Virus record (IMG/VR): IMGVR_UViG_3300031972_000800
Coordinates: 1 to 53,947 of that record
Source of the DNA: a virus
Taxonomy: Duplodnaviria > Caudoviricetes
Direction: 5' to 3' (one strand)
Length of the DNA stretch: 53,947 nucleotides
This document shows, piece by piece, positions 1 through 53,947 of this stretch. A program made the translations under genes and the position numbers. Position 1 is the first letter of the stretch. Each line of letters opens with the position of its first letter. The notes under the pieces are model-generated. The model worked only from the letters and a program-made list of their open reading frames with translations. It had not been told where the DNA came from and searched no databases.

Positions 1-38
1 GGTGAGGTGGAGCAATTGGTTTGTGGGGAGGATGAGTA

Positions 39-551
39 ATGCCTAATCATTGTGATCAACAAGTATATATTCATGGGCCACATTACTTGGTGTCCATGCT
101 TTACAGTGGATTGACGGAGAACGGTTACGACCCCCACCGTGGGGGTCGAGCCAAGAACCCGCAGTTTTGTCAGTTGGTTTGTCCGATGCCGTTTGAGCAG
201 TGGCAAGCGCCCAAGACCCAATGGGGTGGGTACGAGGTTGAGGGTTGGTATGACTGGCGTGTCAACAACTGGGGTACGAAGTGGGATGTTTGTGACGTTG
301 AGATTGACGAGGAGTTGGACCATGAAACCAGAGAAGATAATGGAAGACTTGTAGAGGCTGATACTAGGTCGTGGTTTTCGTTCCGCTGTTGGACTGCATG
401 GGGTGCGCCTATTCCGGTGTGGGATAAGTTGCACGAGTTGGGTGTTGAGGTTCATGCCACCTATCAGGATGAGGGGGGCATGTTTGAGGGTGATTATTAT
501 CATGGCGTGGATCGTTCTTGGGAGCCAGATGTAGAGGAGGAGGGTGTGTAA
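39..551 (+). CDS. DUF1281/YubB ferredoxin-like fold protein
   Basis: Motifs WYDWRVNNWGTKWD and F-x-x-x-TAWGAP; GGAGG RBS; TAATG coupling. Confidence 0.8.
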   Translation: MPNHCDQQVYIHGPHYLVSMLYSGLTENGYDPHRGGRAKNPQFCQLVCPMPFEQWQAPKTQWGGYEVEGWYDWRVNNWGTKWDVCDVEIDEELDHETREDNGRLVEADTRSWFSFRCWTAWGAPIPVWDKLHELGVEVHATYQDEGGMFEGDYYHGVDRSWEPDVEEEGV

Positions 552-619
552 TGACGAGTAGTGAGTTGGAAGAAATGTTGGATGAAATCTTTAGAAAAGT
601 TTTTGGAAAGGACTGGTAG
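551..619 (+). CDS. 22-aa small protein (MTSSELEEMLDEIFRKVFGKDW)
   Basis: Translated by hand. TAATG-coupled to the upstream stop and fills the gap before the ATG at 621. Too short for the ORF track. Confidence 0.6.
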   Translation: MTSSELEEMLDEIFRKVFGKDW

Positions 620-620
620 A

Positions 621-965
621 ATGGATAATAGGGTTTGCATGTTTTACGTCGCTGATCGTTTAGATGATATTATAAACGGCGAGGATCCTAAAAAGTTTAG
701 GGACGAGTGCATTTATAATTTGGGGGTGAACGCTCGGCGTCCTGTGGTTGATCCCAAGCCTTCGAAGGGCGTTGCTTTGCGCGAGTGGTTGCGAGACAGC
801 GGCCTGTCGGCGCTTGAATTCAGCAAGCGTCTTGATGTTTCTCAGCCTACGTTATCGCGTTGGATGTTGGGGAAGGCGTTGCCTAGGGTCGATCATGCGT
901 TGAAGATTGAGGCGGAAACGGGCGGCGCTGTATCCTGTGACACATGGAGGAAGCGCAGTGGGTGA
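621..965 (+). CDS. Cro/XRE-family HTH transcriptional regulator
   Basis: C-terminal LREWLRDSGLSALEFSKRLDVSQPTLSRWMLGKALPR is a typical XRE HTH. Start moved to ATG 621. Confidence 0.8.
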   Translation: MDNRVCMFYVADRLDDIINGEDPKKFRDECIYNLGVNARRPVVDPKPSKGVALREWLRDSGLSALEFSKRLDVSQPTLSRWMLGKALPRVDHALKIEAETGGAVSCDTWRKRSG

Positions 966-1146
966 TCAGGATTTAACGAAGTTTCAGGCGGCGCAGTTGC
1001 GTTGGCTGAAGCGTCAGGTCGATGCGTTGCAGGAGGAGCGTTACCGCAGAGACGCAAGGCCCAATGTGCAGCGTGAATTGTTTGCGGCGCGTGAGGAGTT
1101 GGATACTTACGTTAATAACCTTCGGGAGATTGGTAAGCAGATATGA
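958..1146 (+). CDS. hypothetical coiled-coil protein
   Basis: GGAGG RBS at 946-950 before GTG 958; in operon. Confidence 0.7.
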   Translation: MGDQDLTKFQAAQLRWLKRQVDALQEERYRRDARPNVQRELFAAREELDTYVNNLREIGKQI

Positions 1147-1490
1147 ACACATACAAGCGTGATAAGTATGAGGACATTTATCGTCAGGCGTGGTTGGCGC
1201 AGAACATCAAGGACAAAGCGGACAATTCGCGTTGGAACGGTGGAATAAACAACAGTGCGTTGAACGGGTTCACGAAGCATACGTCTGTGAACAAGGGTGG
1301 GCGTCCGAAGTTGGAGTTATCCAAAGTTGCTTCGGTATTAAACAATTTGTTGCATCGGGAGATTAGTTTGAACGATGCTGCGGATATCATGGGCACGACG
1401 GTCAAGTCGCTGCGCCAGATTAAATCGAGATACAATTTACCGAGGAGCGAGGATGGACCCGAGACTGACGAGTATCAAGAAGTTGATTAA
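1143..1490 (+). CDS. hypothetical protein, possible C-terminal HTH
   Basis: ATGA overlap; GGRPK followed by SLNDAADIMGTTVKSLRQIK. Confidence 0.7.
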   Translation: MNTYKRDKYEDIYRQAWLAQNIKDKADNSRWNGGINNSALNGFTKHTSVNKGGRPKLELSKVASVLNNLLHREISLNDAADIMGTTVKSLRQIKSRYNLPRSEDGPETDEYQEVD

Positions 1491-1623
1491 AGATTTGAAC
1501 AAGGAGATTGACGATATTTTGTGGGAGGAGACATCTGACCCGAGGATCGAGGCGCTCGTTGATGAGTTGGAGTATTTAAAACTGAAGGAGTCGAAAGGAG
1601 AATTATATGAGCCAAAGTTTTGA
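1453..1623 (+). CDS. hypothetical protein
   Basis: GAGGAG RBS before ATG 1453; charged helical sequence. Confidence 0.65.
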   Translation: MDPRLTSIKKLIKDLNKEIDDILWEETSDPRIEALVDELEYLKLKESKGELYEPKF

Positions 1624-1846
1624 GCAGGGGGCAGAGATGTCCAAGGATGTTAATGAGTTGATCATGTCGTGGCAGTCGCAGGGCTATGATCCGGTTGTGT
1701 GTACATATTCGATCTTGCTGCGGTTTACGGCGATAGCCGCGGGCATGATTGAGGAGGAAGATCTTGAGAAGTTTTTAGATGACGCGAGGAAGAAAGGATT
1801 GGAATTACATGAAAAGCAAACGGAAGGTAACAACTATGCACATTGA
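1607..1846 (+). CDS. hypothetical protein
   Basis: AAGGAG RBS; in operon. Confidence 0.65.
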   Translation: MSQSFEQGAEMSKDVNELIMSWQSQGYDPVVCTYSILLRFTAIAAGMIEEEDLEKFLDDARKKGLELHEKQTEGNNYAH

Positions 1847-2357
1847 TACACGAGAGTTAATTATTACGAACATCATTCCGAATGGCGGCGCGGGGTTTGC
1901 CATGTGTCAGCAGGAGGAGTGTGATGTATTCATCAGCAATCATTTGCTCGAAGGGACGGGGATTGATGTTGGGGATTTGGTGAAGGCGATTGTTGTTCCC
2001 AATAATTTTGGGAAGGCGAGCACTCCGTACAAGGCTATTCGGATTGATTTGTTGAAGGGGTTTGCTCGGGTTATTGAGGAGATTGAACCGGATTCTGAGC
2101 CTGATGAGCCTGATGAGCTTACGTTGCAGGAGCGTGTGTTGGAATTGTTGGAGGGGAATCCGGACGATTACTTTACGGTCAACGAGATCATGGAGGAGTT
2201 GGAGTTGGACATTGGTCACAACGAGGTTTTGTATTCGTGTGATGGTTTGCATTCGATAGGATCGATATGCAAGGCTTCGGTGTGGGCTCCGAATTACACG
2301 AAGAAATCTACGTTTAATTTGTATTCGAAGAACATCACGGCGTTTGCGGTGGAGTAA
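1836..2357 (+). CDS. putative nucleic-acid-binding protein (cold-shock/OB-like N-terminus, acidic linker, wHTH-like C-terminus)
   Basis: GAGFAM...DVFIS...VGDLVKAIV resembles CSD/S1 strands; LQERVLELLE...FTVNEIMEEL resembles a winged HTH. Confidence 0.6.
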   Translation: MHIDTRELIITNIIPNGGAGFAMCQQEECDVFISNHLLEGTGIDVGDLVKAIVVPNNFGKASTPYKAIRIDLLKGFARVIEEIEPDSEPDEPDELTLQERVLELLEGNPDDYFTVNEIMEELELDIGHNEVLYSCDGLHSIGSICKASVWAPNYTKKSTFNLYSKNITAFAVE

Positions 2358-2391
2358 AAAAAGAGGGAGCCGAGAGGCTCCCTTTTAGTTT
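2356..2391. terminator. bidirectional intrinsic terminator
   Basis: A-run, AGGGAGCC-GAGA-GGCTCCCT hairpin, then T-run, between convergent genes. Confidence 0.85.
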
Positions 2392-2435
2392 ATGAGGGCA
2401 GATAAGGCCACAGGCGTGGGCCTATCGAGCAGTGT

Positions 2436-2603
2436 TCAGAGTTTACTGGATTCCGGATCTTTTTCAAACTCTTTTTTAATCATGTAGGATATTTGTTTTG
2501 ACAGGGCGCGATGCTCTCGCTTCGAGAGTTGTCGCAATCTGTCATGATCCTCGGGAAGAATAGCGACTGTCTTCCACTTCACGTTTTGTGTTTCGTCTAG
2601 CAT
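2436..2603 (-). CDS. ribbon-helix-helix (Arc/CopG-like) DNA-binding protein, 55 aa
   Basis: Hand translation MLDETQNVKWKTVAILPEDHDRLRQLSKREHRALSKQISYMIKKEFEKDPESSKL has the RHH strand-helix-helix pattern. Not in the ORF track. Confidence 0.75.
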   Translation of the reverse strand: MLDETQNVKWKTVAILPEDHDRLRQLSKREHRALSKQISYMIKKEFEKDPESSKL

Positions 2604-2685
2604 TTGTTTTTTCCTTTGCCTTCTGCTGCTTTCGCAGAGCCTTCTCCCATTTTCGGGAGAGGCAGTGTATCTTTTCCCGTTTCAT
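2542..2685 (-). CDS. small basic hypothetical protein, 47 aa
   Basis: Hand translation MKREKIHCLSRKWEKALRKQQKAKEKTNARRN...; fills the gap in the minus operon. Confidence 0.5.
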   Translation of the reverse strand: MKREKIHCLSRKWEKALRKQQKAKEKTNARRNTKREVEDSRYSSRGS

Positions 2686-2691
2686 TATATA

Positions 2692-2931
2692 CTATATAGA
2701 AACTTTGCCAAGTCTGGCCTCACGATTTTTACGACAGCCTTCGTTTTCGTATGTCCAGCTTCGGATTTGCGAGATGTTTTTGCCTGACCATCCATCGGTC
2801 AGGGCTTTGGCTACATCCAGATCGAGGCCCGTGAGCCGAGCGATCTCGGCTCCAGCGGTATCTCGGGTACGCATCCCTTTCTTTCGATCCACGATGCATT
2901 CGGTTACTTCGGTGGCGTCAAAGTCAGCCAT
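2692..2931 (-). CDS. hypothetical protein
   Basis: Directly downstream of the SNF2 gene with an overlapping start. Confidence 0.7.
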   Translation of the reverse strand: MADFDATEVTECIVDRKKGMRTRDTAGAEIARLTGLDLDVAKALTDGWSGKNISQIRSWTYENEGCRKNREARLGKVSI

Positions 2932-4370
2932 TGTCTTGCCTCTTCTCCTAGTACCTTCGCTCCGATATCGATCTTTGCTCGAAGGGCTTTCACGATTTTC
3001 TCATCGATTGTTCCCTCTGATATCAGATCAACGTAGGTCACGTTATTCTTTTGACCAATCCTGTGCGCTCGATCCTCTGATTGGATCCGAGTTTCGAGGT
3101 TAAAGTCGTTTGCATAGTACACCACGAGGTTAGCTTCGGTCAATGTGATGCCATACCCTGCGGTTGCGGGGTTCCCGACGAAGTATTTCAGGCGGGAGTG
3201 TGGCTTTTGGAAGTCCTCGACGATTCTTTGGCGCTCATCGTCGGAGGTATCGCCGTAGTATGCGGCGGCGCATCCCTCGCCGTGGACCTTGTTTAGGTTT
3301 TCGACGATCTGTTGGATGTCATGACGGAAGCGCGACCAGATGATTGCCTTGCCATCGTGCTCTTCGATCACTTCGAGCAGCGCATCCATGCGCTTCGAGG
3401 GGAATGTAACGGTGTGCCCGTCATCTGTTTTCAGATGCCCACACAAAACCTGCTGCAATCTGAGCAGTTGGGTGATGACCATGGGCGCAGTGACGAAGTC
3501 CATGTCCCCCAATACAACCATAGCATGTTCCTTGATCTGCTGGTACATCTTATGCTGGTCCTGGGTGAGTCCGACATACCGGGATGTGTAGATTTTCTCG
3601 GGTAGGTCGAGGCAATCTTTTTTTAACACGCGGAACGTGTATCGATCCACTCGGTTATTGAGGTCATCGAGGTTTCGAAAGCCGACGATTTGGTTAAACG
3701 CGGCAGCGCCCATCTTAACCTTGTTCATGATGGCGTATCGGCCTTGAAATCCGTAGAAACTTTCGAAGCCGAGCAGACCTTCGCGCAGGAACTCGAACTG
3801 TGCGAAGATATCCATGGGGCTTTTTGTGACGGGAGAGCCTGTCAAGAGTCTTCTGAACTTGAACCCGTTCGCAATCTTGATTAAATTCTTGGTGCGTTTG
3901 GCCTTGGGGTTTTTAATCGTTGTGCTTTCGTCGATTGCAATCATACCCTTTGGCCCAAACGCACGAGACAACCACTGCCCAGCCTTCTGACCACGGACCG
4001 TAGAGAAAGATTCGACGTTCATCACGAAGATGGTCAGGCCCTCGAACCTATCTTTAACGGAACGCATCTCTTCGGCTTGTTTCTTATTGGGTCCGGACAC
4101 CCATCGGATGACGCGATGCGGCACTTGCTCGGACATATGCTCTGGGATTTCTTTGGCAACCCAGTTTCGATAGACGCCTTTGGGTGCGATGATCAGAGCG
4201 AAATCTATCTGCTCGCTTTGGTACAGCATTCCAAGGTTGTCGATCAGAACTTTTGATTTCCCTGTTCCCATCTCCATAAAGTACCCAAACTCGGGCAGGT
4301 TCCATCCAACATGCAGCGCCTCGCTCTGATGCTCGAATGGTTTTGTTTTAAAAAAGTTTGTATCTGGCAT
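2904..4370 (-). CDS. SNF2-family (DEAD/H-like) helicase
   Basis: Motifs MEMGTGKS, IDES, LTGSP, QSEDRAHRIGQ. GGAGG RBS before ATG 4370. Confidence 0.93.
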   Translation of the reverse strand: MPDTNFFKTKPFEHQSEALHVGWNLPEFGYFMEMGTGKSKVLIDNLGMLYQSEQIDFALIIAPKGVYRNWVAKEIPEHMSEQVPHRVIRWVSGPNKKQAEEMRSVKDRFEGLTIFVMNVESFSTVRGQKAGQWLSRAFGPKGMIAIDESTTIKNPKAKRTKNLIKIANGFKFRRLLTGSPVTKSPMDIFAQFEFLREGLLGFESFYGFQGRYAIMNKVKMGAAAFNQIVGFRNLDDLNNRVDRYTFRVLKKDCLDLPEKIYTSRYVGLTQDQHKMYQQIKEHAMVVLGDMDFVTAPMVITQLLRLQQVLCGHLKTDDGHTVTFPSKRMDALLEVIEEHDGKAIIWSRFRHDIQQIVENLNKVHGEGCAAAYYGDTSDDERQRIVEDFQKPHSRLKYFVGNPATAGYGITLTEANLVVYYANDFNLETRIQSEDRAHRIGQKNNVTYVDLISEGTIDEKIVKALRAKIDIGAKVLGEEARQWLTLTPPK

Positions 4371-4452
4371 TGCAATCCTCCATAGTGTGTATATATATGT
4401 AATCGATACACATGTATCAACCCATCTTAACCTGAAGAGGAGAAACTTTTTG
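4371..4452. promoter_or_regulatory. divergent promoter region with a palindromic operator candidate
   Basis: Minus strand TTGATA-N17-TATATA upstream of SNF2; + strand TTGCAA...TATATA; inverted repeat GATACA-CA-TGTATC (4415-4428). Confidence 0.55.
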
Positions 4453-5010
4453 ATGGATATCTTTGAAGACATGTTCGACGAGTCCGGTGCGTTGAGCTCA
4501 GTCAATACTGAAACCGGAAAAACTCTCAGCAGCTTGGTAAAACAGCTTCGCTCTGTAGAAATGCAGATCGAGGATGCTGAAAGCCACCTCAAGACATTGA
4601 AGCAAGAGAAGCACAAGCTCTCTGTGGAAAACATCCCAGCCGTTATGGATGAGATGGGGGTGGAGCGCGTAGACGTAGAGGGCCTGACCGTGGCGCGGAA
4701 GATGATGGTACACGCATCTATTCCTGTGGCTCGGAAAGAAGAGGCGTTCGAGTGGCTGCGCCAGCATGGTCTTGATGACATAATCAAGAACGATGTAACC
4801 TGTTCGTTCGGCAAGGGTCAGGACAATCTCGCTGGAGATGTCGTGGGACTGCTCGAAGAGCGTGGGTTTGATCCCAAAACCAAGACCCATGTCCACCCGT
4901 CCACATTAAAGGCGTTCATCAAGGAACGTGTGACGGATGGCAAACCAATCGACCTCGATATGTTCGGGGCATTTATCGCAAACGCGGCTGAGATACGGAG
5001 GAAATCATAA
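4453..5010 (+). CDS. conserved phage replication-module protein (coiled coil, VHPSTLKAF motif)
   Basis: GAGGAG RBS; AFEWLRQHGLDDIIKN and VHPSTLKAFIKE motifs are typical of the gene preceding SSB in such phages. Confidence 0.75.
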   Translation: MDIFEDMFDESGALSSVNTETGKTLSSLVKQLRSVEMQIEDAESHLKTLKQEKHKLSVENIPAVMDEMGVERVDVEGLTVARKMMVHASIPVARKEEAFEWLRQHGLDDIIKNDVTCSFGKGQDNLAGDVVGLLEERGFDPKTKTHVHPSTLKAFIKERVTDGKPIDLDMFGAFIANAAEIRRKS

Positions 5011-5192
5011 TGGGCGTGTCAAAACAAATGCAGATAGAAGAGATGGATCGTAACTCAAAAGCGGAGGAGCGTTTGAGTGAGAGCATTGCGCGAGACGATG
5101 ACGTTGGTTTCAAGGAATCAGACTTCATTAACTTAGAGTTGATTGAAGTTATCGAAGGTTTGCAAAAGAAATATAATAAGGAGGAAAAGTAA
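5010..5192 (+). CDS. hypothetical protein
   Basis: TAATG-coupled on both sides. Confidence 0.65.
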   Translation: MGVSKQMQIEEMDRNSKAEERLSESIARDDDVGFKESDFINLELIEVIEGLQKKYNKEEK

Positions 5193-5980
5193 TGGGCGCT
5201 GTTGCAAAGAAAAAGAAAACGGATGTTTCAACGGATGTAATGGATGACATCTTGGGCATGGCTGGCGAGGGTGCGTCCTTCGACAGTTCCGAGATGCAGA
5301 TCCCGTTCGTTCGTGTGCTGCAAGCCTTGTCTCCGCAGTTGAACAAGAAGAAAGCGGAGTACATAGAGGGTGCCGAGCAGGGGGACATGTTCAACAACGT
5401 CACCTTGCAGTCTTGGGACGGCGAGGACGGGGTAAACATAATCCCATGTTTCCAGACCACCAAGTATCTGGAGTTCACGCCCCGTGATATGGGCGGCGGG
5501 TTTCGCGGTGAGCTTGCCGCGAATGATCCAGCTATCTCGCAGACTACACGAGTGGGATCGAAGGAGCTTTTGTCCAACGGTAACGAGCTTGTGAAGTCTG
5601 ATCAGCATTACTGTCTTGTGATTGAAGATGACGGGTCTTTCCAGCCTGCGGTTGTGGATATGAAATCCACACAGCTAAAGGTAAGTCGTCGTTGGAAGAC
5701 GCAGATTGCAATGCAAAAGGTCAAGCGTCCGGATGGCAGCGTCGTTACGCCTCCGGTGTTTGCTACGATCTGGAAGTTGAAGACGGTTGAGGAAAGCAAT
5801 GACCAAGGAACGTGGAACAACTACCAAGTAGAGAAGGTTGGGTTGGTTGATAACCGAGATCTTCTTATGGAAGCGAAAGCATTCCGAGACTCCATCCAAG
5901 CGGGTGAAGTGAAAGCTATGTCAGAAGAAGGAGCAGGCGGGACATCTGCTCCTGTCAAGGATGATGAAATCCCGTTTTGA
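5192..5980 (+). CDS. ssb: putative single-stranded DNA-binding protein
   Basis: Acidic C-terminal tail DDEIPF as in bacterial SSB; position in the replication module. Confidence 0.7.
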   Translation: MGAVAKKKKTDVSTDVMDDILGMAGEGASFDSSEMQIPFVRVLQALSPQLNKKKAEYIEGAEQGDMFNNVTLQSWDGEDGVNIIPCFQTTKYLEFTPRDMGGGFRGELAANDPAISQTTRVGSKELLSNGNELVKSDQHYCLVIEDDGSFQPAVVDMKSTQLKVSRRWKTQIAMQKVKRPDGSVVTPPVFATIWKLKTVEESNDQGTWNNYQVEKVGLVDNRDLLMEAKAFRDSIQAGEVKAMSEEGAGGTSAPVKDDEIPF

Positions 5981-6019
5981 TTTAGCTCGGGGGGAGCGGA
6001 CGGGACATCTGCTCCCCCC
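5930..6019 (+). promoter_or_regulatory. twin hairpins with identical CGGGACA loop
   Basis: GGAGCAGG-CGGGACA-TCTGCTCC (5930-5952) and GGGGGGAGCGGA-CGGGACA-TCTGCTCCCCCC (5989-6019). Confidence 0.6.
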
Positions 6020-6041
6020 ACCATTCGCTTAGGAGTAAAGT

Positions 6042-7568
6042 ATGTCAGCAGCAGAAAGAATGCTGGCGGTTTTTGAGGGATCAGAAAAGGGACATGGCAG
6101 GACAAACGTTGGACCAGTGGGTCGCAACGGAAAGACCGAGGCCAAATCTTTTGTTATCCGCGAGCCGCTAACAGTTGAAAAGATGCAAGCGCATATCGGC
6201 GGGCAGCAGGGGGTGGGTGCTATTCCAATCAAGGCTGGTAACGTGTGCAAGTTTGGGACGTTGGATATCGATGTCTATGACTTGGACCACGCTGCGCTTA
6301 ACAAAAAAATCACGCAGTTGAAGCTGCCGTTGTTTCATTGCCGCTCGAAGTCGGGCGGTGCCCATTTGTATTTGTTCTTGGAAGAGTGGGAGCCTGCTTC
6401 GATTGTTCGGGAGATCCTCGAAGAGATGGCTGCGGCGCTTGGGCACTCTGGTTGTGAGGTGTTTCCAAAGCAGGATACGATCCTCGATAGCGAGGGGGAT
6501 CTTGGGAACTTTATAAACCTGCCGTATTTCAATGCGGAAGAAACGATGCGGTACTGCCTCGATAAAAAGAACAAGGCCATGACGTTGGATAAGTTCTTGG
6601 ATCGGGCGGAGAAGGGGCGCATCTCGATGTCCAAGCTGTCTGCGTTGCAGTTCGGCGGGGATCGAAAGCATTTCACAGACGGGCCGTACTGCCTCGAAAC
6701 AATATCGAGCCAAGGTCCAGTGACCGAGTACCGAAACATTACGATGTTTAATGTTGGTGTGTATTGCAGGAACAAATGGCCTGATGATTGGAAGGATCAC
6801 CACGAGGAATACAATCGCATATTGTGCGAGCCTCCGTTGCCAGCGGATGAGATGGTGCAGTTGCAAAAGTCTTTGACGCGCAAAGAGTATTACTACCAGT
6901 GCGATCAGTGTCCGTTGAAGGATTTCTGTAACAAGAACATGTGCCGCAGCAGGCAGTACGGGATTGGCAGCGATGCCCCTGACACGCCACAGATCGGCGG
7001 GCTTACGATCATGTTGTCTGAGCCTCGGCTGTATTTCATGGATGTAAATGGGAAGCGTGTGGTTCTGGCTACTGATCAGCTACAGCATCCGTCGCTCTGG
7101 CAGCGGGCTTGTATGGAGCAGATTGATATGATGCCGCCCACGCCCAAGGCTTCGGATTGGCAGCAGGTTATCAACGGGATGATGGCGACTGCCACGAAGC
7201 TCGATGTTCCGGAGGAGTTGACGTTTAGCGGACAGTTCAAGGAGCATCTGCGTTCGTTCTGTACCAGTCGGATCAGGGCCATGTCTCCGGAGGAGATGGA
7301 GTTGAACAAGCCGTGGACTGAGAACGGATACACGAAGTTCAAGATCGAGGGGTTGATGGAGTATCTGAAGAACCGTGGGTTTACCCAGTACACGAGGGCG
7401 CAGGTACAAGATCACATAAAGAAATTAAACGATACGGATGATTGCTTTGGGCATCACGCGATACGCAGGGAAAACGGTAAGCGCAGCACACTGAGAGTGT
7501 GGTGGGTGCCCGCGTTTGATGACTCAGAGGTAGAACTAGAGGAGCCGAATTATGAAATCCCATTCTAA
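6042..7568 (+). CDS. AEP-superfamily DNA primase-polymerase with PriCT-like and Cys-rich regions
   Basis: DID motif I, RSKSGGAHLY motif II, GNFINLPY, and a CDQC...C...C cluster. Confidence 0.85.
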   Translation: MSAAERMLAVFEGSEKGHGRTNVGPVGRNGKTEAKSFVIREPLTVEKMQAHIGGQQGVGAIPIKAGNVCKFGTLDIDVYDLDHAALNKKITQLKLPLFHCRSKSGGAHLYLFLEEWEPASIVREILEEMAAALGHSGCEVFPKQDTILDSEGDLGNFINLPYFNAEETMRYCLDKKNKAMTLDKFLDRAEKGRISMSKLSALQFGGDRKHFTDGPYCLETISSQGPVTEYRNITMFNVGVYCRNKWPDDWKDHHEEYNRILCEPPLPADEMVQLQKSLTRKEYYYQCDQCPLKDFCNKNMCRSRQYGIGSDAPDTPQIGGLTIMLSEPRLYFMDVNGKRVVLATDQLQHPSLWQRACMEQIDMMPPTPKASDWQQVINGMMATATKLDVPEELTFSGQFKEHLRSFCTSRIRAMSPEEMELNKPWTENGYTKFKIEGLMEYLKNRGFTQYTRAQVQDHIKKLNDTDDCFGHHAIRRENGKRSTLRVWWVPAFDDSEVELEEPNYEIPF

Positions 7569-7770
7569 TGATACGCTGTTAAAGGTGGACCAAGTTGCCA
7601 AGCTGCTGAACGTGTCAGTGTCGGCGGTGTATAAGTGGACGCAGGCTGGGGAGTTTCCTGCGCCATATAAGCTGGGTGATAAGAAGAGATCGTCCTCACG
7701 TTGGAGCGAGATCGAGATCTTAACGTGGTTGGAAAATCAGAAAGGACAGACACATGATCCCGAATTCTGA
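7552..7770 (+). CDS. AlpA/excisionase-family HTH protein
   Basis: LLKVDQVAKLLNVSVSAVYKW...GEFPAPYKLG...SRWSEIEILTW. Confidence 0.88.
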   Translation: MKSHSNDTLLKVDQVAKLLNVSVSAVYKWTQAGEFPAPYKLGDKKRSSSRWSEIEILTWLENQKGQTHDPEF

Positions 7771-9283
7771 GTTAATCTTTGGTCCGCCTGGTTGCGGCAA
7801 GACATACACGCTGATCCAAGAGGTTGAGGACGAGCTTGCTCGGGGTACGCATCCCAGTCGGATTGGTTACTGTTCGTTTACGAAGAAGGCGGTTCAGGAA
7901 GCGGTAACGCGGGCGGGTTCCAAGTTTGGTTTGTCCAGCAAGGAGCTTCCATACTTCCGCACGTTAAACTCTCTTGGGTTTCGCGGGCTTGGTTTGCAAA
8001 CAACGGACATGATGAGCGCGGAAGACTGGGCCATACTAGGTTTGGATCTGGGCTTGAAGTTCACGGGCACGAGCACCGTGTCAATGGATGATGGTCTTAC
8101 CATTCCTCCGGGTTTGGAGAAGGGCGATTTGTATGCGCAGCTTCAGATGCGAGCACGGCACCGGATGATTTCCTTGGAGCAGGAGTACAACGAGCATGGC
8201 AGTTACGCGCTGAACTTTGCTCAATTAAAACGATTCGATGCTGCGTTGGAAAACTACAAGGCGGGCATGAACAAGATGGATTTCGTGGATCAGATCGATA
8301 AGTATATCGAGATGGTTGATCCGCCATACTTGGATTTGTTTATTGTGGATGAGGCACAGGATCTCACGCCGTTGCAGTGGACCATGGTGCGAAAGATCTC
8401 GGAGAATTGTGGCCGTGTTATTCTGGCGGGGGACGACGATCAGGCGATCCACAGATGGACGGGGGTTGATGTAAGTTTATTTCTCCATGCTTCGGAGAAA
8501 CGCCGTGTTCTTACCCAGAGTTATCGTATGCCCAAGAGTGTGCATGATCTGTCGTGGCAGATTGTAAAGCGGATCGAGAACCGGATGCCCAAGCAGTTCA
8601 GTCCGACGGATCGAGAGGGACAGATTCAGTACCTATCGAGCAACCACCATCTGGACTTGACCCAAGGTTCGTGGACCTTGATGACTCGCACAAACAAGAA
8701 GATGCATGACTGGGCCCACGAGCTTCGTAGAGACGGGTTTCTATACTCTACCAAGGGAAGGTCCAGCGTTAGTGAAAAGCTGGCTTCAGTGATCTCCTCA
8801 TGGCGCACGTTGCAGCAGGGTGAGGCTCTGCCGTACCGACTGGTTTGCCAGTTGTATGACAACGTCCCAAAGCAGGGGGACTATGCGGTTGTGAAGCGCG
8901 GGTCGAAGAAGCTGCTCGAAGCGGCCAGTCCGGACGCGATGTTGACCTATGACATGTTGGTTGCGGAGTTCGGGATGAAGGCTCCGCTGGAGCGTGAGGC
9001 GTTTGATGTGGCGAACATGGGCAAGGACATGCGAAACTACATTAGGGCCATTGAGCGGCGCGGAGAGGACATCCTAGCCACGCCTCGGTTAAAGGTGTCC
9101 ACGTTCCACGGGATGAAGGGCGGCGAGGATGATAACTGCGCCGTGTCTTTGGGCAGCACATGGGCTTGTGTGAATACGGATTTTCCGGATGACGAGCACC
9201 GAGCCATGTACGTTGGTATAACCAGAACGAAGAATCGGTTGTGCATAATCGATTCCGACGAAAGGCACAGGTACGACCTATGA
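7754..9283 (+). CDS. UvrD/Rep-like SF1 DNA helicase
   Basis: GPPGCGKT, SFTKKA, VDEAQD, GDDDQAI, LTQSYR, STFHGMKGGE, YVGITR. Confidence 0.93.
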   Translation: MIPNSELIFGPPGCGKTYTLIQEVEDELARGTHPSRIGYCSFTKKAVQEAVTRAGSKFGLSSKELPYFRTLNSLGFRGLGLQTTDMMSAEDWAILGLDLGLKFTGTSTVSMDDGLTIPPGLEKGDLYAQLQMRARHRMISLEQEYNEHGSYALNFAQLKRFDAALENYKAGMNKMDFVDQIDKYIEMVDPPYLDLFIVDEAQDLTPLQWTMVRKISENCGRVILAGDDDQAIHRWTGVDVSLFLHASEKRRVLTQSYRMPKSVHDLSWQIVKRIENRMPKQFSPTDREGQIQYLSSNHHLDLTQGSWTLMTRTNKKMHDWAHELRRDGFLYSTKGRSSVSEKLASVISSWRTLQQGEALPYRLVCQLYDNVPKQGDYAVVKRGSKKLLEAASPDAMLTYDMLVAEFGMKAPLEREAFDVANMGKDMRNYIRAIERRGEDILATPRLKVSTFHGMKGGEDDNCAVSLGSTWACVNTDFPDDEHRAMYVGITRTKNRLCIIDSDERHRYDL

Positions 9284-9450
9284 AAGATAAAAAAATAACT
9301 TTGAAAGAATGGCACGAGATGACCAAGCTTGAGATGCGGGAACCCGTCTCAGACAATACAAAGGATGAGGACATCGACGCCGTGCGTTTTACTTGGGATG
9401 CGGAGAGCGAAACGTTTGTTGTGGCAGGATATGAGGGAGTTAAACATTGA
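9280..9450 (+). CDS. hypothetical protein
   Basis: ATGA overlap with the helicase stop. Confidence 0.65.
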   Translation: MKDKKITLKEWHEMTKLEMREPVSDNTKDEDIDAVRFTWDAESETFVVAGYEGVKH

Positions 9451-9608
9451 ACTGCTGGCATTGTAAAACAGAATTAATCTGGGGCGGGGATCACGACTGT
9501 GATGACGGACCCGAAGAGTTTTTAATGGTGACAAACCTTTCGTGCCCAGAGTGTGGAAGTTTTGTTTTAGTTTACTATCCAGAGGAGGATACCGATGAAG
9601 AGGGATGA
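9447..9608 (+). CDS. small zinc-ribbon protein, 53 aa
   Basis: Hand translation from TTG: MNCWHCKTELIWGGDHDC...TNLSCPECGSFVLVYYP, with two CxxC pairs; GAGGGAG RBS. Not in the ORF track. Confidence 0.8.
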   Translation: MNCWHCKTELIWGGDHDCDDGPEEFLMVTNLSCPECGSFVLVYYPEEDTDEEG

Positions 9609-9936
9609 GGTTTTAAAGACTGCAAAGACCGCGATCAATGGTCAAAGGGCCAAGGATTATGGTGACGCATACGATAACTTCACGCGGATTGCTGATGGTT
9701 GGAATCTTATTGTGAAGGAAGCGCAGTGCACCAACGGGTACATCACTCCGCAGCATGTTGCTTTGATGCTCGACTGGATGAAAACAGCGAGGCTACTGCA
9801 CAACTTGGATTCCGCAGATGGATGGGTGGATAAGGTTGGCTATAGCGCGTTGGGATCTGAGTGCGGGGATCGTGAAAACGAAATACAAGAGCGGTTAAAC
9901 CTGTTCATTGGAAAGGTTCCGAATGGCAAGGGATAG
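9595..9936 (+). CDS. DUF6378-like protein (possible nucleotide pyrophosphohydrolase-like)
   Basis: RAKDYGDAYDNFTRIA...VALM...K.AR...D.WVDKVGY pattern. Confidence 0.75.
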   Translation: MKRDEVLKTAKTAINGQRAKDYGDAYDNFTRIADGWNLIVKEAQCTNGYITPQHVALMLDWMKTARLLHNLDSADGWVDKVGYSALGSECGDRENEIQERLNLFIGKVPNGKG

Positions 9937-11836
9937 AAAAGACAAGAAGACTGTGGATCTGGTTGCTCGCATGGAGCTAGGTGAAAACCTTGATCCGGAT
10001 TGGAACATTCCATCCGAGTACCCTGACCTGCGGGGCTACAAGTCTATCGCCGTGGATCTGGAAACGAGAGATCCAAACATTCAAACCTTGGGTCCGGGCT
10101 GGGCCCGCAACGATGGCAACATCGTGGGGATTGCAGTGGCTGCGGGGGATTACAAGGGATACTTTCCGATCCGCCACCAGAACGGGCACAATCTCGATCC
10201 GGACATGACCATGCGCTGGTTTAAAAAACAGATGGCAACTCCGGACATCCAGAAGGTTATGCACAACGCGACCTACGATGCGGGTTGGCTGCGGGCCGAG
10301 GGGGTCGAGGTGCAAGGAAAGCTAATCGATACGATGATTGCTGCGCCTCTGGTAAACGAGAACAGGTTTTCCTACAGCCTCAACAATCTGGGCCGTGATT
10401 ATATCGACATGCGCAAGGACGAGCGGATGCTGCGGGCTGCGGCCAAGGACTGGGGCATTGATCCCAAGGCGGACATGTGGAAGTTGCCGCCCAAGTTTGT
10501 TGGTGCGTATGCCGAGCAGGACGCTTTGATGACGCTTAAACTCTGGGAGTATCTTCAGATCGAACTCAGTAAGGATGAGCTCGGGCATATCTTCGAGCTT
10601 GAAACCAGCCTGATTCCTATGATGCTGGACATGCGAGCCAAGGGTGTGCGCGTGGATCTGGACAAAGCCGCTCGGGTTAAGAAGGATCTGGAAGGGAAAG
10701 CCAAGCAGGTCCACAAGAACATCAAAGACAAGACAGGCGTAGACATCCAGCCGTGGGCCTCGGCCTCAGTCCAGAAGATGTTCGAGGCGCTGAACCTGCA
10801 ATACCCAACAACGGATGCGGGCGCTCCGTCCTTTACCAAGCAGTATCTGTCCTCTCATCCGCATGAAATGTGCCAGCAACTGGTGCGCTTGCGTGAACTG
10901 GACAAGGCCAGTAGCACGTTTGTCGAAAGCATCCTGCGCCACGAGCACAAGGGCCGCATCCATTGTGAGTTCCACCAGCTTCGATCTGATGACGGGGGCA
11001 CTGTAACAGGGCGGTTCTCTTCTTCGAACCCCAACCTCCAGCAAATCCCGGCGCGAGATCCGGAGATCAAGGCTGCAATTCGTGGCTTGTTTATTCCAGA
11101 AGAGGGAGAGAAGTGGGGATCGTTTGACTACGCTAGTCAGGAGCCTCGGCTCTTGGTTCACTTTGCTGCGTCCATGCCTGACAATCTGCGCCACCCTATG
11201 GTCGATACGATTGTCGAAGAGTACCACAAGGGCGATGTCGATTTGCACCAGATGGTGGCAGACATGGCAGGAATCAGCCGCAAGGAAGCAAAGACCGTGA
11301 ACCTTGGGATTATGTACGGCATGGGGGTGGGCAAACTTGCCAACCAGCTATCGATTACAAACGACGAGGCCAAAGAATTATTGGAAACGCACCGCCAGAA
11401 GGTGCCGTTTGTCAAGCAGCTTGCCAGCATTGCTACGCAGCAGGGAAGCACGAAGGGTCAGATACGCACTCTGCTGGGCCGTAAGTGCAGGTTTCACCTG
11501 TGGGAGCCTAGATCGTTCGGGTACAACAAACCCCTGCCTCACGACCAAGCACAGGCGGAGTACGGTATGGGTATACGCAGGGCGTTTACATACAAGGCGC
11601 TGAACAAGTTGATCCAAGGATCCGCCGCCGATCAAACCAAGCAGGCCATGGCCGACTGCTACAAGGAAGGATTGCTTCCGCTGCTCACGGTGCATGACGA
11701 ACTCTGCTTTTCTATTGAGAGCGATGAGCAAGCTGCGAGGATCAAGGACATTATGGAAAACGGCCTGAACGATGTGCTGCTTGTTCCATCCAGAGTGGAT
11801 CAGGAGCTAGGAGATAACTGGGGCGAGGTGGGTTAA
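9923..11836 (+). CDS. polA: DNA polymerase family A with 3'-5' exonuclease
   Basis: Exo DLET, HNATYD, YAEQD; TGRFSSSNPNLQQIP; motif A DYASQEPR; motif B RKEAKTVNLGIMYG; motif C VHDE. Confidence 0.97.
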   Translation: MARDRKDKKTVDLVARMELGENLDPDWNIPSEYPDLRGYKSIAVDLETRDPNIQTLGPGWARNDGNIVGIAVAAGDYKGYFPIRHQNGHNLDPDMTMRWFKKQMATPDIQKVMHNATYDAGWLRAEGVEVQGKLIDTMIAAPLVNENRFSYSLNNLGRDYIDMRKDERMLRAAAKDWGIDPKADMWKLPPKFVGAYAEQDALMTLKLWEYLQIELSKDELGHIFELETSLIPMMLDMRAKGVRVDLDKAARVKKDLEGKAKQVHKNIKDKTGVDIQPWASASVQKMFEALNLQYPTTDAGAPSFTKQYLSSHPHEMCQQLVRLRELDKASSTFVESILRHEHKGRIHCEFHQLRSDDGGTVTGRFSSSNPNLQQIPARDPEIKAAIRGLFIPEEGEKWGSFDYASQEPRLLVHFAASMPDNLRHPMVDTIVEEYHKGDVDLHQMVADMAGISRKEAKTVNLGIMYGMGVGKLANQLSITNDEAKELLETHRQKVPFVKQLASIATQQGSTKGQIRTLLGRKCRFHLWEPRSFGYNKPLPHDQAQAEYGMGIRRAFTYKALNKLIQGSAADQTKQAMADCYKEGLLPLLTVHDELCFSIESDEQAARIKDIMENGLNDVLLVPSRVDQELGDNWGEVG

Positions 11837-14800
11837 TTTCCTGGTCCTTGCCTCTGCGCGATCTGCATGTTTTTCAACGCGTCTAATGGGTTAGAACCCA
11901 TTACTGCGGCTAAGAATCCTTGGTCCCTTGGTGGACTTTCCTGAACGAGGGGAGCAGGAGCAGGAGCAGGAGCAAGAACAGACTGAGGCGCAGGGGTTTC
12001 CACGATGGGCGCTGCTACCTCTGGCTCTGCTTCGCCTTGAAAAAAGTCTATCGCGGGCGCTGCTATTCTCGCTAATCGGCTATTCGCTTGATTAACTTCA
12101 GCTTCTCTTTGAAGTCTCTTGGTTTCTAGTCTTGCCGCTTCTTCTTCCGCGAAGTTCAACGGGGACAACTTTTCGCGTCTTCTGTCGTTTGACATTTGAT
12201 TTAGCGTTGACCATGGTCGTTGATTGACAAGAAACGTTTTGTCTTCGTTTCTCATCTCCCGTTTAGTTTCTTTAATGACTTCTTTAGATGCCAGACCGGG
12301 CCAAAACTCGCCTTTCATAATGGAGTTAAGCTCTGCCCCACCAAGATTTGCCTGCTTTAACTGTGCTCTAATAGCCGCCTCAGAGGTTTTCATTTCTCGT
12401 GCGGCCTCCACATAATAGTAAAGCTGGCTTTGCGCTCGATATAAATTATCAAGATAGCCGTTCCAAGATTCTAAAACATCTGCTTGAGTTGCATCAGCAC
12501 GTTTAATGGTCCGTGTAGCGAGGCCCTTGGCTGGGTTACGAAGAGAAGTGTACTCCGCGCCGCGGAAGGTAAAATCTGTTCGGTTGTTTACTACAATAGG
12601 AGTAAATCCTGTGGCGATTCGGGCAATTTCTTCTTCGTTTGTATACTGTTGTCCTCGGGTCCCAGGAATACCAAGTGCCGCTCTCGCCGCTCGGCCAAAC
12701 GTCAACTCTCCGCCGCGTTCCTCAACGACTAAACGAGCGTACCCCGGCAAATATGCTCCCAGAGTGTGTACGACAGATTTTTTCAACTGATCCCCAACGG
12801 GTTCCCCTTGGATATAAATAGGAGCCCCGGTTTCAGTCTTGCCGCCACGACCGATCCACGATTCAGGCAGAACATCTAAAAGTCTTTCCGCAAACAAAGA
12901 GGTTCCCGCAAAGGGCTCTGATAGTTTGGTAAGGCCCGCCCACATTCCGTTTGTGATTTGTGCGGCTGCCGTTTTATCCAACTCTCCCGTCTGATTAAAT
13001 TCTCGAATCGCAGCGATAGCAGGTTCTCGAACAAAACTATGCGGGAAGATGTAGCTTTGATTAAACAACTCCATCTTGCCACGCTTGTCGTTGCTCAATA
13101 CCCCGAGGTCACTACCGCTATAGAAGTCCGCTGCTTGTACTCGCGCCGCCGCCATCTCTTCTTCCGAGGTCCCAGTTGCGAGCATCGAGGCTTTGGTAAC
13201 AGCGTTGGGGGAAACGTTAGCAATAGCGACATAGGACAAGAGACGTTGAGAACCCATGCCTCGGACTTGTCGAGCGAACGCTCTTGCCGCTGCTTCGTCT
13301 CCTTTGAATGCTGCAATTAAGTTATCGTCTACTTGAAACGAGAGCTCGGTCAGACCTCGTTGAACAGTGTTGGCCGCATTCCTAATGTTTTCTGCGGCAA
13401 AAGATGTAAAGGCACCAAAGATTGGAACAGCGTCAATTTTTTTAACCAACTTACCCACGCGGGAATACACAGGCATCAAGTCTTTAACTGTGTCTCCAGC
13501 CAGTGTTAGTAAAAAGTTAGAGGGAGAATCGTCCAGAGCCAAAGAGCGAGAACGCTTTGCCAACCCTTGACTCATCATCGAGTCTTTAAACGCTTCAAAG
13601 TTAAAGTTCTTTGGCCGACCAACGTCCACACCAGCCTTGCCCAGTGCTGTCGCCATTTTGCCTTGCTCGGCAAACACGCCAAGGATTTTAAAGAAGCTAT
13701 CCGAGTTACCATAAAGACTTTCAAGCTGTCGCATAAACGGAATGATACGACTAAACCCATCAAACCCTGCTTGTAGACGGCCTCCAGCACTTAGGTCTTT
13801 CGACAGTTCTCTAAAGTCTCGTAACGCGCTGCTCACGAGGTTGGTATCCATGACCCCTAACGCGCCGAGTTCTTTTGTAAGTTTGTCAAGAGCATCATCG
13901 TTTAGACCTTCGACATTAGCCGACACAACTCTAAAGGCATCCACCACATCCCCGCGGTTGGGCAGCATACCACCCTGACCCAATGCGATCACGTTTCCAA
14001 AGATGTTTCGAATTTGCGAGGCCAGATTAGGAACGATGGTCATGCGCTGCGCCTGCCCTTTAAGAATGGCACCAGTCGCAAGAGCCGCGCCAAGGTCGTC
14101 GAGTTGCAACCTAGCGGGGGTTGTTAATGCCTCTGCCGCTGCGGGAGAAACATACATGTTGGTGATAGCCCCGAACGGACCCAACACAGATGGATCCCCC
14201 TCGACCTGGGACAATTGAACGTACCCGCGTTGTAGCAAGCCTTCGGTCAGTTGCGCCGTTTCATCAACAGCCTGCCCCGTTAGTCTGTCCGTTACTTCTT
14301 TACCCGTGTCGTCTACGGTTGCTTTAAACAGCAAGCCACCATAGCCAGAACCCGCAGTGTTTACGTTTTCGGCAAACGATTTAAATTGTCTCGCAGCGTC
14401 TTGCTCCGAAAGCCCCTTCGCCATCCTTTCGTCCAGAACCGCCCGAGCAGCGGCAAACGCGTCCCGAGCAGAACCAAACCGTTCCGCCGCAGTAATCGTA
14501 ACAGGATCACGCACAAGACCGGGAAGTTCCTTGTCCCCCGCCTGCAAACGCAACGCCGCGTTAGCATCTACCGCAACGTCATCCGCCATGTTTTTGTAAA
14601 ACCTAGACGCAGCATACGCATTCGCCGTGTCCGTTATCGTGTTATAAAACATGGTCTTAGGATCTCGGACCTCGCCCATAAGTTCTCGGACCGCACCGAG
14701 ATTATCTAACTCAGCGACCCGCTCGATAAAAATAGAATCATCTAACTGAATCCGCTGACCGGGCATAACCACTTGAGCGTTATTAGCTCTTTTCAACGCC

Positions 14801-16572
14801 TGTATGCGGTTGTTCAACGCCTGTTGAGGAGTTACCCCGTTGCCCACATCCAGCTTTAAATACCGAAGTAAACGCAATTCAGCAAACCGATCTATCTGAT
14901 CGTCTGTTAGCTTGGAAAAATCAACGTAACCTGTTGGAGTGCCGTCAGGTTTGGTGAACAAAGGAAGAGCTTCTTTATAGTCCGCAGGAAGAATTTGTTT
15001 TAAATCATCTGCTTTAACACCACCCGAAAACGAGGACCGAATATGAGCCTTCATTTCGTCCAACGCTTTTTTATAGGCTGGACTATTCGATTGCACATCC
15101 AGATTGTTGTAGAAGTTTTCTGCATCGTCATACATGGCAAAACGTCTGCGCAGATAAGTCTTCCCCGCGGCGTGACTATCTCGAATTTCTTTCAAGGCGT
15201 CTTCTAACGGCTTTACATCAGACGGAGCGTATTCCGACCGAGCTTTTATCCGTTGAATGGAGTCCTCTAAGTCCAAAGCAATCTCGTCTTGTATCCGTAG
15301 ATTTGCTTCTCGCATCGCTTCTACAGAACTTTTAATCTTTTCTTGTTTCCGTTTGCTAAAGTTTTTAGCAAATCCTTCAATGTCGCCTGTTTCAAACGCT
15401 TTTAAAAACTGCTCCCCAATTTCCTTGCGCTTTCTTTTGGACATCTTTGGAAGGTCCACCACACGAAACAACTGGTCTGTGGCGCTCTCATAATTCTGAA
15501 ACAGATTTACAGCCTTGCGCTTTGATTCGTTCATCGAACCCTCTGCGTCAAACATCTCTTCCACAAAACGACTATGAGCATTTCCAGTGGGCGAGAACCA
15601 CTGAGCAAACTTCTCTTTCACGGGTTCTTTCACGCTTCGTATAATCGGCGCTTTCCCCGCGATAGTAGTTGCTCGATCAAACACATCTAAAACCGAACGA
15701 GATAACAACGATGACGCTTCTGATACTCCCGGCACTGAGCCCACGGCCCGTGCTCCTGCGCCCAAAACGGGAATACCAACATCAAACGTAAGACTGGCAA
15801 GACTACCTTCAAACGCTCTACGGCCCTTGTTTTTTAAACGACCCATGGCAAGGTCTGTGCCCCCTAACTCTAACGTGTTTTCAGTCTTTAAAAACTCAGG
15901 AGCAGAATCAAACGAGTCGGAAATAGTGGGACGACCATCGGGCGTAACCAAAGCTTCGAAGCCGCCCGCGGCAAGCGCCGTGGTTCCTATTAACCCCGCT
16001 CTTGTTCCCACTAATTTTTTACCAGCGTCGGACTTACCAAACGAATCCGCCGCTTTAAAAAATTTACTTTTGGCTTGGGTTCGCGCTGCTCCTCGGGCGA
16101 CTTGATTTGCTCTGCCCAACCAACCTGCGATAGGAATAAACCCTAGACCGAAACCCACAATCTCCTCGGTAATCTGACCGCCCGTGGTGCGAGGATTGAG
16201 GTCGTTGTCTTTACGAAACTTCTCGAATGAATCTGATACTCCACGAGAATACTCAGTTCCAAAAGCTAGATCCGCGGCCAATGCTCCGCTTTCCACCAAG
16301 CCTTGAGCTATCATTACAGGCGCAGCTTTAATACCCCGTCCTATGTCTGTGAGTTTAGACTCTTCGTAGGGGGCCATCAGCCCCTTGGCTTGATCAGCTA
16401 ACCTATTGCCTGTGTCATCATCCCCAGCGTCGTAGGCAGCAATAGCAGCAGACTTTAACTCATCGAACTCAAGAACATCTCGGGCTTGATCTGCCAGCAT
16501 GTTTCCGGTTTCGTCATCCCCAGCGTCGTAGGCAGCAATAGCAGCAGACTTTAACTCGTTGTATGTTGGCAT
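11833..16572 (-). CDS. large internal virion/ejection protein (1579 aa)
   Basis: Last and largest gene of the late operon; Ala/Gly-rich and helical; position typical of podovirus ejection proteins. Confidence 0.75.
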   Translation of the reverse strand: MPTYNELKSAAIAAYDAGDDETGNMLADQARDVLEFDELKSAAIAAYDAGDDDTGNRLADQAKGLMAPYEESKLTDIGRGIKAAPVMIAQGLVESGALAADLAFGTEYSRGVSDSFEKFRKDNDLNPRTTGGQITEEIVGFGLGFIPIAGWLGRANQVARGAARTQAKSKFFKAADSFGKSDAGKKLVGTRAGLIGTTALAAGGFEALVTPDGRPTISDSFDSAPEFLKTENTLELGGTDLAMGRLKNKGRRAFEGSLASLTFDVGIPVLGAGARAVGSVPGVSEASSLLSRSVLDVFDRATTIAGKAPIIRSVKEPVKEKFAQWFSPTGNAHSRFVEEMFDAEGSMNESKRKAVNLFQNYESATDQLFRVVDLPKMSKRKRKEIGEQFLKAFETGDIEGFAKNFSKRKQEKIKSSVEAMREANLRIQDEIALDLEDSIQRIKARSEYAPSDVKPLEDALKEIRDSHAAGKTYLRRRFAMYDDAENFYNNLDVQSNSPAYKKALDEMKAHIRSSFSGGVKADDLKQILPADYKEALPLFTKPDGTPTGYVDFSKLTDDQIDRFAELRLLRYLKLDVGNGVTPQQALNNRIQALKRANNAQVVMPGQRIQLDDSIFIERVAELDNLGAVRELMGEVRDPKTMFYNTITDTANAYAASRFYKNMADDVAVDANAALRLQAGDKELPGLVRDPVTITAAERFGSARDAFAAARAVLDERMAKGLSEQDAARQFKSFAENVNTAGSGYGGLLFKATVDDTGKEVTDRLTGQAVDETAQLTEGLLQRGYVQLSQVEGDPSVLGPFGAITNMYVSPAAAEALTTPARLQLDDLGAALATGAILKGQAQRMTIVPNLASQIRNIFGNVIALGQGGMLPNRGDVVDAFRVVSANVEGLNDDALDKLTKELGALGVMDTNLVSSALRDFRELSKDLSAGGRLQAGFDGFSRIIPFMRQLESLYGNSDSFFKILGVFAEQGKMATALGKAGVDVGRPKNFNFEAFKDSMMSQGLAKRSRSLALDDSPSNFLLTLAGDTVKDLMPVYSRVGKLVKKIDAVPIFGAFTSFAAENIRNAANTVQRGLTELSFQVDDNLIAAFKGDEAAARAFARQVRGMGSQRLLSYVAIANVSPNAVTKASMLATGTSEEEMAAARVQAADFYSGSDLGVLSNDKRGKMELFNQSYIFPHSFVREPAIAAIREFNQTGELDKTAAAQITNGMWAGLTKLSEPFAGTSLFAERLLDVLPESWIGRGGKTETGAPIYIQGEPVGDQLKKSVVHTLGAYLPGYARLVVEERGGELTFGRAARAALGIPGTRGQQYTNEEEIARIATGFTPIVVNNRTDFTFRGAEYTSLRNPAKGLATRTIKRADATQADVLESWNGYLDNLYRAQSQLYYYVEAAREMKTSEAAIRAQLKQANLGGAELNSIMKGEFWPGLASKEVIKETKREMRNEDKTFLVNQRPWSTLNQMSNDRRREKLSPLNFAEEEAARLETKRLQREAEVNQANSRLARIAAPAIDFFQGEAEPEVAAPIVETPAPQSVLAPAPAPAPLVQESPPRDQGFLAAVMGSNPLDALKNMQIAQRQGPGN
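16418..16557. repeat. 44-nt identical direct repeat (96-nt period) at the start of the ejection protein
   Basis: TCATCCCCAGCGTCGTAGGCAGCAATAGCAGCAGACTTTAACTC at 16418 and 16514; encodes ELKSAAIAAYDAGDD twice. Confidence 0.95.
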
Positions 16573-16577
16573 TAATC

Positions 16578-18482
16578 TTAGCTACCCTTTTTCTGCCGCT
16601 GGTCAAACTTTGTTGCCCCGTCCGTTTTACCTTGGTTGTTAGACGTATAGCCCAGGGATTTCATAAACAGCGTTATTAGGGCTGGATCTCTCGCAACACC
16701 TCCAGAAGAGGTCATTTTCTCAAACGCTTGATCTGGGGTAAGACCGCCGCTAGCTGGGTCTATATACAGGTTATATTCGGCCAACAGTGCTTTACCAGTT
16801 GCTGTAGACAAGAAAGCTTTACCAGGAGTATTTGCTGCATCTGTCTCAATCTTAGCAATTTCCAAATCCGTGCGAAGTTGATACTCCTTAATAAGCTCAT
16901 CCATCCGCTGTCTGCGAGCCGCTGCCGCAGAATCCAACTCAGACGCTCTATCAAACGCCGCAAGTTTAATGCTGCGATCAAGTTCTGTGCGCTCTTTGTC
17001 CGCCGCAGCTAGACCCGCGATTGCCGTAGAGGCAGCGGCGTTTAGGTTAGCCAAGGCGTCCGGACTTTGGCCCGCGGCTAGCGCAGTAAAGAACTGCATT
17101 GCCATCAGGTTAAATTCTTTCTGCTTGTCTCGTTCCCCAATGCCCAAGAAATCTTTTAAGAACTCATACTGCGCCTTAGTAGCTTCCTCAATGGAAGACG
17201 AGCTCCCCGCGCCAAGGTTCGCGCCGATTGTACCAGGGAGACTTGCGCCCGGATCCTTAGAAGCTTCTGCTGCTGCTAGGGCAACCCCTTCCAGATCTTT
17301 AGCCGCATCTGGAGTATAACCTGCGGAGCCCAATGCGGCAGCACTCTCAGCCTTCGGATCGTTCTTCTCTACCGCTTCTAATAAAGCATCCACATCAACT
17401 TTTTCTGGCGCAGCAAGATCAGGCATCCCGGTCATTTGTTTGCGTTCCGCATCCGCCATCTCTTGGGCGCGTGTTAGTATATCGCCTTCCGTTGCGGCTG
17501 ACGCCGCTTCGGATGCTTCCGAAACTCGTTTTTCTGCCGCAGCAAGATCTACCGCAGCTTCTGAGGATAAGGGAACACCGCCAAACGTTTGGTCTTCTAC
17601 AACCTGTTGTTGCTGTTGTTGCGCAATAGAAGCCTCATTCTTTAATCGTTCCGCTTCTTGTTGTTTAAAGTCCGCAGAAGACATGAACTCAGTCACCATC
17701 TTTGACCGCGCATCCGTTGAAAGAATAGGGTCCATATCCATTGTGAAGACCTGATTAGTTCTTTCGTTAACAAGAAAAGGCATTCCTTGAACTTGAATCT
17801 GACGAAGGGAAGCGGGATCTTCCTCCGGGGTCATGGACATAAGGGTTTCTGCGGGTGTGGGCATTGTCATCCCGGCTAAGGCTAAGGACGCATCCTCTAT
17901 AGGTATGCCTTGATTTTCCGCGACAGAGCGACCAGCCATAATATCTTCCATGGACTTCGTCGGTGTAAACGAAAGCGACGGAGGATTAAGACTAATCTCA
18001 CGGAGCGCATCCTCAATCGGATTAACGGACTGCGCACTCTGGACCGTGGTCCGGATTCGGTCCATTAACGAGGGCTGCTCCCCGCTGGTTATAGGAGCAC
18101 TCTCCAACACCACCTCTTCCGGTGCCGCCTGTTGCGTTTCCATCATTCGACTGATGCGAGTACCAAGGATCGTTTGCGGACGAGCACGAGTTCTAACTCC
18201 TGACGGAACCATAGACTCTTCTTCAACAGTAGCCTGCTGCATTAATTGAGGAAACCTGTCGTTTAGCATTTGCATCGTGGGCACATCCACTCGAACGTAC
18301 TCATACTGATCTACTAAACCCGGAATGTTACTAACGATATATGAAAGCTCGACGCCCCCACCATTAGCAAACCTCATCGCCTCGCCCATCAACTCCGGAG
18401 AAGACCGCATAATCCCACCCATCGCCGCAAGCTGCCGCCGAGCATCTTTGTTCCTAAACAACTTGCGATTCTGAACGTTCAT
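16578..18482 (-). CDS. internal virion protein
   Basis: 634 aa, low-complexity helical; N-terminal RKLF...AAMGGIM and RFANGG motifs. Confidence 0.7.
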   Translation of the reverse strand: MNVQNRKLFRNKDARRQLAAMGGIMRSSPELMGEAMRFANGGGVELSYIVSNIPGLVDQYEYVRVDVPTMQMLNDRFPQLMQQATVEEESMVPSGVRTRARPQTILGTRISRMMETQQAAPEEVVLESAPITSGEQPSLMDRIRTTVQSAQSVNPIEDALREISLNPPSLSFTPTKSMEDIMAGRSVAENQGIPIEDASLALAGMTMPTPAETLMSMTPEEDPASLRQIQVQGMPFLVNERTNQVFTMDMDPILSTDARSKMVTEFMSSADFKQQEAERLKNEASIAQQQQQQVVEDQTFGGVPLSSEAAVDLAAAEKRVSEASEAASAATEGDILTRAQEMADAERKQMTGMPDLAAPEKVDVDALLEAVEKNDPKAESAAALGSAGYTPDAAKDLEGVALAAAEASKDPGASLPGTIGANLGAGSSSSIEEATKAQYEFLKDFLGIGERDKQKEFNLMAMQFFTALAAGQSPDALANLNAAASTAIAGLAAADKERTELDRSIKLAAFDRASELDSAAAARRQRMDELIKEYQLRTDLEIAKIETDAANTPGKAFLSTATGKALLAEYNLYIDPASGGLTPDQAFEKMTSSGGVARDPALITLFMKSLGYTSNNQGKTDGATKFDQRQKKGS

Positions 18483-18497
18483 AAGAAACCTCTAAGA

Positions 18498-19706
18498 TCA
18501 GTTAAAGTAGTTGTAACCAGCGCCCGCTGCGCCAAAAGCTCCGCCAATTTGAGTGTACGGATTAGGCATTGAAGGCATCGTAAAGGACATCGAGGAAGAC
18601 GGAGTCCCCGCAAAAATATCCGAGTAGAAACCAAGCTCTTGGTATGGCCGCATGTATTCTTGGTACTGATTCTGACGCAACGCTTCAAGCTCCCGCTGAC
18701 GTTGGTCTTGCTGGTTCTGACCCATGCCGTAGAGCATGTTGATGTCGCTTTGCCCCATCTGCTGCCCCAAGCCACCTAATTTAGCTTGCGCCGTTCCTAC
18801 GTTGCCTAAGCCTCCAGCCAGTGAACCAATGCCTGTGCCAATGTTAGCCATACCTGTGCCCGCGCCCATGGTTGTGCGACCAATGTTAGCCATACCTGTA
18901 CCAGCGCCCATGGTTGTGCGACCAATGTTAGCCTGCTGCCCTGCAAACTGGCCCATTCCAGTAGCAAGGTTTCCAAATGCCTGTCCCGCTGTCTGCTGAC
19001 GGCCTTTCTGAGACTCAAACGCACTGCCCGCACGGTCCATAGCTTGTTGAAACCCTTGCGATCTTAGCTGGGCACCAAACTCACTGGCATCTCTTGCTGT
19101 CTCTTGACCAACCCGGCGCGTCTCCAGATTCGCACGACTTGATCCTCCTAGCGCCGCTGCACCCAAACCACGGCCCCGCTGTAAATTTCCAGCCTGTGCG
19201 CCTTGTTCTTGGATGTCTCTTTGCCCAGCTTGTACAACCTCTTCAAGGTACGGATCCATGAACCTTTTATAACCTTGACCTCTAAAACGGTCTTGAGATT
19301 TGCGTAGAGCTTGAGCCCCTTCTCCGGTTAACCTCTTACCTTTCATAAGATAGTCTTGCCCTGCTCCCGCTTGTCGTGCGCCTTTTTTAAAATATTGTGA
19401 CCCTTGTCTCGCTTGTCGTGCGCCTCGATCAAAGTACCCTCCCGCATCAGCAAGAGTTCCTAACCCAGATTTATAAGCCCCCGCTGCGGAACCAAGAGTA
19501 TCAGCGCCTGCCTGCAACATTGGCATGTAAGATCCAACGCCTTGAGCAGCCATTTTCATGGCTTGTTGTTGATAAGGGGACATTCCAGCAATTTGATACT
19601 GGGGCATTCGGCCCTTGCCCTGCTTAAACAAATCACTGGCGCTTTGCAGAATTTGTTTCTGGTACTTCTTTAAATAAGAAGGGATGCCGCTTGTTTGTGC
19701 CGCCAT
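18498..19706 (-). CDS. Gly/Ala/Gln-rich DNA transfer/ejection protein
   Basis: FMDPYLEEVV, LRSQGFQQA and Gly-rich C-terminus resemble podovirus ejection proteins. Confidence 0.7.
   Translation of the reverse strand: MAAQTSGIPSYLKKYQKQILQSASDLFKQGKGRMPQYQIAGMSPYQQQAMKMAAQGVGSYMPMLQAGADTLGSAAGAYKSGLGTLADAGGYFDRGARQARQGSQYFKKGARQAGAGQDYLMKGKRLTGEGAQALRKSQDRFRGQGYKRFMDPYLEEVVQAGQRDIQEQGAQAGNLQRGRGLGAAALGGSSRANLETRRVGQETARDASEFGAQLRSQGFQQAMDRAGSAFESQKGRQQTAGQAFGNLATGMGQFAGQQANIGRTTMGAGTGMANIGRTTMGAGTGMANIGTGIGSLAGGLGNVGTAQAKLGGLGQQMGQSDINMLYGMGQNQQDQRQRELEALRQNQYQEYMRPYQELGFYSDIFAGTPSSSMSFTMPSMPNPYTQIGGAFGAAGAGYNYFN
18838..18933. repeat. 42-nt tandem repeat (ANIGRTTMGAGTGM)
   Basis: CCAATGTTAGCC at 18838, 18880 and 18922. 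Confidence 0.9.
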
Positions 19707-19714
19707 AATATCAC

Positions 19715-20425
19715 CTATGCTCTAAGACTTCGATACAACATCGCCGCCGCTTGACCCCGAGATCCATTAGGGGCATTTCCAATAATTTGTCCCGCTAACT
19801 CAGCATTGCCGCCGCCTAGCTGTTCCAAATCCTTTAACGAAAAAACAACCTCGCCGTTAGATAACGCAGCCTCCCGAACAGGTTGCCCGTTCTGATATAT
19901 CATCGCAGGTATGTCGTCAGAGGTTCCAGTGCCTGGACCTTGAATTAAACCACCCGCCGCTGCGTATTGACGATTTAAATCATCGTAATAAGCTCCGTAA
20001 TCAGGGGTTTCAACTTCGATGCTGTCCCACTGGTCCGAAAGATAATCATCTAATTTTTGTGCTTCTGCCAATGGGTCTGGCGGATTCGCCACGCCATACG
20101 CAGTCATACCAAGCCCAAGAGCTTGAAGGATATTTCCGTAAGCCTTATCCCCTGTAAAAGCAGATTTAAATATGCCAGGAAGACCCTTGCTTGCCACTTC
20201 TTGGGTCGCTTCTTGGGCCGCTATCTGTCCTGTGCCTGCTCCCAACAACGATGTGAGCCCTTTTCCCCCGACCAAAGCACCGCTAATTCCACCAAGCGCC
20301 GCCGCTTTTATCGCATCTTGAGGCTTACCTCCTCCGAGAAGAGATACAATCCCCGCTCCGATGGCACCCCCAGCGGGGCCAAACAGGCTGCTACCAATAA
20401 GGCCTCCAATTACTGATAAGCTCAT
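19715..20425 (-). CDS. virion protein with N-terminal glycine zipper and GPGTGTSDDIPA motif
   Basis: AAGGLIQGPGTGTSDDIPAM...LSNGEVVF is a motif known from tape-measure/ejection proteins. Confidence 0.7.
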   Translation of the reverse strand: MSLSVIGGLIGSSLFGPAGGAIGAGIVSLLGGGKPQDAIKAAALGGISGALVGGKGLTSLLGAGTGQIAAQEATQEVASKGLPGIFKSAFTGDKAYGNILQALGLGMTAYGVANPPDPLAEAQKLDDYLSDQWDSIEVETPDYGAYYDDLNRQYAAAGGLIQGPGTGTSDDIPAMIYQNGQPVREAALSNGEVVFSLKDLEQLGGGNAELAGQIIGNAPNGSRGQAAAMLYRSLRA

Positions 20426-20646
20426 TATGCTTCTCCTTGAATAGGCTCGGGCGAAGTAACCGTTATCGAAGTGCTGCGGTTCTCAGCGCCTGTCCAAGCC
20501 TGTCCACAATCCGGACATGTTCCGTTCGGGTAACTTAAAACTTCTTCAGGCGTATCAACCGCATTCCCACAATTAATACAATGCACTGTATCAGAACTCG
20601 TGGATGGTTTCCAGAGAGATCCGTTTGGCATTGTAATTACAGTCAT
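20425..20646 (-). CDS. small zinc-ribbon protein
   Basis: CINC...CPDC. Confidence 0.7.
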   Translation of the reverse strand: MTVITMPNGSLWKPSTSSDTVHCINCGNAVDTPEEVLSYPNGTCPDCGQAWTGAENRSTSITVTSPEPIQGEA

Positions 20647-20939
20647 GTTATCGTCACCGTTGTTGTGCCGACCGATCCGGTGGCCGAGGACCCCCGCACA
20701 TGTGGCGTGTTAATTAGCGTCACCTTAACAAACCCCGCCTGCTGAAACAATCCTCCAAGTTCCAAACCACTATCGTCCGTTTGAAGACTCGTGAGCACCA
20801 GTTCTGTGTGCCGACCCTCCCCAGCATTTTGCATCCGAGTCAAGTAAACAGTGAAGTCTTGCATCAAACGCGACAAGTATTCCGTGCTGTACTCTTTGGG
20901 GGGCAGCGGAAAAAACGGCAGGTTTGTATTGCGAGACAT
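20643..20939 (-). CDS. hypothetical virion protein
   Basis: Translationally coupled in the tail operon. Confidence 0.7.
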   Translation of the reverse strand: MSRNTNLPFFPLPPKEYSTEYLSRLMQDFTVYLTRMQNAGEGRHTELVLTSLQTDDSGLELGGLFQQAGFVKVTLINTPHVRGSSATGSVGTTTVTIT

Positions 20940-23053
20940 TAACGTCTCCCGTCAGGGCGCACATCCACCCTTGGTGTTCCTAAACGCCAAGTTACATCCG
21001 TTTGATTAGACTCCACGCGCACCGCAAACGACCTACCCCTAACTCGTATGTGGGCTTGATCAGTAAACTCCTCAATAGGAACTGTTGCCGTCTGAGAAAC
21101 GGTTGCCGTGTTGGAAGTGTCATAGTTCGACCCAGGGAACCGTCTTGCTTTTATAGTCATAGACAGGTCTGGGGTTCCGGTCGAAGACCTGAACGTAACG
21201 TCGGGGATTAACCTGCGAACAAATACAAAGTTATCGCCTTCGCCAATCGAAACCTGACTTGATTCAATGTACGAGTTTATAGCAACCGGAGGGTTTTCAG
21301 ATCCGTCGTTATCTCCAAACTCATGAAAGTACAGATAGTGGTCCGTAGATGCTGCAATCGGATTCCGCTCCGTACCGCGGTCCATCCAAGCGGAACGCCC
21401 AAGATTTCCATAGTACCAGATATTCTGCTGATAATTATATACAACGTACCGATCATTGTCCGTGCTGTTTGCCGAGGGATAAAACCACCAAACTTCTCCG
21501 AACGCTGCGTTAGATCCCGCAATGACCTTTCCCGCCTGATCGTCGTTAAAATCACTAAACACATAATCTCTAACGGTACAGGCCAACCTGTTTACTGCGC
21601 CGTTAAACATATAAAACTCCTTTTGACCCATCCAATAAACGGAATCCTCGACGTTTATAGCTGTCTGATTCCCGCGAATTGTAATGTTGTCGGAAATAAG
21701 ATTAATGCCAAAAGTAAACGGGGGCCCTAAATACTGCATCGAATGAACAGAAACGTCAGTAAACACAAGAATCTGCTGGCGTGTTTCCACCGCAGTTACG
21801 ATCTCAGAACCCGTCCCGATTAGTAAATCCCCAGCAGTGTTCGTAACTGTGGTTTCCCAGTCTCGAATGTTTCCCTGATCACAAAACCTGATCAGCAAAG
21901 GATCCTGAGTAGTGTCCGATTCAGGGTTTGTCCCAAAAGCAATCACATGCTTGTCCCTGTCCGAAACCAAAACCTGTTTGGCTACCACGGGTGGCGAGAA
22001 CGTAGTTCCGAAAGCCGCAGAAGAAATGTCCACCGCACGAGTGGTTACTCCGTTTGTTCTGTCCCAATAATAAATACCAGCATCTCTGGGATTAATTACT
22101 AAATCCTCTCCGAAGTTATCATGGGACCAAGTGCGAAGACTTCGATCTGCTGCGCCAATACTCGCCGCAGAACCCCAAGTTCCCCGGCCCCAAGTTCCCG
22201 CTCCCCAACCTGTGCCAAAAACAACCGTGTCCTGCCCAGTTGGCACTTGATACGCACCCACAACGCTTGAACCTCCGTTGCCCGTGTCAGAAGAATTAGC
22301 AAAGATAATTGTAGGCGCATAACCAGTCGTTGAAGTAATCGAGTCTACCGTCGCAACATCTCGTAAATTTATCGTGTAGTTGTTTTCGTCCACAAGAGTA
22401 AAGATTTGGTACTCTTGATTTAACCTGTTCGCAGTGGCTTGGCCCCCTAGCGTAGCCGCCCCGCTAAACGTTACAAAATCGTTAGGGTTACAACCGTGAC
22501 CCGTATCAGCGACTTTAATAGTAGAACAATTCACCGCTGCTCCAGAACTGTGGGCCGCATCAGTTGTTCCATCCAACCCACGCACACAGTTCGTCAAATC
22601 GTTGCTACTAATTCCGTTATACGAAATGGTTTCACTTTCGATTTGAATAATTCCAACAGAAGGAAACCCAGACGCACTGGTGAGTGTTATCGAAGTATCA
22701 CCAGCACTTACGTCTGACGCCAAAGTGTTAGCACTCGCGTCAAAAGTTACTTCTCCCGCTGCTGTTGTGCTGCGAATTGGAGTAATATCGTAATATGCGC
22801 CGCCTTCGCTTATGTAGTATTTTAGGTGAGTCCCCACACCTATAAAATTGTTTCCGTCAAGAGCCGTCCACCCAATTAAAGATCTACACGTTCCAAGAAA
22901 ATTAGCGTCAAAGGTATGCTCCCAACCTCCGATTTTTTCTGGGACCCCAAACCGGAACCTAACTTTATCACACTCGTACCAGCCGCCCTCGTTGGAATAT
23001 GAGGTGGTTTCTTTGTTAATTCCTGGTCGAAACTGTAATTTTGTTAGCGGCAT
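20939..23053 (-). CDS. tail nozzle/stabilisation protein (P22 gp10-like beta-propeller)
   Basis: 704 aa, beta-rich, Trp-rich; position after the tail fibre; ends RLGTPRVDVRPDGRR. Confidence 0.7.
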   Translation of the reverse strand: MPLTKLQFRPGINKETTSYSNEGGWYECDKVRFRFGVPEKIGGWEHTFDANFLGTCRSLIGWTALDGNNFIGVGTHLKYYISEGGAYYDITPIRSTTAAGEVTFDASANTLASDVSAGDTSITLTSASGFPSVGIIQIESETISYNGISSNDLTNCVRGLDGTTDAAHSSGAAVNCSTIKVADTGHGCNPNDFVTFSGAATLGGQATANRLNQEYQIFTLVDENNYTINLRDVATVDSITSTTGYAPTIIFANSSDTGNGGSSVVGAYQVPTGQDTVVFGTGWGAGTWGRGTWGSAASIGAADRSLRTWSHDNFGEDLVINPRDAGIYYWDRTNGVTTRAVDISSAAFGTTFSPPVVAKQVLVSDRDKHVIAFGTNPESDTTQDPLLIRFCDQGNIRDWETTVTNTAGDLLIGTGSEIVTAVETRQQILVFTDVSVHSMQYLGPPFTFGINLISDNITIRGNQTAINVEDSVYWMGQKEFYMFNGAVNRLACTVRDYVFSDFNDDQAGKVIAGSNAAFGEVWWFYPSANSTDNDRYVVYNYQQNIWYYGNLGRSAWMDRGTERNPIAASTDHYLYFHEFGDNDGSENPPVAINSYIESSQVSIGEGDNFVFVRRLIPDVTFRSSTGTPDLSMTIKARRFPGSNYDTSNTATVSQTATVPIEEFTDQAHIRVRGRSFAVRVESNQTDVTWRLGTPRVDVRPDGRR

Positions 23054-23093
23054 TTTAAACTCTCCTTGTGTTATATTCGACTCAGATCGAGAG

Positions 23094-25547
23094 TTATCCA
23101 GCTTCCAATGCCGCTACTTTAGTTTCCAAGACTTCGATCTTAGCCATAGCTTCCTGCAATGCCTTGATAGCTTTCATATACAGCACCGAATATTTTACAG
23201 AAAGAAATTCTTTTTGATTTCCGTCTGCATCCAAAACTGGGTTATCCTCGGCATCAGTTTGGAAGACTTGCTTAACCAAGCCATTCATTCCAGAAGCTTG
23301 AAGGTCTTGAGCCATAACACCTAACATATTTGGTGCATCTAACTTATCTTCGATCATAGAGTAGTTCTTAAACTGCAATGCTTTGATGTCATTCCACTGA
23401 GAACTAGCAGCTACAATGTTTTCTTTCAGGCGTTCATCTGATGTAGAACCGTAGGAGTTGGTTGCTGACAAAAAGTCACCATTTTCTTCTATTTCAGATT
23501 TAATCGTACCTTGACGTTGGTGTCTAAATACATAATCAGCGCCAGTACCATCTCGTGCGGAGATGGCCGTATATGTATCATTGCTTCCACTGCCTTGGTG
23601 ATATATAATAACACTTTCTTCAGTAGCAGTATAAACATTGCCATGACTTCTACCTACTCTAATACCGCCAGCCCTGAGATATATATCACCAGTATCATCA
23701 AGTTGCATCGAGCCTTCACTGCTGTTTTCATACGCATTAGATACGGGATAAAACTCTAAACCTGCATTCCCTGTACTATCATCTGCAGTAGCAATCATGC
23801 CACCAAATTTATTGACGGAGTTATCGTTGGTTTTAAATAAATAACCGCCAACGTAATCACCTGCAACAACAGTAGTATCTGATCTTCCTGCAACAAACTG
23901 TGTGCCACCACTAAAATAATTAACAAAGCTACGTTTATCGGGGTTGTGTGTCTGTGGGGTATGGCTGTCGGGGTCAGATACAGACATACCTATGTTGCTG
24001 GTAGAACCCTCTACGAAGAAAGCATGAGTATCGGCATCACTTTCAACACGAAAGTCTAAGTCACGACTATCATCGTTAAATACAGTTTCAGTGGCGTTCA
24101 TAGTTATACGATCACGAGTAGTACCTGCGAGCATAGTTTTTATTGTTAGTGTTCCATCTTCAGTACCATCTGATGCGTCTGTAATTTCTCCAAAAATAGT
24201 AGCAAATTGTGTTTTCTCGGAAGCATCATTTAAACCATTAAATTCCATTCTGCCTATTAAATCACTGTCAGCACCTGCTTGTCCCGGATTTCTGTAAAAG
24301 TCTAAGAGTGGACCTGCACTAGCATCAGTATCAGTAGTCTCAAGAATAATGTTTGCATCATTGTTGGTTTTAGTAAACGTACCAGTACCAACAACACTTA
24401 ACGCAGTAGCTGGGCTATTTGTACCTATTCCACAGTTACCATCAGCACCATTTACAAAGAATGCATTTGCATCATTATCACTTTCAACCCGAAAGTCTAA
24501 GTCTAGTGACGCCTCGTTAAATACAGCCTCTGTAGAGTTAAAATTTAAACGTGTCCGATTAGTGCCCGCAAGCATAGTGCTAAGAATTAATTGACCGTCT
24601 TCAGCACCATCAGTTGCATCTCCTATTCTACCTTCAATTTCAGCATACTGAACCTCGTTTCCAGCTACATCCTGTGCACGATAATGAATCGTGCCAATGA
24701 CATCACTTGCTGCACCAACAACATCTCTAAATAGTCTAAGTATTGGACCTTGAGAAGCATCTGTGTCTGTAGAGACAAGACTTAAAGTATCAGAGTTATC
24801 ATTTACAGTAATAGTAGATCCATCGGTAGCAGTAAAACCACCTGTAATGTCTACACCTGTATTAGTAGTTGCTAATTTTACCGCACTGCTTCCACCAGTC
24901 GCAAAAGACAGTTTTGTTGCTCCGGTTGAACCGTCTGCCATAATATAAGTAGCTCGACCCCCAGAACCATCATCTGTCTGTATTAGAATATCCTTATCAG
25001 CTTCGTTATTTTGAAGCTTTAGATCCCCTGCTTCGTTAGAAATAATGGCGTTTGTGCCGTCATGCTTGGCTTGTAAAACACCAGAGTTAAAACTCCCTGC
25101 TTCCAAATCCTCTAAGGCATTATACGCATACGAAGCAGATGCGCCCGCTCCGGTAAACCGAATAACCGCGTTGCGACCAGCAGGCAACTGATAGTCTCTG
25201 CCAGCGTCGTATGTCCCTTGAAACAAAAACAACGTTTGATTGGTGCTGTTCTGGATGTGAATTACTTTCTCAGAATCCGCAGGAGTCAACTGCACATAGG
25301 TATCACCACCAGGAGTTCCCGTAAACTCTACAAAACGATTACGACCGTTTGAAGTAGAACCGTCAGTTACAGGCAACGTGTTTGGACTTCCCGTACTACC
25401 TGTAGAACCTAGCGCCACAGAAATCTGACCATCAAGAGACGTATCTAACAAATCAAAGTTAGTATTCGTCGTATCGCCCCAGGTTCCAGATTGTTCGCCC
25501 GTTGCGATTTTTTCGATACCGTTATTCGTAGTATATGTACTAGGCAT
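23094..25547 (-). CDS. tail fibre with C-terminal peptidase S74 intramolecular chaperone
   Basis: N-terminal anchor ATGEQSGTWGDTTNTN; GIGTNSP repeats; SDERLKENIV autocleavage motif plus terminal coiled coil. Confidence 0.88.
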   Translation of the reverse strand: MPSTYTTNNGIEKIATGEQSGTWGDTTNTNFDLLDTSLDGQISVALGSTGSTGSPNTLPVTDGSTSNGRNRFVEFTGTPGGDTYVQLTPADSEKVIHIQNSTNQTLFLFQGTYDAGRDYQLPAGRNAVIRFTGAGASASYAYNALEDLEAGSFNSGVLQAKHDGTNAIISNEAGDLKLQNNEADKDILIQTDDGSGGRATYIMADGSTGATKLSFATGGSSAVKLATTNTGVDITGGFTATDGSTITVNDNSDTLSLVSTDTDASQGPILRLFRDVVGAASDVIGTIHYRAQDVAGNEVQYAEIEGRIGDATDGAEDGQLILSTMLAGTNRTRLNFNSTEAVFNEASLDLDFRVESDNDANAFFVNGADGNCGIGTNSPATALSVVGTGTFTKTNNDANIILETTDTDASAGPLLDFYRNPGQAGADSDLIGRMEFNGLNDASEKTQFATIFGEITDASDGTEDGTLTIKTMLAGTTRDRITMNATETVFNDDSRDLDFRVESDADTHAFFVEGSTSNIGMSVSDPDSHTPQTHNPDKRSFVNYFSGGTQFVAGRSDTTVVAGDYVGGYLFKTNDNSVNKFGGMIATADDSTGNAGLEFYPVSNAYENSSEGSMQLDDTGDIYLRAGGIRVGRSHGNVYTATEESVIIYHQGSGSNDTYTAISARDGTGADYVFRHQRQGTIKSEIEENGDFLSATNSYGSTSDERLKENIVAASSQWNDIKALQFKNYSMIEDKLDAPNMLGVMAQDLQASGMNGLVKQVFQTDAEDNPVLDADGNQKEFLSVKYSVLYMKAIKALQEAMAKIEVLETKVAALEAG

Positions 25548-25556
25548 GATCCCGTC

Positions 25557-26318
25557 CTATGCTGCGTTTTCCCAGTTTGGATCTGGGGAAGTTGTAGACA
25601 CATCGCCCCACTCAGGAGATTGTGTAGGTTGCGTCTGAGTATAACTCGGATTTTGATTTGGCACAATACGAGCAAACCCAGACGACTGACTTGGTTGTAC
25701 GACGCTGTAACTCGGATCTTGATCCGGAACAATACGACCCCAGACCAACGGTGTGCTGGTGGCTCCTGTTGCAGAAACCCCCTCAATGTTAACAAGAGCC
25801 GTCCCTGTTACAGATACAGAGCCAACACTAGCCGTAGCTGCTAAACCCGTGACATCTATAGATTGACCTAATTCAACAGATACAGAGCCAACACCGCCAG
25901 TAGCCGCTAAACCCGTGACCGCAACGCTGGCGGTCCCTGTCACAGATACAGAACCAACACTAGCCGTAGCCGTTAAACCCGTGATAGATATGTTTGCGTC
26001 CGCAGTAACCACCGCAGAACCAACACCGCCAGTAGCCGCTAAACCCGTGACCGCAACGCTGGCGGTCCCTGTCACAGAAACGGAACCAACACCGCCAGTA
26101 GCCGCTAAGCCCGTGACAGATATGTTTGCGTCCACAGTAACCACCGCAGAGCCAACACCGCCCGTGGCTTCTAAACCCGTGACGGGTACGTCTGCCGTTG
26201 CAACTACAGTTGCAGAGCCAACACCGCCCGTGGCTTTAGGTAGGTCCGTTTGACCCCAAGGCATCTCGCCCCAGCCAAAGCGGCCCCAGCCACCTAGAGG
26301 GACGACAACATCAGTCAC
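25557..26318 (-). CDS. repetitive beta-solenoid virion protein
   Basis: About 7 copies of a ~22-aa VTGLAATGGVGSxxV unit; near-identical DNA copies at 25888 and 26020. Confidence 0.75.
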   Translation of the reverse strand: MTDVVVPLGGWGRFGWGEMPWGQTDLPKATGGVGSATVVATADVPVTGLEATGGVGSAVVTVDANISVTGLAATGGVGSVSVTGTASVAVTGLAATGGVGSAVVTADANISITGLTATASVGSVSVTGTASVAVTGLAATGGVGSVSVELGQSIDVTGLAATASVGSVSVTGTALVNIEGVSATGATSTPLVWGRIVPDQDPSYSVVQPSQSSGFARIVPNQNPSYTQTQPTQSPEWGDVSTTSPDPNWENAA

Positions 26319-26761
26319 TAGGCTATCCTAATAACCGCATTACTTGCATCCGCCGCTGGAAACACAACAGAAAAAGTTCCATTCGATGCCGTTTTGTCCG
26401 CGCCAAAATCCAACACTACTACGGAAGGGTCCCCAGAAGCAGAATCATTAAAGATCAAAGCTCCACGCGCAGTAAAAGATGCGGAAGACCACGATGAGTC
26501 AGCGAAATCTGTAAAGGCCGTAGTGCCAGAAGTAGCGGGATCAACTCTAGTCAAAGCGTTTCCTTTGGCCGAATACGCAGAGCCCGACGTATTGGTTATT
26601 TCGTTGGTACTGGTATACGCCGTAGTCGCAGCGGTGAACGATGCGCTGTTTGTATACAGTGCAATATTAAAGGTATTACCCCCACTGTTTTTAAAGTTAT
26701 GCACACCTTCAAGAAGCTCTTTCTTAAAACTGGTACACATGAAATTTCCACTAAAAGCCAT
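26318..26761 (-). CDS. conserved virion structural protein
   Basis: CTSFKKELL...ALYT...FTARGALIFN...VLDFG pattern; structural operon. Confidence 0.7.
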   Translation of the reverse strand: MAFSGNFMCTSFKKELLEGVHNFKNSGGNTFNIALYTNSASFTAATTAYTSTNEITNTSGSAYSAKGNALTRVDPATSGTTAFTDFADSSWSSASFTARGALIFNDSASGDPSVVVLDFGADKTASNGTFSVVFPAADASNAVIRIA

Positions 26762-26762
26762 G

Positions 26763-27053
26763 TCATAGTCTCCTTATAAGTTCTGCAAGTTCGGGATGCC
26801 CAGCGTCTTTGAGGGCATTACATACTGTAGTTCGATCATTTTTTATAGCCTCATGCAAATAAAACTCTACAATTTTTTCAACCCGACCTTTGAACGCATG
26901 TGCCTGTGCTCTTATTGCAGGGGGAGCCGAATCTGATACAGCTACAACTTTATCCGAGCATCTCTTCGATATTTCTTCTGGAGTAAAACCTCGGTCGTTA
27001 CTTGTGTGAACAACAACACCAAAATCTGAAGCTAGTTCTATCTTTGGTATCAC
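26763..27053 (-). CDS. hypothetical protein
   Basis: Coupled ORF in the late operon. Confidence 0.7.
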   Translation of the reverse strand: MIPKIELASDFGVVVHTSNDRGFTPEEISKRCSDKVVAVSDSAPPAIRAQAHAFKGRVEKIVEFYLHEAIKNDRTTVCNALKDAGHPELAELIRRL

Positions 27054-27700
27054 GATTTTATCCTAACAATTTGACCAGTTCTGTACTGATCAGTAACCTC
27101 TTGCGCCTCGCCCATGTTTTTTAATCGACCCATCGCTTCTTGGAATCGAGACTGATACATCCCCATCGTATCCTGCTCGCCCTTCATATAAGTACCACAC
27201 TCTATAAGCGAACCATACAAAAGAGCAATTTCCGCATTCTCACTTAACCAAGTGGTTCCTGATCCTGCGCCCGCTGTTATGCTGACTGGGCGATAAAAAT
27301 AATGAAGATCCACAACATAATTAGAATTAGGAGTTGGACCTATAATAAAATTATCTACGTCAAATGACGCATAATACTTCGGCTCGCCAGTAGTAGCGGG
27401 ATTTGGAGTGTACGTCTGTACAAAGTCTACGTCTTTAAACATGATGAAATTTGCATCGCTGTTTCCGTCCGTATACGATAAAGAAAAAGGCGCTAGAAAA
27501 TCTGTCGGAGAGGACAAGTATTGATTTCCACTGGTCATTACTCCAGCTACGTTTTTCCGAAACAAGGTCAACTGCACACTCTTGAGAATGCGCTCTTCCG
27601 TAAGTCGAATAAACAACGGAAGATTGTTTACAAAACTTGTCTCGTCATTCTCAGAGTAGTCTTGAAGAGCCTGCTTTAGCTCGTCATATGTAAACGCCAT
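27050..27700 (-). CDS. head-tail adaptor-like protein
   Basis: TYDELKQAL...P.FI..TEERI, G.PKYY, WLS...ALLYGSL adaptor pattern. Confidence 0.7.
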   Translation of the reverse strand: MAFTYDELKQALQDYSENDETSFVNNLPLFIRLTEERILKSVQLTLFRKNVAGVMTSGNQYLSSPTDFLAPFSLSYTDGNSDANFIMFKDVDFVQTYTPNPATTGEPKYYASFDVDNFIIGPTPNSNYVVDLHYFYRPVSITAGAGSGTTWLSENAEIALLYGSLIECGTYMKGEQDTMGMYQSRFQEAMGRLKNMGEAQEVTDQYRTGQIVRIKS

Positions 27701-27709
27701 ACCTTGCTC

Positions 27710-28036
27710 CTACGACGTAGTCACAGTAACTGATCCAGCAGAACCAGTTGCAACTAAGTTATTTGGTGGTGTTACACCGGGAATATCAAAAAATCCAACT
27801 GGATCAAACCCATGTTGAATTGACCGTTCAGAAGTTAAATTTGACTCCGGTCTAGGGTTTCGCAACGCTTGTGGGTCTGGACCAACCTTAATGGGATAAA
27901 GCTGCGGATGCTTCGGTTCAAACTCATCGGGACCAACTTTCGCACCAGTCCACTCAACCTTCATCTCACGAAGACGATAGCGCCGACCAGATCGATCTGA
28001 AATACCCCAAGCTTTTTTACCAGAAGCGTATGCCAT
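27710..28036 (-). CDS. conserved hypothetical protein
   Basis: SDRSGRRY...EWTG...EPKHPQL motif; coupled. Confidence 0.7.
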   Translation of the reverse strand: MAYASGKKAWGISDRSGRRYRLREMKVEWTGAKVGPDEFEPKHPQLYPIKVGPDPQALRNPRPESNLTSERSIQHGFDPVGFFDIPGVTPPNNLVATGSAGSVTVTTS

Positions 28037-28702
28037 TTAAACCCTCAGATAACTCATGCTAGGTTGCAGTTTTAAAGGAACCCGATCTTCATCCTCGTCT
28101 GAAGCTCTTTGGAACTCTTCTTCGTATATAGACTTTAACATTTGCAACCTTTCAGGCGCACGTTTCATTGCTATATAGTAAGACAGTCCCGCAACCATAC
28201 ACGGATAGAACCTAAACGGCATATCTGTTGTATTAACCAGAGTATCAGCATCATCAATCCTGCGAACGTAATAGTACACCAATTGATCCGTTGAGTTCTC
28301 GGGAACAGGCCACAAGTTAATTACAGGCGTTATTTGCCGATCAAAGTAAAACTGACTGGTACGACCCGTCGTTGTTTTGTTGGGCAACGTTAAGTATTCC
28401 GCCCGACTTATGCGATCAATCTCGTAGTCGGTATTGTCCCGACGAAGAACCACCTCAAGAACGTCCACAACATCTGCTAGCAACGTTTCTTGCGCCTGAC
28501 CCTGTGTCAATGTCGTAGTTGCCTGCTTCACTGTCCAAAGGTTCAGGCCTCGATTAGCCCACTCAGCAAACATTAGGTTAAGAGATCGACGAGCAGTCTT
28601 GGCGTCGTATCCTGTACGAACCTCCAAGCCGCAACGCTCAAACGCTTCCTCAATCAGTTCCCCGACATCAAGCTCAAAATCTCTTGTACCCGATAATGCC
28701 AT
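28037..28702 (-). CDS. head-tail connector/adaptor protein
   Basis: IEEAFERCG...ARRSLNLMFAEWANRGLNLW...LWPVP pattern. Confidence 0.72.
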   Translation of the reverse strand: MALSGTRDFELDVGELIEEAFERCGLEVRTGYDAKTARRSLNLMFAEWANRGLNLWTVKQATTTLTQGQAQETLLADVVDVLEVVLRRDNTDYEIDRISRAEYLTLPNKTTTGRTSQFYFDRQITPVINLWPVPENSTDQLVYYYVRRIDDADTLVNTTDMPFRFYPCMVAGLSYYIAMKRAPERLQMLKSIYEEEFQRASDEDEDRVPLKLQPSMSYLRV

Positions 28703-29109
28703 TAGAACACTCGACCGCCATCACGCATCTTGCGCATTCCGCCACTGGTCATAGGAACATCACGCATTCCCATAGCCGAATTCATTTGATCAGCATTCAT
28801 TCCATCCACTTGGGCACGAGGTTTAGAAACCATTTGTTTCACAGCTTCAACACCTTGCCGGATTTCAGGCATGGCATTTTGAATAGATCCGCCACCCTGC
28901 ATCTCAGGGACTTCGCCACCGCGCATCATCTTAACTTTGCCGCCACGCATCATGCCGGGAACTTTGCCGCCACGCATCATCTTAACTTTGCCGCCACGCA
29001 TCATCTTAACTTTGCCGCCACGCATCATTTTTTTCTTCGCTGCGCTTTTCATTGGCTCAGTTGTGTTTCCGTCTTTATCCAAATCAAGAAAATCAGGTTT
29101 ACCTGGCAT
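28702..29109 (-). CDS. small basic repeat protein with five MMRGG units
   Basis: DLDKDG loop followed by KMMRGGKV repeats, MQGGG and MRDGGRVF. Confidence 0.75.
   Translation of the reverse strand: MPGKPDFLDLDKDGNTTEPMKSAAKKKMMRGGKVKMMRGGKVKMMRGGKVPGMMRGGKVKMMRGGEVPEMQGGGSIQNAMPEIRQGVEAVKQMVSKPRAQVDGMNADQMNSAMGMRDVPMTSGGMRKMRDGGRVF
28930..29028. repeat. 24/27-nt coding tandem repeat
   Basis: CTTAACTTTGCCGCCACGCATCAT at 28930, 28981 and 29005, plus a 27-nt variant at 28954. Confidence 0.95.
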
Positions 29110-29110
29110 T

Positions 29111-29554
29111 TTATATACTCCTGTTTTTACGCGCCAAAATGTGACGCTCATATTCATCGGGCTCGTAGTTCTTATAGTACCCTAGTTTTTCTAACTTTGC
29201 AGCAGCATTCTCTAATTCGCTCCACCGCTGCACAAAGACCACCGCTTCAGTTTCTCGCAAAAACGATAAAAGCCAAATGTCTATGTCAGTCAATGTAAAG
29301 AAATTATTCAACGCCATGCAGCCATCTTCTAAGGATTGATAGCTTTTGCTGTAGCCATAGTCAAAAAACATCGAAACCTTGTACCCTCGATTGCAAAATC
29401 TTGAGCACTCCTCCACAACATCCGTCCACAGTTCCTCAGTAACAACCGTTTTTACTTCTCCGTCGTTTAACGCCTGCAAAGCATACGGACAACGTGGAAC
29501 GTCGTTGTTGAACCTAGAAGGCTTTGATAAATCTGTAGCCCACTCTCTTATCAA
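29111..29554 (-). CDS. hypothetical protein (CPYA motif)
   Basis: PRCPYALQA...KLEKLGYY; coupled ORF. Confidence 0.7.
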   Translation of the reverse strand: MIREWATDLSKPSRFNNDVPRCPYALQALNDGEVKTVVTEELWTDVVEECSRFCNRGYKVSMFFDYGYSKSYQSLEDGCMALNNFFTLTDIDIWLLSFLRETEAVVFVQRWSELENAAAKLEKLGYYKNYEPDEYERHILARKNRSI

Positions 29555-29778
29555 AACACCCTCGCTTGTCCGCCTGTACTAGCCTTCCACTTGATTCGTT
29601 TCGACGATTTCTTTTTCTTCATTGCAGATGTACATTCCGACATAGTCGGACGACAAGCGGGGTATCCTTTACGCTTTTCGCCCTTTTGACGACCACACGG
29701 CTTACCCGTTTTGCAATCTACCCAACCTTTTCCATCGTTTTGAGAAAACCATTCCCGTAAAGAGTTTTTCTTTGCCAT
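29551..29778 (-). CDS. small basic Cys-containing protein (DUF5872-like C-terminal half)
   Basis: LREWF...WVDCKTGKPCGR...YPACRP. Confidence 0.7.
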   Translation of the reverse strand: MAKKNSLREWFSQNDGKGWVDCKTGKPCGRQKGEKRKGYPACRPTMSECTSAMKKKKSSKRIKWKASTGGQARVF

Positions 29779-30059
29779 TAGAAACTCCTCGTGCGTTTCC
29801 TGCGGTTTTCTTCCACCATTCCACAACCGGACGCAACCATTCCACCAGGGGCATAACGCTGAACGGCTTTTCGCTTAGGGTTATCCACCGCCGTCATTAA
29901 GCCGCCCATCGCCGCTTTCTTAGTAGAGTTTCCCCAATTTGCGGCTCCCACCTTTCGGCACTTTGCTACCGCTCCGCTTGCGTAAGCCGAGGGCCAAACC
30001 TTGTACCGAGCCTTGACCTTTTTTGCGCAAGCGTCGAGCTTCTTTTTCTTTTTTGCCAT
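29778..30059 (-). CDS. small basic protein (DUF5872-like N-terminal half)
   Basis: KVKARYKVWPSAYASG motif; two GG motifs. Confidence 0.7.
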   Translation of the reverse strand: MAKKKKKLDACAKKVKARYKVWPSAYASGAVAKCRKVGAANWGNSTKKAAMGGLMTAVDNPKRKAVQRYAPGGMVASGCGMVEENRRKRTRSF

Positions 30060-30292
30060 TATTCCGTACCTCTGGTGGTGTGGATATTTGGAACGGCATT
30101 TGTCCACGACTTATCATAGTTTGCCTGCCTTACTAAAAAATCTTGCCACATAGGCTTAATCATTTTGTAGTTTTCCTCGACCCGATAAGACACAACAGCC
30201 AGATCCGATTTCATCACATAAAGTTGAGTTGAGCCCCAGCCCAAGAGTCCAACCACGATAACCGATGTTATATCCGAAAAACTCAACTTCAT
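30059..30292 (-). CDS. small membrane-anchored protein
   Basis: N-terminal hydrophobic helix followed by a coiled coil. Confidence 0.6.
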   Translation of the reverse strand: MKLSFSDITSVIVVGLLGWGSTQLYVMKSDLAVVSYRVEENYKMIKPMWQDFLVRQANYDKSWTNAVPNIHTTRGTE

Positions 30293-30296
30293 CACG

Positions 30297-30542
30297 TTAC
30301 CACATCTTGCACGACCAATAACGGGCCGTAAGTTTGTCCAGCTTTTTTGTATCACAACCATGCCTAGCCCGAAACGATTTCCTGCGCTTCGGGTTTGATT
30401 TCTTAATGGTCATGTTGGCGTCCCCGAAACGAATAATCTTCTCGGTGCCTTTGTCACAAGCCTTTACAACAAACTTCTTCCCGCCAGAAACTTGACGTTT
30501 GGGCTTGTTGCACTTCATCTTAGCCTTGTCGATCTTAGCCAT
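30297..30542 (-). CDS. small basic protein
   Basis: KIIRFGDANM...RRKSFRARH.C...ARYWSCKMW. Confidence 0.75.
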   Translation of the reverse strand: MAKIDKAKMKCNKPKRQVSGGKKFVVKACDKGTEKIIRFGDANMTIKKSNPKRRKSFRARHGCDTKKLDKLTARYWSCKMW

Positions 30543-30939
30543 AGGTTTTACGAAGATATAAAATTACAGTATAAGTATCCGCAGAAGTGTGGCCCACTGT
30601 GGTAAAGTTAATGTCCCCAGTTTTGCCGCTTCCAGAATTGTTGGTTAAACCTCCAAAAACCGTATAGTTATGATCACCACTTTGATTTTCACCAAGCTCA
30701 ATACAAAAAGCATCCGTAGTTGCATCCCACAGAATCTGCACTTTCATGCCGATGCACTGCCACCAGATACGTTCAATGGCAACCCCTGTGCAGGGATTGC
30801 CATCAGTATCAGTTTCCAACGCGCTTACGTCAACTTTAGTAACAGCAGATTCACCCGTGCCATCAGACACGTTGGTGAACTTAAAGGCCGCTGTTTTTCG
30901 CCCATCATAAATTTTTTGGGTCGTTACGGCGTCAGCCAT
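30535..30939 (-). CDS. virion structural protein
   Basis: Beta-rich; KFTNVSDGTGESAVTKVDVSAL; GAGGAG RBS. Confidence 0.7.
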   Translation of the reverse strand: MADAVTTQKIYDGRKTAAFKFTNVSDGTGESAVTKVDVSALETDTDGNPCTGVAIERIWWQCIGMKVQILWDATTDAFCIELGENQSGDHNYTVFGGLTNNSGSGKTGDINFTTVGHTSADTYTVILYLRKTYG

Positions 30940-30961
30940 GTTAGCTACTCCTCATGTTAGT

Positions 30962-31579
30962 TTAAGAAGCTACGTCATAGCCAGTGATTGTAATAACTAA
31001 TCTACCCGCTGTATAAGTAGCATCGGTTGTTGCCCCAGCGGTTAAGTAAAGATACTGATCCGCCGCAATATCGCCACCAGCAACTAGACTACCCGCTGCT
31101 AAATCACCTGAGTTGATAATCAAAGTCTCAGTTAAATCAGAAATAGGAGTATCCTCCACACCTGTAGCTTCAGTAGCAGAATGCAGGTTAATATCTGGAT
31201 CACCACCCGCTGGAGTCTCAAGGCACATCATAGTAACGCCGAACACCGTACCTTGGTTTGCCGTTGTAACGCGACCAATGTAAGCAACACCCGAACCGTC
31301 TTTACCAATGATGTCCCCAGCCGCAGTCGAGCGCAAACCAGTAAGGTCAATCAAAATAGTGGTTTTTACGATATTGACGTTTGTTGAAGTATCGCTTTTG
31401 AACCGCTCTACTTGTGTAACGTATACAGCCGCAGTTCCTTCGATGCCAGCACCGCCAGCAGCTTCAGTCGCCATTTTCGATCCGCTGGTAATCGTAATTT
31501 CACCAGTAGTCGCATTTTTAGATACAGTTTCAAAACCGTTTTCAGAACGCACTGGTCCTGAGAAAGTTGTATTAGCCAT
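30962..31579 (-). CDS. virion structural protein (post-capsid gene)
   Basis: MANTTFSGPVRSENGF N-terminus; AGGAG RBS before ATG 31579. Confidence 0.72.
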   Translation of the reverse strand: MANTTFSGPVRSENGFETVSKNATTGEITITSGSKMATEAAGGAGIEGTAAVYVTQVERFKSDTSTNVNIVKTTILIDLTGLRSTAAGDIIGKDGSGVAYIGRVTTANQGTVFGVTMMCLETPAGGDPDINLHSATEATGVEDTPISDLTETLIINSGDLAAGSLVAGGDIAADQYLYLTAGATTDATYTAGRLVITITGYDVAS

Positions 31580-31584
31580 GAAGA

Positions 31585-31632
31585 TCTCCTGTCTTGGCAA
31601 ATGTCAGCCGCACCGTGCGGCTGTCAGGGATA
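31585..31632 (-). ncRNA. structured element downstream of the capsid gene (Mu-gpT-DE-like candidate)
   Basis: Minus strand CCTGAC-AGCCGCA-CGG-TGCGGCT-GAC-ATTTGCC-AAGA-CAGG: an inner hairpin closed by CCTG/CAGG that overlaps the RBS. Confidence 0.5.
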
Positions 31633-31657
31633 AAAAAACCATACAGGAGAAATAGAC

Positions 31658-31686
31658 AAAAAGAAAGGGGCTACCGAAGTAGCCCC
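31658..31686 (-). terminator. intrinsic terminator after the major capsid gene
   Basis: GGGGCTAC-TTCG-GTAGCCCC followed by TTTCTTTTT. Confidence 0.9.
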
Positions 31687-31732
31687 CAGTTTGGGAGGAG
31701 GGTCATGAAACCCACCCAAACTATAGCACGTT

Positions 31733-32644
31733 TTACGCTCCGGGTGAACCGAATACTGCGCGTGGGTCGCTGAAGCCAAAGCTGTAGCGTTCACGAGCTT
31801 TAAAGCGCATGTTGCCAGTGTCGAAATCGGCTTCCATGTTTGTAGACAATGGAGTCCGTTCGAAGTGAACAAAGCCACGAGGCGCATCTGTTTTAATGAA
31901 AAACGCGTCAGGATCTGTCAGGAAATCATTGACGGCGTAACCGTCAGGTAACATCCCCATAGACCGGATAGCGTTTGTATCATTATCAGCAGTGCCAACG
32001 CGAAGGTTTGAAACCATCAAACGCTCTGCAACGAATTGCAGTTGACGCGGAATCATCAGTTTCATGCCACGAAGGGCAACCTTCAAACCACGCTCGTCAA
32101 CAAAACCTGCGATATTGATAAGGGCATCTTCAAGAGATGTCTCGTTCAAATCCGCAGCAGTTGATGGTTCGTTAGCAAATGTTCCACCGTTGGTTAACGG
32201 GTGGTCCGTCGCACAAAGCGCAACACCATCACCGCCAGCAGTCGCGCCAGCAGTAAATGCGTTGTTAAGAACCGCAGCGGCCTTAACTTGCTTTGTGTGT
32301 GCCATAGAACGAGCCAACGCACGAGTGTAACGCGAACCAAGACGATCATACAGATTGTCTTCGATAGCTTCCTCAGTAATAGAGAACGCTAGTGCGATAG
32401 TTTCGTGGTTGTAACGAGCAGTGTACGCCTCGTTAGCGTCGTCAAAGTTTACAGCAGAACCTTCCGATTTGGTTGGTGCCGCTCCGAACCCACTCAACAT
32501 AACTTCCTCTTCGAATGCTCGATCAGAAGATTCTGTTGTGTAGATCTCCGCGTGTTGGTTTTCGTACCTGTCGTACTCCATACCAAACAGCGCGTTGAGG
32601 CCCGGTTCTAGCTCTTTCGCTAGTTGTGCGCGAGAAATAGCCAT
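31733..32644 (-). CDS. major capsid protein (Mu gpT-like, HK97 fold)
   Basis: MAISRAQLAKELEPGLNALFG, ITEEAIEDNLY, RERYSFGFSDPR; strong GGAGG RBS; followed by a terminator. Confidence 0.9.
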   Translation of the reverse strand: MAISRAQLAKELEPGLNALFGMEYDRYENQHAEIYTTESSDRAFEEEVMLSGFGAAPTKSEGSAVNFDDANEAYTARYNHETIALAFSITEEAIEDNLYDRLGSRYTRALARSMAHTKQVKAAAVLNNAFTAGATAGGDGVALCATDHPLTNGGTFANEPSTAADLNETSLEDALINIAGFVDERGLKVALRGMKLMIPRQLQFVAERLMVSNLRVGTADNDTNAIRSMGMLPDGYAVNDFLTDPDAFFIKTDAPRGFVHFERTPLSTNMEADFDTGNMRFKARERYSFGFSDPRAVFGSPGA

Positions 32645-32657
32645 TCGTTAGACCTCC

Positions 32658-33302
32658 TTATACGCCCGTCGTAGAAACAGTGCCCGCAGCAATGGAGCCA
32701 GTCGGCGCATTGAAGTGGTTGTTTATACGAACGATTAATGGAATACCAGCAGCAGTGAAATCAGAATTATCGGGGTCATCTTGAACGCCCATAATTCTTA
32801 AAGCCAACGTGTTGGTGGTTGCAATGGTGTTTAAATCCGCTGTCGCAGAAGATATCCCCGTAGTAGTCGAACCACTGTTCCCTGTTGCAAACGCAATGTT
32901 TGAGAACACAGCGGCACGAATCTCTGCTTCAGTGTTTGCCGCAGCAACTACGTTGGACGTAGCAATTGTGAACAACTGATTTGGATCATCGTACAAAAAG
33001 GCTTTGACAGGGAAGTTAGAATCCGCGCCAGAACCGGGCCAAAAGTTCGAAAAGATTTTTTCACCAGTTGTTGACGAAACATACTCACAACCTCCGAAAA
33101 CTCCTACAATAGAGACATTCCCACCAGCCGCAGCTTGTAGGTCATCAATAACACCCCCAGCTAACGGGATAACCGCCATGCCTTGGAATATTGGATTAGA
33201 GTTGTCAGAAGCAATGCGGTATTCCGTCATTCCAGTGGAATTGGTCGATTGACCAATCTTTCCAATCGGTCGAAGACCGAAGGAACCATTAGAATTTGCC
33301 AT
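32658..33302 (-). CDS. capsid decoration/cement-like protein
   Basis: FGLRP N-terminus; immediately upstream of the capsid gene. Confidence 0.6.
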   Translation of the reverse strand: MANSNGSFGLRPIGKIGQSTNSTGMTEYRIASDNSNPIFQGMAVIPLAGGVIDDLQAAAGGNVSIVGVFGGCEYVSSTTGEKIFSNFWPGSGADSNFPVKAFLYDDPNQLFTIATSNVVAAANTEAEIRAAVFSNIAFATGNSGSTTTGISSATADLNTIATTNTLALRIMGVQDDPDNSDFTAAGIPLIVRINNHFNAPTGSIAAGTVSTTGV

Positions 33303-33330
33303 AATAAGCTCCTATTTACAGCAATTAAAA

Positions 33331-33789
33331 TTAATCGGAGTCTCTACGAGAACCTCCGAACGATACACGACTTTGCCGACTGTTTGTTATCGGCATTGAA
33401 GGATGTTGCTCCTTCATAAGGTCCTGATCTACCGCTGTCATTTGTTCGCGGGTTCTGCCCCCGTAATATGCAGTTCTTTCGTCCACTGTTTCAACAGGTA
33501 TACGGCACAGCATCAGTCCGCCTTGTCCGATCACACCCTCATATCGACCCTCGTCAATAGTAGGCGCTTCGTAGTTTGGATACTCATCTTTCCGGACAGG
33601 TTCCCATCCTTCTCGCAGCTTAGAGTTGACATTCATTTTGTCCTCTTCGCCACGCATTGCAACTCGTATCCAACGATGCACAAAGCCATCTGGGGCAGTA
33701 GGTGCAGCAAGGTGACTGGGCGGAGCCCAGGGTTTTCTGCGCGTTTCTGATTCGCGTGTTTCGCTTGCGCGAGGTTTTCTGTCAGCCAT
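33331..33789 (-). CDS. conserved head-module protein
   Basis: HRWIR...LREGWEPV...GGLMLCRIP; lies between scaffold and capsid genes. Confidence 0.72.
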   Translation of the reverse strand: MADRKPRASETRESETRRKPWAPPSHLAAPTAPDGFVHRWIRVAMRGEEDKMNVNSKLREGWEPVRKDEYPNYEAPTIDEGRYEGVIGQGGLMLCRIPVETVDERTAYYGGRTREQMTAVDQDLMKEQHPSMPITNSRQSRVSFGGSRRDSD

Positions 33790-33793
33790 AATA

Positions 33794-34693
33794 TTAATCC
33801 TTCACAAACTTTGCATATTCTTCAAGCGGTACATTAAGACGTTTCGCCATCGCTATTTGTGACGGTGATAGTTTAACCGACCTGCGCCCTGATTTGTTAC
33901 TGCGGGATGCTGAAGCAGCAGCAGATGCGACCTGTGCTCCACCCGATTTCTTCTTCGTCTCAAACTTATGAGGAAACTCAGTTCGTATGCGACGATCCAC
34001 TTCAGTGTAATACTCTTCCGTCTCCGGGTCAAACCCTTCCTCTTCTACGAGCTTACGATGAATACCAAATGCCGCATACGTCATAACTTCGTCTGCGCCA
34101 AACCAATCATTTTTTTCTGCCCAAGCCTGAGCTTTGGGATCCGGAGCCGGGGCCTGTTGTTGCGGAGGCTGCTGTTGTTGCTGTACCTGTTGCCTCTGTT
34201 GAGGCTGCTGTACCTTCTGCCTCTCAGCACGAGCTTTAGCCAAGTTATACTTGTCTTTCTCAACTGCAATTCTAGACATCGCCTCTTGAGCCTGGAACAT
34301 AGCGTCCGTATCGCCCGTCTCATGGGCTTGGCGATAAGCTTGTTTTACCGCCGCCTCTTGAGACTCTAAGCGATTTCCATACTCAACAAGATAGCCCTTG
34401 TCCAAATTATGCATCTGGCCTTTTAGCTGTTGGTTCTCCTGCAACAACTGTTGAGCCATTCGAACCGCCTCTTCGCGGTCACGCTCTTCTTTACGGTATT
34501 TCTCCGTAAGTTTTTTAATTCGAGATTGGACCTTGTTACTGTAGTTATCCAACTCGTCTTCTTGAACAGGTTCCGAAGCCTCTACCTTGACAGGGGCCTG
34601 CTCTTTTTCTACCTCCTGAGATTCTGAAATCTCAGGCTTATCCACTTCTACTTCTACACCCTCGTCCTCTACGAGATCTTGTTCTTCAGCCAT
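33794..34693 (-). CDS. capsid scaffolding protein
   Basis: Acidic coiled coil; C-terminal VKLSPSQIAMAKRLNVPLEEYAK. Confidence 0.75.
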   Translation of the reverse strand: MAEEQDLVEDEGVEVEVDKPEISESQEVEKEQAPVKVEASEPVQEDELDNYSNKVQSRIKKLTEKYRKEERDREEAVRMAQQLLQENQQLKGQMHNLDKGYLVEYGNRLESQEAAVKQAYRQAHETGDTDAMFQAQEAMSRIAVEKDKYNLAKARAERQKVQQPQQRQQVQQQQQPPQQQAPAPDPKAQAWAEKNDWFGADEVMTYAAFGIHRKLVEEEGFDPETEEYYTEVDRRIRTEFPHKFETKKKSGGAQVASAAASASRSNKSGRRSVKLSPSQIAMAKRLNVPLEEYAKFVKD

Positions 34694-34702
34694 TAGTGTC
34701 TC

Positions 34703-35191
34703 CTAAACCTGCTTAATGTCGTCGGGCTCTAAGATCGTAGCAATAACCTCATCGTCATTGATTATACGAACTTCGCCGCCGTCAATTTTAAATCGTGATC
34801 CCGAGTATCTACCGATACAGACCCACTGTCCCTCGGCGCACCAAGGTGATGCATCAGGGCCAAACTTGTCTGGATCTTTATACGCTAAAGGACCAATCTT
34901 TAAGACATACGCAACAACTGTGGCAACAGCTTCACGGTCCCTAATCTCATCTGGGATGTGCAAACCGCCTTGAGTCTTAGTCGCACCCTGATAAGGCATA
35001 ACCAACACACGCCAGCCTGTGGGCTGCGGAAGTCTTTCAAGCAAGGGTTTTTCTAAAAGAGAAGGATCTAAAACCTTCTCGGTGGTATCAACATATGCGC
35101 TACCAACAGCAGAAGACGCAGACGCTTTGTCTGTCTTCGTTTTGTTCATTTTCTGCGCGACATGTTCAGGAAGATATAAGGTCTTCGACAT
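34703..35191 (-). CDS. groES: phage co-chaperonin GroES
   Basis: PTGWRVLV...KTQGGLHIP...VLKIG...RYSG...RIINDDEVIA. Confidence 0.88.
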   Translation of the reverse strand: MSKTLYLPEHVAQKMNKTKTDKASASSAVGSAYVDTTEKVLDPSLLEKPLLERLPQPTGWRVLVMPYQGATKTQGGLHIPDEIRDREAVATVVAYVLKIGPLAYKDPDKFGPDASPWCAEGQWVCIGRYSGSRFKIDGGEVRIINDDEVIATILEPDDIKQV

Positions 35192-35378
35192 CGTCAGCGT
35201 GGTTCTCCAGCAGGGCTTTGATTTCCTCACGAGCGTAGGAGATGCCCCGTATTTCCCCTACCATGAGTTTATAATGCTCCCAGTCTTTAGCAGCATCCAT
35301 TCCCAGCGCACTTGCAATTTCTTGTTCGCGCTGATTAAGCAACTTATACATATATGTAGCAAAAGCAACAGCGTCCAT
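35166..35378 (-). CDS. hypothetical protein
   Basis: Coupled ORF; YKLMVGEIRG motif. Confidence 0.7.
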   Translation of the reverse strand: MDAVAFATYMYKLLNQREQEIASALGMDAAKDWEHYKLMVGEIRGISYAREEIKALLENHADDVEDLISS

Positions 35379-35860
35379 TAAAGAATATCTCTGCTACTGT
35401 GTTCTGTGCTTGATGTAATAGGTCCACCGGATACCCACGCATCACACACTCTATTCGACGCACATTTAAATTTTAAAAATTGACAATAGCCTAAATCACC
35501 CGCGTCTATACTGTCGTAAGGATCCGCAACATCGCTTTCACCAATTCCTTTTGCGATACAATTGAGTATCTCCGGAGTTTGATTAAACGCGGCGCAATTT
35601 CCGCAACGACTTTCAATAGCCGCGTCCACACTTGTTTTGAACGTCTTTGCTATCTTTTCCCAAAAATCGTTGTTTTCTCCAGTTTCATCCAACTCAGGAT
35701 TCAATGGGCCATACTGATATTCGTCTATAGCTTCTTGCCGATTTTCAATGTTCAACTTAATATCTTGGGTGGGGAGAGGGCATGAATCACCGCTCTCATC
35801 TGCCTCCATCTTGTCTACAGGCATTCCCTCCGGAAGAATTTTTATGACTATCGTGGTCAT
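35378..35860 (-). CDS. Cys-rich protein with HiPIP-like Cys pattern
   Basis: RCGNCAAF...GYC...KC...VCDAW. Confidence 0.65.
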   Translation of the reverse strand: MTTIVIKILPEGMPVDKMEADESGDSCPLPTQDIKLNIENRQEAIDEYQYGPLNPELDETGENNDFWEKIAKTFKTSVDAAIESRCGNCAAFNQTPEILNCIAKGIGESDVADPYDSIDAGDLGYCQFLKFKCASNRVCDAWVSGGPITSSTEHSSRDIL

Positions 35861-36117
35861 CAGTACGTCTCTCCGTCACCAAAGCCACTTGTCTGAGCCG
35901 CGCCGCATCCGCGAGCTCTACCACCGCTAAAAAACTTCTTGGGCTTCTTATCCAACATTTCTTCGAATATCTCAGGGTTTTTGCGAAGAAGTTTCTCCAC
36001 CTCTTGCGCTACCGCAGTCTGTCCTCCCGCGTTGCGGCTCTTCGAACCGCCCATCGCTTCGTCTCCTGTGGCACCCTTTAAAAACCGTTTTAGTTGTTCT
36101 TCTGTAAAACTCGCCAT
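35860..36117 (-). CDS. small protein with C-terminal FFSGG motif
   Basis: AGGAG RBS; coupled. Confidence 0.7.
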   Translation of the reverse strand: MASFTEEQLKRFLKGATGDEAMGGSKSRNAGGQTAVAQEVEKLLRKNPEIFEEMLDKKPKKFFSGGRARGCGAAQTSGFGDGETY

Positions 36118-36126
36118 AACAAGCTC

Positions 36127-36603
36127 CTAATCTATCAGTTCAAAATGGGGACCATCGATAAACGGACGACGACCCTGTGATCTGCGCAAATCTATATACG
36201 CGTTCATTGCTTCTTCCATTGTACCTTCCCACTTGCGAATGTCCATTGGATACGGCATTTCAGGTGTTCCCCACGCTGCGCCCCAGCAAATAGGAACATT
36301 TAGCTGGGTCGCCGCTTCTTTAATCGCATCGGCAAGATCATCATAAACCGAGAGTTCCCAACTCGCCCTCCCATTTATGAACGCCATGATATCGAAAGCC
36401 TTGCCCTCAAGGTGCTTAGACTTCATCGTCTGACTGGCCCCTTTAGCAACAAGCTCCTTCTGCTGCTCAATGGTTCTCATCCCCTGAACCACCCCGAAGT
36501 CGGTCTTGGTCAAAGTAATAGCCATCTTGATCACAGCCTGTAACCCGTCATCGATACCTTCAAGACGATCAAGGCTACGTCTGCTTAACTTAAACTCGCT
36601 CAT
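36127..36603 (-). CDS. endolysin, peptidase M15 (L-Ala-D-Glu peptidase type)
   Basis: G.RT.EQQ, SKH..GKAFD, WG..W, DGPHFEL. Confidence 0.9.
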   Translation of the reverse strand: MSEFKLSRRSLDRLEGIDDGLQAVIKMAITLTKTDFGVVQGMRTIEQQKELVAKGASQTMKSKHLEGKAFDIMAFINGRASWELSVYDDLADAIKEAATQLNVPICWGAAWGTPEMPYPMDIRKWEGTMEEAMNAYIDLRRSQGRRPFIDGPHFELID

Positions 36604-36604
36604 A

Positions 36605-36994
36605 TCATTTCCTTTTAAAAAAGGCTTGCGCCCCCCTCACACCAAAACTGGCTGAAATTGCAATTCCAAGGCTGTAAAAATACCAATCGGGCGCTTTGGA
36701 AAGCTGCGCAAACCCACGGTCAACCCAACCTTCTGCTCCCGGAATCCAGCATAAAATCAACGGGATAGACAAGATTACTACGAACCATTCGTCCTTCCAA
36801 CTGGATTTTGCACCCTCTGCCATAATGCGTTCCCAGTCTGCCACGCTTGTCTTTTCAGACAATAATATCTGGGCTTTCGCCTTCGCCTCAGTAAGTTTTA
36901 GCTCCGCTTCGGCTGCGTTTTTATCAGCCTTGCCCTGCAACCATGATCCAGCAAGATTGGCTATCGGTCCTAATGCCGCGGTAAAAATACTCAT
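36605..36994 (-). CDS. holin (multi-TM)
   Basis: SWKDEW, two hydrophobic helices, SFGVRG and a basic C-terminus; next to the endolysin. Confidence 0.75.
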   Translation of the reverse strand: MSIFTAALGPIANLAGSWLQGKADKNAAEAELKLTEAKAKAQILLSEKTSVADWERIMAEGAKSSWKDEWFVVILSIPLILCWIPGAEGWVDRGFAQLSKAPDWYFYSLGIAISASFGVRGAQAFFKRK

Positions 36995-37191
36995 TTTTCC
37001 GAACTCAACCAAACGGCTATCGTTCCCGTCATAGCCCCACTAACCACTGAAATCATCGCTGATTGTTGGGTTGATAAATCATCAAGCGTCATTCCCCAAT
37101 TAATTACGCGAATGTACATCACCATCATGACGAACATCATAATACGGGGCATCAAGCGGTATTGCAAAATCTTTTCAAAGGTATTTGCCAT
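36991..37191 (-). CDS. small 2-TM membrane protein (holin/antiholin-like)
   Basis: Two hydrophobic segments; in the lysis cluster. Confidence 0.65.
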   Translation of the reverse strand: MANTFEKILQYRLMPRIMMFVMMVMYIRVINWGMTLDDLSTQQSAMISVVSGAMTGTIAVWLSSEK

Positions 37192-37192
37192 G

Positions 37193-37450
37193 TTACACCT
37201 CTATGTTTAACTTCGTTCCCTGCGGTCGATCCGCATTAGTCTTGCGCCCAAACCTATCATAACTTTCCTGTAAGTCCAATCGTTGCTTTACAAGAGCCTC
37301 TAAATGGCTGTGATTGGCCCTGTGTTCTTTTTCTACCCTCTGCTCCACAAGATGCGTTTCTATGCGCTCACGGGCCCGCGTTTGGGCGTGTATGTCGCTT
37401 CCTACATTAAAAGGCATGTGCTGGCTTGCGCCCTGAATACCATCAGCCAT
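37193..37450 (-). CDS. hypothetical protein
   Basis: Coupled ORF. Confidence 0.65.
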   Translation of the reverse strand: MADGIQGASQHMPFNVGSDIHAQTRARERIETHLVEQRVEKEHRANHSHLEALVKQRLDLQESYDRFGRKTNADRPQGTKLNIEV

Positions 37451-37451
37451 T

Positions 37452-37934
37452 TTACCACCATCCTGCGCCTAAACCAGTCAGCCATGTGCCGCCGACTAAA
37501 ATAGCCGCCAACATAGAAAGCAGTAATATCAACAGCAGCATTTCAAAGAATGCTGCTTTGCGCTCCTGCTGACGATATAGCGTCTCTTCACGCTCTTTCT
37601 TAATCTTGCGCCGTAGCTCCACCATTTCGCGCCATGTGCCATAGCCAAAGCGATTGTTCAGCATTTGCTGCAAGTCTTTTTCCTGCTCTGCTAGCTTCTT
37701 TTGATGAATAATAATCTGTAAGGCTTCTTGCTCTACTGATCCAGAAGCAAACAGTTTAGTGAAAATTGGCGGGTTCTTGCGTTGTTGCTCTGCCCTGCCA
37801 AGATCCGCCGCAAAACCATACCACTTGCCAAGCTGACCAGCCACATCTTCCAGTTCACGGCCCGCGTAAACCATTTTACGAACAAGATTAAATGCCTGAG
37901 TGGCCCCCGCAATAGCTGTTACCGGATCTATCAT
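37452..37934 (-). CDS. coiled-coil protein with C-terminal TM anchor
   Basis: MIDPVTAIA N-terminus; hydrophobic C-terminus. Confidence 0.72.
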   Translation of the reverse strand: MIDPVTAIAGATQAFNLVRKMVYAGRELEDVAGQLGKWYGFAADLGRAEQQRKNPPIFTKLFASGSVEQEALQIIIHQKKLAEQEKDLQQMLNNRFGYGTWREMVELRRKIKKEREETLYRQQERKAAFFEMLLLILLLSMLAAILVGGTWLTGLGAGWW

Positions 37935-38107
37935 ACACGTTCACCCACCTTGGCTACAGGAGGACACCGATAATCATACGGTATCCGTACAATCCGCGGG
38001 TAATGATAGTAAAAATAAGAAACGTCTCTAGGACAGCGGTACACACACGCCTTGTACATGTCGCCGCCATGCATCCCCACCAACACTGCGGTGAGAGCGC
38101 ACAACAC
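37931..38107 (-). CDS. small Cys/Tyr-rich protein, 58 aa
   Basis: Hand translation from GTG: MLCALTAVLVGMHGGDMYKACVYRCP...YRCPP; TAGTG and ATGA couplings. Not in the ORF track. Confidence 0.65.
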   Translation of the reverse strand: MLCALTAVLVGMHGGDMYKACVYRCPRDVSYFYYHYPRIVRIPYDYRCPPVAKVGERV

Positions 38108-38304
38108 TAGAACTCTCCAACAAACCTCTGAGGTCGGGCTATCGGACTAAACCGCCTGTTCACCATACCGCCAGAAGAATATTTACTTTTACCCGCTTTG
38201 CTTAACGCAATAGCAACCGCTTGATCTTGCGGTTTCCCAGCAGCCATTTCTGTCTTGATGTTCTGGCTGATAACACCTTTAGATTTGCCTTCTTTTAGAG
38301 GCAT
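38107..38304 (-). CDS. small basic protein
   Basis: MPLKEGKS...ISQNI...[11 protein letters not shown]; C-terminal YSSGG motif. Confidence 0.75.
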
Positions 38305-40790
38305 TACTGAGTCCTCCGTATCATCGCCTCTCGTTGGACGTTAATACGATCACGGTTAACCTCGTTACGATCATCCGCAATCTGCTCTTGTAACTCTAAC
38401 CGAGCAGAATCAGCAGTGGCCTGTTGAGCCATCTTCGCCTGCTCTAGCTGCAACTTCATCTGATCCAACTGCGCGTCACTCGCTACTTGTTGCTGTTTAA
38501 TCGCCAACTCTTGCTGACGGATCTGAACAAGAGGATCAGGCATCGGAGGCATCGGAGGCTGAATCATCATCATAACTTGCTGCATCAACTGAGTTTCCAT
38601 TTGAGCTATTTGAGCCTCTATCTGCTCAGGAGGAGGAGCCATTTGCTGAATCTGCATTATTTGCTGCTGCGCCATCTGAGGAGAAATAGCTCCCGTTTGA
38701 ACCGCCAACTCTAGTTGCTGCATCTGCTCCTGCATCTGCTGCTCAACCTGCGACTGCACCATTTGTCTGGCCTGCATACCCACATGCTCAAATATATGCC
38801 CCACAAGTGTAGCCGATACCTGCGGGTTGCCTTGAGCAATAGGCATCTGCAAAAACGTAACGTGAACCTGAATATGAGCCTCATGATTCTGATCAGGGAA
38901 AGATTGCGGCAACTGACCGCCAAGCAACTGAGCATTCTCCAACACAGGATCCGTAGGTTGAGGCTCCGGTGGCGGAGGTAAAATCTCATCAATGTTCTGG
39001 ATTTCCAGAGCCTGATACATTCTACGATACGCCTGATAAATGTTGTGAATCTCAGGATTAGCCTGCGCTAACTGCAATTGAGACTGCGCTAACGATACAC
39101 GTTGCGCCATCGAGAAAATGTTTGGATCCGATACAGGTATAACATCTACCCTGTCGTCAAAGTCCTCCGCTTTAATCTGACGAGACGCACCCGAAACATC
39201 ATACGGATACTCCGGAGGCAAGTTCTCCGAAAAAATACGCGCCAACAAACGAAACTCCGTTTTCTGCGCATAATGCAGCCGCTTGTGAATCGCGGACATA
39301 ACCTTCGTTCCACGCTCCATAAGAGCCATGGTAGTGCCAACAGGCATCTCCTGACTGCCCTGCTCAGACAACTGATCCGCAGTCGAAATAAACCTGCGAC
39401 CCTGATCCTGTATCGCTCCCAGCAACTGACCCAGCGTTGCAGAAGGCTCTTTGTACGGCAGCGGTATAATCGCTTCCCGTATGCTGCCTCCTGGCGCATC
39501 AATGTCCCGCCATTCCCCAGGCTGCAACGGCTCGTCGTCATTACGAACCCGCACCCCTCGCGCCTTGAATCCTGCTGGGAGATTGGCAAGTGTACCAGCA
39601 TCGATCAACTGTCGAAGGATACTCGTTGCCGCACGACCAAGGCCCCCGATCATGTGAATCAAACCAAAGCCGTAAAAGCCCAGACCCGGCATAAACTTGT
39701 AATGCACAAAATACTGACGCTTGCGACTCGTCGGATCGTCTTCAGCATAATTGCGGCGTATCGAAAGAACCTCTCCCGAGTCGTGATCTATAGTCACAAC
39801 ATACGGAAGCTTCAAACCCGTAGGCTCTCCAGTCTCCGAAACGTCCTCAAAACCCTCTAAATCCAAATCAACGTGCATCTCCAAAACAGTATGCACATCA
39901 TCGCTGTAATTCTTGGATATACCCTCTAACTCATTCACCTTCTGGCGAACCGGATCTTCCTCAAGATCCTCAGAACCTTTTAACTCAACATCACGGTAAA
40001 AACCCATAAGCTGCAACTTACGAATCTCGTTCTCATCCATACGCAACACATGCGTAACACGAGTAGCCGTCGCCAAATCAGACGCAGAATACGGAACAAC
40101 CAAATCTTGCGCAGGTACAAACTTAGATACCGCCCGCTGCTTAGTCTCGTCGTAATAAACCTTCTTAAACGTCGAACCGCTCAAGGGTAAATAAAACAAC
40201 ATCTGATCAGTGTCCGGATCAAACTCCTCCATCACCTCAGTGATCTGGTAGTTCATAAAGTCCTTAACACGAGCCGCCTGCTCATCAGTGCCCAAATCCC
40301 GTAAACCAACAACCTTGGTCTTTACAGGGCCACCAGAGGGCAACATCTCCTTATACGCTTGAGCCTGAAACTGCGTAACACTCTCCGCAATCATCGGATT
40401 GGTTATCCCACTAGCCCCCTCAAACGGTACAGTGCGCTCCTCGTATTTAAGACCCAATAAGTCCAAACCCTTGGTATACGCCTCTTCCCACTCAGATCGA
40501 GAATCTAAATCCTCGTCGTATAATCCCCGCAAATCCGTGGATAATTCACCAAGTTCGGAATCCGACAACGCCTCCGCTAAATTCATCGTGTGGTCATACA
40601 TCGGCTCTGGGCCCAACATTTCCGGAGCCAAACCAAGAGCCTGCACAACAGCGCCACCCACACCATCGTCCATAATCTCTGCCCCGTTAGGAAACTCCAT
40701 AGGAACATCAATCGGAATCTCTAAATCAGGAAGTCCCGCCGTATCATCGAGGTCCAACCCCGGTGCAACCATGCTTGGTGGTAATGCCAT
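38304..40790 (-). CDS. portal protein
   Basis: Directly after terL; 828 aa with P22-like portal features and a Gln-rich C-terminal coiled-coil barrel. Confidence 0.88.
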
Positions 40791-42256
40791 CAGTAATACT
40801 CCCTTTTACGGGGCCTCCATTCAAGTTCGTCTTCTTCTTCGCCCTTCAAAGAAACAAAGCCTCCTTGTCGGAATCGCATCAGTGCTAACGTCATACTATC
40901 ACAAAAGTCATCATGATCACCATTAGGAAATGAAACTACTTCCTCAATCACCTCATCCGTAAACTTTTTGTCCTCAGGTGCCCATACCATACCAGCTTCA
41001 AATAATGGCGCAACCATGTGCATCCTAGTTACCTTATCACTCCCTTTACCCGGCGAAAAGCCCAAGGCCGGAATACCGCGAAGCCGCAACTCGTCAATAA
41101 GTGGCATTCCCGTCGCTTTCGCTTCGACCAACACCATGTCTGGCTCCCAGTATTCGTGTTCTTCATACGCAATCTCCTTGAGCTCTGGAAAATTCCAACG
41201 CCCACGACGAGCGTCCAATAATACAATGTTGTCCGAACCACCCTCTTCCGGAGTAAATATCCCCCAGGTCGTAATCGCACTGTAATCCGCAGTCTGCTTC
41301 TTCGAAAACGCCGTGTCATACGACTGAATTATATACTGAACCGGAGGAATCTCCTCCTTCTCCCACATCTGCCACCATTCCCGCTTAATAATCGCGGACT
41401 CAGATGTGGTAGGCTGCTGCTGCCACTGCGCATTCCACTTGCCAACAGGCAAAGACGCCTTAATCGATAATAACGCGTCCTTTTCCCAAAATTCAGGCCA
41501 TAAAGGATTATCACTAGGCATAATCGCAGGAAATTCCACAACTTCCCACTGATCCGACATCACATCACTGCCCTGCGCAGCAAGCAATCGACCAGTCAAA
41601 TCCTTCTTACCCCACCGGGTCATAACCAAAATAATCGCACCACCCGGCTGTAACCGCTGCCGAGGACCAGATGTGTACCACTCATACGCGTTGTCAAACG
41701 CACTATCGCTTAACGCATCCTGTTCCGAATGAGGGTCGTCAATAATAAGTAAATCCGCACCACGGCCCGTAATGGCCGCGCCAACACCCGCTGCAAAATA
41801 CTCCGCACCCTTGTCAGTGCCCCACTTACCAGCCCCCTTGTTGTCCTCTTTGAGATTAGTCTCCGGAAAAATCGATTTATACTCTGGATCATCAATTAAA
41901 TCCCTTACCTTCCTACCAAAACGTACCGCCAACTCAGTATTGTGCGTAGCCTGAATGATTTTTAATTTCGGATTTCTACCTAGAAACCAAGCAGGCATCA
42001 AGTAACTTGCAAACTCAGACTTCGAATGTCGAGGGGGCATGTTAATTATAAGCCGCTTGAGCTCCCCTCGTGCAACACGTTCAAGCTTTTCCGCAATAAT
42101 CCGGTGATGACGACCCTCGATAAAGTTGTCATACACATGATGAACAAACGGCATGAACTTTTCTTGCGCCTGCTCGCGCAAATCAAGCGTCTTCTTAGCC
42201 TCGGTTAAGGCTAAAATCTCCTTTAAAGCCTCTTCCGGTAAGGCCTGTAAACTCAT
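40790..42256 (-). CDS. terL: terminase large subunit
   Basis: MPPRHSKS Walker A, LLIIDDP Walker B, YDTA nuclease motif, HDDFCDS. Confidence 0.95.
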   Translation of the reverse strand: MSLQALPEEALKEILALTEAKKTLDLREQAQEKFMPFVHHVYDNFIEGRHHRIIAEKLERVARGELKRLIINMPPRHSKSEFASYLMPAWFLGRNPKLKIIQATHNTELAVRFGRKVRDLIDDPEYKSIFPETNLKEDNKGAGKWGTDKGAEYFAAGVGAAITGRGADLLIIDDPHSEQDALSDSAFDNAYEWYTSGPRQRLQPGGAIILVMTRWGKKDLTGRLLAAQGSDVMSDQWEVVEFPAIMPSDNPLWPEFWEKDALLSIKASLPVGKWNAQWQQQPTTSESAIIKREWWQMWEKEEIPPVQYIIQSYDTAFSKKQTADYSAITTWGIFTPEEGGSDNIVLLDARRGRWNFPELKEIAYEEHEYWEPDMVLVEAKATGMPLIDELRLRGIPALGFSPGKGSDKVTRMHMVAPLFEAGMVWAPEDKKFTDEVIEEVVSFPNGDHDDFCDSMTLALMRFRQGGFVSLKGEEEDELEWRPRKREYY

Positions 42257-43632
42257 TTATACCGAAAGAAATCTGAATAAGCAGGTAAACTGCCCACGCC
42301 AACCTGTCCGCCCGCCGCAAACTGTCCAGATCTGCGCATAAAACTAATGTCCTCAGAACCCGGTTGCAAAAATCCTCCGCCACCCACCGGAGGAGTGTAA
42401 TCTATATACTCAGAAAGCGGGGGTGGAGGTGGTGGAGGGGGAGGTGGTGCAGGGATCTTAGGTTTTTCAGGCGTAGCAACCGGATCAATTACACAAACCT
42501 GCGACTCTGGATCCATAATATATCCATTCGGACACGGGTCCGCTGGTGGAGCAACAAACCTTGAATCGTCATCGTCATCGCGGGATCCACTAGCAGCGGC
42601 TTTTCGATTCCTCTCCATCGTATCTTTGGTCCGCTGAACATAAGAAGCTGCGTCCTTACGGCTATAGCCCGCGTCCACAAGCTTCTGCTCCATTTCATCA
42701 AAACCTACACCAAAAGTTTGATAACCCATGCCTATATCAGCACCGATATTCGACGCCAGACCAAGTCCCGCACCTATTATTCCCATGCCGCCCAACATGC
42801 CCGACTTACCAGCACCGCCGCCATCCATCATGTCCCGTAACCGCTCGGCATAACTAATATTACCGTCATTGTTGTAATCGAAACCATACTCATAGGCGGG
42901 TTTAGTAGGCCTCTTAGGGGGTCTAATACCGCCAGGAGTAGTATCAGTGTCAGTGCCAGTGTCAGTGCCACCAGTGCCACCAGTGTCAGTGCCGCCAGTG
43001 TCAGTAACAGGGGGAATATCAGGCCTCTTAGGGGGTCTAATACCGCCAGGAGTAGTATCAGTATCAGTAACAGGGGGAATATCAGGCTTCGTAGGGGGTC
43101 TAGTACCGCCACCGCCAGTGCCAGGGGGAGGAGTGGGCGGGCCATAACCGCCGCTATCAGGCGGCGCTGAAGGATCAAAACCCGGACCGTCATCGTTTCC
43201 ACCGCTAGAAGGAGGAGTGGCCGGACCGTCGTCGTTTCCACCGCTAGAAGGAGGAGTGGCCGGGCCATAACCGCCACTATCAGGCGGCGCTGAAGGATCA
43301 AAACCCGGACCGTCATCGTCGTCGTCGTCGTCGTCGTCGTTAGAACCGCTGCCGCTGCCGATACCAGTCCCCTCACCGCTGCCATAACCGCTGTCGCCGG
43401 GAGGAAATGCAGGAATACCCATCGGGCCCTCAATGCCCATACCACCCTGCTCCATCAACAACGTCGCCTCATCAGGAGTTATATACGAAAGCATGTGAGG
43501 CTGACCCATAATGTCAGTCAGATGTGGAGGCTGCTCAATCGCAGAAGGCCGAACATCCGGAATAAACGGAGGAGAACCACGATCAATATTAAACTGTCGT
43601 ACCTTGCCGTCCTTGCCTACAATTACCGCCAT
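42253..43632 (-). CDS. Pro/Gly/Asp-rich low-complexity virion-associated protein
   Basis: HMLSYITPDEA motif, internal duplications, C-terminal FAAGG...GSL. Confidence 0.7.
   Translation of the reverse strand: MAVIVGKDGKVRQFNIDRGSPPFIPDVRPSAIEQPPHLTDIMGQPHMLSYITPDEATLLMEQGGMGIEGPMGIPAFPPGDSGYGSGEGTGIGSGSGSNDDDDDDDDDGPGFDPSAPPDSGGYGPATPPSSGGNDDGPATPPSSGGNDDGPGFDPSAPPDSGGYGPPTPPPGTGGGGTRPPTKPDIPPVTDTDTTPGGIRPPKRPDIPPVTDTGGTDTGGTGGTDTGTDTDTTPGGIRPPKRPTKPAYEYGFDYNNDGNISYAERLRDMMDGGGAGKSGMLGGMGIIGAGLGLASNIGADIGMGYQTFGVGFDEMEQKLVDAGYSRKDAASYVQRTKDTMERNRKAAASGSRDDDDDSRFVAPPADPCPNGYIMDPESQVCVIDPVATPEKPKIPAPPPPPPPPPPLSEYIDYTPPVGGGGFLQPGSEDISFMRRSGQFAAGGQVGVGSLPAYSDFFRYK
42905..43340. repeat. nested coding duplications and (GAC)n microsatellite
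   Basis: GPGFDPSAPPDSGGYGP x2, PATPPSSGGNDDG x2, DTTPGGIRPPKRP x2 and PDIPPVTDT x2 are near-identical at DNA level; poly-Asp run. Confidence 0.9.
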
Positions 43633-44060
43633 TAATAAAATCCCATCATCTGTGGCATCGATCCGCCATACCCACCATACGGCATAATACCCATTCCATA
43701 ACCGGGCATCATACCACCAAGCTGCTGCGGAGGCTGCATCTGATCCTGAACCGCGTCCTCTAAACTTCCAACCCGTGACTCAATAGGCGCAGACGAATCA
43801 AACATCCCACCACTCGAAACCATAGGACTATCAAACAATCCACCAAACTGACTAGGATCACTCTTGTAATCCTGAACAAAACGCTGACGATCTTCCTTGT
43901 CCATGCCCAAACTCTTGGCAAACTCCTTCGGATCAAACGGATTCCTCGAAGGCTGCTGATAACCACCATACCCAAAAAATCCACCAAGACCACCACCATA
44001 CGAATTAGACCCACCGTAATAGCTACCACCACCGCCTTGATACACCGCAGGACTTCTCAT
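43632..44060 (-). CDS. Gly/Tyr/Met-rich low-complexity protein
   Basis: TAATG-coupled; GAGGGG RBS-like sequence. Confidence 0.65.
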   Translation of the reverse strand: MRSPAVYQGGGGSYYGGSNSYGGGLGGFFGYGGYQQPSRNPFDPKEFAKSLGMDKEDRQRFVQDYKSDPSQFGGLFDSPMVSSGGMFDSSAPIESRVGSLEDAVQDQMQPPQQLGGMMPGYGMGIMPYGGYGGSMPQMMGFY

Positions 44061-44095
44061 AACTATCTTCCCCTCACAACAAAGATAAACGCATT

Positions 44096-44665
44096 CTAAC
44101 TAAAATCATACAATGAAGCAACGCCCAGATTCTCAACCGCTCGGCCCAAGGTCCGAGGCCTGATAAACGGACGAGCAGGAATCAATTCAGGATCCGAAAC
44201 AACCGGAATCTCAAAATCAACCGGACGAGCACGAGGACGAACCTCCGCAACCTCAAACTCCCCGTCAGACCGAGGACCACGAGTCGGTCCCAATATGTAA
44301 TCAACATACGAAACCGTCTCACGAGGCAAACCACCACCCTGATCCACACGACCAGGACCAGCGTTGTACGCAGCTAAAGCCTTCTCGTAATTCCCATCAT
44401 ACTTACCCAACATCGCAGATAAATAATCAGCGCCAAATCGTAAACTCTCAACAGGATCCAAACGATCCCTAATAGGACGAACCTCGTACCCAGGATCACG
44501 GGCCGTGTCTGGCATAATCTGAGCTATCCCCAATGCACCCTTCTCACTACGAGCCGTCGAATCAAAACCACTCTCCCGAGAAATCAAACGAACATATATA
44601 TCAGGATCAATACCACGAGACTCCGCCATCGATCTCGCCAACTTCTCCAAATACTCCCGCTCCAT
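44096..44665 (-). CDS. lytic transglycosylase (SLT domain), probably virion-associated
   Basis: ES catalytic motif, GALGIAQIMPDTA, ALAAYNAGPG, ETVSYV. Confidence 0.92.
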   Translation of the reverse strand: MEREYLEKLARSMAESRGIDPDIYVRLISRESGFDSTARSEKGALGIAQIMPDTARDPGYEVRPIRDRLDPVESLRFGADYLSAMLGKYDGNYEKALAAYNAGPGRVDQGGGLPRETVSYVDYILGPTRGPRSDGEFEVAEVRPRARPVDFEIPVVSDPELIPARPFIRPRTLGRAVENLGVASLYDFS

Positions 44666-45671
44666 CACAAATACTCCCGCTTTAAAGACACAAGTCCCCC
44701 AGTTGAAAACTTCTTAGTAGGAAACATCTTCCTATCAAAATCCATAGGATTTATAAAATCCCTGTTAATCGCAGAGCCAAGTTTTTTCCCCTCCGCAGAC
44801 AAGCGCGTAACTTCCGCTTTCGCATCCTCCGGATCCATATCCCGAAACGAAGAATAACCCGTGCCAAACAAATCCTTATATGCCCGCAATAACTGCTCCG
44901 AATCATCCTGTTCAGGACGAACCTTCCCAGTAACCGGACGAGGACTAGGCAACCTCTTCAATATAGGATCTAATTCCTTCATTAAAGAAACTATCCCCCT
45001 AACATCCGATACCCGCTCTAAATCAGGCAGCATCTTCCCATAACGACCCGTCTCCCCATATGTGAACTCCGTAGGCTCAGGACGCTGCTGAGACTTCATC
45101 GCCTCAGTACGAAGATACTCACTAACTCGATCCACAGTCGGTAACGCAGCTAACTCCTCCTCCGTTATATCCCCGCGCAACGCCGCCAATACCCCCTCGC
45201 GTAACTCAGGACTCTGTAAATCCGAACTCTTCGTCTTCTCAGTAATTACCCCAAAAATTCCCGCTTTAGAAAAAGGGTCCGTGGGTCGCGCATACTCATC
45301 CAAAAAAGGAGGATCAAACAACTCAACAAACTTTTCTTCCTGAGCAGCAGAAATCTGGCCTCTGTTCTGAAAAGGACCACCCGCCTCATCCAAAAGAGCA
45401 CCAACCTTGTCATACGCATCACGACCAAAACGATAAATAAATTCCGCAGGATTGTCGTTGTATAACTGACGTAACTCCATAATTCCTAAATGACGATACT
45501 CATGAGCCTCAACCCCAGGACCATATGGACTTGAACGAAGATCCTCGGGCATCGCTATTATGCCCGTCCTCTGAATTACCTGCGGCTCCATGCGTCCATA
45601 CCTAACCGCGTCACCAGCCCTGCGACCGTACTCCGTTATTGGATCCATCACAAATACTCCCGCTTTAAAGA
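44661..45671. repeat. 28-nt direct repeat at two consecutive gene junctions
   Basis: TCCATCACAAATACTCCCGCTTTAAAGA at 44661-44688 and 45644-45671; partial third copy CAAATACTCCCGCT at 44648. Confidence 0.95.
44665..45648 (-). CDS. hypothetical protein with HExxH (zincin-like) motif
   Basis: VEAHEYRHLG; C-terminal FSTGGLVSLKREYL. Confidence 0.7.
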   Translation of the reverse strand: MDPITEYGRRAGDAVRYGRMEPQVIQRTGIIAMPEDLRSSPYGPGVEAHEYRHLGIMELRQLYNDNPAEFIYRFGRDAYDKVGALLDEAGGPFQNRGQISAAQEEKFVELFDPPFLDEYARPTDPFSKAGIFGVITEKTKSSDLQSPELREGVLAALRGDITEEELAALPTVDRVSEYLRTEAMKSQQRPEPTEFTYGETGRYGKMLPDLERVSDVRGIVSLMKELDPILKRLPSPRPVTGKVRPEQDDSEQLLRAYKDLFGTGYSSFRDMDPEDAKAEVTRLSAEGKKLGSAINRDFINPMDFDRKMFPTKKFSTGGLVSLKREYL

Positions 45672-47990
45672 TCCAAGGCCCGTGAACCGAGGATCACGAA
45701 CCATACCCCCATTACGAAACGCAGAAATCCCCGTCTCCCGTAAGGCACGAAGAAAGTTTTCAGTAATCTCGAACCCCGGAACCTCGTGGTAAAAATAGTC
45801 GTCATCGTACCTGTCCCGACCAGCAATGGTTACATTGCCCAACTTCGGCATCTCTAAACCACTGTCCTTCTCTAACTTCGCTAAAATATTCTTAACACGA
45901 CTCGGAACAATCTTATCATAATATTCCCGCTGACCAGACAAATCACCCATCGTCATATCATAAGCCATGTCCCCAGTGCCCAACGTGAAAAACTCCAAAC
46001 CCTCGTTACTCGGTAAAGCAATCTGATCAAAAGCACTCTTAATCGCCATGTCCGTAACACGATTCGTCTTAAATAACTTCCCTAAACCAACATCCTCCGG
46101 AACCTGATACCCCGACTTATACTGAAGATCCGATAAAATACTCGCAGCACGACGCTTCTTGAAACTAGGATTCAAACCATCAAACACTTTTGATAGTTCT
46201 TTCCGCGATGCAGCATCAATATCTGGAAAAACACTTAGTACACCGTCTTGCTCAAAATACTTCTTCTTAACATCCGGTGATAACTGATCAAAAAACTCCA
46301 GCAATACATCACCACGAGCATCACCAACCGACTCCACACTGTTTAACGTCTCCAACATACCCGTCGGTAATGAATCCAAAACATTCCGAGCCTGTACCGC
46401 AGATCGAGAACGCTGCGTAATGTCCGACTGAATCTCCCCCAAATGAAACGATGAAGTACCCTCCAACCCACCATCCTTAGCCACAGGAAACACAGCAGAA
46501 CGATAATGTACAACAGGAACCCCGCTCACCGAACCAAAATGCTCGTCAGCACCCGGCAAACCCCGCGCACCATCATCAAAATTCTGGTTTAACGTTAATA
46601 CCGTCTCCTGATAATCACTCCCGCCCGGAGTGAAATACTGAGGATAAGCAACCCGATCCCCCTTTAAAACATTCACAGCAACCGGATCTTCAACTAACTG
46701 ATCAAAAACCTCATCCAAACTAACCCCGTCAGGAAAACGATTGCGAAGATCCTTCGTCGCTAAACCACGAGCTTCCAACTCCGCGGGCTTTACACCACGG
46801 TTCTCCAACGTCTTCACAAACTGATCAACAGAACCAAACTTCTGTTTCGGAAAATTAGGCAAAACAGGGTCTAAACTATCCCGCAATACCGAATCCTCAA
46901 ACAAACCAAACCGAAAACCCGTCCGATCAAAAGGATTTGTGTCACTAACATTTGCAAAAGGATCCAACGCACCACCCGGAGCAGTAGGCGGCGTATTGTT
47001 CTCCCGAGTAACACTCACCACAAAACCATAGTCCGGATTAAAATAATCATTAATAATCTCAGCTGAAACACCAGCATCTTCCGCTATCCGACGAGCCACC
47101 CTAACCCGGTCCTCAATGTCAATCGTCATTTCACCAAAACGAGCGTCAGCCATACTCATGTCCGGAGAAAACGCCGAAAGTAAATCGTCCTCAAACTCAC
47201 TAGCACCCATAATGTTGGGCAAACCATCCGTCCGCAACTGACGCAATAACGGCTGTAATATATCCATGTCCACAAATCGAGTGCCCGTATCAACATCAGT
47301 CGCCGTCACCGGATCAATTCGAGTAGTAACGGCTAGCTCAACCTGATTCTCGTCCGGTAAAAACTCTTCAGGACGTAAAACAACCTCCATAGTGGCCTCG
47401 TCAGGTCCAATAAACGGATCCATGCCAAACGAATCATCAATAGGAGGTTCAAGATAATCTATCAACGCCATCTCTTCAGTTTGATCGGAACGATCAAATT
47501 CACGATTTAAATAATCGTAATAATCGTTTTCAATCTCATCAGGCATTTGATAGTCAGCTTCAGGAAATTCAAAAGGTGCAAGGGCCTCATCAACATCAAC
47601 AGAAACATCAATCCGAGGCTCCTGCAAAGCCTGCTCCTGCAAAGCCAATAACTCATCTTCCGAATTAGCACGAGCCAACGCCTCCAACTGAGCCTCCGCA
47701 TCAGGGCCCGGACTCAAACCAAACATCTCCATTAAAGCTGCCTTGGCTGGCTGCTTTAAAACTCGACCAGCACCCAAAGTTAAAGCAGGGATTAACGTCT
47801 CTAATCCAGCCTCGATCCGATCTTCTGGCTTCTCGCCCGCCGTGCCAATGCGCCCAGCCGCCTCCATACCACGACGAAGACCCGTCGTCGGAACCAAATT
47901 AGAAACGTCATCCGCTCCAACCGACTGAAACAACGGACGAAGGCCCGGGGGAATATATTGCGTGATCGGTAAAGAAAATCTATCGGCCAT
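45648..47990 (-). CDS. large acidic virion/ejected protein with a polyvalent-protein-type domain
   Basis: GVKPAEL, TPGGSDYQETVL, HF, HYR and GEIQSD motifs resemble a domain recurrent in large phage ejected proteins. First gene of the late operon. Confidence 0.65.
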   Translation of the reverse strand: MADRFSLPITQYIPPGLRPLFQSVGADDVSNLVPTTGLRRGMEAAGRIGTAGEKPEDRIEAGLETLIPALTLGAGRVLKQPAKAALMEMFGLSPGPDAEAQLEALARANSEDELLALQEQALQEPRIDVSVDVDEALAPFEFPEADYQMPDEIENDYYDYLNREFDRSDQTEEMALIDYLEPPIDDSFGMDPFIGPDEATMEVVLRPEEFLPDENQVELAVTTRIDPVTATDVDTGTRFVDMDILQPLLRQLRTDGLPNIMGASEFEDDLLSAFSPDMSMADARFGEMTIDIEDRVRVARRIAEDAGVSAEIINDYFNPDYGFVVSVTRENNTPPTAPGGALDPFANVSDTNPFDRTGFRFGLFEDSVLRDSLDPVLPNFPKQKFGSVDQFVKTLENRGVKPAELEARGLATKDLRNRFPDGVSLDEVFDQLVEDPVAVNVLKGDRVAYPQYFTPGGSDYQETVLTLNQNFDDGARGLPGADEHFGSVSGVPVVHYRSAVFPVAKDGGLEGTSSFHLGEIQSDITQRSRSAVQARNVLDSLPTGMLETLNSVESVGDARGDVLLEFFDQLSPDVKKKYFEQDGVLSVFPDIDAASRKELSKVFDGLNPSFKKRRAASILSDLQYKSGYQVPEDVGLGKLFKTNRVTDMAIKSAFDQIALPSNEGLEFFTLGTGDMAYDMTMGDLSGQREYYDKIVPSRVKNILAKLEKDSGLEMPKLGNVTIAGRDRYDDDYFYHEVPGFEITENFLRALRETGISAFRNGGMVRDPRFTGLGSLKREYL

Positions 47991-48228
47991 CGGTTCTCTC
48001 AATAAAACTCAAATGAAATTATACCCGAAATAATTTAAAAGGGATAGGGGCCTCAAAGGCGGGATTCCCTATAGGGGGAAAACCCGAATGGAATTATTCT
48101 CGAATGAATTTACAAGACCAACATTATACAGACACCAGACGCACCGCACCGCCCAAAACGGGGGGATGGGGGTCGCAAGAGTCCCGATCCGTGCACCCAG
48201 ATTTGCCAAAGTAACCCCTAACAACGTA

Positions 48229-48274
48229 GAGTCGCCTGTTAACCTCGCAAGCTCGGGGCGACGAGAAGAAAAGA
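48229..48274. repeat. hairpin repeat, copy 1
   Basis: GAGTCGCCTGTTAACCTCGCAAGCTCGGGGCGACGAGAAGAAAAGA; second copy at 50950. Confidence 0.92.
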
Positions 48275-49013
48275 CAACGGGCCTTCAGCCCGTGCGGTAT
48301 CCGAACCGCAATCGGCCAACGGCTATAGCCCCGTTGGATCAGGCACTTAGAAACAGAGGAACCGTACCGATATGCGCTCTGACCCGCGCCCGATCTATCT
48401 CCACTGTACGGCGATGGCGCACTGCGCCGGGAACATCCTTCAGATGTTCTCACGCCTTGTGCACATCGTCGTGCAGCGGAGCCTCTTGAGATCGGTCAGT
48501 CGGATCAGGTGCGCCAGCTATACACACACACATTTTGAATGATACCTCTGGTGTGCCCTTCGTATTTATGCGTCGTCAACCCCATCACGTTTATTGTGTC
48601 CTTGCGGACTCATTCTTTTTGATGGGGTCGGAAGGTCACGGTGGACGTTAGGTCATTTGTATTGGACGTAACGTAACCTTGAGGCCCCAACAGATCTCTT
48701 TTGCTCTGGCGGACTTGCGGGCCGTAGTGTCCTCGTCCGGTGAGCAAATATGAGAGGTCAGTCTCAAGTTTACGAAACGTCAAATCCAAAGGACCTTACG
48801 TCAACCGGGACTACCCGAGCGGGGGCGCTCGGCTTCCTTGACCATTCCCTCAACCCAAACAGGAATCAACGGAAAAAAGAATTCCGGGCAACCCTTCTCC
48901 AAGCGTGCTCCGGGCCGCCCGGAATCCTTTTTGCATTTAAACTCTGTTAGGGATCTCGGCGCGATAAATTCAAATTGCAAACCGTAGGCATCATCACAAA
49001 TGTGTGGTGTGTA
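48231..49013 (+). ncRNA. candidate large structured non-coding RNA or leader
   Basis: More than 10 helices found by eye, including long-range closing stems and a 47-bp rod. G-T pairs favour the + strand. No credible CDS. Confidence 0.65.
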
Positions 49014-49036
49014 ACTCAAATATAGGAAATATCAAC

Positions 49037-49468
49037 ATGGATATCACAGTACTCAGATTGTCAGACGAAGTAAGCGAAATCAACCGGGCTCTGCGCCTCC
49101 TCAACTACGACTGGACAGACTTCGACTGTCAGATCCAAGGTGACGGGACAGGGTTCGACGCACAGCGCGTATGGTTCAAGCTCTACTATCGCGGGCTACC
49201 AACAGGCGACAGCAAGTCAGAAACATGGACGTTCAACTTCGACGGCCAGTACAACCTGCAAGACAACCTGCATCAAGTCACCGAAGCTATCTTGGACTTC
49301 ATTCAGAACCTTCCAACAGGCGACACGCTCAAGCAGCAACACATGGTTCGACTCTTCGAACAAGGTGGTCGCCTAGCCGAAGAGCTCGGGATCGACGAGG
49401 ATTTCATCAACCCGCTGGTCGGGATCATGGAAAAGTTGGCAACCAATGCCATCACTCATCGCAAGTAA
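49037..49468 (+). CDS. early hypothetical protein
   Basis: AGGA RBS before ATG 49037; first gene after the non-coding region. Confidence 0.75.
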   Translation: MDITVLRLSDEVSEINRALRLLNYDWTDFDCQIQGDGTGFDAQRVWFKLYYRGLPTGDSKSETWTFNFDGQYNLQDNLHQVTEAILDFIQNLPTGDTLKQQHMVRLFEQGGRLAEELGIDEDFINPLVGIMEKLATNAITHRK

Positions 49469-49511
49469 TTCAACCGGGGGCTGCGGCCCCCACCAACCAC
49501 AGGAGGCGCAC

Positions 49512-49841
49512 ATGCCACACAAACCACCCTTCAGATTCATCTCAGATGCAGCACATGGCTGGCTCGAAGTGTCACGCAATGACCTAGCCGTCATCGGACT
49601 ATCCGAAGCGGACTTCTCAGAGTTCAGCTACAAGCTCGGCGGGATGCTCTACCTCGAAGAAGATTGCGACGCAGCAACGTTCATCGGGACATACGAGGCA
49701 ATCCACGGCCACACGCCGCGCTTCACCGAGCACGATCACGGTAACTGGTCGCGCATTCGTAGCTTCCAACGGATCGAGAATCCCCACTTCACTTGGGAAA
49801 TCGACCAAGCACTTTCCACCATCCAAAACGAAGAGGTATAA
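49512..49841 (+). CDS. early protein (HGWL...YLEEDCD family)
   Basis: AGGAGG RBS; SDAAHGWLEV and YLEEDCDA motifs. Confidence 0.78.
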   Translation: MPHKPPFRFISDAAHGWLEVSRNDLAVIGLSEADFSEFSYKLGGMLYLEEDCDAATFIGTYEAIHGHTPRFTEHDHGNWSRIRSFQRIENPHFTWEIDQALSTIQNEEV

Positions 49842-49844
49842 CTC

Positions 49845-50144
49845 ATGGATAACCCAATCGACGCTTTCATCAACGCCATCGTGGACGGACTCAAGAAGCA
49901 CGAAGGCTTCAAAGAGTTCATCAAAGAGCAAAGCAAGGACAACGGGATCGACTACACCGAACTCAACGAGCGCTTCTGCGACCTGCTTCGGGACAACTCG
50001 TATGAAGTCAACGAGGTCGCACTCGAAGACTTCGACATCGACAACTACAGTTCCGGAATCACTGACATCATCGACAGTCATATCGACGACAAGTTCATGT
50101 CAGATCGCATCAAGAGTCTGGAATGGGAGATCCAAGTAAAATGA
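49845..50144 (+). CDS. highly acidic early protein
   Basis: GAGG RBS; Asp/Glu-rich. Confidence 0.72.
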   Translation: MDNPIDAFINAIVDGLKKHEGFKEFIKEQSKDNGIDYTELNERFCDLLRDNSYEVNEVALEDFDIDNYSSGITDIIDSHIDDKFMSDRIKSLEWEIQVK

Positions 50145-50506
50145 GAAAAGAAACGTACAAAATTGCACATGCGTTTCTAACAGGGCGGCCCGCAAAGGCT
50201 GCCCGAACGCATACCGACGGACAAACAGTCTGGCTGCACAACAACCGTATCGCATGGCGCAATAGAGACCATGACGTTTGCTTCACCCTAGCAGGGTGGC
50301 CCACCGTCACAACACGCGAGCGTATCAACGGACTGCTCAACGTCTTCGGACAGTCCAGATGGGGCGTCACCCAGCGCAAGCACGAGCAGTACCTCACCTT
50401 CTACGACCACCTGTCAGGCGTAGAACATCTGGAACCAATAGGCGACAACGAAGTAATCAGCTTCAACTGCCTGCGAACTTTCGAGAAGGAATACAAACTA
50501 TGCTAA
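50141..50506 (+). CDS. early hypothetical protein
   Basis: LHNNRIA...AGWPTVTTRERINGL motif; ATGA overlap. Confidence 0.75.
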   Translation: MRKETYKIAHAFLTGRPAKAARTHTDGQTVWLHNNRIAWRNRDHDVCFTLAGWPTVTTRERINGLLNVFGQSRWGVTQRKHEQYLTFYDHLSGVEHLEPIGDNEVISFNCLRTFEKEYKLC

Positions 50507-50670
50507 CTGAAATCGGACTATTTCGCACACCCGAAGACTGGGATGAAGTAATGCACTGGATCAACCTGCACAACCCAGAGGATCGAGCACACCTCGTTAC
50601 CGCTGCCGCCATGACTTGGAACCTAGCGGCTAAACTCACCGACACACAGAAGGAAACGGAAGATGCCTAA
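50500..50670 (+). CDS. early hypothetical protein
   Basis: AAGGA RBS; MLTEIGLFRTPEDW... Confidence 0.7.
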   Translation: MLTEIGLFRTPEDWDEVMHWINLHNPEDRAHLVTAAAMTWNLAAKLTDTQKETEDA

Positions 50671-50884
50671 ACCAATGTGGGAATGGACACACGACGAGAT
50701 CCGCGAATACTACGACAGCAACCCAGACATGACCATCCTGACATACGCTGGGGCGTTGGGACTAACAGGAGGTGAGCTCAAGGATATCCTGATGACAGAC
50801 GGTAGCGCCGTCGATAAGGAAGAAAAGGCCACCGCAGAAGCAATGTTCGAAACCGAAGCCAGAACAACGCGCAACTACTGGTAA
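50663..50884 (+). CDS. early hypothetical protein (HTH-like)
   Basis: YYDSNPDMTIL...ALGLTGGELKDIL. Confidence 0.7.
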   Translation: MPKPMWEWTHDEIREYYDSNPDMTILTYAGALGLTGGELKDILMTDGSAVDKEEKATAEAMFETEARTTRNYW

Positions 50885-50892
50885 CTAACACC

Positions 50893-50929
50893 GAAGGATA
50901 CCCGGCTCCTACGTCGCTGGGTATCCTTC
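50893..50929. terminator. strong hairpin between convergent operons
   Basis: GAAGGATACCCGGC / GCTGGGTATCCTTC 14-bp stem; U-tract is weak. Confidence 0.6.
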
Positions 50930-50949
50930 TCATCAAAAAGTTTTAAAAG

Positions 50950-50996
50950 GAGTTGCCTGTTAACCTCGCAAGCTCGGGGCAACAAAGAAGAAAAGA
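50950..50996. repeat. hairpin repeat, copy 2
   Basis: GAGTTGCCTGTTAACCTCGCAAGCTCGGGGCAACAAAGAAGAAAAGA. Confidence 0.92.
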
Positions 50997-51069
50997 GTTA
51001 TTGTGTCCTTCGGACTCTCTATCCTAGTTCCCATCCCCGGCAAGCCCGGGCCGGGAACCCGCCGCGCCA

Positions 51070-51150
51070 GAGTCGCAAGGCTCAGGCGCGAGCCGCAAGG
51101 CATAATATCAGCGGCAGCAGAGCCGCAAGGCCTCGAATAGAGACGCAAGG
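51070..51150. repeat. four phased 11-mers GAGNCGCAAGG
   Basis: Copies start at 51070, 51090, 51120 and 51140. Confidence 0.9.
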
Positions 51151-51497
51151 TCCTCGAAACTCTGCCCCTCAGCCCCCTCAATCCCCTTTTCAAGGAGCTC
51201 GGGCCCCTTATCTCCCCCAAATAAATATATCCTCTTGGTAGAGAGGGCCTTTACCAAGTAAAAATTATTGCCCCCGCGAGCCCAATACGCCATATTCCAC
51301 GCAATTTGATGCGGAGATATTTTTGGTTTGTTGTTTTTGACTGCTTTGAGCTCCGCCCAAAAAGAAATACCATCCCAGATTGCATGAACATCCGGTACAC
51401 CACCGCCATGCCTGTTTTCTATGCGGGTTGCGAAGCATTTTTCAGGCAGATTTTTCCTGATCGTGCTCCAAAAGTTGGACTCCGGTCCTCTGCTCAT
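51108..51497 (-). CDS. VRR-NUC/PD-(D/E)xK nuclease (Holliday-junction resolvase-like)
   Basis: E...RIEN...GVPD...WAELK...HQIAW. Confidence 0.8.
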   Translation of the reverse strand: MSRGPESNFWSTIRKNLPEKCFATRIENRHGGGVPDVHAIWDGISFWAELKAVKNNKPKISPHQIAWNMAYWARGGNNFYLVKALSTKRIYLFGGDKGPELLEKGIEGAEGQSFEDLASLFEALRLCCR

Positions 51498-51963
51498 CCG
51501 TTATATCCTCATATGATCCCTCGATTGTGAATGCTTGAGGGTATTTCTTTTGTAAATCCGACAGCCGAGCCACAATTTCATCGCGGGATAGCTGATCTAT
51601 CTGGTTGATATTCTCTCGTCTATCCACAGTCAAACCACCCAGAGCCGAGCGAATTTTTTCTGCGTTGATGGCCGCTGAAAACTGGCCCGCGTCCTCCGCG
51701 CCTTCGGAAAGTTGTTTCAGCCGCTGAAGCTGTCCAATGGTTGTCACCCCGTAAAGCCGTTCTCGCTCCTCCCTGAGCTCCTTTATGTATTCGAGCACAT
51801 GCGGATAGTCTCTGCCGTTTAACAGCACTGCTGCGCGCTCGTTTGCGAGATCAGCAGCATATCCTGCCTTCCTCGCGCATTCCGTATTCGAGTAGATCCC
51901 CTCGACAATGTGCCGAGCGAAAGTTTTCTGTCGATTTGTCAGTTTCTGGATTTTCCCAGCCAT
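51442..51963 (-). CDS. terS: terminase small subunit
   Basis: LTNRQKTFA...TECARKAGYA...V.EYI HTH pattern; GGAGG RBS. Confidence 0.8.
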   Translation of the reverse strand: MAGKIQKLTNRQKTFARHIVEGIYSNTECARKAGYAADLANERAAVLLNGRDYPHVLEYIKELREERERLYGVTTIGQLQRLKQLSEGAEDAGQFSAAINAEKIRSALGGLTVDRRENINQIDQLSRDEIVARLSDLQKKYPQAFTIEGSYEDITDEQRTGVQLLEHDQEKSA

Positions 51964-52304
51964 TTAAAATCCTCCGTATATAAGCAGTTTTATACCCCCT
52001 GTTTACAATCACAGTCAAATCACGAAGGGTTTGAAATTTGCCTAGTTGTCAAAAAGGGGGGGTGTTTACGTTTCTAACGTAAACCGTTTACGCAGTGTTT
52101 ACCTTTAAGGAAGGGGGTTAAACTACTGTATAACAACAATAAAACCCTTGTTTTTACAGATTTTAAACAAAACACTTTTTTTGAAAAAAAAAAAAAACGG
52201 AGAGGGGGGTCAAAAAACTGTATACAGGGGGTTGCAGTAACCATTATTTATCCTATATAACTTCTTACATACCTATTCATTCAATTCAATCTAGGAGTAT
52301 CGAT
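51964..52304. promoter_or_regulatory. AT-rich divergent control region and candidate replication origin
   Basis: Minus strand TTGACT-N18-TATAAA (52018-51989); + strand TTGCAG...TATA (52232-52261); GTTTAC repeats; long A/T tracts. Confidence 0.6.
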
Positions 52305-52610
52305 ATGACGACAGTCACATATAATCTACCTGCCTTTTGGGCCACTGCTCTGTTCTACGATGACACCAGTGCCTTCGAATCCTACGAGGATGACAAGCAA
52401 TTCCAAGACTTCTGCGCCTATATGCTCAAGGAGCACGGTTCGTCGGAGCCTGTTTCGTGCAGCGAGGACCCTGCTTTCATGAAGTATCACGACGCGCATC
52501 GTTTTGGTGTTTTGGCGTGTGATGTATTGGAGTTTACGTTTATTGAGGGTCGCGGCAATCCTGAGACGAGTGCGATGGTAACGTTGTCTCATACGATGGG
52601 GGGCGTGTAA
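52305..52610 (+). CDS. hypothetical protein
   Basis: AGGAG RBS; LPAFWATALFYDD motif. Confidence 0.75.
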   Translation: MTTVTYNLPAFWATALFYDDTSAFESYEDDKQFQDFCAYMLKEHGSSEPVSCSEDPAFMKYHDAHRFGVLACDVLEFTFIEGRGNPETSAMVTLSHTMGGV

Positions 52611-52611
52611 T

Positions 52612-52851
52612 ATGTATTCATACAACGCTATATGCGAGGACGACACTGTCCTGTTGAGCCCTACCTTGAAAACGATCAAGGCCCTACGGGCGAGGTACTT
52701 CCGCAATCGTGAGATGTTCAAGGACCGTGTTCCGGTGACGGAGATTATTGTATTCAAGGGTCGTAAGATTCACGGCTATTATACGTCTGATTTTAAGTTG
52801 GACAAAAGCAAGCCTGCTGATTTGCATAATATTTTATATGGGAGAGTGTGA
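52612..52851 (+). CDS. hypothetical protein
   Basis: In operon. Confidence 0.65.
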   Translation: MYSYNAICEDDTVLLSPTLKTIKALRARYFRNREMFKDRVPVTEIIVFKGRKIHGYYTSDFKLDKSKPADLHNILYGRV

Positions 52852-53099
52852 TGTCTTATAACGGATGGACGAACAAGGAGACTTGGTTGGTGCAGTTGTG
52901 GATAGGCGACAGCTTAACCATGGACCAAGAGGCGGGTCACGACATCACTGCTGATTACATTAAGCAGATTGTGGACGAGATGGCTTCGGCTTTGCTTGAT
53001 GGCCCTGACGCTAATGGTTTTATGACTGATTTATTTAACTGCGCTTTGTGTGAGATTGATTACCACGAGCTTGCTTCGCATTATGAGGAGGATGAGTGA
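52851..53099 (+). CDS. hypothetical protein (YNGWTNxETW family)
   Basis: Conserved-looking N-terminal motif; coupled. Confidence 0.75.
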   Translation: MSYNGWTNKETWLVQLWIGDSLTMDQEAGHDITADYIKQIVDEMASALLDGPDANGFMTDLFNCALCEIDYHELASHYEEDE

Positions 53100-53326
53100 T
53101 GATTCGGGATATTGAGATACGGGCCAAGCGTCCCTCTTTGGAGGAGGCGCAGGCTATTGTTGGTGGCTTGATTGAGATTGTGATTGACGATGGTGAGAAG
53201 CAGTTGATTGTGAACGAGGAGGGGTTGTTGTTGGGTTTACCATTTAACGAGACGGCCAGTCGCATGACTGGTCGGCATATAGTGGGTCCAGCATTACTGC
53301 TTGCGGGGGAGGCGATGTTAGACTGA
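53099..53326 (+). CDS. DUF3846-like protein
   Basis: LEEAQAIVGGLIE...IVNEEG...LPFN..AS...IVG. Confidence 0.8.
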   Translation: MIRDIEIRAKRPSLEEAQAIVGGLIEIVIDDGEKQLIVNEEGLLLGLPFNETASRMTGRHIVGPALLLAGEAMLD

Positions 53327-53763
53327 TGGCATATTTATTTGATCAGGAGATATTGAATATTGGCGTGTACCGAGGTGCGGGGATGGTTGTGAACGAGGTT
53401 TGTCCCTTGGACAATGGGATTGCGGAATACAGTGCGTCTGTTATTCGGGATCATTTTTACACGGCGGAAAAGACTGCTCGCATGTTTGGTGGTGGTATAA
53501 AGTTGTGTGTTTATGTGGAGTTTTCGGTTGAAGGGATTGCCTCGCATACGGGTTGGAAGAATGTGGAAGATTACAATGACATCACTGACGAGCCGAGGGC
53601 CAAGCGGTGGCGTGTTGTAGTTGAGCAGCGAAACGTTTTTTACGAGGAGGCTGAAACGGCAGAGGAGGCACGGCGCATCGCTGCTGAAGATCGCATCTGG
53701 GATGAGAACCAGAGCGGAGAAGATACTTATGATTTTGAAATTACTGTGGAGGAGGATGCGTGA
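53326..53763 (+). CDS. hypothetical protein
   Basis: GGAGG RBS; TGATG coupling. Confidence 0.7.
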   Translation: MAYLFDQEILNIGVYRGAGMVVNEVCPLDNGIAEYSASVIRDHFYTAEKTARMFGGGIKLCVYVEFSVEGIASHTGWKNVEDYNDITDEPRAKRWRVVVEQRNVFYEEAETAEEARRIAAEDRIWDENQSGEDTYDFEITVEEDA

Positions 53764-53947
53764 TGCGAGAGTTAAACGGGTGGTATGAGGATGAGTGCGG
53801 CGCTGTTCCATTTACGATGCCTGCTAGGACGTTATTGAACGCGGTTGTGAAGATGCGTGAGATGGACGCGGATTTTGGTCACACTGACATGGAGGTGAAC
53901 TGGGGTACGCTGGATGATTACGAGGACGTAGGATCGATTATTTATAA
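53763..53947 (+). CDS. partial hypothetical protein running off the window end
   Basis: GGAGGAGG RBS; MRELNGWYEDECGAVPF... stays open to the last base. Confidence 0.65.
   Translation, partial: MRELNGWYEDECGAVPFTMPARTLLNAVVKMREMDADFGHTDMEVNWGTLDDYEDVGSIIY

What the first reader, a model, noticed from the sequence alone, without database searches (positions are those of the whole stretch)
48229..50996. Covarying ~46-nt hairpin repeat brackets the structured element and the early genes
The two direct copies (48229, 50950) share TGTTAACCTCGCAAGCTCGG and a downstream AGAAGAAAAGA. Their closing stems differ by a compensatory pair: GTCGCC...GGCGAC versus GTTGCC...GGCAAC. That is within-genome covariation evidence that the hairpin is functional. 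The copies delimit a 2.7-kb block (structured region plus six early genes) that lies between terS and the late operon in the opposite orientation. Possible roles: boundary of an exchangeable module, antitermination site allowing minus-strand read-through from terS to the late genes, or packaging/injection signal.
Basis: partly seen in the sequence, partly recalled or inferred. Interest (0 to 1): 0.75.

Follow-up and report, generated by a model that had tools for sequence, protein, structure and literature searches.

The report
Conserved capped hairpin flanking phage cassette
Two copies of a small hairpin with an unchanging 20-base insert sit at both edges of a variable early-gene block in a marine phage, belong to an undescribed hairpin family shared by unrelated phages, and most likely mark where transcription stops.

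Summary
A 46/47-nt direct repeat lies at 48229-48274 and 50950-50996. Its 24-nt core occurs only at these two sites, with none expected by chance.

Across six distinct versions, including two sequence-unrelated contig types, all 6 outer pairs stay paired. Five of the 6 change on both sides, while the 20-nt insert stays fixed.

The 14-nt tip of that insert (plus strand CCTCGCAAGCTCGG) also caps hairpins of 6 to 20 bp in at least six further unrelated phage contexts. A stem of 6 bp or more flanks 11 of 105 instances, against 0 of 103 for a reversed control. No Rfam family or paper matches it.

On the minus strand the tip folds as C-G, C-G, tandem G·A, G-C and a CUUG loop, followed by U-rich sequence.

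The two copies bracket a mosaic cassette with conserved outer flanks.

My best reading, at about 0.4, is minus-strand terminator/insulator hairpins at the cassette borders. They may double as module-exchange points. Nothing supports antitermination or packaging. The transcribed strand and any factor reading the invariant loop are unproven.

The parts
48229..48274 (-). Repeat copy 1. Outer stem 48231-48236 pairs with 48257-48262. The invariant insert is 48237-48256: a 6-nt bulge at 48237-48242 and a 14-nt cap at 48243-48256. The purine-rich tail is 48263-48274 (pyrimidine-rich on the minus strand).
   Evidence: covariation; the strand assignment is inferred
50950..50996 (-). Repeat copy 2. Outer stem 50952-50957 pairs with 50978-50983. 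The bulge is 50958-50963, the cap 50964-50977 and the tail 50984-50996. On the minus strand it is followed by UCCUUUUAAAACUUUUU.
48277..48293 (-). Small minus-strand hairpin (ACGGGC UGAAG GCCCGU). Its U tract is the tail of repeat copy 1, so it forms a tandem terminator-like pair with copy 1.
   Evidence: terminator-like site; the total number of such sites in the region is not above shuffle expectation
50893..50929 (+). Plus-strand hairpin after the last cassette ORF. It is the likely terminator of the cassette, convergent with copy 2.
   Evidence: variant lineages have GGGGCTTCGGCCCC here
48264..49011 (.). Highly structured stretch without a convincing ORF, between copy 1 and the first cassette ORF. 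It contains a roughly 490-nt domain closed by pairing of 48521-48587 with 48945-49013.
   Evidence: (the stretch folded was 48227-49011, which also includes hairpin copy 1; z about -11 on both strands)
49038..50884 (+). Compact run of five or six small plus-strand ORFs, the variable cassette. Only 50123-50506 has a family hit (Kyano_Gp96, phrog_554).
48005..48224 (-). Conserved non-coding element directly upstream of the late operon, ending AGTAACCCC next to copy 1. It holds a minus-strand TATAAT box near 48122-48127.
   Evidence: found in 15 TerL-group relatives that lack the hairpin
51060..51160 (+). Array of four CGCAAGG motifs (51074, 51094, 51124, 51144) between copy 2 and the nuclease gene. 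Relatives have analogous short-repeat arrays at the same place.
51108..51963 (-). Minus-strand terS-like gene (51442-51963) and nuclease-like gene (51108-51497). Copy 2 lies at the 3' end of this unit.
   Evidence: phrog_51 2.1e-12; phrog_2165 4e-18; Pfam Terminase_2 below its cut-off

Best explanation
Each copy is a cis-acting hairpin. A 6-bp helix of free but complementary sequence closes an invariant 20-nt insert.

Read on the minus strand, which is the strand of terS and the late operon, the insert forms a compact cap: C-G, C-G, tandem G·A/A·G in the CGAG/CGAG context, G-C, and a CUUG tetraloop. A 6-nt 3' bulge UUAACA follows. The hairpin is preceded by a CU-rich tract and followed by U-rich sequence.

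I read both copies as terminator/insulator hairpins for the host RNA polymerase on the minus strand. Copy 2 would end the terS-nuclease unit before it runs antisense into the plus-strand cassette. Copy 1, in tandem with the small hairpin at 48277-48293, would stop minus-strand transcription coming out of the structured and cassette region about 100 nt before the conserved late-promoter element.

Because the copies are direct repeats at the borders between conserved backbone and a mosaic cassette, they are also natural crossover points for swapping the cassette.

Shown: the repeat, the stem covariation, the invariant insert, its spread to unrelated phages, the U-rich minus-strand flanks and the mosaic pattern.

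Inferred: that the element acts as RNA, that the minus strand is the active one, that it terminates transcription, and that some factor or special folding property explains the invariant insert.
For: 1. Selection on the helix. In 6 distinct versions (window copies 1 and 2, their two loop variants, and the unrelated contigs L115 and L209), the 6 outer pairs are paired in 100% of cells. Five of the 6 pairs change on both sides. None of 500 shuffles reached the observed covariation score, and sliding the partners destroys the pairing.

2. Invariant insert. The identical 20-nt insert appears in the L115-type contigs (4 loci) with the entirely different stem GCCATGC/GCATGGC and no other similarity to the window.

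3. Minus-strand fold.
- The cap gives the CGAG/CGAG tandem G·A motif and a gCUUGc loop. That these motifs are stabilising is recalled knowledge.
- A clamped cap oligo folds at -6.2 kcal/mol on the minus strand against -4.9 on the plus strand.
- All 5 of 5 long G001/G002 hairpins with this cap fold 7 to 12 kcal/mol better on that strand.
- The natural TC-to-GA variant turns the two G·A pairs into G-C and A-U, so the helix is preserved.

4. U-rich 3' flank on the minus strand in 4 of 4 bulged contexts: UCUACGUUGU, UCCUUUUAAA, UCUUUGUGA and GCUCUAUUUUU. On the plus strand the 10 nt after the stem hold 0, 0, 0 and 2 T.

5. Position.
- Copy 2 lies 125 nt after the nuclease stop codon.
- The three relatives examined that lack the hairpin (L040, L073, L076) have a stem-loop at the same slot. 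In L040 it is GGGGCCGAAGCCCC flanked by A- and T-runs.
- Copy 1 abuts the conserved late-promoter element.
- Relative L021 has two other hairpins, each preceded by a CU-rich tract, in that slot.

6. The U tract stays with the hairpin. The first 20 nt left of copy 2 are kept in 36 of 37 relatives, but only 21 of 37 keep the next 20 nt.

7. No phage RNA polymerase was found among the 54 ORFs scanned, so the phage is expected to depend on host polymerase and its terminators.
Against: - Folding energy. The isolated hairpins are no more stable than shuffled sequence (z +0.17 to -0.73).
- Terminator scan. The scan called neither copy, because the 20-nt 'loop' exceeds its limit. Terminator-like sites in the region are not above shuffle expectation, at 7 against 5.0.
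- Copy 1 is a weak case. Its U tract is weak, and no minus-strand gene lies upstream of it.
- A plain terminator does not explain why 20 nt, including the UUAACA bulge, are invariant while the stem is free.
- Orientation elsewhere is mixed. In L115, L209 and L251 both flanking genes are on the other strand relative to the G·A form. The long capped hairpins of G001, L223, L251 and L164 have no U tract on either side.
- No strand-specific RNA evidence exists. Contigs from four RNA libraries cover both copies but cannot show strand or ends, and may be DNA carry-over.
- The minus strand is G+T-richer, which alone favours its folding.
Confidence: 0.4

Rival explanations
1. The element acts as plus-strand RNA belonging to the cassette transcript. 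Copy 1 would sit in the long 5' leader and copy 2 just past the 3' end. It would serve as a processive antitermination (put- or nut-like) signal, or as an mRNA processing or stability signal. That would let the polymerase pass the hairpin-rich leader (48264-49037) and the region after copy 2.
For: - Both copies point in the direction of the cassette genes.
- A promoter-like site (TTGCCA-18-TAGAGT, 48203-48232) lies just upstream of copy 1. Plus-strand terminator-like hairpins lie downstream in the leader, for example 48909-48923.
- In L115, L209 and L251 the flanking genes are on the strand that reads the cap as CCUCGCAAGCUCGG.
- A purine-rich tract follows the hairpin on this strand in the window, L223 and L251.
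Against: - A transcript from the predicted promoter would start inside the hairpin and lack its 5' arm.
- On this strand the cap has tandem U·C/C·U mismatches and folds less well.
- In L115, L209 and at window copy 2 the hairpin lies directly after a plus-strand terminator. Plus-strand transcripts should therefore mostly not reach it.
- No nut, put or other antitermination family was matched. No N- or Q-like gene was seen.
Confidence: 0.15
2. The primary role is at the DNA level. The two direct repeats would be recombination sites that mobilise or swap the cassette, like the PeSL promoter-terminator motifs of T4-type phages. Alternatively, the extruded hairpin would be recognised as DNA for priming, nicking or resolution.
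For: - Direct repeats bracket a mosaic block. The outer flanks are conserved (right of copy 2: 36 of 36 relatives), while the inner flanks are replaced.
- One variant class (L098, L112, L140) diverges within 3 nt of the end of copy 1's repeat.
- Copy spacing ranges from 2618 to 3171 nt.
- The PeSL precedent comes from the abstract of PMC4122927 and the search listing of PMC2839356.
- Orientation of the cap relative to genes is mixed across phages, which suits a DNA-level role.
- A junction-resolvase-like nuclease gene lies next to copy 2 (weak hits).
Against: - No recombinant was seen. None of 59 instances has a hybrid stem such as GTCGCC...GGCAAC.
- No contig in the four runs laid joins one copy to the other.
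- The copy-specific stems are stable across relatives that are 83-99% identical, so no gene conversion occurs between the copies.
- Most mosaic junctions lie inside the block, not at the repeats.
- No recombinase or transposase family was found in the block.
- A recombinase site would keep the arms and vary the spacer, which is the opposite of what is seen.
- A convincing promoter half of a PeSL is missing at copy 2.
Confidence: 0.2
3. The element has no function of its own. It would be a short palindrome duplicated by chance and kept complementary by templated (quasi-palindrome) mutation.
For: - The TC-to-GA double change in the loop is exactly what arm-templated correction would produce. It occurs at copy 1 (11 of 16 metagenome instances) and once at copy 2 (1 of 24).
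- Folding energy is unremarkable.
Against: - The 20-nt insert is identical in unrelated contigs with entirely different stems.
- Apart from the TC/GA dinucleotide, the unconstrained stems show no variation across 40 instances, while the adjacent tail varies.
- The cap is enriched at hairpin tips, 11 of 105 against 0 of 103 for the control.
Confidence: 0.05

Closest known systems
Intrinsic (Rho-independent) terminators, including convergent double terminators between phage transcription units
   Same: On the minus strand it is a G+C-rich hairpin followed by U-rich sequence. Copy 2 lies at the 3' end of an operon, facing the cassette's own plus-strand hairpin. Relatives have a stem-loop in the same slot, in L040 one flanked by A- and T-runs.
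   Different: The helix is interrupted by a 6-nt bulge. The 20-nt insert is invariant across unrelated phages while the stem is free. Ordinary terminators show no such sequence constraint. Copy 1 has a poor U tract and no upstream gene.
PeSL (promoter-early stem-loop) cassettes of T4-type phages (PMC2839356, search listing only; PMC4122927, abstract read)
   Same: Short conserved stem-loop motifs at the borders of variable early genes, proposed there as points of genetic exchange. Here too the repeats bracket a mosaic block.
   Different: There are only two copies, which bracket the whole block rather than each ORF. No convincing sigma-70 promoter half was found. No recombinant between the copies was seen. 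The motif sequence is unrelated, and the phage group is different (HTVC023P-like podovirus relatives).
Lambda nut (boxA/boxB) and HK022 put antitermination RNAs (recalled knowledge)
   Same: Two similar small structured elements per genome, with covariation between the copies. The bulge UUAACA resembles part of boxA (recalled).
   Different: Those elements lie just downstream of promoters in divergent orientations. Here both copies are in the same orientation, and they are followed by U tracts on the strand that folds best. No Rfam match was found, and no N-like gene.
ssoA-type single-strand origins of rolling-circle plasmids (recalled knowledge)
   Same: Long imperfect palindromes whose stems differ between replicons while a short loop sequence is conserved. 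This resembles the 190-nt capped hairpins of G001.
   Different: The window's hairpin is only 6 + 5 bp. G001 has a fourth, inverted element, so orientation is not strand-uniform. No rolling-circle Rep protein was seen.

Membership tests
Intrinsic terminator | G+C-rich stem-loop with a small loop (3-8 nt) | tested here: inconclusive
   The outer stem is 6 bp, with 4 or 5 G-C pairs. The 20-nt insert folds into a 5-position cap with a 4-nt loop plus a 6-nt bulge. The scan tool does not call it because the unfolded loop is 20 nt.
Intrinsic terminator | U tract directly after the stem on the transcribed strand | tested here: met
   On the minus strand copy 2 is followed by UCCUUUUAAA and copy 1 by UCUACGUUGU (weaker). 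L115 has UCUUUGUGA and L209 GCUCUAUUUUU. The plus strand holds 0-2 T in 10 nt.
Intrinsic terminator | Lies at the 3' end of a transcription unit on that strand | tested here: inconclusive
   Copy 2 does, 125 nt after the nuclease stop codon. Copy 1 has no annotated minus-strand gene upstream, only the structured non-coding stretch.
Intrinsic terminator | Measured termination of transcription | not testable with these tools
   Only unstranded contigs of RNA libraries were available.
PeSL-type promoter/terminator exchange cassette | Stem-loop joined to an early sigma-70 promoter | tested here: not met
   A single 9-of-12 promoter-like site overlaps copy 1 (48203-48232), and none lies at copy 2. 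The number of such sites equals shuffle expectation.
PeSL-type promoter/terminator exchange cassette | Indel and replacement breakpoints between relatives fall at the motif | tested here: inconclusive
   Outer flanks are conserved and inner flanks are mosaic. One variant class breaks within 3 nt of the end of copy 1's repeat, and the break left of copy 2 lies about 20 nt away. Many breakpoints are internal to the block.
Nut/put-type processive antitermination RNA | Located in the transcribed leader shortly after a promoter, with terminators downstream | tested here: inconclusive
   This is possible only for copy 1 on the plus strand. The predicted start would fall inside the hairpin.
Nut/put-type processive antitermination RNA | Match to the described RNA families | tested here: not met
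   No Rfam match at gathering score in the window. None at E up to 5 in 47800-52400, apart from chance miRNA-type hits.
Any Rfam family | Covariance-model match | tested here: not met
   The only curated hit in the window is Mu-gpT-DE at 31577-31629, which is unrelated to this element.
Recombinase or integron-type site | Conserved protein-binding arms around a variable spacer, with a cognate recombinase nearby | tested here: not met
   The arms vary and the 'spacer' is invariant. No recombinase family was found among the ORFs from 38304 to 53763.

The most novel reading that the evidence does not exclude
The window's repeat is one member of a previously undescribed, horizontally spread family of phage intergenic hairpins. 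They share an invariant 14-nt cap: a tandem G·A motif with a CUUG loop on one strand. The cap occurs in phages with 35-56% G+C that share no detectable neighbouring genes. It would be read by a universal component, such as the bacterial transcription or RNA-processing machinery. The hairpins would then act as portable boundary elements that both insulate transcription units and seed the exchange of gene cassettes.
Probability: 0.2. Interest if true: 0.75.

Novelty: new variant of a known kind. Interest (0 to 1): 0.55.

Why it matters
Relatives of the abundant HTVC023P-type marine podoviruses are known almost only from sequence, and their transcription signals are uncharted. This element offers three things:
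- A hairpin with a free stem and a strictly fixed 20-nt insert, shared with unrelated phages, is a concrete and testable regulatory element.
- Its position gives a handle on how the early cassette is insulated from the terS and late operons.
- It also bears on how cassettes are swapped between relatives.

If a common host factor reads the cap, the motif would be a new portable signal for phage genome annotation and for synthetic constructs. If it is only an unusually good terminator cap, it is a modest addition to known terminator diversity.

Tried and rejected
- Phage records. DNA similarity of 47900-51300 to deposited phage records gave no match.
- tRNA genes. None in the window.
- Close and group relatives. 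Among the best 80 TerL-related loci (87-92% aa identity), only L048 holds the repeat, and it is the same contig as L015. Model R1, run over the other 79 TerL loci (L048 left out), the window and 9 further loci, found no further convincing copy. The best hit in a TerL-group locus was 16.7 bits, E 0.19. The element is therefore confined to a narrow lineage within that group.
- Bacterial and archaeal genomes. The 18-mer found 4 matches, none with a flanking stem, so these are chance hits.
- Phage RNA polymerase promoter idea. The insert faintly resembles a T3-type promoter (recalled). I dropped this because no RNA polymerase was found in the window (54 ORFs) or among the 15 G001 ORFs scanned.
- Shared trans-acting protein. 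tblastx among the hairpin neighbourhoods of 7 contexts found nothing beyond the hairpin itself. G001 against the whole window gave no hit at E 1e-3.
- CRISPR repeat, tRNA-derived att site, integron attC and IS200/605 ends. I considered these and set them aside on architecture (recalled definitions), and because no cognate enzyme was found.
- RNA libraries. Contigs from 4 runs cover both copies, but they give no strand, no ends and no copy-to-copy joint. This is not used as evidence either way.
- Earlier notes of this scan. Nothing for this genome or this sequence.
- Covariation in the structured stretch. It is weak: in 48264-48470, 3 compensatory against 5 broken pairs on the minus strand, and 1 against 9 on the plus strand.
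- Failed steps.
Full report
**1. The observation**

A self-comparison aligns 48229-48274 with 50950-50996 at 91.5% over 47 columns with one gap. The repeat finder lists the 34-nt hairpin part as a two-copy family at 94% identity.

The 24-nt core has 2 matches in the window even with 3 mismatches allowed, and none in 100 shuffles. The window is the whole record of an uncultured virus: 53,947 nt, linear, estimated 94% complete.

The stems are GTCGCC/GGCGAC and GTTGCC/GGCAAC. The only stem difference is the paired C48233-G48260 against T50954-A50981.

Folded alone, the hairpins are unremarkable. Energies run from -9.5 to -12.4 kcal/mol and z-scores from +0.17 to -0.73. Energy alone therefore gives no support.

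**2. Genome context**

PHROG and Pfam scans of 54 ORFs give this layout:
- Plus strand, 6-11.8 kb: primase, helicase and family-A DNA polymerase.
- Minus strand: a structural and packaging operon running from about 48002 down to 11833. It starts with a 784-aa protein with no family hit, then an SLT-domain protein, TerL (40790-42256), portal, a Mu-gpT-like capsid region, tail fibre proteins and endolysin.
- Minus strand: a small unit with a terS-like gene (51442-51963) and a nuclease-like gene (51108-51497).

No RNA polymerase was found. The closest cultured phages by TerL are phage 023Pt_psg01 (60.7% identity) and Pelagibacter phage HTVC027P (59.5%). The block between the copies holds about 0.8 kb without a convincing ORF, then a compact run of small plus-strand ORFs at 49038-50884.

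**3. Close relatives keep both copies and their copy-specific stems**

Exact-word scans found the element on 11 loci of viral contigs and 49 loci of metagenome contigs. The two collections partly hold the same contigs, so these counts are not independent.

The 49 metagenome loci break down as follows:
- 40 belong to the window's lineage.
 - 16 are copy 1, all with GTCGCC/GGCGAC.
 - 24 are copy 2, all with GTTGCC/GGCAAC.
- 4 are a different contig type (section 4).
- 5 have no flanking stem and look like chance matches.

Counting the viral loci and the window as well, none of 59 instances has a hybrid stem. These relatives are 83-99% identical to the window in DNA.

One natural variant turns the loop dinucleotide TC into GA. 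It occurs in 11 of 16 copy-1 instances and 1 of 24 copy-2 instances.

**4. The stem covaries completely and the insert does not change**

Four metagenome loci (L101, L115, L121, L130) carry the identical 20-nt insert between a wholly different 7-bp stem, GCCATGC/GCATGGC. Apart from 22 nt, these contigs show no DNA or translated similarity to the window. Locus L209 has the same stem and cap but a 4-nt bulge.

An ungapped alignment of the six distinct versions gives these counts:
- The 6 outer pairs are paired in 100% of cells.
- 5 of the 6 pairs change on both sides.
- None of 500 shuffles reached the covariation score.
- Pairing collapses when the partners are slid.

One caution applies. In DNA inverted repeats, matched changes can arise in a single step by arm-templated mutation. 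The TC-to-GA change looks like exactly that. Still, keeping a helix through a complete sequence turnover implies selection.

**5. A wider family defined by the 14-nt cap**

Of these, 11 have a perfect flanking stem of 6 bp or more, and 6 have one of 12 bp or more. The same 14-mer read backwards gave 103 distinct instances with no stem of 6 bp or more.

Members include:
- G001 (56.5 kb, complete): three roughly 190-nt near-perfect hairpins that share their base and cap but differ in the apical stem with full compensation. A fourth, inverted element carries the related cap CGAG-CGTAG-CGAG.
- G002, which holds the same element type.
- Single copies in G003, G005 and G006.
- One copy in G004.

The 3-kb loci around the cap have 35-56% G+C in G003, G005 and G006, and G001 as a whole has 56%. 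They share no detectable neighbouring protein with each other or with the window.

No Rfam family matches any member. One full-text search for the motif strings found only an unrelated primer. The bulged version is absent from 185,579 representative bacterial and archaeal genomes: 4 matches, none with a stem.

Within the TerL group the element is confined to the window's own lineage. Of the best 80 TerL loci, only L048 holds the repeat, and it is the same contig as L015. None of the 15 relatives that keep the neighbouring late-promoter element has it. Model R1, run over the other 79 TerL loci, found no copy either.

**6. Which strand?**

On the minus strand the cap reads CCGAG-CUUG-CGAGG. That gives two C-G pairs, a tandem G·A/A·G in the CGAG/CGAG context, a G-C pair and a CUUG loop. 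From recalled RNA thermodynamics and NMR work, both the tandem G·A motif and the loop are stabilising. On the plus strand the same positions are U·C/C·U mismatches.

Evidence favouring the minus strand:
- The clamped cap folds at -6.2 kcal/mol against -4.9 on the plus strand.
- All 5 of 5 long G001/G002 hairpins fold 7 to 12 kcal/mol better on the G·A strand.
- The natural GA variant converts the two G·A pairs into Watson-Crick pairs.
- On this strand the hairpin is followed by U-rich sequence in 4 of 4 bulged contexts. The plus strand has 0-2 T in the 10 nt after the stem.

Evidence against:
- The minus strand is richer in G+T, which alone favours its folding.
- In L115, L209 and L251 the flanking genes lie on the other strand.
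- The long capped hairpins have no U tract on either side.
- Orientation relative to genes is mixed overall.

RNA-library contigs cover both copies but carry no strand information.

**7. Position and the cassette**

On the minus strand, copy 2 lies 125 nt after the nuclease stop codon, beyond an array of CGCAAGG motifs. It faces the cassette's own plus-strand hairpin at 50893-50929. The A/U-rich spacer between the two supplies U tracts in both directions. The three relatives examined that lack the element (L040, L073, L076) have a similar short-repeat array followed by a stem-loop at this slot, in L040 one flanked by A- and T-runs.

Copy 1 directly abuts a non-coding element (48005-48224, ending AGTAACCCC). 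That element is conserved at 64-73% identity across most or all of its length in 8 of the 15 TerL-group relatives and in shorter parts of it in the other 7, and contains a minus-strand TATAAT box. Upstream of copy 1 on the minus strand, a small hairpin at 48277-48293 uses the repeat's pyrimidine tract as its U tract. Relative L021 has two different hairpins, each preceded by a CU-rich tract, in the same slot.

Between the copies the sequence is mosaic among close relatives:
- The 240 nt right of copy 2 are kept in all relatives that have sequence there (36 of 36 at the first 20-nt bin, 33 of 33 at the last).
- The 20 nt left of copy 2 are kept in 36 of 37, but the next 20 nt in only 21 of 37.
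- To the right of copy 1, three loci diverge within 3 nt of the repeat's end and three more about 30 nt further on.
- Spacing between the copies ranges from 2618 to 3171 nt in the contigs that hold both.

**8. Reading**

The data fit a structured boundary element. I think it most likely acts as minus-strand RNA, as a terminator or insulator at both borders of the variable plus-strand cassette (confidence about 0.4). Module exchange would be a likely by-product of having direct repeats there.

The invariant insert is not explained by plain termination. It suggests a reader or a special folding property that I could not identify.

The rivals are:
- A plus-strand RNA role in the cassette transcript (0.15).
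- A primary DNA-level recombination or hairpin-recognition role (0.2).
- No function (0.05).

The remaining weight is for mechanisms not listed.

**9. Novelty**

The motif is not in Rfam. One full-text search for the motif strings found no paper describing it. As a kind of object it is close to known terminator and boundary hairpins and to the PeSL concept (PMC4122927, abstract read; PMC2839356, search listing). Its architecture is new, though: a free stem around a fixed bulge and cap, spread across unrelated phages.

Noticed in passing
window 48227-49011: About 0.8 kb without a convincing ORF that folds far better than shuffled sequence on both strands (-349 and -334 kcal/mol, z about -11). 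It includes a roughly 490-nt domain closed by pairing of 48521-48587 with 48945-49013, and a long palindrome at 48854-48952. Parts of it are replaced wholesale in close relatives. It could be a large non-coding RNA or an origin-like region.
   Followed up: partly
window 48005-48224: A non-coding element upstream of the late operon, conserved at 64-73% identity across most or all of its length in 8 of 15 TerL-group relatives and in shorter parts in the other 7. It has a CCCCCC-AAAA-GGGGGG hairpin, the motif AGTAACCCC and a minus-strand TATAAT box. It is probably the late promoter with an activator site.
   Followed up: partly
window 51060-51160, and relatives L040, L073, L076: An array of four CGCAAGG motifs spaced 20, 30 and 20 nt, just downstream of the terS-nuclease genes. 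Relatives have different short G+C-rich repeats (CTGCG-type, GTCGGG-type) at the same place. It looks like a protein-binding array, possibly the pac site or iterons.
   Followed up: no
G001 (loci L378-L380) at 1869, 16064, 29376 and 46931: Four roughly 190-nt near-perfect hairpins in an unrelated 56.5-kb podovirus-like genome. They share base stems that contain further CCGAGG/CCGAGG tandem G·A motifs. The apical stems are variable but fully compensated. One element is inverted and has a different cap.
   Followed up: partly
window 31577-31629 (minus strand): A curated Rfam match to Mu-gpT-DE RNA (72.1 bits, E 7e-15), downstream of the capsid gene.
   Followed up: no
window 48592-48625 and 50998-51025: A second short shared element, GTTTATTGTGTCCTTGCGGACTC against GTTATTGTGTCCTTCGGACTC. 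The first is followed by a T-run on the plus strand. The second directly follows repeat copy 2.
   Followed up: no
window 45648-48002 (minus strand): The first gene of the late operon encodes a 784-aa protein with no PHROG or Pfam hit. Only three related loci were found in viral contigs, at 81-86% identity.
   Followed up: no
relatives L058, L076, L079, L080, L041, L039, L040, L018, L029 and L209: A recurring motif, (A)ACTTGTA(A/G)(A/T)T, next to TTGACA-type promoters upstream of the early genes. It is likely an operator for the phage's HTH repressor-like protein (window 561-965).
   Followed up: no

Follow-up and report, generated by a model that had tools for sequence, protein, structure and literature searches.

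Positions 48231-49013 of the viral DNA analysed here hold a member of a previously uncatalogued family of structured non-coding elements, located directly ahead of the first early gene. We give about an even chance to the reading that this stretch is a large, structured 5′ leader RNA through which the early operon begins, and that it represents a new RNA family. The sequence studied (the window, to which all positions refer) is a whole IMG/VR entry of 53,947 bp, estimated to be 94% complete. Its late genes run on the minus strand from 48002 down to 11833 and encode, among others, the terminase large subunit (40790-42256), the portal (38304-40790), an internal virion protein with a transglycosylase domain (44096-44668), the major head protein and tail fibres. 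The portal, the terminase and the transglycosylase-bearing virion protein point to a tailed dsDNA phage. The early and replication genes lie on the plus strand, from the ATG at 49037 over the record ends to 11836, and include an AEP-type primase, a UvrD-like helicase and a family A DNA polymerase. By terminase (~54-61% identity), the closest named phages are 023Pt_psg01, the pelagiphages HTVC027P and HTVC023P, and DSL-LC04. The element belongs to marine podovirus-like phages.

A stable fold between the late and early arms

The divergent late and early arms are separated by a gap of 1,035 nt, in which the folded element lies. On the plus strand, the minimum free energy of 48231-49013 was -335.6 kcal/mol, compared to -253.5 +/- 6.5 kcal/mol for 20 dinucleotide shuffles (z = -12.65). 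The minus strand gave z = -10.7, and folding under DNA parameters gave z = -11.5. Two coding pieces of equal length, used as controls, reached only z = -1.73 and -1.81. The left part of the gap (48003-48230) was unstructured (z = -0.02), and the start of the element is therefore sharp at 48231. An earlier note on this DNA had described the gap as almost fully tiled by helices. This holds for 48231-49013, where all helices listed in that note are present in the minimum-free-energy fold and the energy is far below that of the shuffles on both strands, but not for the left ~230 nt. Four other family members showed z-scores of -6.3, -6.6, -2.9 and -6.6, whereas the 230 nt upstream of them gave -0.3, -1.4, +3.2 and +0.2. 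The version in the window is among the most expanded and most stable of the family.

The unfolded block at 48003-48230 reaches from the start of the late gene (48002, minus strand) to the fold. It contains a TATAAT sequence on the minus strand (48128 to 48123), GAATGRAWTTA repeats and, just before the start of the fold, the conserved box AGTAACCCC (48210-48218). More distant relatives of the phage were gathered via the terminase, and the stretch 48081-48174 is the sole portion of the gap that they share with the window, save for the H2-H4 region in some of them.

The plus-strand fold opens with hairpin H1 (48231-48275), in which GUCGCC pairs with GGCGAC and which is followed by a purine tract. 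A second copy of H1 is present at 50950-50996; it is 91% identical, and its C>U and G>A changes preserve the stem. H1 is missing in family members such as L116 and L125. The next hairpin, H2 (48277-48293), has a 6-bp stem and a CUUCA loop. H3 (48294-48309; GCGGU-AUCCGA-ACCGC) carries the loop motif YCGA and is followed by the conserved linker AGUCG. H4 (48312-48370) consists of the hairpin GCCAACGG/CCGUUGG (48315-48337) together with outer closing pairs, and in L090, L098, L125 and L133 different stems are found at its position. A nested 140-nt rod (48374-48514) with the apex GAACAUC-CUUCA-GAUGUUC (48431-48449) completes this part of the element. H2, H4 and the rod are all found in the minimum-free-energy fold.

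The 3′ domain (48521-49013, plus strand) is the core of the family. It is closed by P1 (48521-48535 with 48998-49013), P2 (48539-48547 with 48986-48994) and P4 (48564-48575 with 48957-48969), each of which is present in the minimum-free-energy fold. P1 and P2 comprise ~27 pairs (25-30 bp) with small bulges and end ~20 nt before the ribosome binding site. The core of P4 pairs UGCGUCG (48569-48575) with CGGCGCG (48957-48963). Further inside, P5 joins 48630-48638 with 48839-48848. Its 3′ arm and the adjoining pyrimidine junction CAUUCCCUC make up the invariant motif CCUUGACCAUUCCCUC (48836-48851), which is single-copy within the window; in the folds predicted for L106, L107 and L119, the junction stays unpaired. 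The insert of P5 carries a lineage-specific expansion, a rod together with the hairpin CCGAGCG/CGCUCGG (48639-48829). These helices (16-19) are invariant in six close relatives and thus give no covariation evidence either way. The hairpin AUUCCGGGC/GCCCGGAAU and the U tract behind it (48881-48932) are lineage-specific too; they were picked up as terminator-like on the plus strand in the terminator scan, and the hairpin is deleted in the L093 type. The ribosome binding site AGGA (49024-49027) and the first early ATG (49037) span 49024-49039 on the plus strand, with 23 nt from the end of the fold to the ATG.

Searches for known classes gave no assignment. Rfam 15 returned no match on the gap at the gathering score, and at E values up to 10 only six chance-level matches appeared, each 15-64 bits below the family cut-off. 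Twelve related loci gave no Rfam match either, and ARAGORN found no tRNA or tmRNA genes in the window. Moreover, blastn of the gap against 50,697 phage records gave no match, and no description of the element was found in the literature (supplementary files aside). The boxA consensus of lambda-type nut sites is YGCTCTTWA and boxB is a hairpin with a purine-rich pentaloop; the window contains no boxA-like match, and the pentaloops on its plus strand are CUUCA.

Coding potential was rejected as well. Two open reading frames of 133 aa (48088-48489) and 109 aa (48124-48453) had no Pfam or PHROG match. Compared with L093, the longer one showed 19, 21 and 21 substitutions at the three codon positions, with 3 synonymous versus 29 non-synonymous codons. 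It is open in four close relatives, but its start codon is lost in L093. With no third-position bias, a lost start and no family matches, the gap element is non-coding.

Covariation and the wider family

Close relatives were fetched via the flanking late protein and the first early protein. Alignment A3 contains six usable sequences from four lineages (85-97% identity), and its RNAalifold structure has 198 pairs. In this structure 96.1% of the cells were paired, compared to 31-41% when the 3′ partners were slid by 1-3 columns. Sixteen pairs were altered on both sides, against 7.5 +/- 1.8 in shuffles, a number matched by none of 500 shuffles; five pairs altered in this way lie in helix 5, within the rod at 48374-48514. 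Alignment A5, with 13 sequences of short members and 37 pairs, behaved similarly: 95.3% of the cells were paired (34-42% when slid), 38 cells were altered on both sides (13.6 +/- 3.1 in shuffles; matched by 0 of 500), and the covariation score was 0.234 versus 0.099. Covariation in homologues had been proposed in the earlier note as a check on the fold, and the signal is strong in both alignments.

Covariation can be followed in individual helices. The stem of H2 changes from ACGGGC/GCCCGU to ACGAUC/GAUCGU or AUGGCC/GGCCAU around a similar loop, and in alignment A6 four of its six pairs are altered on both sides. In relatives, the H3 stem GCGGU/ACCGC is replaced by UCAGU/ACUGA or UCGGU/ACCGA. 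The loops recur, CUUCA in 5 of 12 H2 rows and YCGA in all 12 H3 rows. At the base of the rod, three unrelated versions occur (CUCUGACC/GGUCAG, CAGUCAGG/CCUGACUG and CUAGAAGG/CCUUCUAG), each fully paired, while the apex is identical throughout. In the 3′ domain, AUUUAU/AUAAAU becomes CCCAAU/AUUGGG, although the arms are 400 nt apart, the closing stem CAUUU/AAAUG becomes CAUGAAC/GUUCAUG, and the hairpin AUUCCGGGC/GCCCGGAAU is AUCUCGGGC/GCCCGAGAU in L091. Covariation of the R-Y pair at the core of P4 is seen in all 22 distinct variants, with arms 100-400 nt apart. The P4 extension (5-8 bp) is largely complementary, since at least five of its first seven positions pair in 22 of 22 variants, and each of the first five positions shows all, or nearly all, of AU, UA, GC and CG.

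The invariant 16-mer at 48836-48851 served as the anchor for retrieving the family. The framework of the 3′ domain was found in 58 loci including the window, with 22 distinct P4 flank variants. Its order is (CA)n, UGCRUCG-UCAA, an insert, CCUUGACCAUUCCCUC, an optional hairpin, CGGYGCG-A and (UG)n, and the insert measures 56-263 nt. The window shows this order, the P4 pairing and the position upstream of the first early gene. Of the 37 viral contigs with the 16-mer, 18 have the complete framework; it is missing from the other 19, in three cases for want of flank. The 16-mer together with the 3′ arm of P4 was found in 40 metagenome contigs, 39 of them with the full framework, and in no contig of the representative bacterial and archaeal genomes. 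The core motif was absent from 023Pt_psg01, HTVC027P, DSL-LC04 and HTVC023P, in which matches with three mismatches occurred at the control rate. The family occurs commonly in marine, lake and sediment metagenomes. Hairpins H2-H4 are more widely shared than the core, and their stems covary.

The position of the element is fixed. As in the window, where the ribosome binding site and the ATG of the first gene follow closely, the (UG)n arm of other rows lies a few tens of nt before a predicted start. The gene that starts there varies by member, with at least 10 unrelated N-termini. In 31 of 43 distinct loci, a box AGT[AT]ACCC is present 300-640 nt upstream of P4. Ten of the 12 loci without it have less than 530 nt of upstream sequence, and only L107 (1300 nt) and L142 (788 nt) truly do not have the box.

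The folded element is accessory. Several relatives have a gap of only ~360-680 nt without a folded domain; here an AT-rich stretch with TTGAC(A/T) and ACTTGT boxes precedes a similar ribosome binding site. The close relative L090 retains 48003-48306, followed by ~900 nt of unrelated sequence that is itself folded (z = -12.3). Such modules, gained, lost and swapped among relatives, together with a closing stem that resembles terminal inverted repeats, would fit selfish palindromic (MITE-like) insertions without function. Of the explanations weighed here we hold this to be the least probable, with a very small chance of being correct. The element is present as a single copy per genome, at the same site before the first early gene wherever the flank suffices. 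Within the window the core occurs once and only the 46-nt H1 is repeated, and there were no matches in bacterial genomes. Furthermore, its nested multi-branch helices covary, and the motifs that are unpaired in the predicted folds are invariant.

Strand, promoters and transcription

The earlier note had taken G-T pairs to identify the plus strand as the folded strand. This argument did not stand up in the family. The U.G pair of P4 is invariant on the plus strand in 22 of 22 variants and would become C.A on the minus strand, which favours the plus strand. However, where GUGUG would pair with (CA)n, the 3′ arm of P1 is GUGCG or GCGCG in the majority of the 13 A5 rows; by our reading of the rows, this would correspond to A.C on the plus strand and to G.U on the minus strand, and the minus strand folds at least as well as the plus strand. 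Its energy was lower in all eight variants, and the reverse-complement consensus energy was better in four of four alignments. We give this bias little weight, since it matches the regional composition (A>T, C>G), which is common to early genes on the plus strand. GNRA, UNCG and CUUG loops numbered two on the plus strand and five on the minus strand over the eight variants. Energies, counts of G.U versus A.C pairs and tetraloops thus gave no decision either way. It is the context of the element that favours the plus strand as the folded one: its place upstream of plus-strand genes is fixed, and any promoter on the minus strand would have to be sought within early genes without homology between members.

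We regard an RNA of the minus strand as very unlikely, whether it were antisense to the early leader or a leader upstream of the late operon. In addition to the lower energies and better consensus folds, a promoter-like site (49047 to 49019) and a terminator-like hairpin (48293 to 48277) are found on this strand, and a GCAA loop at 48600-48611 changes to GUAA. The -35 box of that site, however, would fall within the first early gene, where members do not share homologous genes, and by our reading of the sequences the -10 box is kept only in the lineage of the window. The pyrimidine tract behind the hairpin is a mixture of C and U in relatives such as L010. A discrete RNA from 49012 to 48265 was therefore rejected, as the family does not conserve its promoter and the tract of relatives is not U-rich. 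The loss of the invariant P4 U.G pair and the compositional origin of the energy bias also speak against this explanation.

The element is covered by contigs from four of four RNA libraries, which in variant phages extend into the early gene. These contigs are unstranded, they also span flanking genes, and one bridges into the late gene. As they bridge the divergent promoter block and the late gene, they may derive from DNA.

On the plus strand of the gap, the only sigma-70-like site is TTGCCA-18-TAGAGT (48203-48232; 9 of 12 matches), which would start an RNA exactly at the first hairpin. L088, L086 and L087 have 9 additional nt in its spacer, which break the site, and as a weak and unconserved site it was rejected as the early promoter. 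The gaps of the more distant, element-bearing L116, L125 and L117 contain no sigma-70-like site on either strand. The TTGAC(A/T) promoter of the short-gap relatives, together with the absence of such a site from these three gaps, fits a promoter upstream of the fold, and we infer that the unfolded block 48003-48230 holds both divergent promoters. The neighbouring late protein of 784 aa was considered as a special polymerase and rejected; it had no Pfam or PHROG match, and the ESM Atlas returned nothing. In the window, the terminator scan gave no site between the end of the fold and the early gene. Terminator-like sites on the plus strand of the early region were no commoner than in shuffles, and a need for antitermination was rejected on this ground.

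The missing sigma-70-like promoter in these three related gaps would also agree with a signal that acts as single-stranded DNA, such as an origin or priming site, a signal for entry or a hairpin-type promoter, read on either strand or on both. The stability under DNA parameters and the lack of a strand preference in energy or wobble pairs are compatible with this, as are the AEP-type primase, the helicases and the family A DNA polymerase encoded by the phage. Frpo/ssi elements, found in plasmid leading regions, have -35 and -10 boxes in a stem and act on transferred single-stranded DNA; they resemble the element in that a long fold lies directly before the first genes expressed after entry (PMC11541004). 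In contrast to them, the element belongs to a dsDNA phage and has no such boxes in its stems, the folded part of the window being free of sigma-70-like sites on the plus strand. As close relatives do without the element, it is not the essential origin. In a tailed dsDNA phage it is hard to see when 800 nt of this region would be single-stranded, and the fixed distance to the ribosome binding site is poorly explained at the DNA level. We therefore consider a single-stranded DNA signal rather improbable; if true, it would be unusual for a tailed dsDNA phage.

Possible roles and known counterparts

For the reading as a 5′ leader we infer that the element works as RNA, folded on the plus strand. 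A plus-strand transcript would start in the unstructured control block 48003-48230. The nascent RNA would fold into H2, H3 and H4, then into the 140-nt rod and finally into the 490-nt domain, the ends of which would be joined by P1, P2 and P4 ~20 nt before the first early ribosome binding site. From there the element could act in cis on early expression, most likely by governing the processing and stability of the transcript. RNase III cleaves duplexes of ~20 bp or more, and the P1/P2 duplex of 25-30 bp is a putative substrate; a cut at this place would yield an early mRNA with a short leader and a compact RNA of ~500 nt. Alternatively, a protein or RNA polymerase may dock on the element, which would then tune translation or elongation of the early operon. 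The covarying hairpins, the recurring loops and the junction CAUUCCCUC look like recognition sites, possibly for a protein, for RNA polymerase or for the RNA itself. The earlier note had suggested that an undescribed large structured RNA precedes the early operon, and had listed several functions (decoy or sponge against host defence, antiterminator or processing leader, replication primer) as well as a folded ssDNA signal. The uncatalogued structured non-coding element stands, but the evidence does not decide between these options.

It is unlikely, though by no means negligible, that the element acts in trans as a stand-alone or released large RNA, for instance as a sponge or decoy that targets a host factor or a defence, or as an RNA-only assembly, and that its early site just ensures that it is made first. 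Its accessory nature and the strongly folded replacement in L090 would suit such a role. The same is true of the invariant blocks within fast-changing paired arms and the 56-263 nt expansions, as seen in large ornate RNAs, and of a size and stability beyond the apparent requirement of a leader. On the other hand, the window has no terminator that would part the fold from the early gene, and the close spacing to the ribosome binding site, which is conserved, points to coupling in cis. As an RNase III cut would both mature the mRNA and free an RNA, action in cis and in trans would be compatible. In a bolder form, which we likewise think unlikely but would not dismiss, the family would be a giant ornate phage RNA class of 230-830 nt with a conserved three-way core and free-growing arms. 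It would be made first on infection and serve beyond cis-regulation, either as a decoy against defence or a nuclease or as a ROOL/GOLLD-like particle, and the locus would be a hot spot at which unrelated structured RNAs, such as that of L090, are swapped.

Coming back to a leader of the early operon, several phage systems can be compared. The N-leader of lambda contains nutL and an RNase III hairpin ahead of N, and the early region of T7 has RNase III sites. Like these, the element would be a structured leader that separates the early promoter from the first early gene, with short hairpins that have sequence-specific loops, and with a long duplex before the ribosome binding site. It differs in being 3-4 times longer, in having no boxA-like motif and in its loops, which are CUUCA and YCGA instead of the purine-rich boxB. 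An N-like protein or RNase III cleavage is a feature of those leaders, whereas in the window cleavage is a proposal. The put RNA of HK022 is ~70 nt long and has two stem-loops. It is a cis-acting nascent element of phage early transcripts that is active untranslated (PMC9378689), and a place in an early transcript would be the likeness to the element; the window, by contrast, has no excess of terminators to suppress. Structured 5′ UTRs that tune the first-expressed phage genes are also similar, but the element has no adjacent Aca-type regulator.

GOLLD and ROOL are large RNAs with a phage association. GOLLD, ROOL and OLE likewise measure several hundred nt and are multi-branched, with variable expansions around conserved junctions (PMC12286853). 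The element differs from them in that it matches no Rfam model and adjoins a ribosome binding site. With no boxA, no excess of terminators and no -35 and -10 boxes in its stems, we do not claim membership in nut-, put- or Frpo-like systems.

To our knowledge, few large structured phage RNAs are known, and their functions are mostly open. The family described here is well defined and rich in covariation, and it is fixed at the start of the early operon of an abundant group of uncultured phages, where the take-over of the host begins. With minimal (~230 nt) and expanded (~530 nt) versions, plain-promoter relatives as natural knock-outs and at least one unrelated structured replacement, it provides a ready-made system for studying RNA function.

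A second folded non-coding stretch and a neighbouring cassette

A non-coding stretch flanked by convergent genes lies at positions 50885-51200 of the window. Within it a second copy of H1, a hairpin at 48231-48275 in the folded element ahead of the first early gene, was found at 50950-50996, with 91% identity and a compensatory change in its stem. The same stretch contains a near-copy of UUAUUGUGUCCUU(G)CGGACUC as well as four tandem hairpins with GCAA caps (approximately 51066-51160), and its fold gave a z of -4.2 when the folding energy was compared to that of shuffled sequences.

Among the early genes we also observed a cassette of opposite orientation (51108-51963, - strand), which encodes a terminase small subunit-like protein (51442-51963, - strand) and an HNH/endonuclease-like protein (51108-51497, - strand). 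The cassette is followed at 52000-52300 by AT-rich sequence that includes a long run of A.

Late genes

In the relatives L081, L082 and L078, single giant ORFs of 1538-2241 aa adjoin the gap between the late and early genes (1827-8552, 2284-8961 and 5388-10004, respectively), in place of the first late-operon genes of the window, whose products are 784, 328, 190, 142 and 459 aa long. Because the 190-aa late protein of the window carries a transglycosylase domain, the giant ORFs probably encode fused ejection or internal virion proteins. In-frame tandem repeats with units of 66 nt and 24-27 nt are present within the late genes, at 25798-26235 and 28891-29052. In addition, the Rfam Mu-gpT-DE RNA was matched at 31577-31629 on the - strand (72.1 bits, compared to a gathering score of 49), immediately downstream of the gene for the major head protein (31733-32644).

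The divergent gap in the window and its relatives

The control block of the gap (48003-48230) is conserved, yet does not fold, and in distant relatives it is the only portion of the gap shared with the window. The repeat GAATGRAWTTA occurs three times in this block, which also harbours a - strand TATAAT (48128->48123), a hairpin composed of a C-run, A4 and a G-run, the box AGTAACCCC and the perfect 10-bp palindrome CCCTATAGGG (48066-48075). Another perfect 10-bp palindrome, GGCTATAGCC, is located in the loop of hairpin H4 of the folded element (48321-48330). Both palindromes have the core CTATAG in common and may serve as operator sites.

At the position equivalent to the folded element, the related locus L090 carries approximately 900 nt of non-homologous sequence (2095-3000). 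With a z of -12.3, this sequence folds as strongly as the element of the window and may represent a second family.

Follow-up and report, generated by a model that had tools for sequence, protein, structure and literature searches.

Among the described systems that come closest to the locus considered here are the RNase III hairpins of phage T7 (e.g., R0.3, upstream of gene 0.3), which are about 50–60 nt long and contain one asymmetric internal loop, and RNA-OUT of IS10, a 70-nt antisense RNA whose stem carries mismatches that protect it from RNase III. Palindromic origins located between divergent genes, with sites on both arms, are represented by oriL and oriS of herpesviruses and by the origin of SV40. 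The long imperfect hairpin described below is called the rod.

The whole stretch of DNA that was analysed, referred to as the window, comprises the 53,947 bases of a virus record that is classed as linear, with a completeness of about 94%. Its large terminase is 54–61% identical to those of the Pelagibacter phages HTVC027P and HTVC023P, of phage 023Pt_psg01, and of phage DSL-LC04, and the window represents an uncultured marine podophage, kin of the HTVC023P-type pelagiphages. In the cultured or named relatives 023Pt_psg01 and DSL-LC04 the gene order differs upstream of the large terminase. The group is abundant in aquatic metagenomes: there are at least 600 large-terminase matches in IMG/VR, from which 80 loci, 87–92% identical, were kept. 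The family scan of the window revealed a primase, helicases, and a family A polymerase, all phage-encoded, while ARAGORN gave no tRNA and no tmRNA gene. The rod is located in a 1035-bp gap, 48003–49036, separating divergent operons. The gap is regarded as noncoding since its reading frames lack any family match and the variant contigs differ from the window within it by insertions and deletions of 1 and 2 bases. The surrounding genes that matter for what follows are:

48002 down to 11833, minus strand: operon for a 784-aa protein, an SLT-domain protein, large terminase, portal, capsid, and tail proteins
From 49037, plus strand: short block of small, hypervariable genes without annotated function (reading-frame family scan)
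51442–51963: small terminase gene, 2.6 kb from the rod
561–965: homologue of an XRE-like repressor (family scan)

The rod itself is composed of the following parts:

48628–48683, no strand assigned: 5' arm, from the repeat finder (48639–48685 in the preliminary description)
48763–48818, no strand assigned: 3' arm, from the repeat finder (48761–48807 in the preliminary description)
48686–48760, no strand assigned: distal part, the imperfectly paired interior and apical loop, from the folds

The arms delimited by the repeat finder are 56 nt each, 79% complementary, and 79 nt apart; the interior pairs as well, so that one imperfect hairpin of about 190 bases results. The preliminary description, made from the bare sequence, had aligned 48639–48685 with 48761–48807 without gaps, and the ungapped comparison reproduced this pairing exactly. 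All the mismatches that it listed, at arm positions 5, 11, 17, 22, 26, 32–33, and 39, with a wobble at 46, were found again: the non-Watson–Crick positions are 48643, 48649, 48655, 48660, 48664, 48670, 48671, and 48677, and the G.T wobble is at 48684. Its rod of about 170 nt with a paired interior stands as regards the interior, but the rod is somewhat longer (48628–48818). Watson–Crick pairs occupy 38 of the 47 positions of the arm as originally drawn, and the longest run is 6, in line with the claim that no perfect helix exceeds about 6–8 bp; with nine non-Watson–Crick sites placed at random in 47 positions, a longest run of at most 6 was obtained at P = 0.006 (100,000 draws, a post hoc comparison). 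Repeat finding and folding, the einverted/RNAfold type of check, both recover the rod, and it folds far better than shuffled sequences on either strand: 206 nt of the plus strand, taken as RNA, gave −92 kcal/mol (z = −6.0) and the minus strand −83.5 kcal/mol (z = −7.5), values equalled by 0 of 200 shuffles in each case. The ungapped palindrome scan of all 53,947 bases yielded no second palindrome scoring at least 18.

Each arm contains two copies, 21 bases apart, of a 13-base dyad motif, KKAC-N5-GTMA, a quasi-palindrome related to TGACG-N3-CGTCA. The copies start at 48643, 48664, 48770, and 48791, with spacings of 21, 106, and 21:

48643–48655, no strand assigned: copy S1, paired with S4; mismatched at its first, centre, and last bases
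48664–48676, no strand assigned: copy S2, starting 21 nt after S1 and paired with S3; mismatched at its first base (48664), at its centre (48670–48671), and one base past its end (48677)
48770–48782, no strand assigned: copy S3 (motif scan)
48791–48803, no strand assigned: copy S4; its first two bases are GG, TT, or TG among the close homologues

The extra mismatch at 48660 falls in the spacer. The strict motif pattern has four matches in the window, all inside the rod; with the looser pattern a fifth appears outside it, at 23466. Partner copies share the same plus-strand centre base (T and T, A and A), for which reason the motif centre cannot pair, and because the mismatches sit at fixed places of the motif, their period of about 6 is half the motif length. 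The even spacing of the mismatches is the anatomy of a 13-base dyad present twice per arm, and there is no free-standing periodicity. The preliminary description had taken the even spacing as a sign of selection for an imperfect rod, possibly one that evades RNase III, dsRNA sensors, or SbcCD; the mismatches are indeed non-random and conserved, but the spacing follows from the dyad.

A dyad arranged in this way is reminiscent of a protein-binding site in duplex DNA, and the locus might be an operator array in which four 13-bp dyads bind a dimeric helix-turn-helix regulator, of the phage or of the host, controlling the divergent units, the hairpin being a by-product of symmetry. Such an arrangement is considered unlikely, although it accounts for the quasi-palindromic form and for the 20–22-bp centre-to-centre spacing, which corresponds to about two B-DNA turns. 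In bacteria, TGACG-N3-CGTCA dyads repeated in tandem with this spacing are an ordinary form of operator: the scan of bacterial genomes for tandem dyads returned generic operator-like sites across many phyla, adjoining TetR genes at five loci and MerR genes at five (Pfam, 103 flanking frames at 80 loci), and showed no link to this phage or its host. The phage also encodes the XRE-like repressor homologue at 561–965. Under the strict pattern, however, the motif is missing from the rest of the window, the repressor gene region included (the looser pattern adds 23466), and an identical plus-strand centre base in both partners would be meaningless to a symmetric dimer on duplex DNA.

The arrangement of the motifs, 2 + 2 around a centre of about 100 bp, also resembles the pac site of phage P1, and the small terminase gene is only 2.6 kb away. 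A packaging site read by the small terminase subunit, with motif clusters flanking the cleavage region, is nevertheless hardly probable at all. The site lies neither in nor beside the terminase gene, and three contigs with rods of one and the same type (type C, see below), 95–99% identical, encode small terminases only 65–76% identical to one another; since the terminases diverge among nearly identical rods, no covariation links the small terminase to the rod. Neither would packaging explain the covariation of the helices P0 and P1 presented below.

Comparison with the relatives places the rod in a broader context. Eight IMG/VR contigs share the rod of the window and together with it make up nine sequences of type A, with a mean column identity of 97%. 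Between two fixed blocks at least 25 distinct cassettes were distinguished, belonging to at least seven unrelated or barely related sequence types, A–G, of which type A is that of the window and type G that of locus L008; thus rods of unrelated sequence occupy the same site in the relatives. All of the folded distinct cassettes (17/17) are closed by the helix P1, types A–E as a single long rod and type F in a more branched form. The mismatch positions, which the preliminary description proposed to compare across homologues, are kept in all nine type A sequences, and the unrelated rods are interrupted too; neither of the two outcomes that it had set against its own reading, homologues lacking the rod and random decay of a once-perfect duplication, was found. 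The type A arms differ little, and none of the differences is compensatory. The pairs 48654/48792 and 48655/48791 occur as three haplotypes with exactly one mismatch each (C-G with A.G; C.T with A-T; A.G with A-T), and T48669A, present in three of the nine sequences, disrupts a rod pair. Most of the flanking 100-nt bins are 93–100% identical between the window and its closest relative, so the 98–99% identity of the type A rods is not special.

The dyad motif occurs in six of the seven cassette types, in two or four copies spaced by 20–22 nt; in type D there are only two, in tandem, and type F is the one without the motif. The central mismatch is present in all ten paired motif copies (A.A in seven, T.T in two, C.T in one), a count that includes the related types B, C, and E and hence fewer independent cases. 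In every sequence of types B–E, position 4 of one copy faces A, which makes a C.A on the plus strand. Eleven representative rods contain 37–79 pairs, with the longest Watson–Crick run of 5–13 bp. Retention of the motif together with its central mismatch shows, at the level of sequence comparison, that the folded form is probably read in a sequence-specific manner. The operator array is favoured by type D, with its two tandem copies only, and by T48669A, which breaks a rod pair yet equalises the centres of S2 and S3; the shared centre base that a duplex reader would ignore is found in 10 of 10 pairs.

The same variability is what might be expected if the palindrome were selfish or neutral, a MITE- or REPIN-like insertion or a decaying inverted duplication devoid of function: the cassettes are exchangeable and unrelated in sequence within fixed flanks, and L008 has a quite different intergenic region beside a first gene that is 90% identical. 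Such an origin is very improbable. The rod is present in a single copy in the window, the intergenic region matched none of 50,697 phage records in a blastn search, and the test for MITE, REPIN, or REP elements failed accordingly, the rod being the only palindrome of the window that scores at least 18 and having no match in the phage collection. No target-site duplication was seen at the flanks, the mismatches are fixed and not scattered, and pairing is maintained by compensatory change. Furthermore, at eight type C loci a core of 212 nt is 95–99% identical in pairwise comparisons, far above its surroundings, since the medians for the 300-nt flanks are 74% and 65%; the first downstream gene at these loci is entirely different.

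The rod is only one part of a closed domain that spans 48564–48969 in the window and about 300 nt in the relatives without the hairpin I3 (about 300–410 nt overall). Its elements follow one another in the order P0, an invariant single-stranded joiner, Pa, P1 with the rod, an invariant joiner (CCTTGACSATTCCCTC...CTCGG), and, finally, the strand that closes P0. These elements and the neighbouring hairpins are:

48564–48575, plus strand: 5' strand of P0; 48564–48569 variable and covarying, 48570–48575 invariant GCGTCG
48569–48585: 17-nt anchor overlapping the 5' strand of P0, 60 nt upstream of the rod, exact in 26 IMG/VR contigs
48579–48628, plus strand: hairpin Pa (ACCCCATCA / TGATGGGGT) with a small inner hairpin, between P0 and the rod (MFE)
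48630–48634, plus strand: 5' strand of P1, GGAAG, the closing helix of the rod arm
48815–48832, plus strand: small G+C-rich hairpin, CCGAGCG-GGGG-CGCTCGG, between the rod and the 3' strand of P1, in type A only
48833–48837, plus strand: 3' strand of P1, CTTCC
48836–48851, plus strand: conserved 3' framework block of 16 nt, CCTTGACSATTCCCTC, common to the relatives
48854–48952, no strand assigned: hairpin I3, an insertion within the domain in five of the nine type A sequences (the window, L006, L007, L009, and L010)
48909–48923, plus strand: terminator-like site in I3, followed by a T run
48957–48969, plus strand: 3' strand of P0; invariant CGGCGC at 48957–48962, a bulged G, covarying ATAAAT at 48964–48969
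48277–48293 (H1), 48295–48308 (H2), and 48316–48337 (H3), no strand assigned: upstream hairpins, H1 and H2 with compensatory changes

I3 is self-contained and its insertion leaves P0 undisturbed. The hairpins H1–H3 are part of the same hairpin-rich noncoding region as the rod. Minimum free energy folding recovered P0, Pa, and the P1–rod arm both in the domain of the window (423 nt, z = −6.8) and in a type C domain (311 nt, z = −4.7), with 0 of 100 shuffles reaching the value in either case.

The helices of the domain are maintained while their sequences change. Among 22 distinct cassettes P1 occurs in four fully complementary versions, GGGAG/CTCCC, GGAAG/CTTCC, GGCGG/CCGCC, and GGAGA/TCTCC. 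P0 joins the 8–9 bases before the invariant GCGTCG with the 8–9 bases after the invariant CTCGGCGCG downstream of the rod, and is found in seven different complementary versions of 8–9 bp (that of type B read by eye); within type C, a compensatory change from A-U to G-C has occurred in locus L106. Pairing extends to the invariant halves of P0, GCGUCG and CGGCGC, which as the plus strand include one U.G. In 12 rod sequences belonging to types B, C, and E, double-sided changes affect 17 of 51 predicted pairs, compared with 5.4 ± 1.7 in shuffles, 0 of 500 of which reach 17, and 0–6 with slid partners, though these rods represent three lineages only and hence few independent events. Similarly, 11 sequences of the 362 nt upstream show double-sided changes in 14 of 58 pairs, against 5.2 ± 1.5 in shuffles (0/500) and 1–4 with slid partners, and the folding energy of this region is far lower than that of length-matched coding controls (−144/−151 vs. 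a mean of −83/−109 kcal/mol). Helices kept by compensatory substitution, the general mark of a structured domain, are thus present in P0, P1, the rods, and the upstream hairpins. Because the compensatory changes extend to P0, P1, and the parts of the rod outside the motif, they demonstrate self-folding of one strand; covariation as such fits any folded single strand, RNA or otherwise.

These data weigh on the operator array from two sides. Both invariant blocks hold an outward-pointing TTGACGA half-site, as could be expected of operators. On the other hand, complementarity reaches past the dyads, compensatory change, for which an array of operators on duplex DNA would have no need, is found in the motif-free P0, P1, and distal stems (17/51 rod pairs), and P0 and P1 persist in type F, which has no dyad.

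The domain is not universal in the group, since several relatives share with the window only the 48081–48222 part of the gap, without the palindrome; these are L061, L066, L072, L075, and L086, relatives by large terminase with sufficient upstream DNA, in which no palindrome scoring at least 14 was found. The metagenome scan with the 3' framework pattern assigned to the family three of 118 loci (L221, L299, and L325), the rest being chance matches, and the viral scan gave 17 family-like instances among the 88 matches L120–L207.

Two observations favour the plus strand as the one that folds: the invariant U.G of P0 would be C.A on the minus strand, and little separates the domain from the hairpin and ribosome-binding site of the first plus-strand gene: in the relatives the distance from the domain end to the hairpin beside the ribosome-binding site is about 16–20 nt, too short for a promoter to fit. 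The wobble record elsewhere is mixed between the strands; at P1 position 9, for instance, the plus strand has G.T in seven distinct cassettes and A.C in two. The rods of types B–E fold better as the minus strand, by 4–25 kcal/mol, as do the upstream segments (11/11; consensus fold −56.6 for minus vs. −47.8 for plus). Coding controls show the same minus bias, with a mean difference of −25 ± 14, and because this bias comes from composition, folding energy cannot decide the strand.

A hairpin kept on both strands, as the mixed G.T/A.C record would allow, could also be a replication origin or a single-stranded DNA signal, i.e., a palindrome in which both arms carry initiator sites and which folds once unwound. 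The motif clusters at a single place in the genome, the phage encodes a primase, helicases, and a family A polymerase of its own, and the position between divergent operons recalls, by analogy, herpesvirus oriL/oriS and SV40. The probability of an origin is nonetheless judged low. Mismatches at about 20% of positions would make cruciform extrusion from duplex DNA very unfavourable, the centre lacks an A+T-rich unwinding element, no initiator protein covarying with the rod type was found, and several short flanking hairpins show compensatory changes, the usual signature of RNA. GC skew gave no origin signal that could be separated from gene orientation.

As regards transcription, 12 of the 23 listed runs are recorded as RNA, and contigs were taken from four metatranscriptome runs of four studies. 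Metatranscriptome contigs span the rod (e.g., 48372–49048 and 48422–48821) and the flanking genes alike; these contigs carry no information on strand, ends, or level and are compatible with DNA carry-over. The promoter scan (−35/−10 with 16–18-bp spacing) revealed no sigma-70 promoter in or on the rod. The sequence TTGTCC-N17-TTTAAT, present on both sides of the rod, was considered as a pair of convergent promoters and rejected, the covarying inverted repeats in question being P0 and its outer extension. The terminator test identified three terminator-like sites in 47900–49150, the rod not being among them: 48293–48277 (minus), 48909–48923 (plus), and 47947–47934 (minus).

Taken together, and with moderate confidence, the rod can be considered the exchangeable long arm of a closed multi-helix domain, most likely in the plus-strand leader RNA of the hypervariable genes that begin at 49037. 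The RNA reading is preferred because many small covarying hairpins nearby resemble structured RNAs. Here we infer four things: the RNA nature, the plus strand, the binding of a protein, and the process regulated. The rod carries 2 + 2 copies of the 13-nt dyad about two helical turns apart, and on folding each pair of copies yields a pair of 5-bp helices that are separated by a central mismatch, 1x1 or 2x2, and have non-Watson–Crick ends. The copy pairs may serve as docking modules for a sequence-specific, probably dimeric, protein, which once docked might control the expression or stability of the downstream early hypervariable genes. The built-in mismatches would keep the rod free of long perfect duplex.

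It is also worth considering a more speculative and rather doubtful extension, according to which the whole hairpin-rich gap (about 0.6–1 kb; 48231–48969) would be one large phage noncoding RNA. The exchangeable rod would be its specificity arm, the phased dyad modules with their obligatory central mismatch would dock a dimeric protein, and a swap of the rod would change the partner. If so, the RNA would fall in the size class of OLE, ROOL, and GOLLD and could serve to switch between the early, hypervariable genes and the structural operon of 36 kb.

None of the known families examined includes the rod. At gathering scores, the sole Rfam 15 match in the whole window is Mu-gpT-DE at 31577–31629, and of the six weak matches obtained in 47900–49100 at E up to 10 none is on the rod; 6S RNA, IMES, GOLLD, ROOL, and HEARO are among the families checked that do not match it. 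Mimicry of the 6S RNA kind, suggested in the preliminary description, is not borne out, as the rod lacks a central bubble and matches no Rfam model, even with E relaxed to 10. The test for an integron attC site was negative: no integrase match was obtained in the 50 scanned reading frames, the window has one rod, and the R''/L''–L'/R' core sites were not found as a set by eye. A protelomerase target (telRL) is likewise contradicted by the rod centre, an imperfect stem with an apical loop, and no protelomerase gene match was obtained. No description of the rod or the domain was found in the literature searched, which included passages of PMC9599517.

The domain is therefore a structured noncoding domain of a known general kind, without an Rfam family, unusual in having an exchangeable arm whose mismatches are conserved and whose sequence is not. 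Its two joiners are invariant, its two closing helices covary, and its long arm can be swapped; the whole lies directly before the most variable genes of the genome. The arm constitutes a natural experiment, in which sequences unrelated to one another agree in architecture, in the 13-nt motif, and in its central mismatch, so that the reason for a deliberately imperfect long helix becomes directly testable, and it may help to identify the putative protein reading the motif.

The leader hairpins of T7 are similar in several respects: they are long imperfect hairpins with internal loops, placed in the noncoding leader just ahead of the first early gene in a podophage dependent on host functions. 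The arm described here differs in its length of 130–210 nt, in its repeated 13-nt dyad, and in its location inside a closed multi-helix domain. With IS10 RNA-OUT the rod shares a stable structure in which interruptions keep each perfect helix short; RNA-OUT is an antisense RNA of 70 nt. 6S RNA (RF00013) is also a rod of about 180–200 nt with many small interruptions, but the rod of the phage has no large central bubble and belongs to a larger domain.

In integron attC sites, too, the structure is kept and the sequence is not, the imperfect palindrome has conserved unpaired bases and adjoins exchangeable gene cassettes, and the site acts as a folded single strand, as the rod presumably does; in the phage, however, there is one site per genome, and attC has no counterpart to P0 and the joiners. 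The single-stranded DNA promoters of the leading regions of plasmids (Frpo/ssi) resemble the rod in being long imperfect hairpins upstream of the early variable genes of a mobile element, whereas in the rod no −35/−10 pair is rebuilt in the stem (by eye and by the promoter scan) and the genome is double-stranded phage DNA. Finally, the tandem dyad operators of TetR and MerR regulators share with the rod the 13-bp dyad and the two-turn spacing, but in these operators, as in the viral origins, the duplex is the active form, whereas in the phage domain the helices outside the motif covary and the centres of the folded sites are mismatched.

Within the 1035-bp noncoding gap (48003-49036) separating the minus-strand structural operon from the plus-strand gene block, the CA-repeat tract ACACACACACA (48524-48538), located directly 5' of the folded domain that carries the rod, is kept in all cassette types, i.e., in all the sequence types occurring between the two fixed framework blocks. 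Another block of the gap, at 48103-48130, is conserved across several cassette types and contains, on the minus strand, a perfect or near-perfect TATAAT (48123-48128) ~125 nt 5' of the gene encoding a 784-aa protein; no recognisable -35 accompanies this TATAAT. The block may function as the structural operon's promoter. Two terminator-like hairpins of opposite strands are found only in the lineage of type A, the cassette type of the window:

48293-48277, minus strand: terminator-like hairpin with a T run, on one side of the structured region
48909-48923, plus strand: terminator-like hairpin with a T run, on the other side, inside the inserted hairpin I3

The listed start of the 784-aa frame is the TTG at 48002; the ATG at 47990, four codons into the frame, follows a purine-rich stretch and seems the likelier start. 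At the opposite border of the gap, the first gene 3' of the conserved domain (49037 onward in the window; loci L095-L117) is hypervariable, with at least eight unrelated N-termini present among different contigs behind a near-identical framework and ribosome-binding site.

The gap contains, at 48231-48275, a hairpin of the form GTCGCC...GGCGAC with an A-rich run behind it; a second copy lies past the plus-strand gene block, at 50948-51010. The stem of the second copy differs from that of the first by a compensatory change of C-G to T-A, and a short piece of the gap (48591-48609) also recurs adjoining it. In relatives, the second copy is likewise present, ~2.4 kb 3' of the first gene.

Five minus-strand genes located 5' of the large terminase gene, the noncoding gap and the block of plus-strand genes lie in the ~9 kb between the two terminase genes of the window:

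40790-42256: large terminase gene
51442-51963: small terminase gene
51108-51497: gene of a Hjc/VRR-NUC-like nuclease, overlapping the end of the small terminase gene

In the structural operon, the Mu-gpT-DE RNA motif was matched over its full Rfam length at 31577-31629 on the minus strand (72.1 bits vs. the gathering score of 49), immediately 3' of the major head protein gene (31733-32644). The terminal part of the operon comprises three large reading frames:

11833-16572, minus strand: 1579 aa
16578-18482, minus strand: 634 aa
18498-19706, minus strand: 402 aa

None of the three has a PHROG function, and the PHROG match of the 1579-aa protein is limited to a 30-residue N-terminal piece.

Tandem TGACG-N3-CGTCA dyads, to which the 13-base dyad of the rod is related, are also widespread in bacterial genome contigs (loci L328-L407), where they are spaced 7-9 bp apart and occur in many phyla, Streptomyces and Kitasatospora being notable among the genera that carry them. 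They adjoin TetR genes at five loci and MerR genes at five. Many of the bacterial dyad pairs have inverted centres and therefore form perfect palindromes of 33-35 bp, in which they differ from the phage rods.
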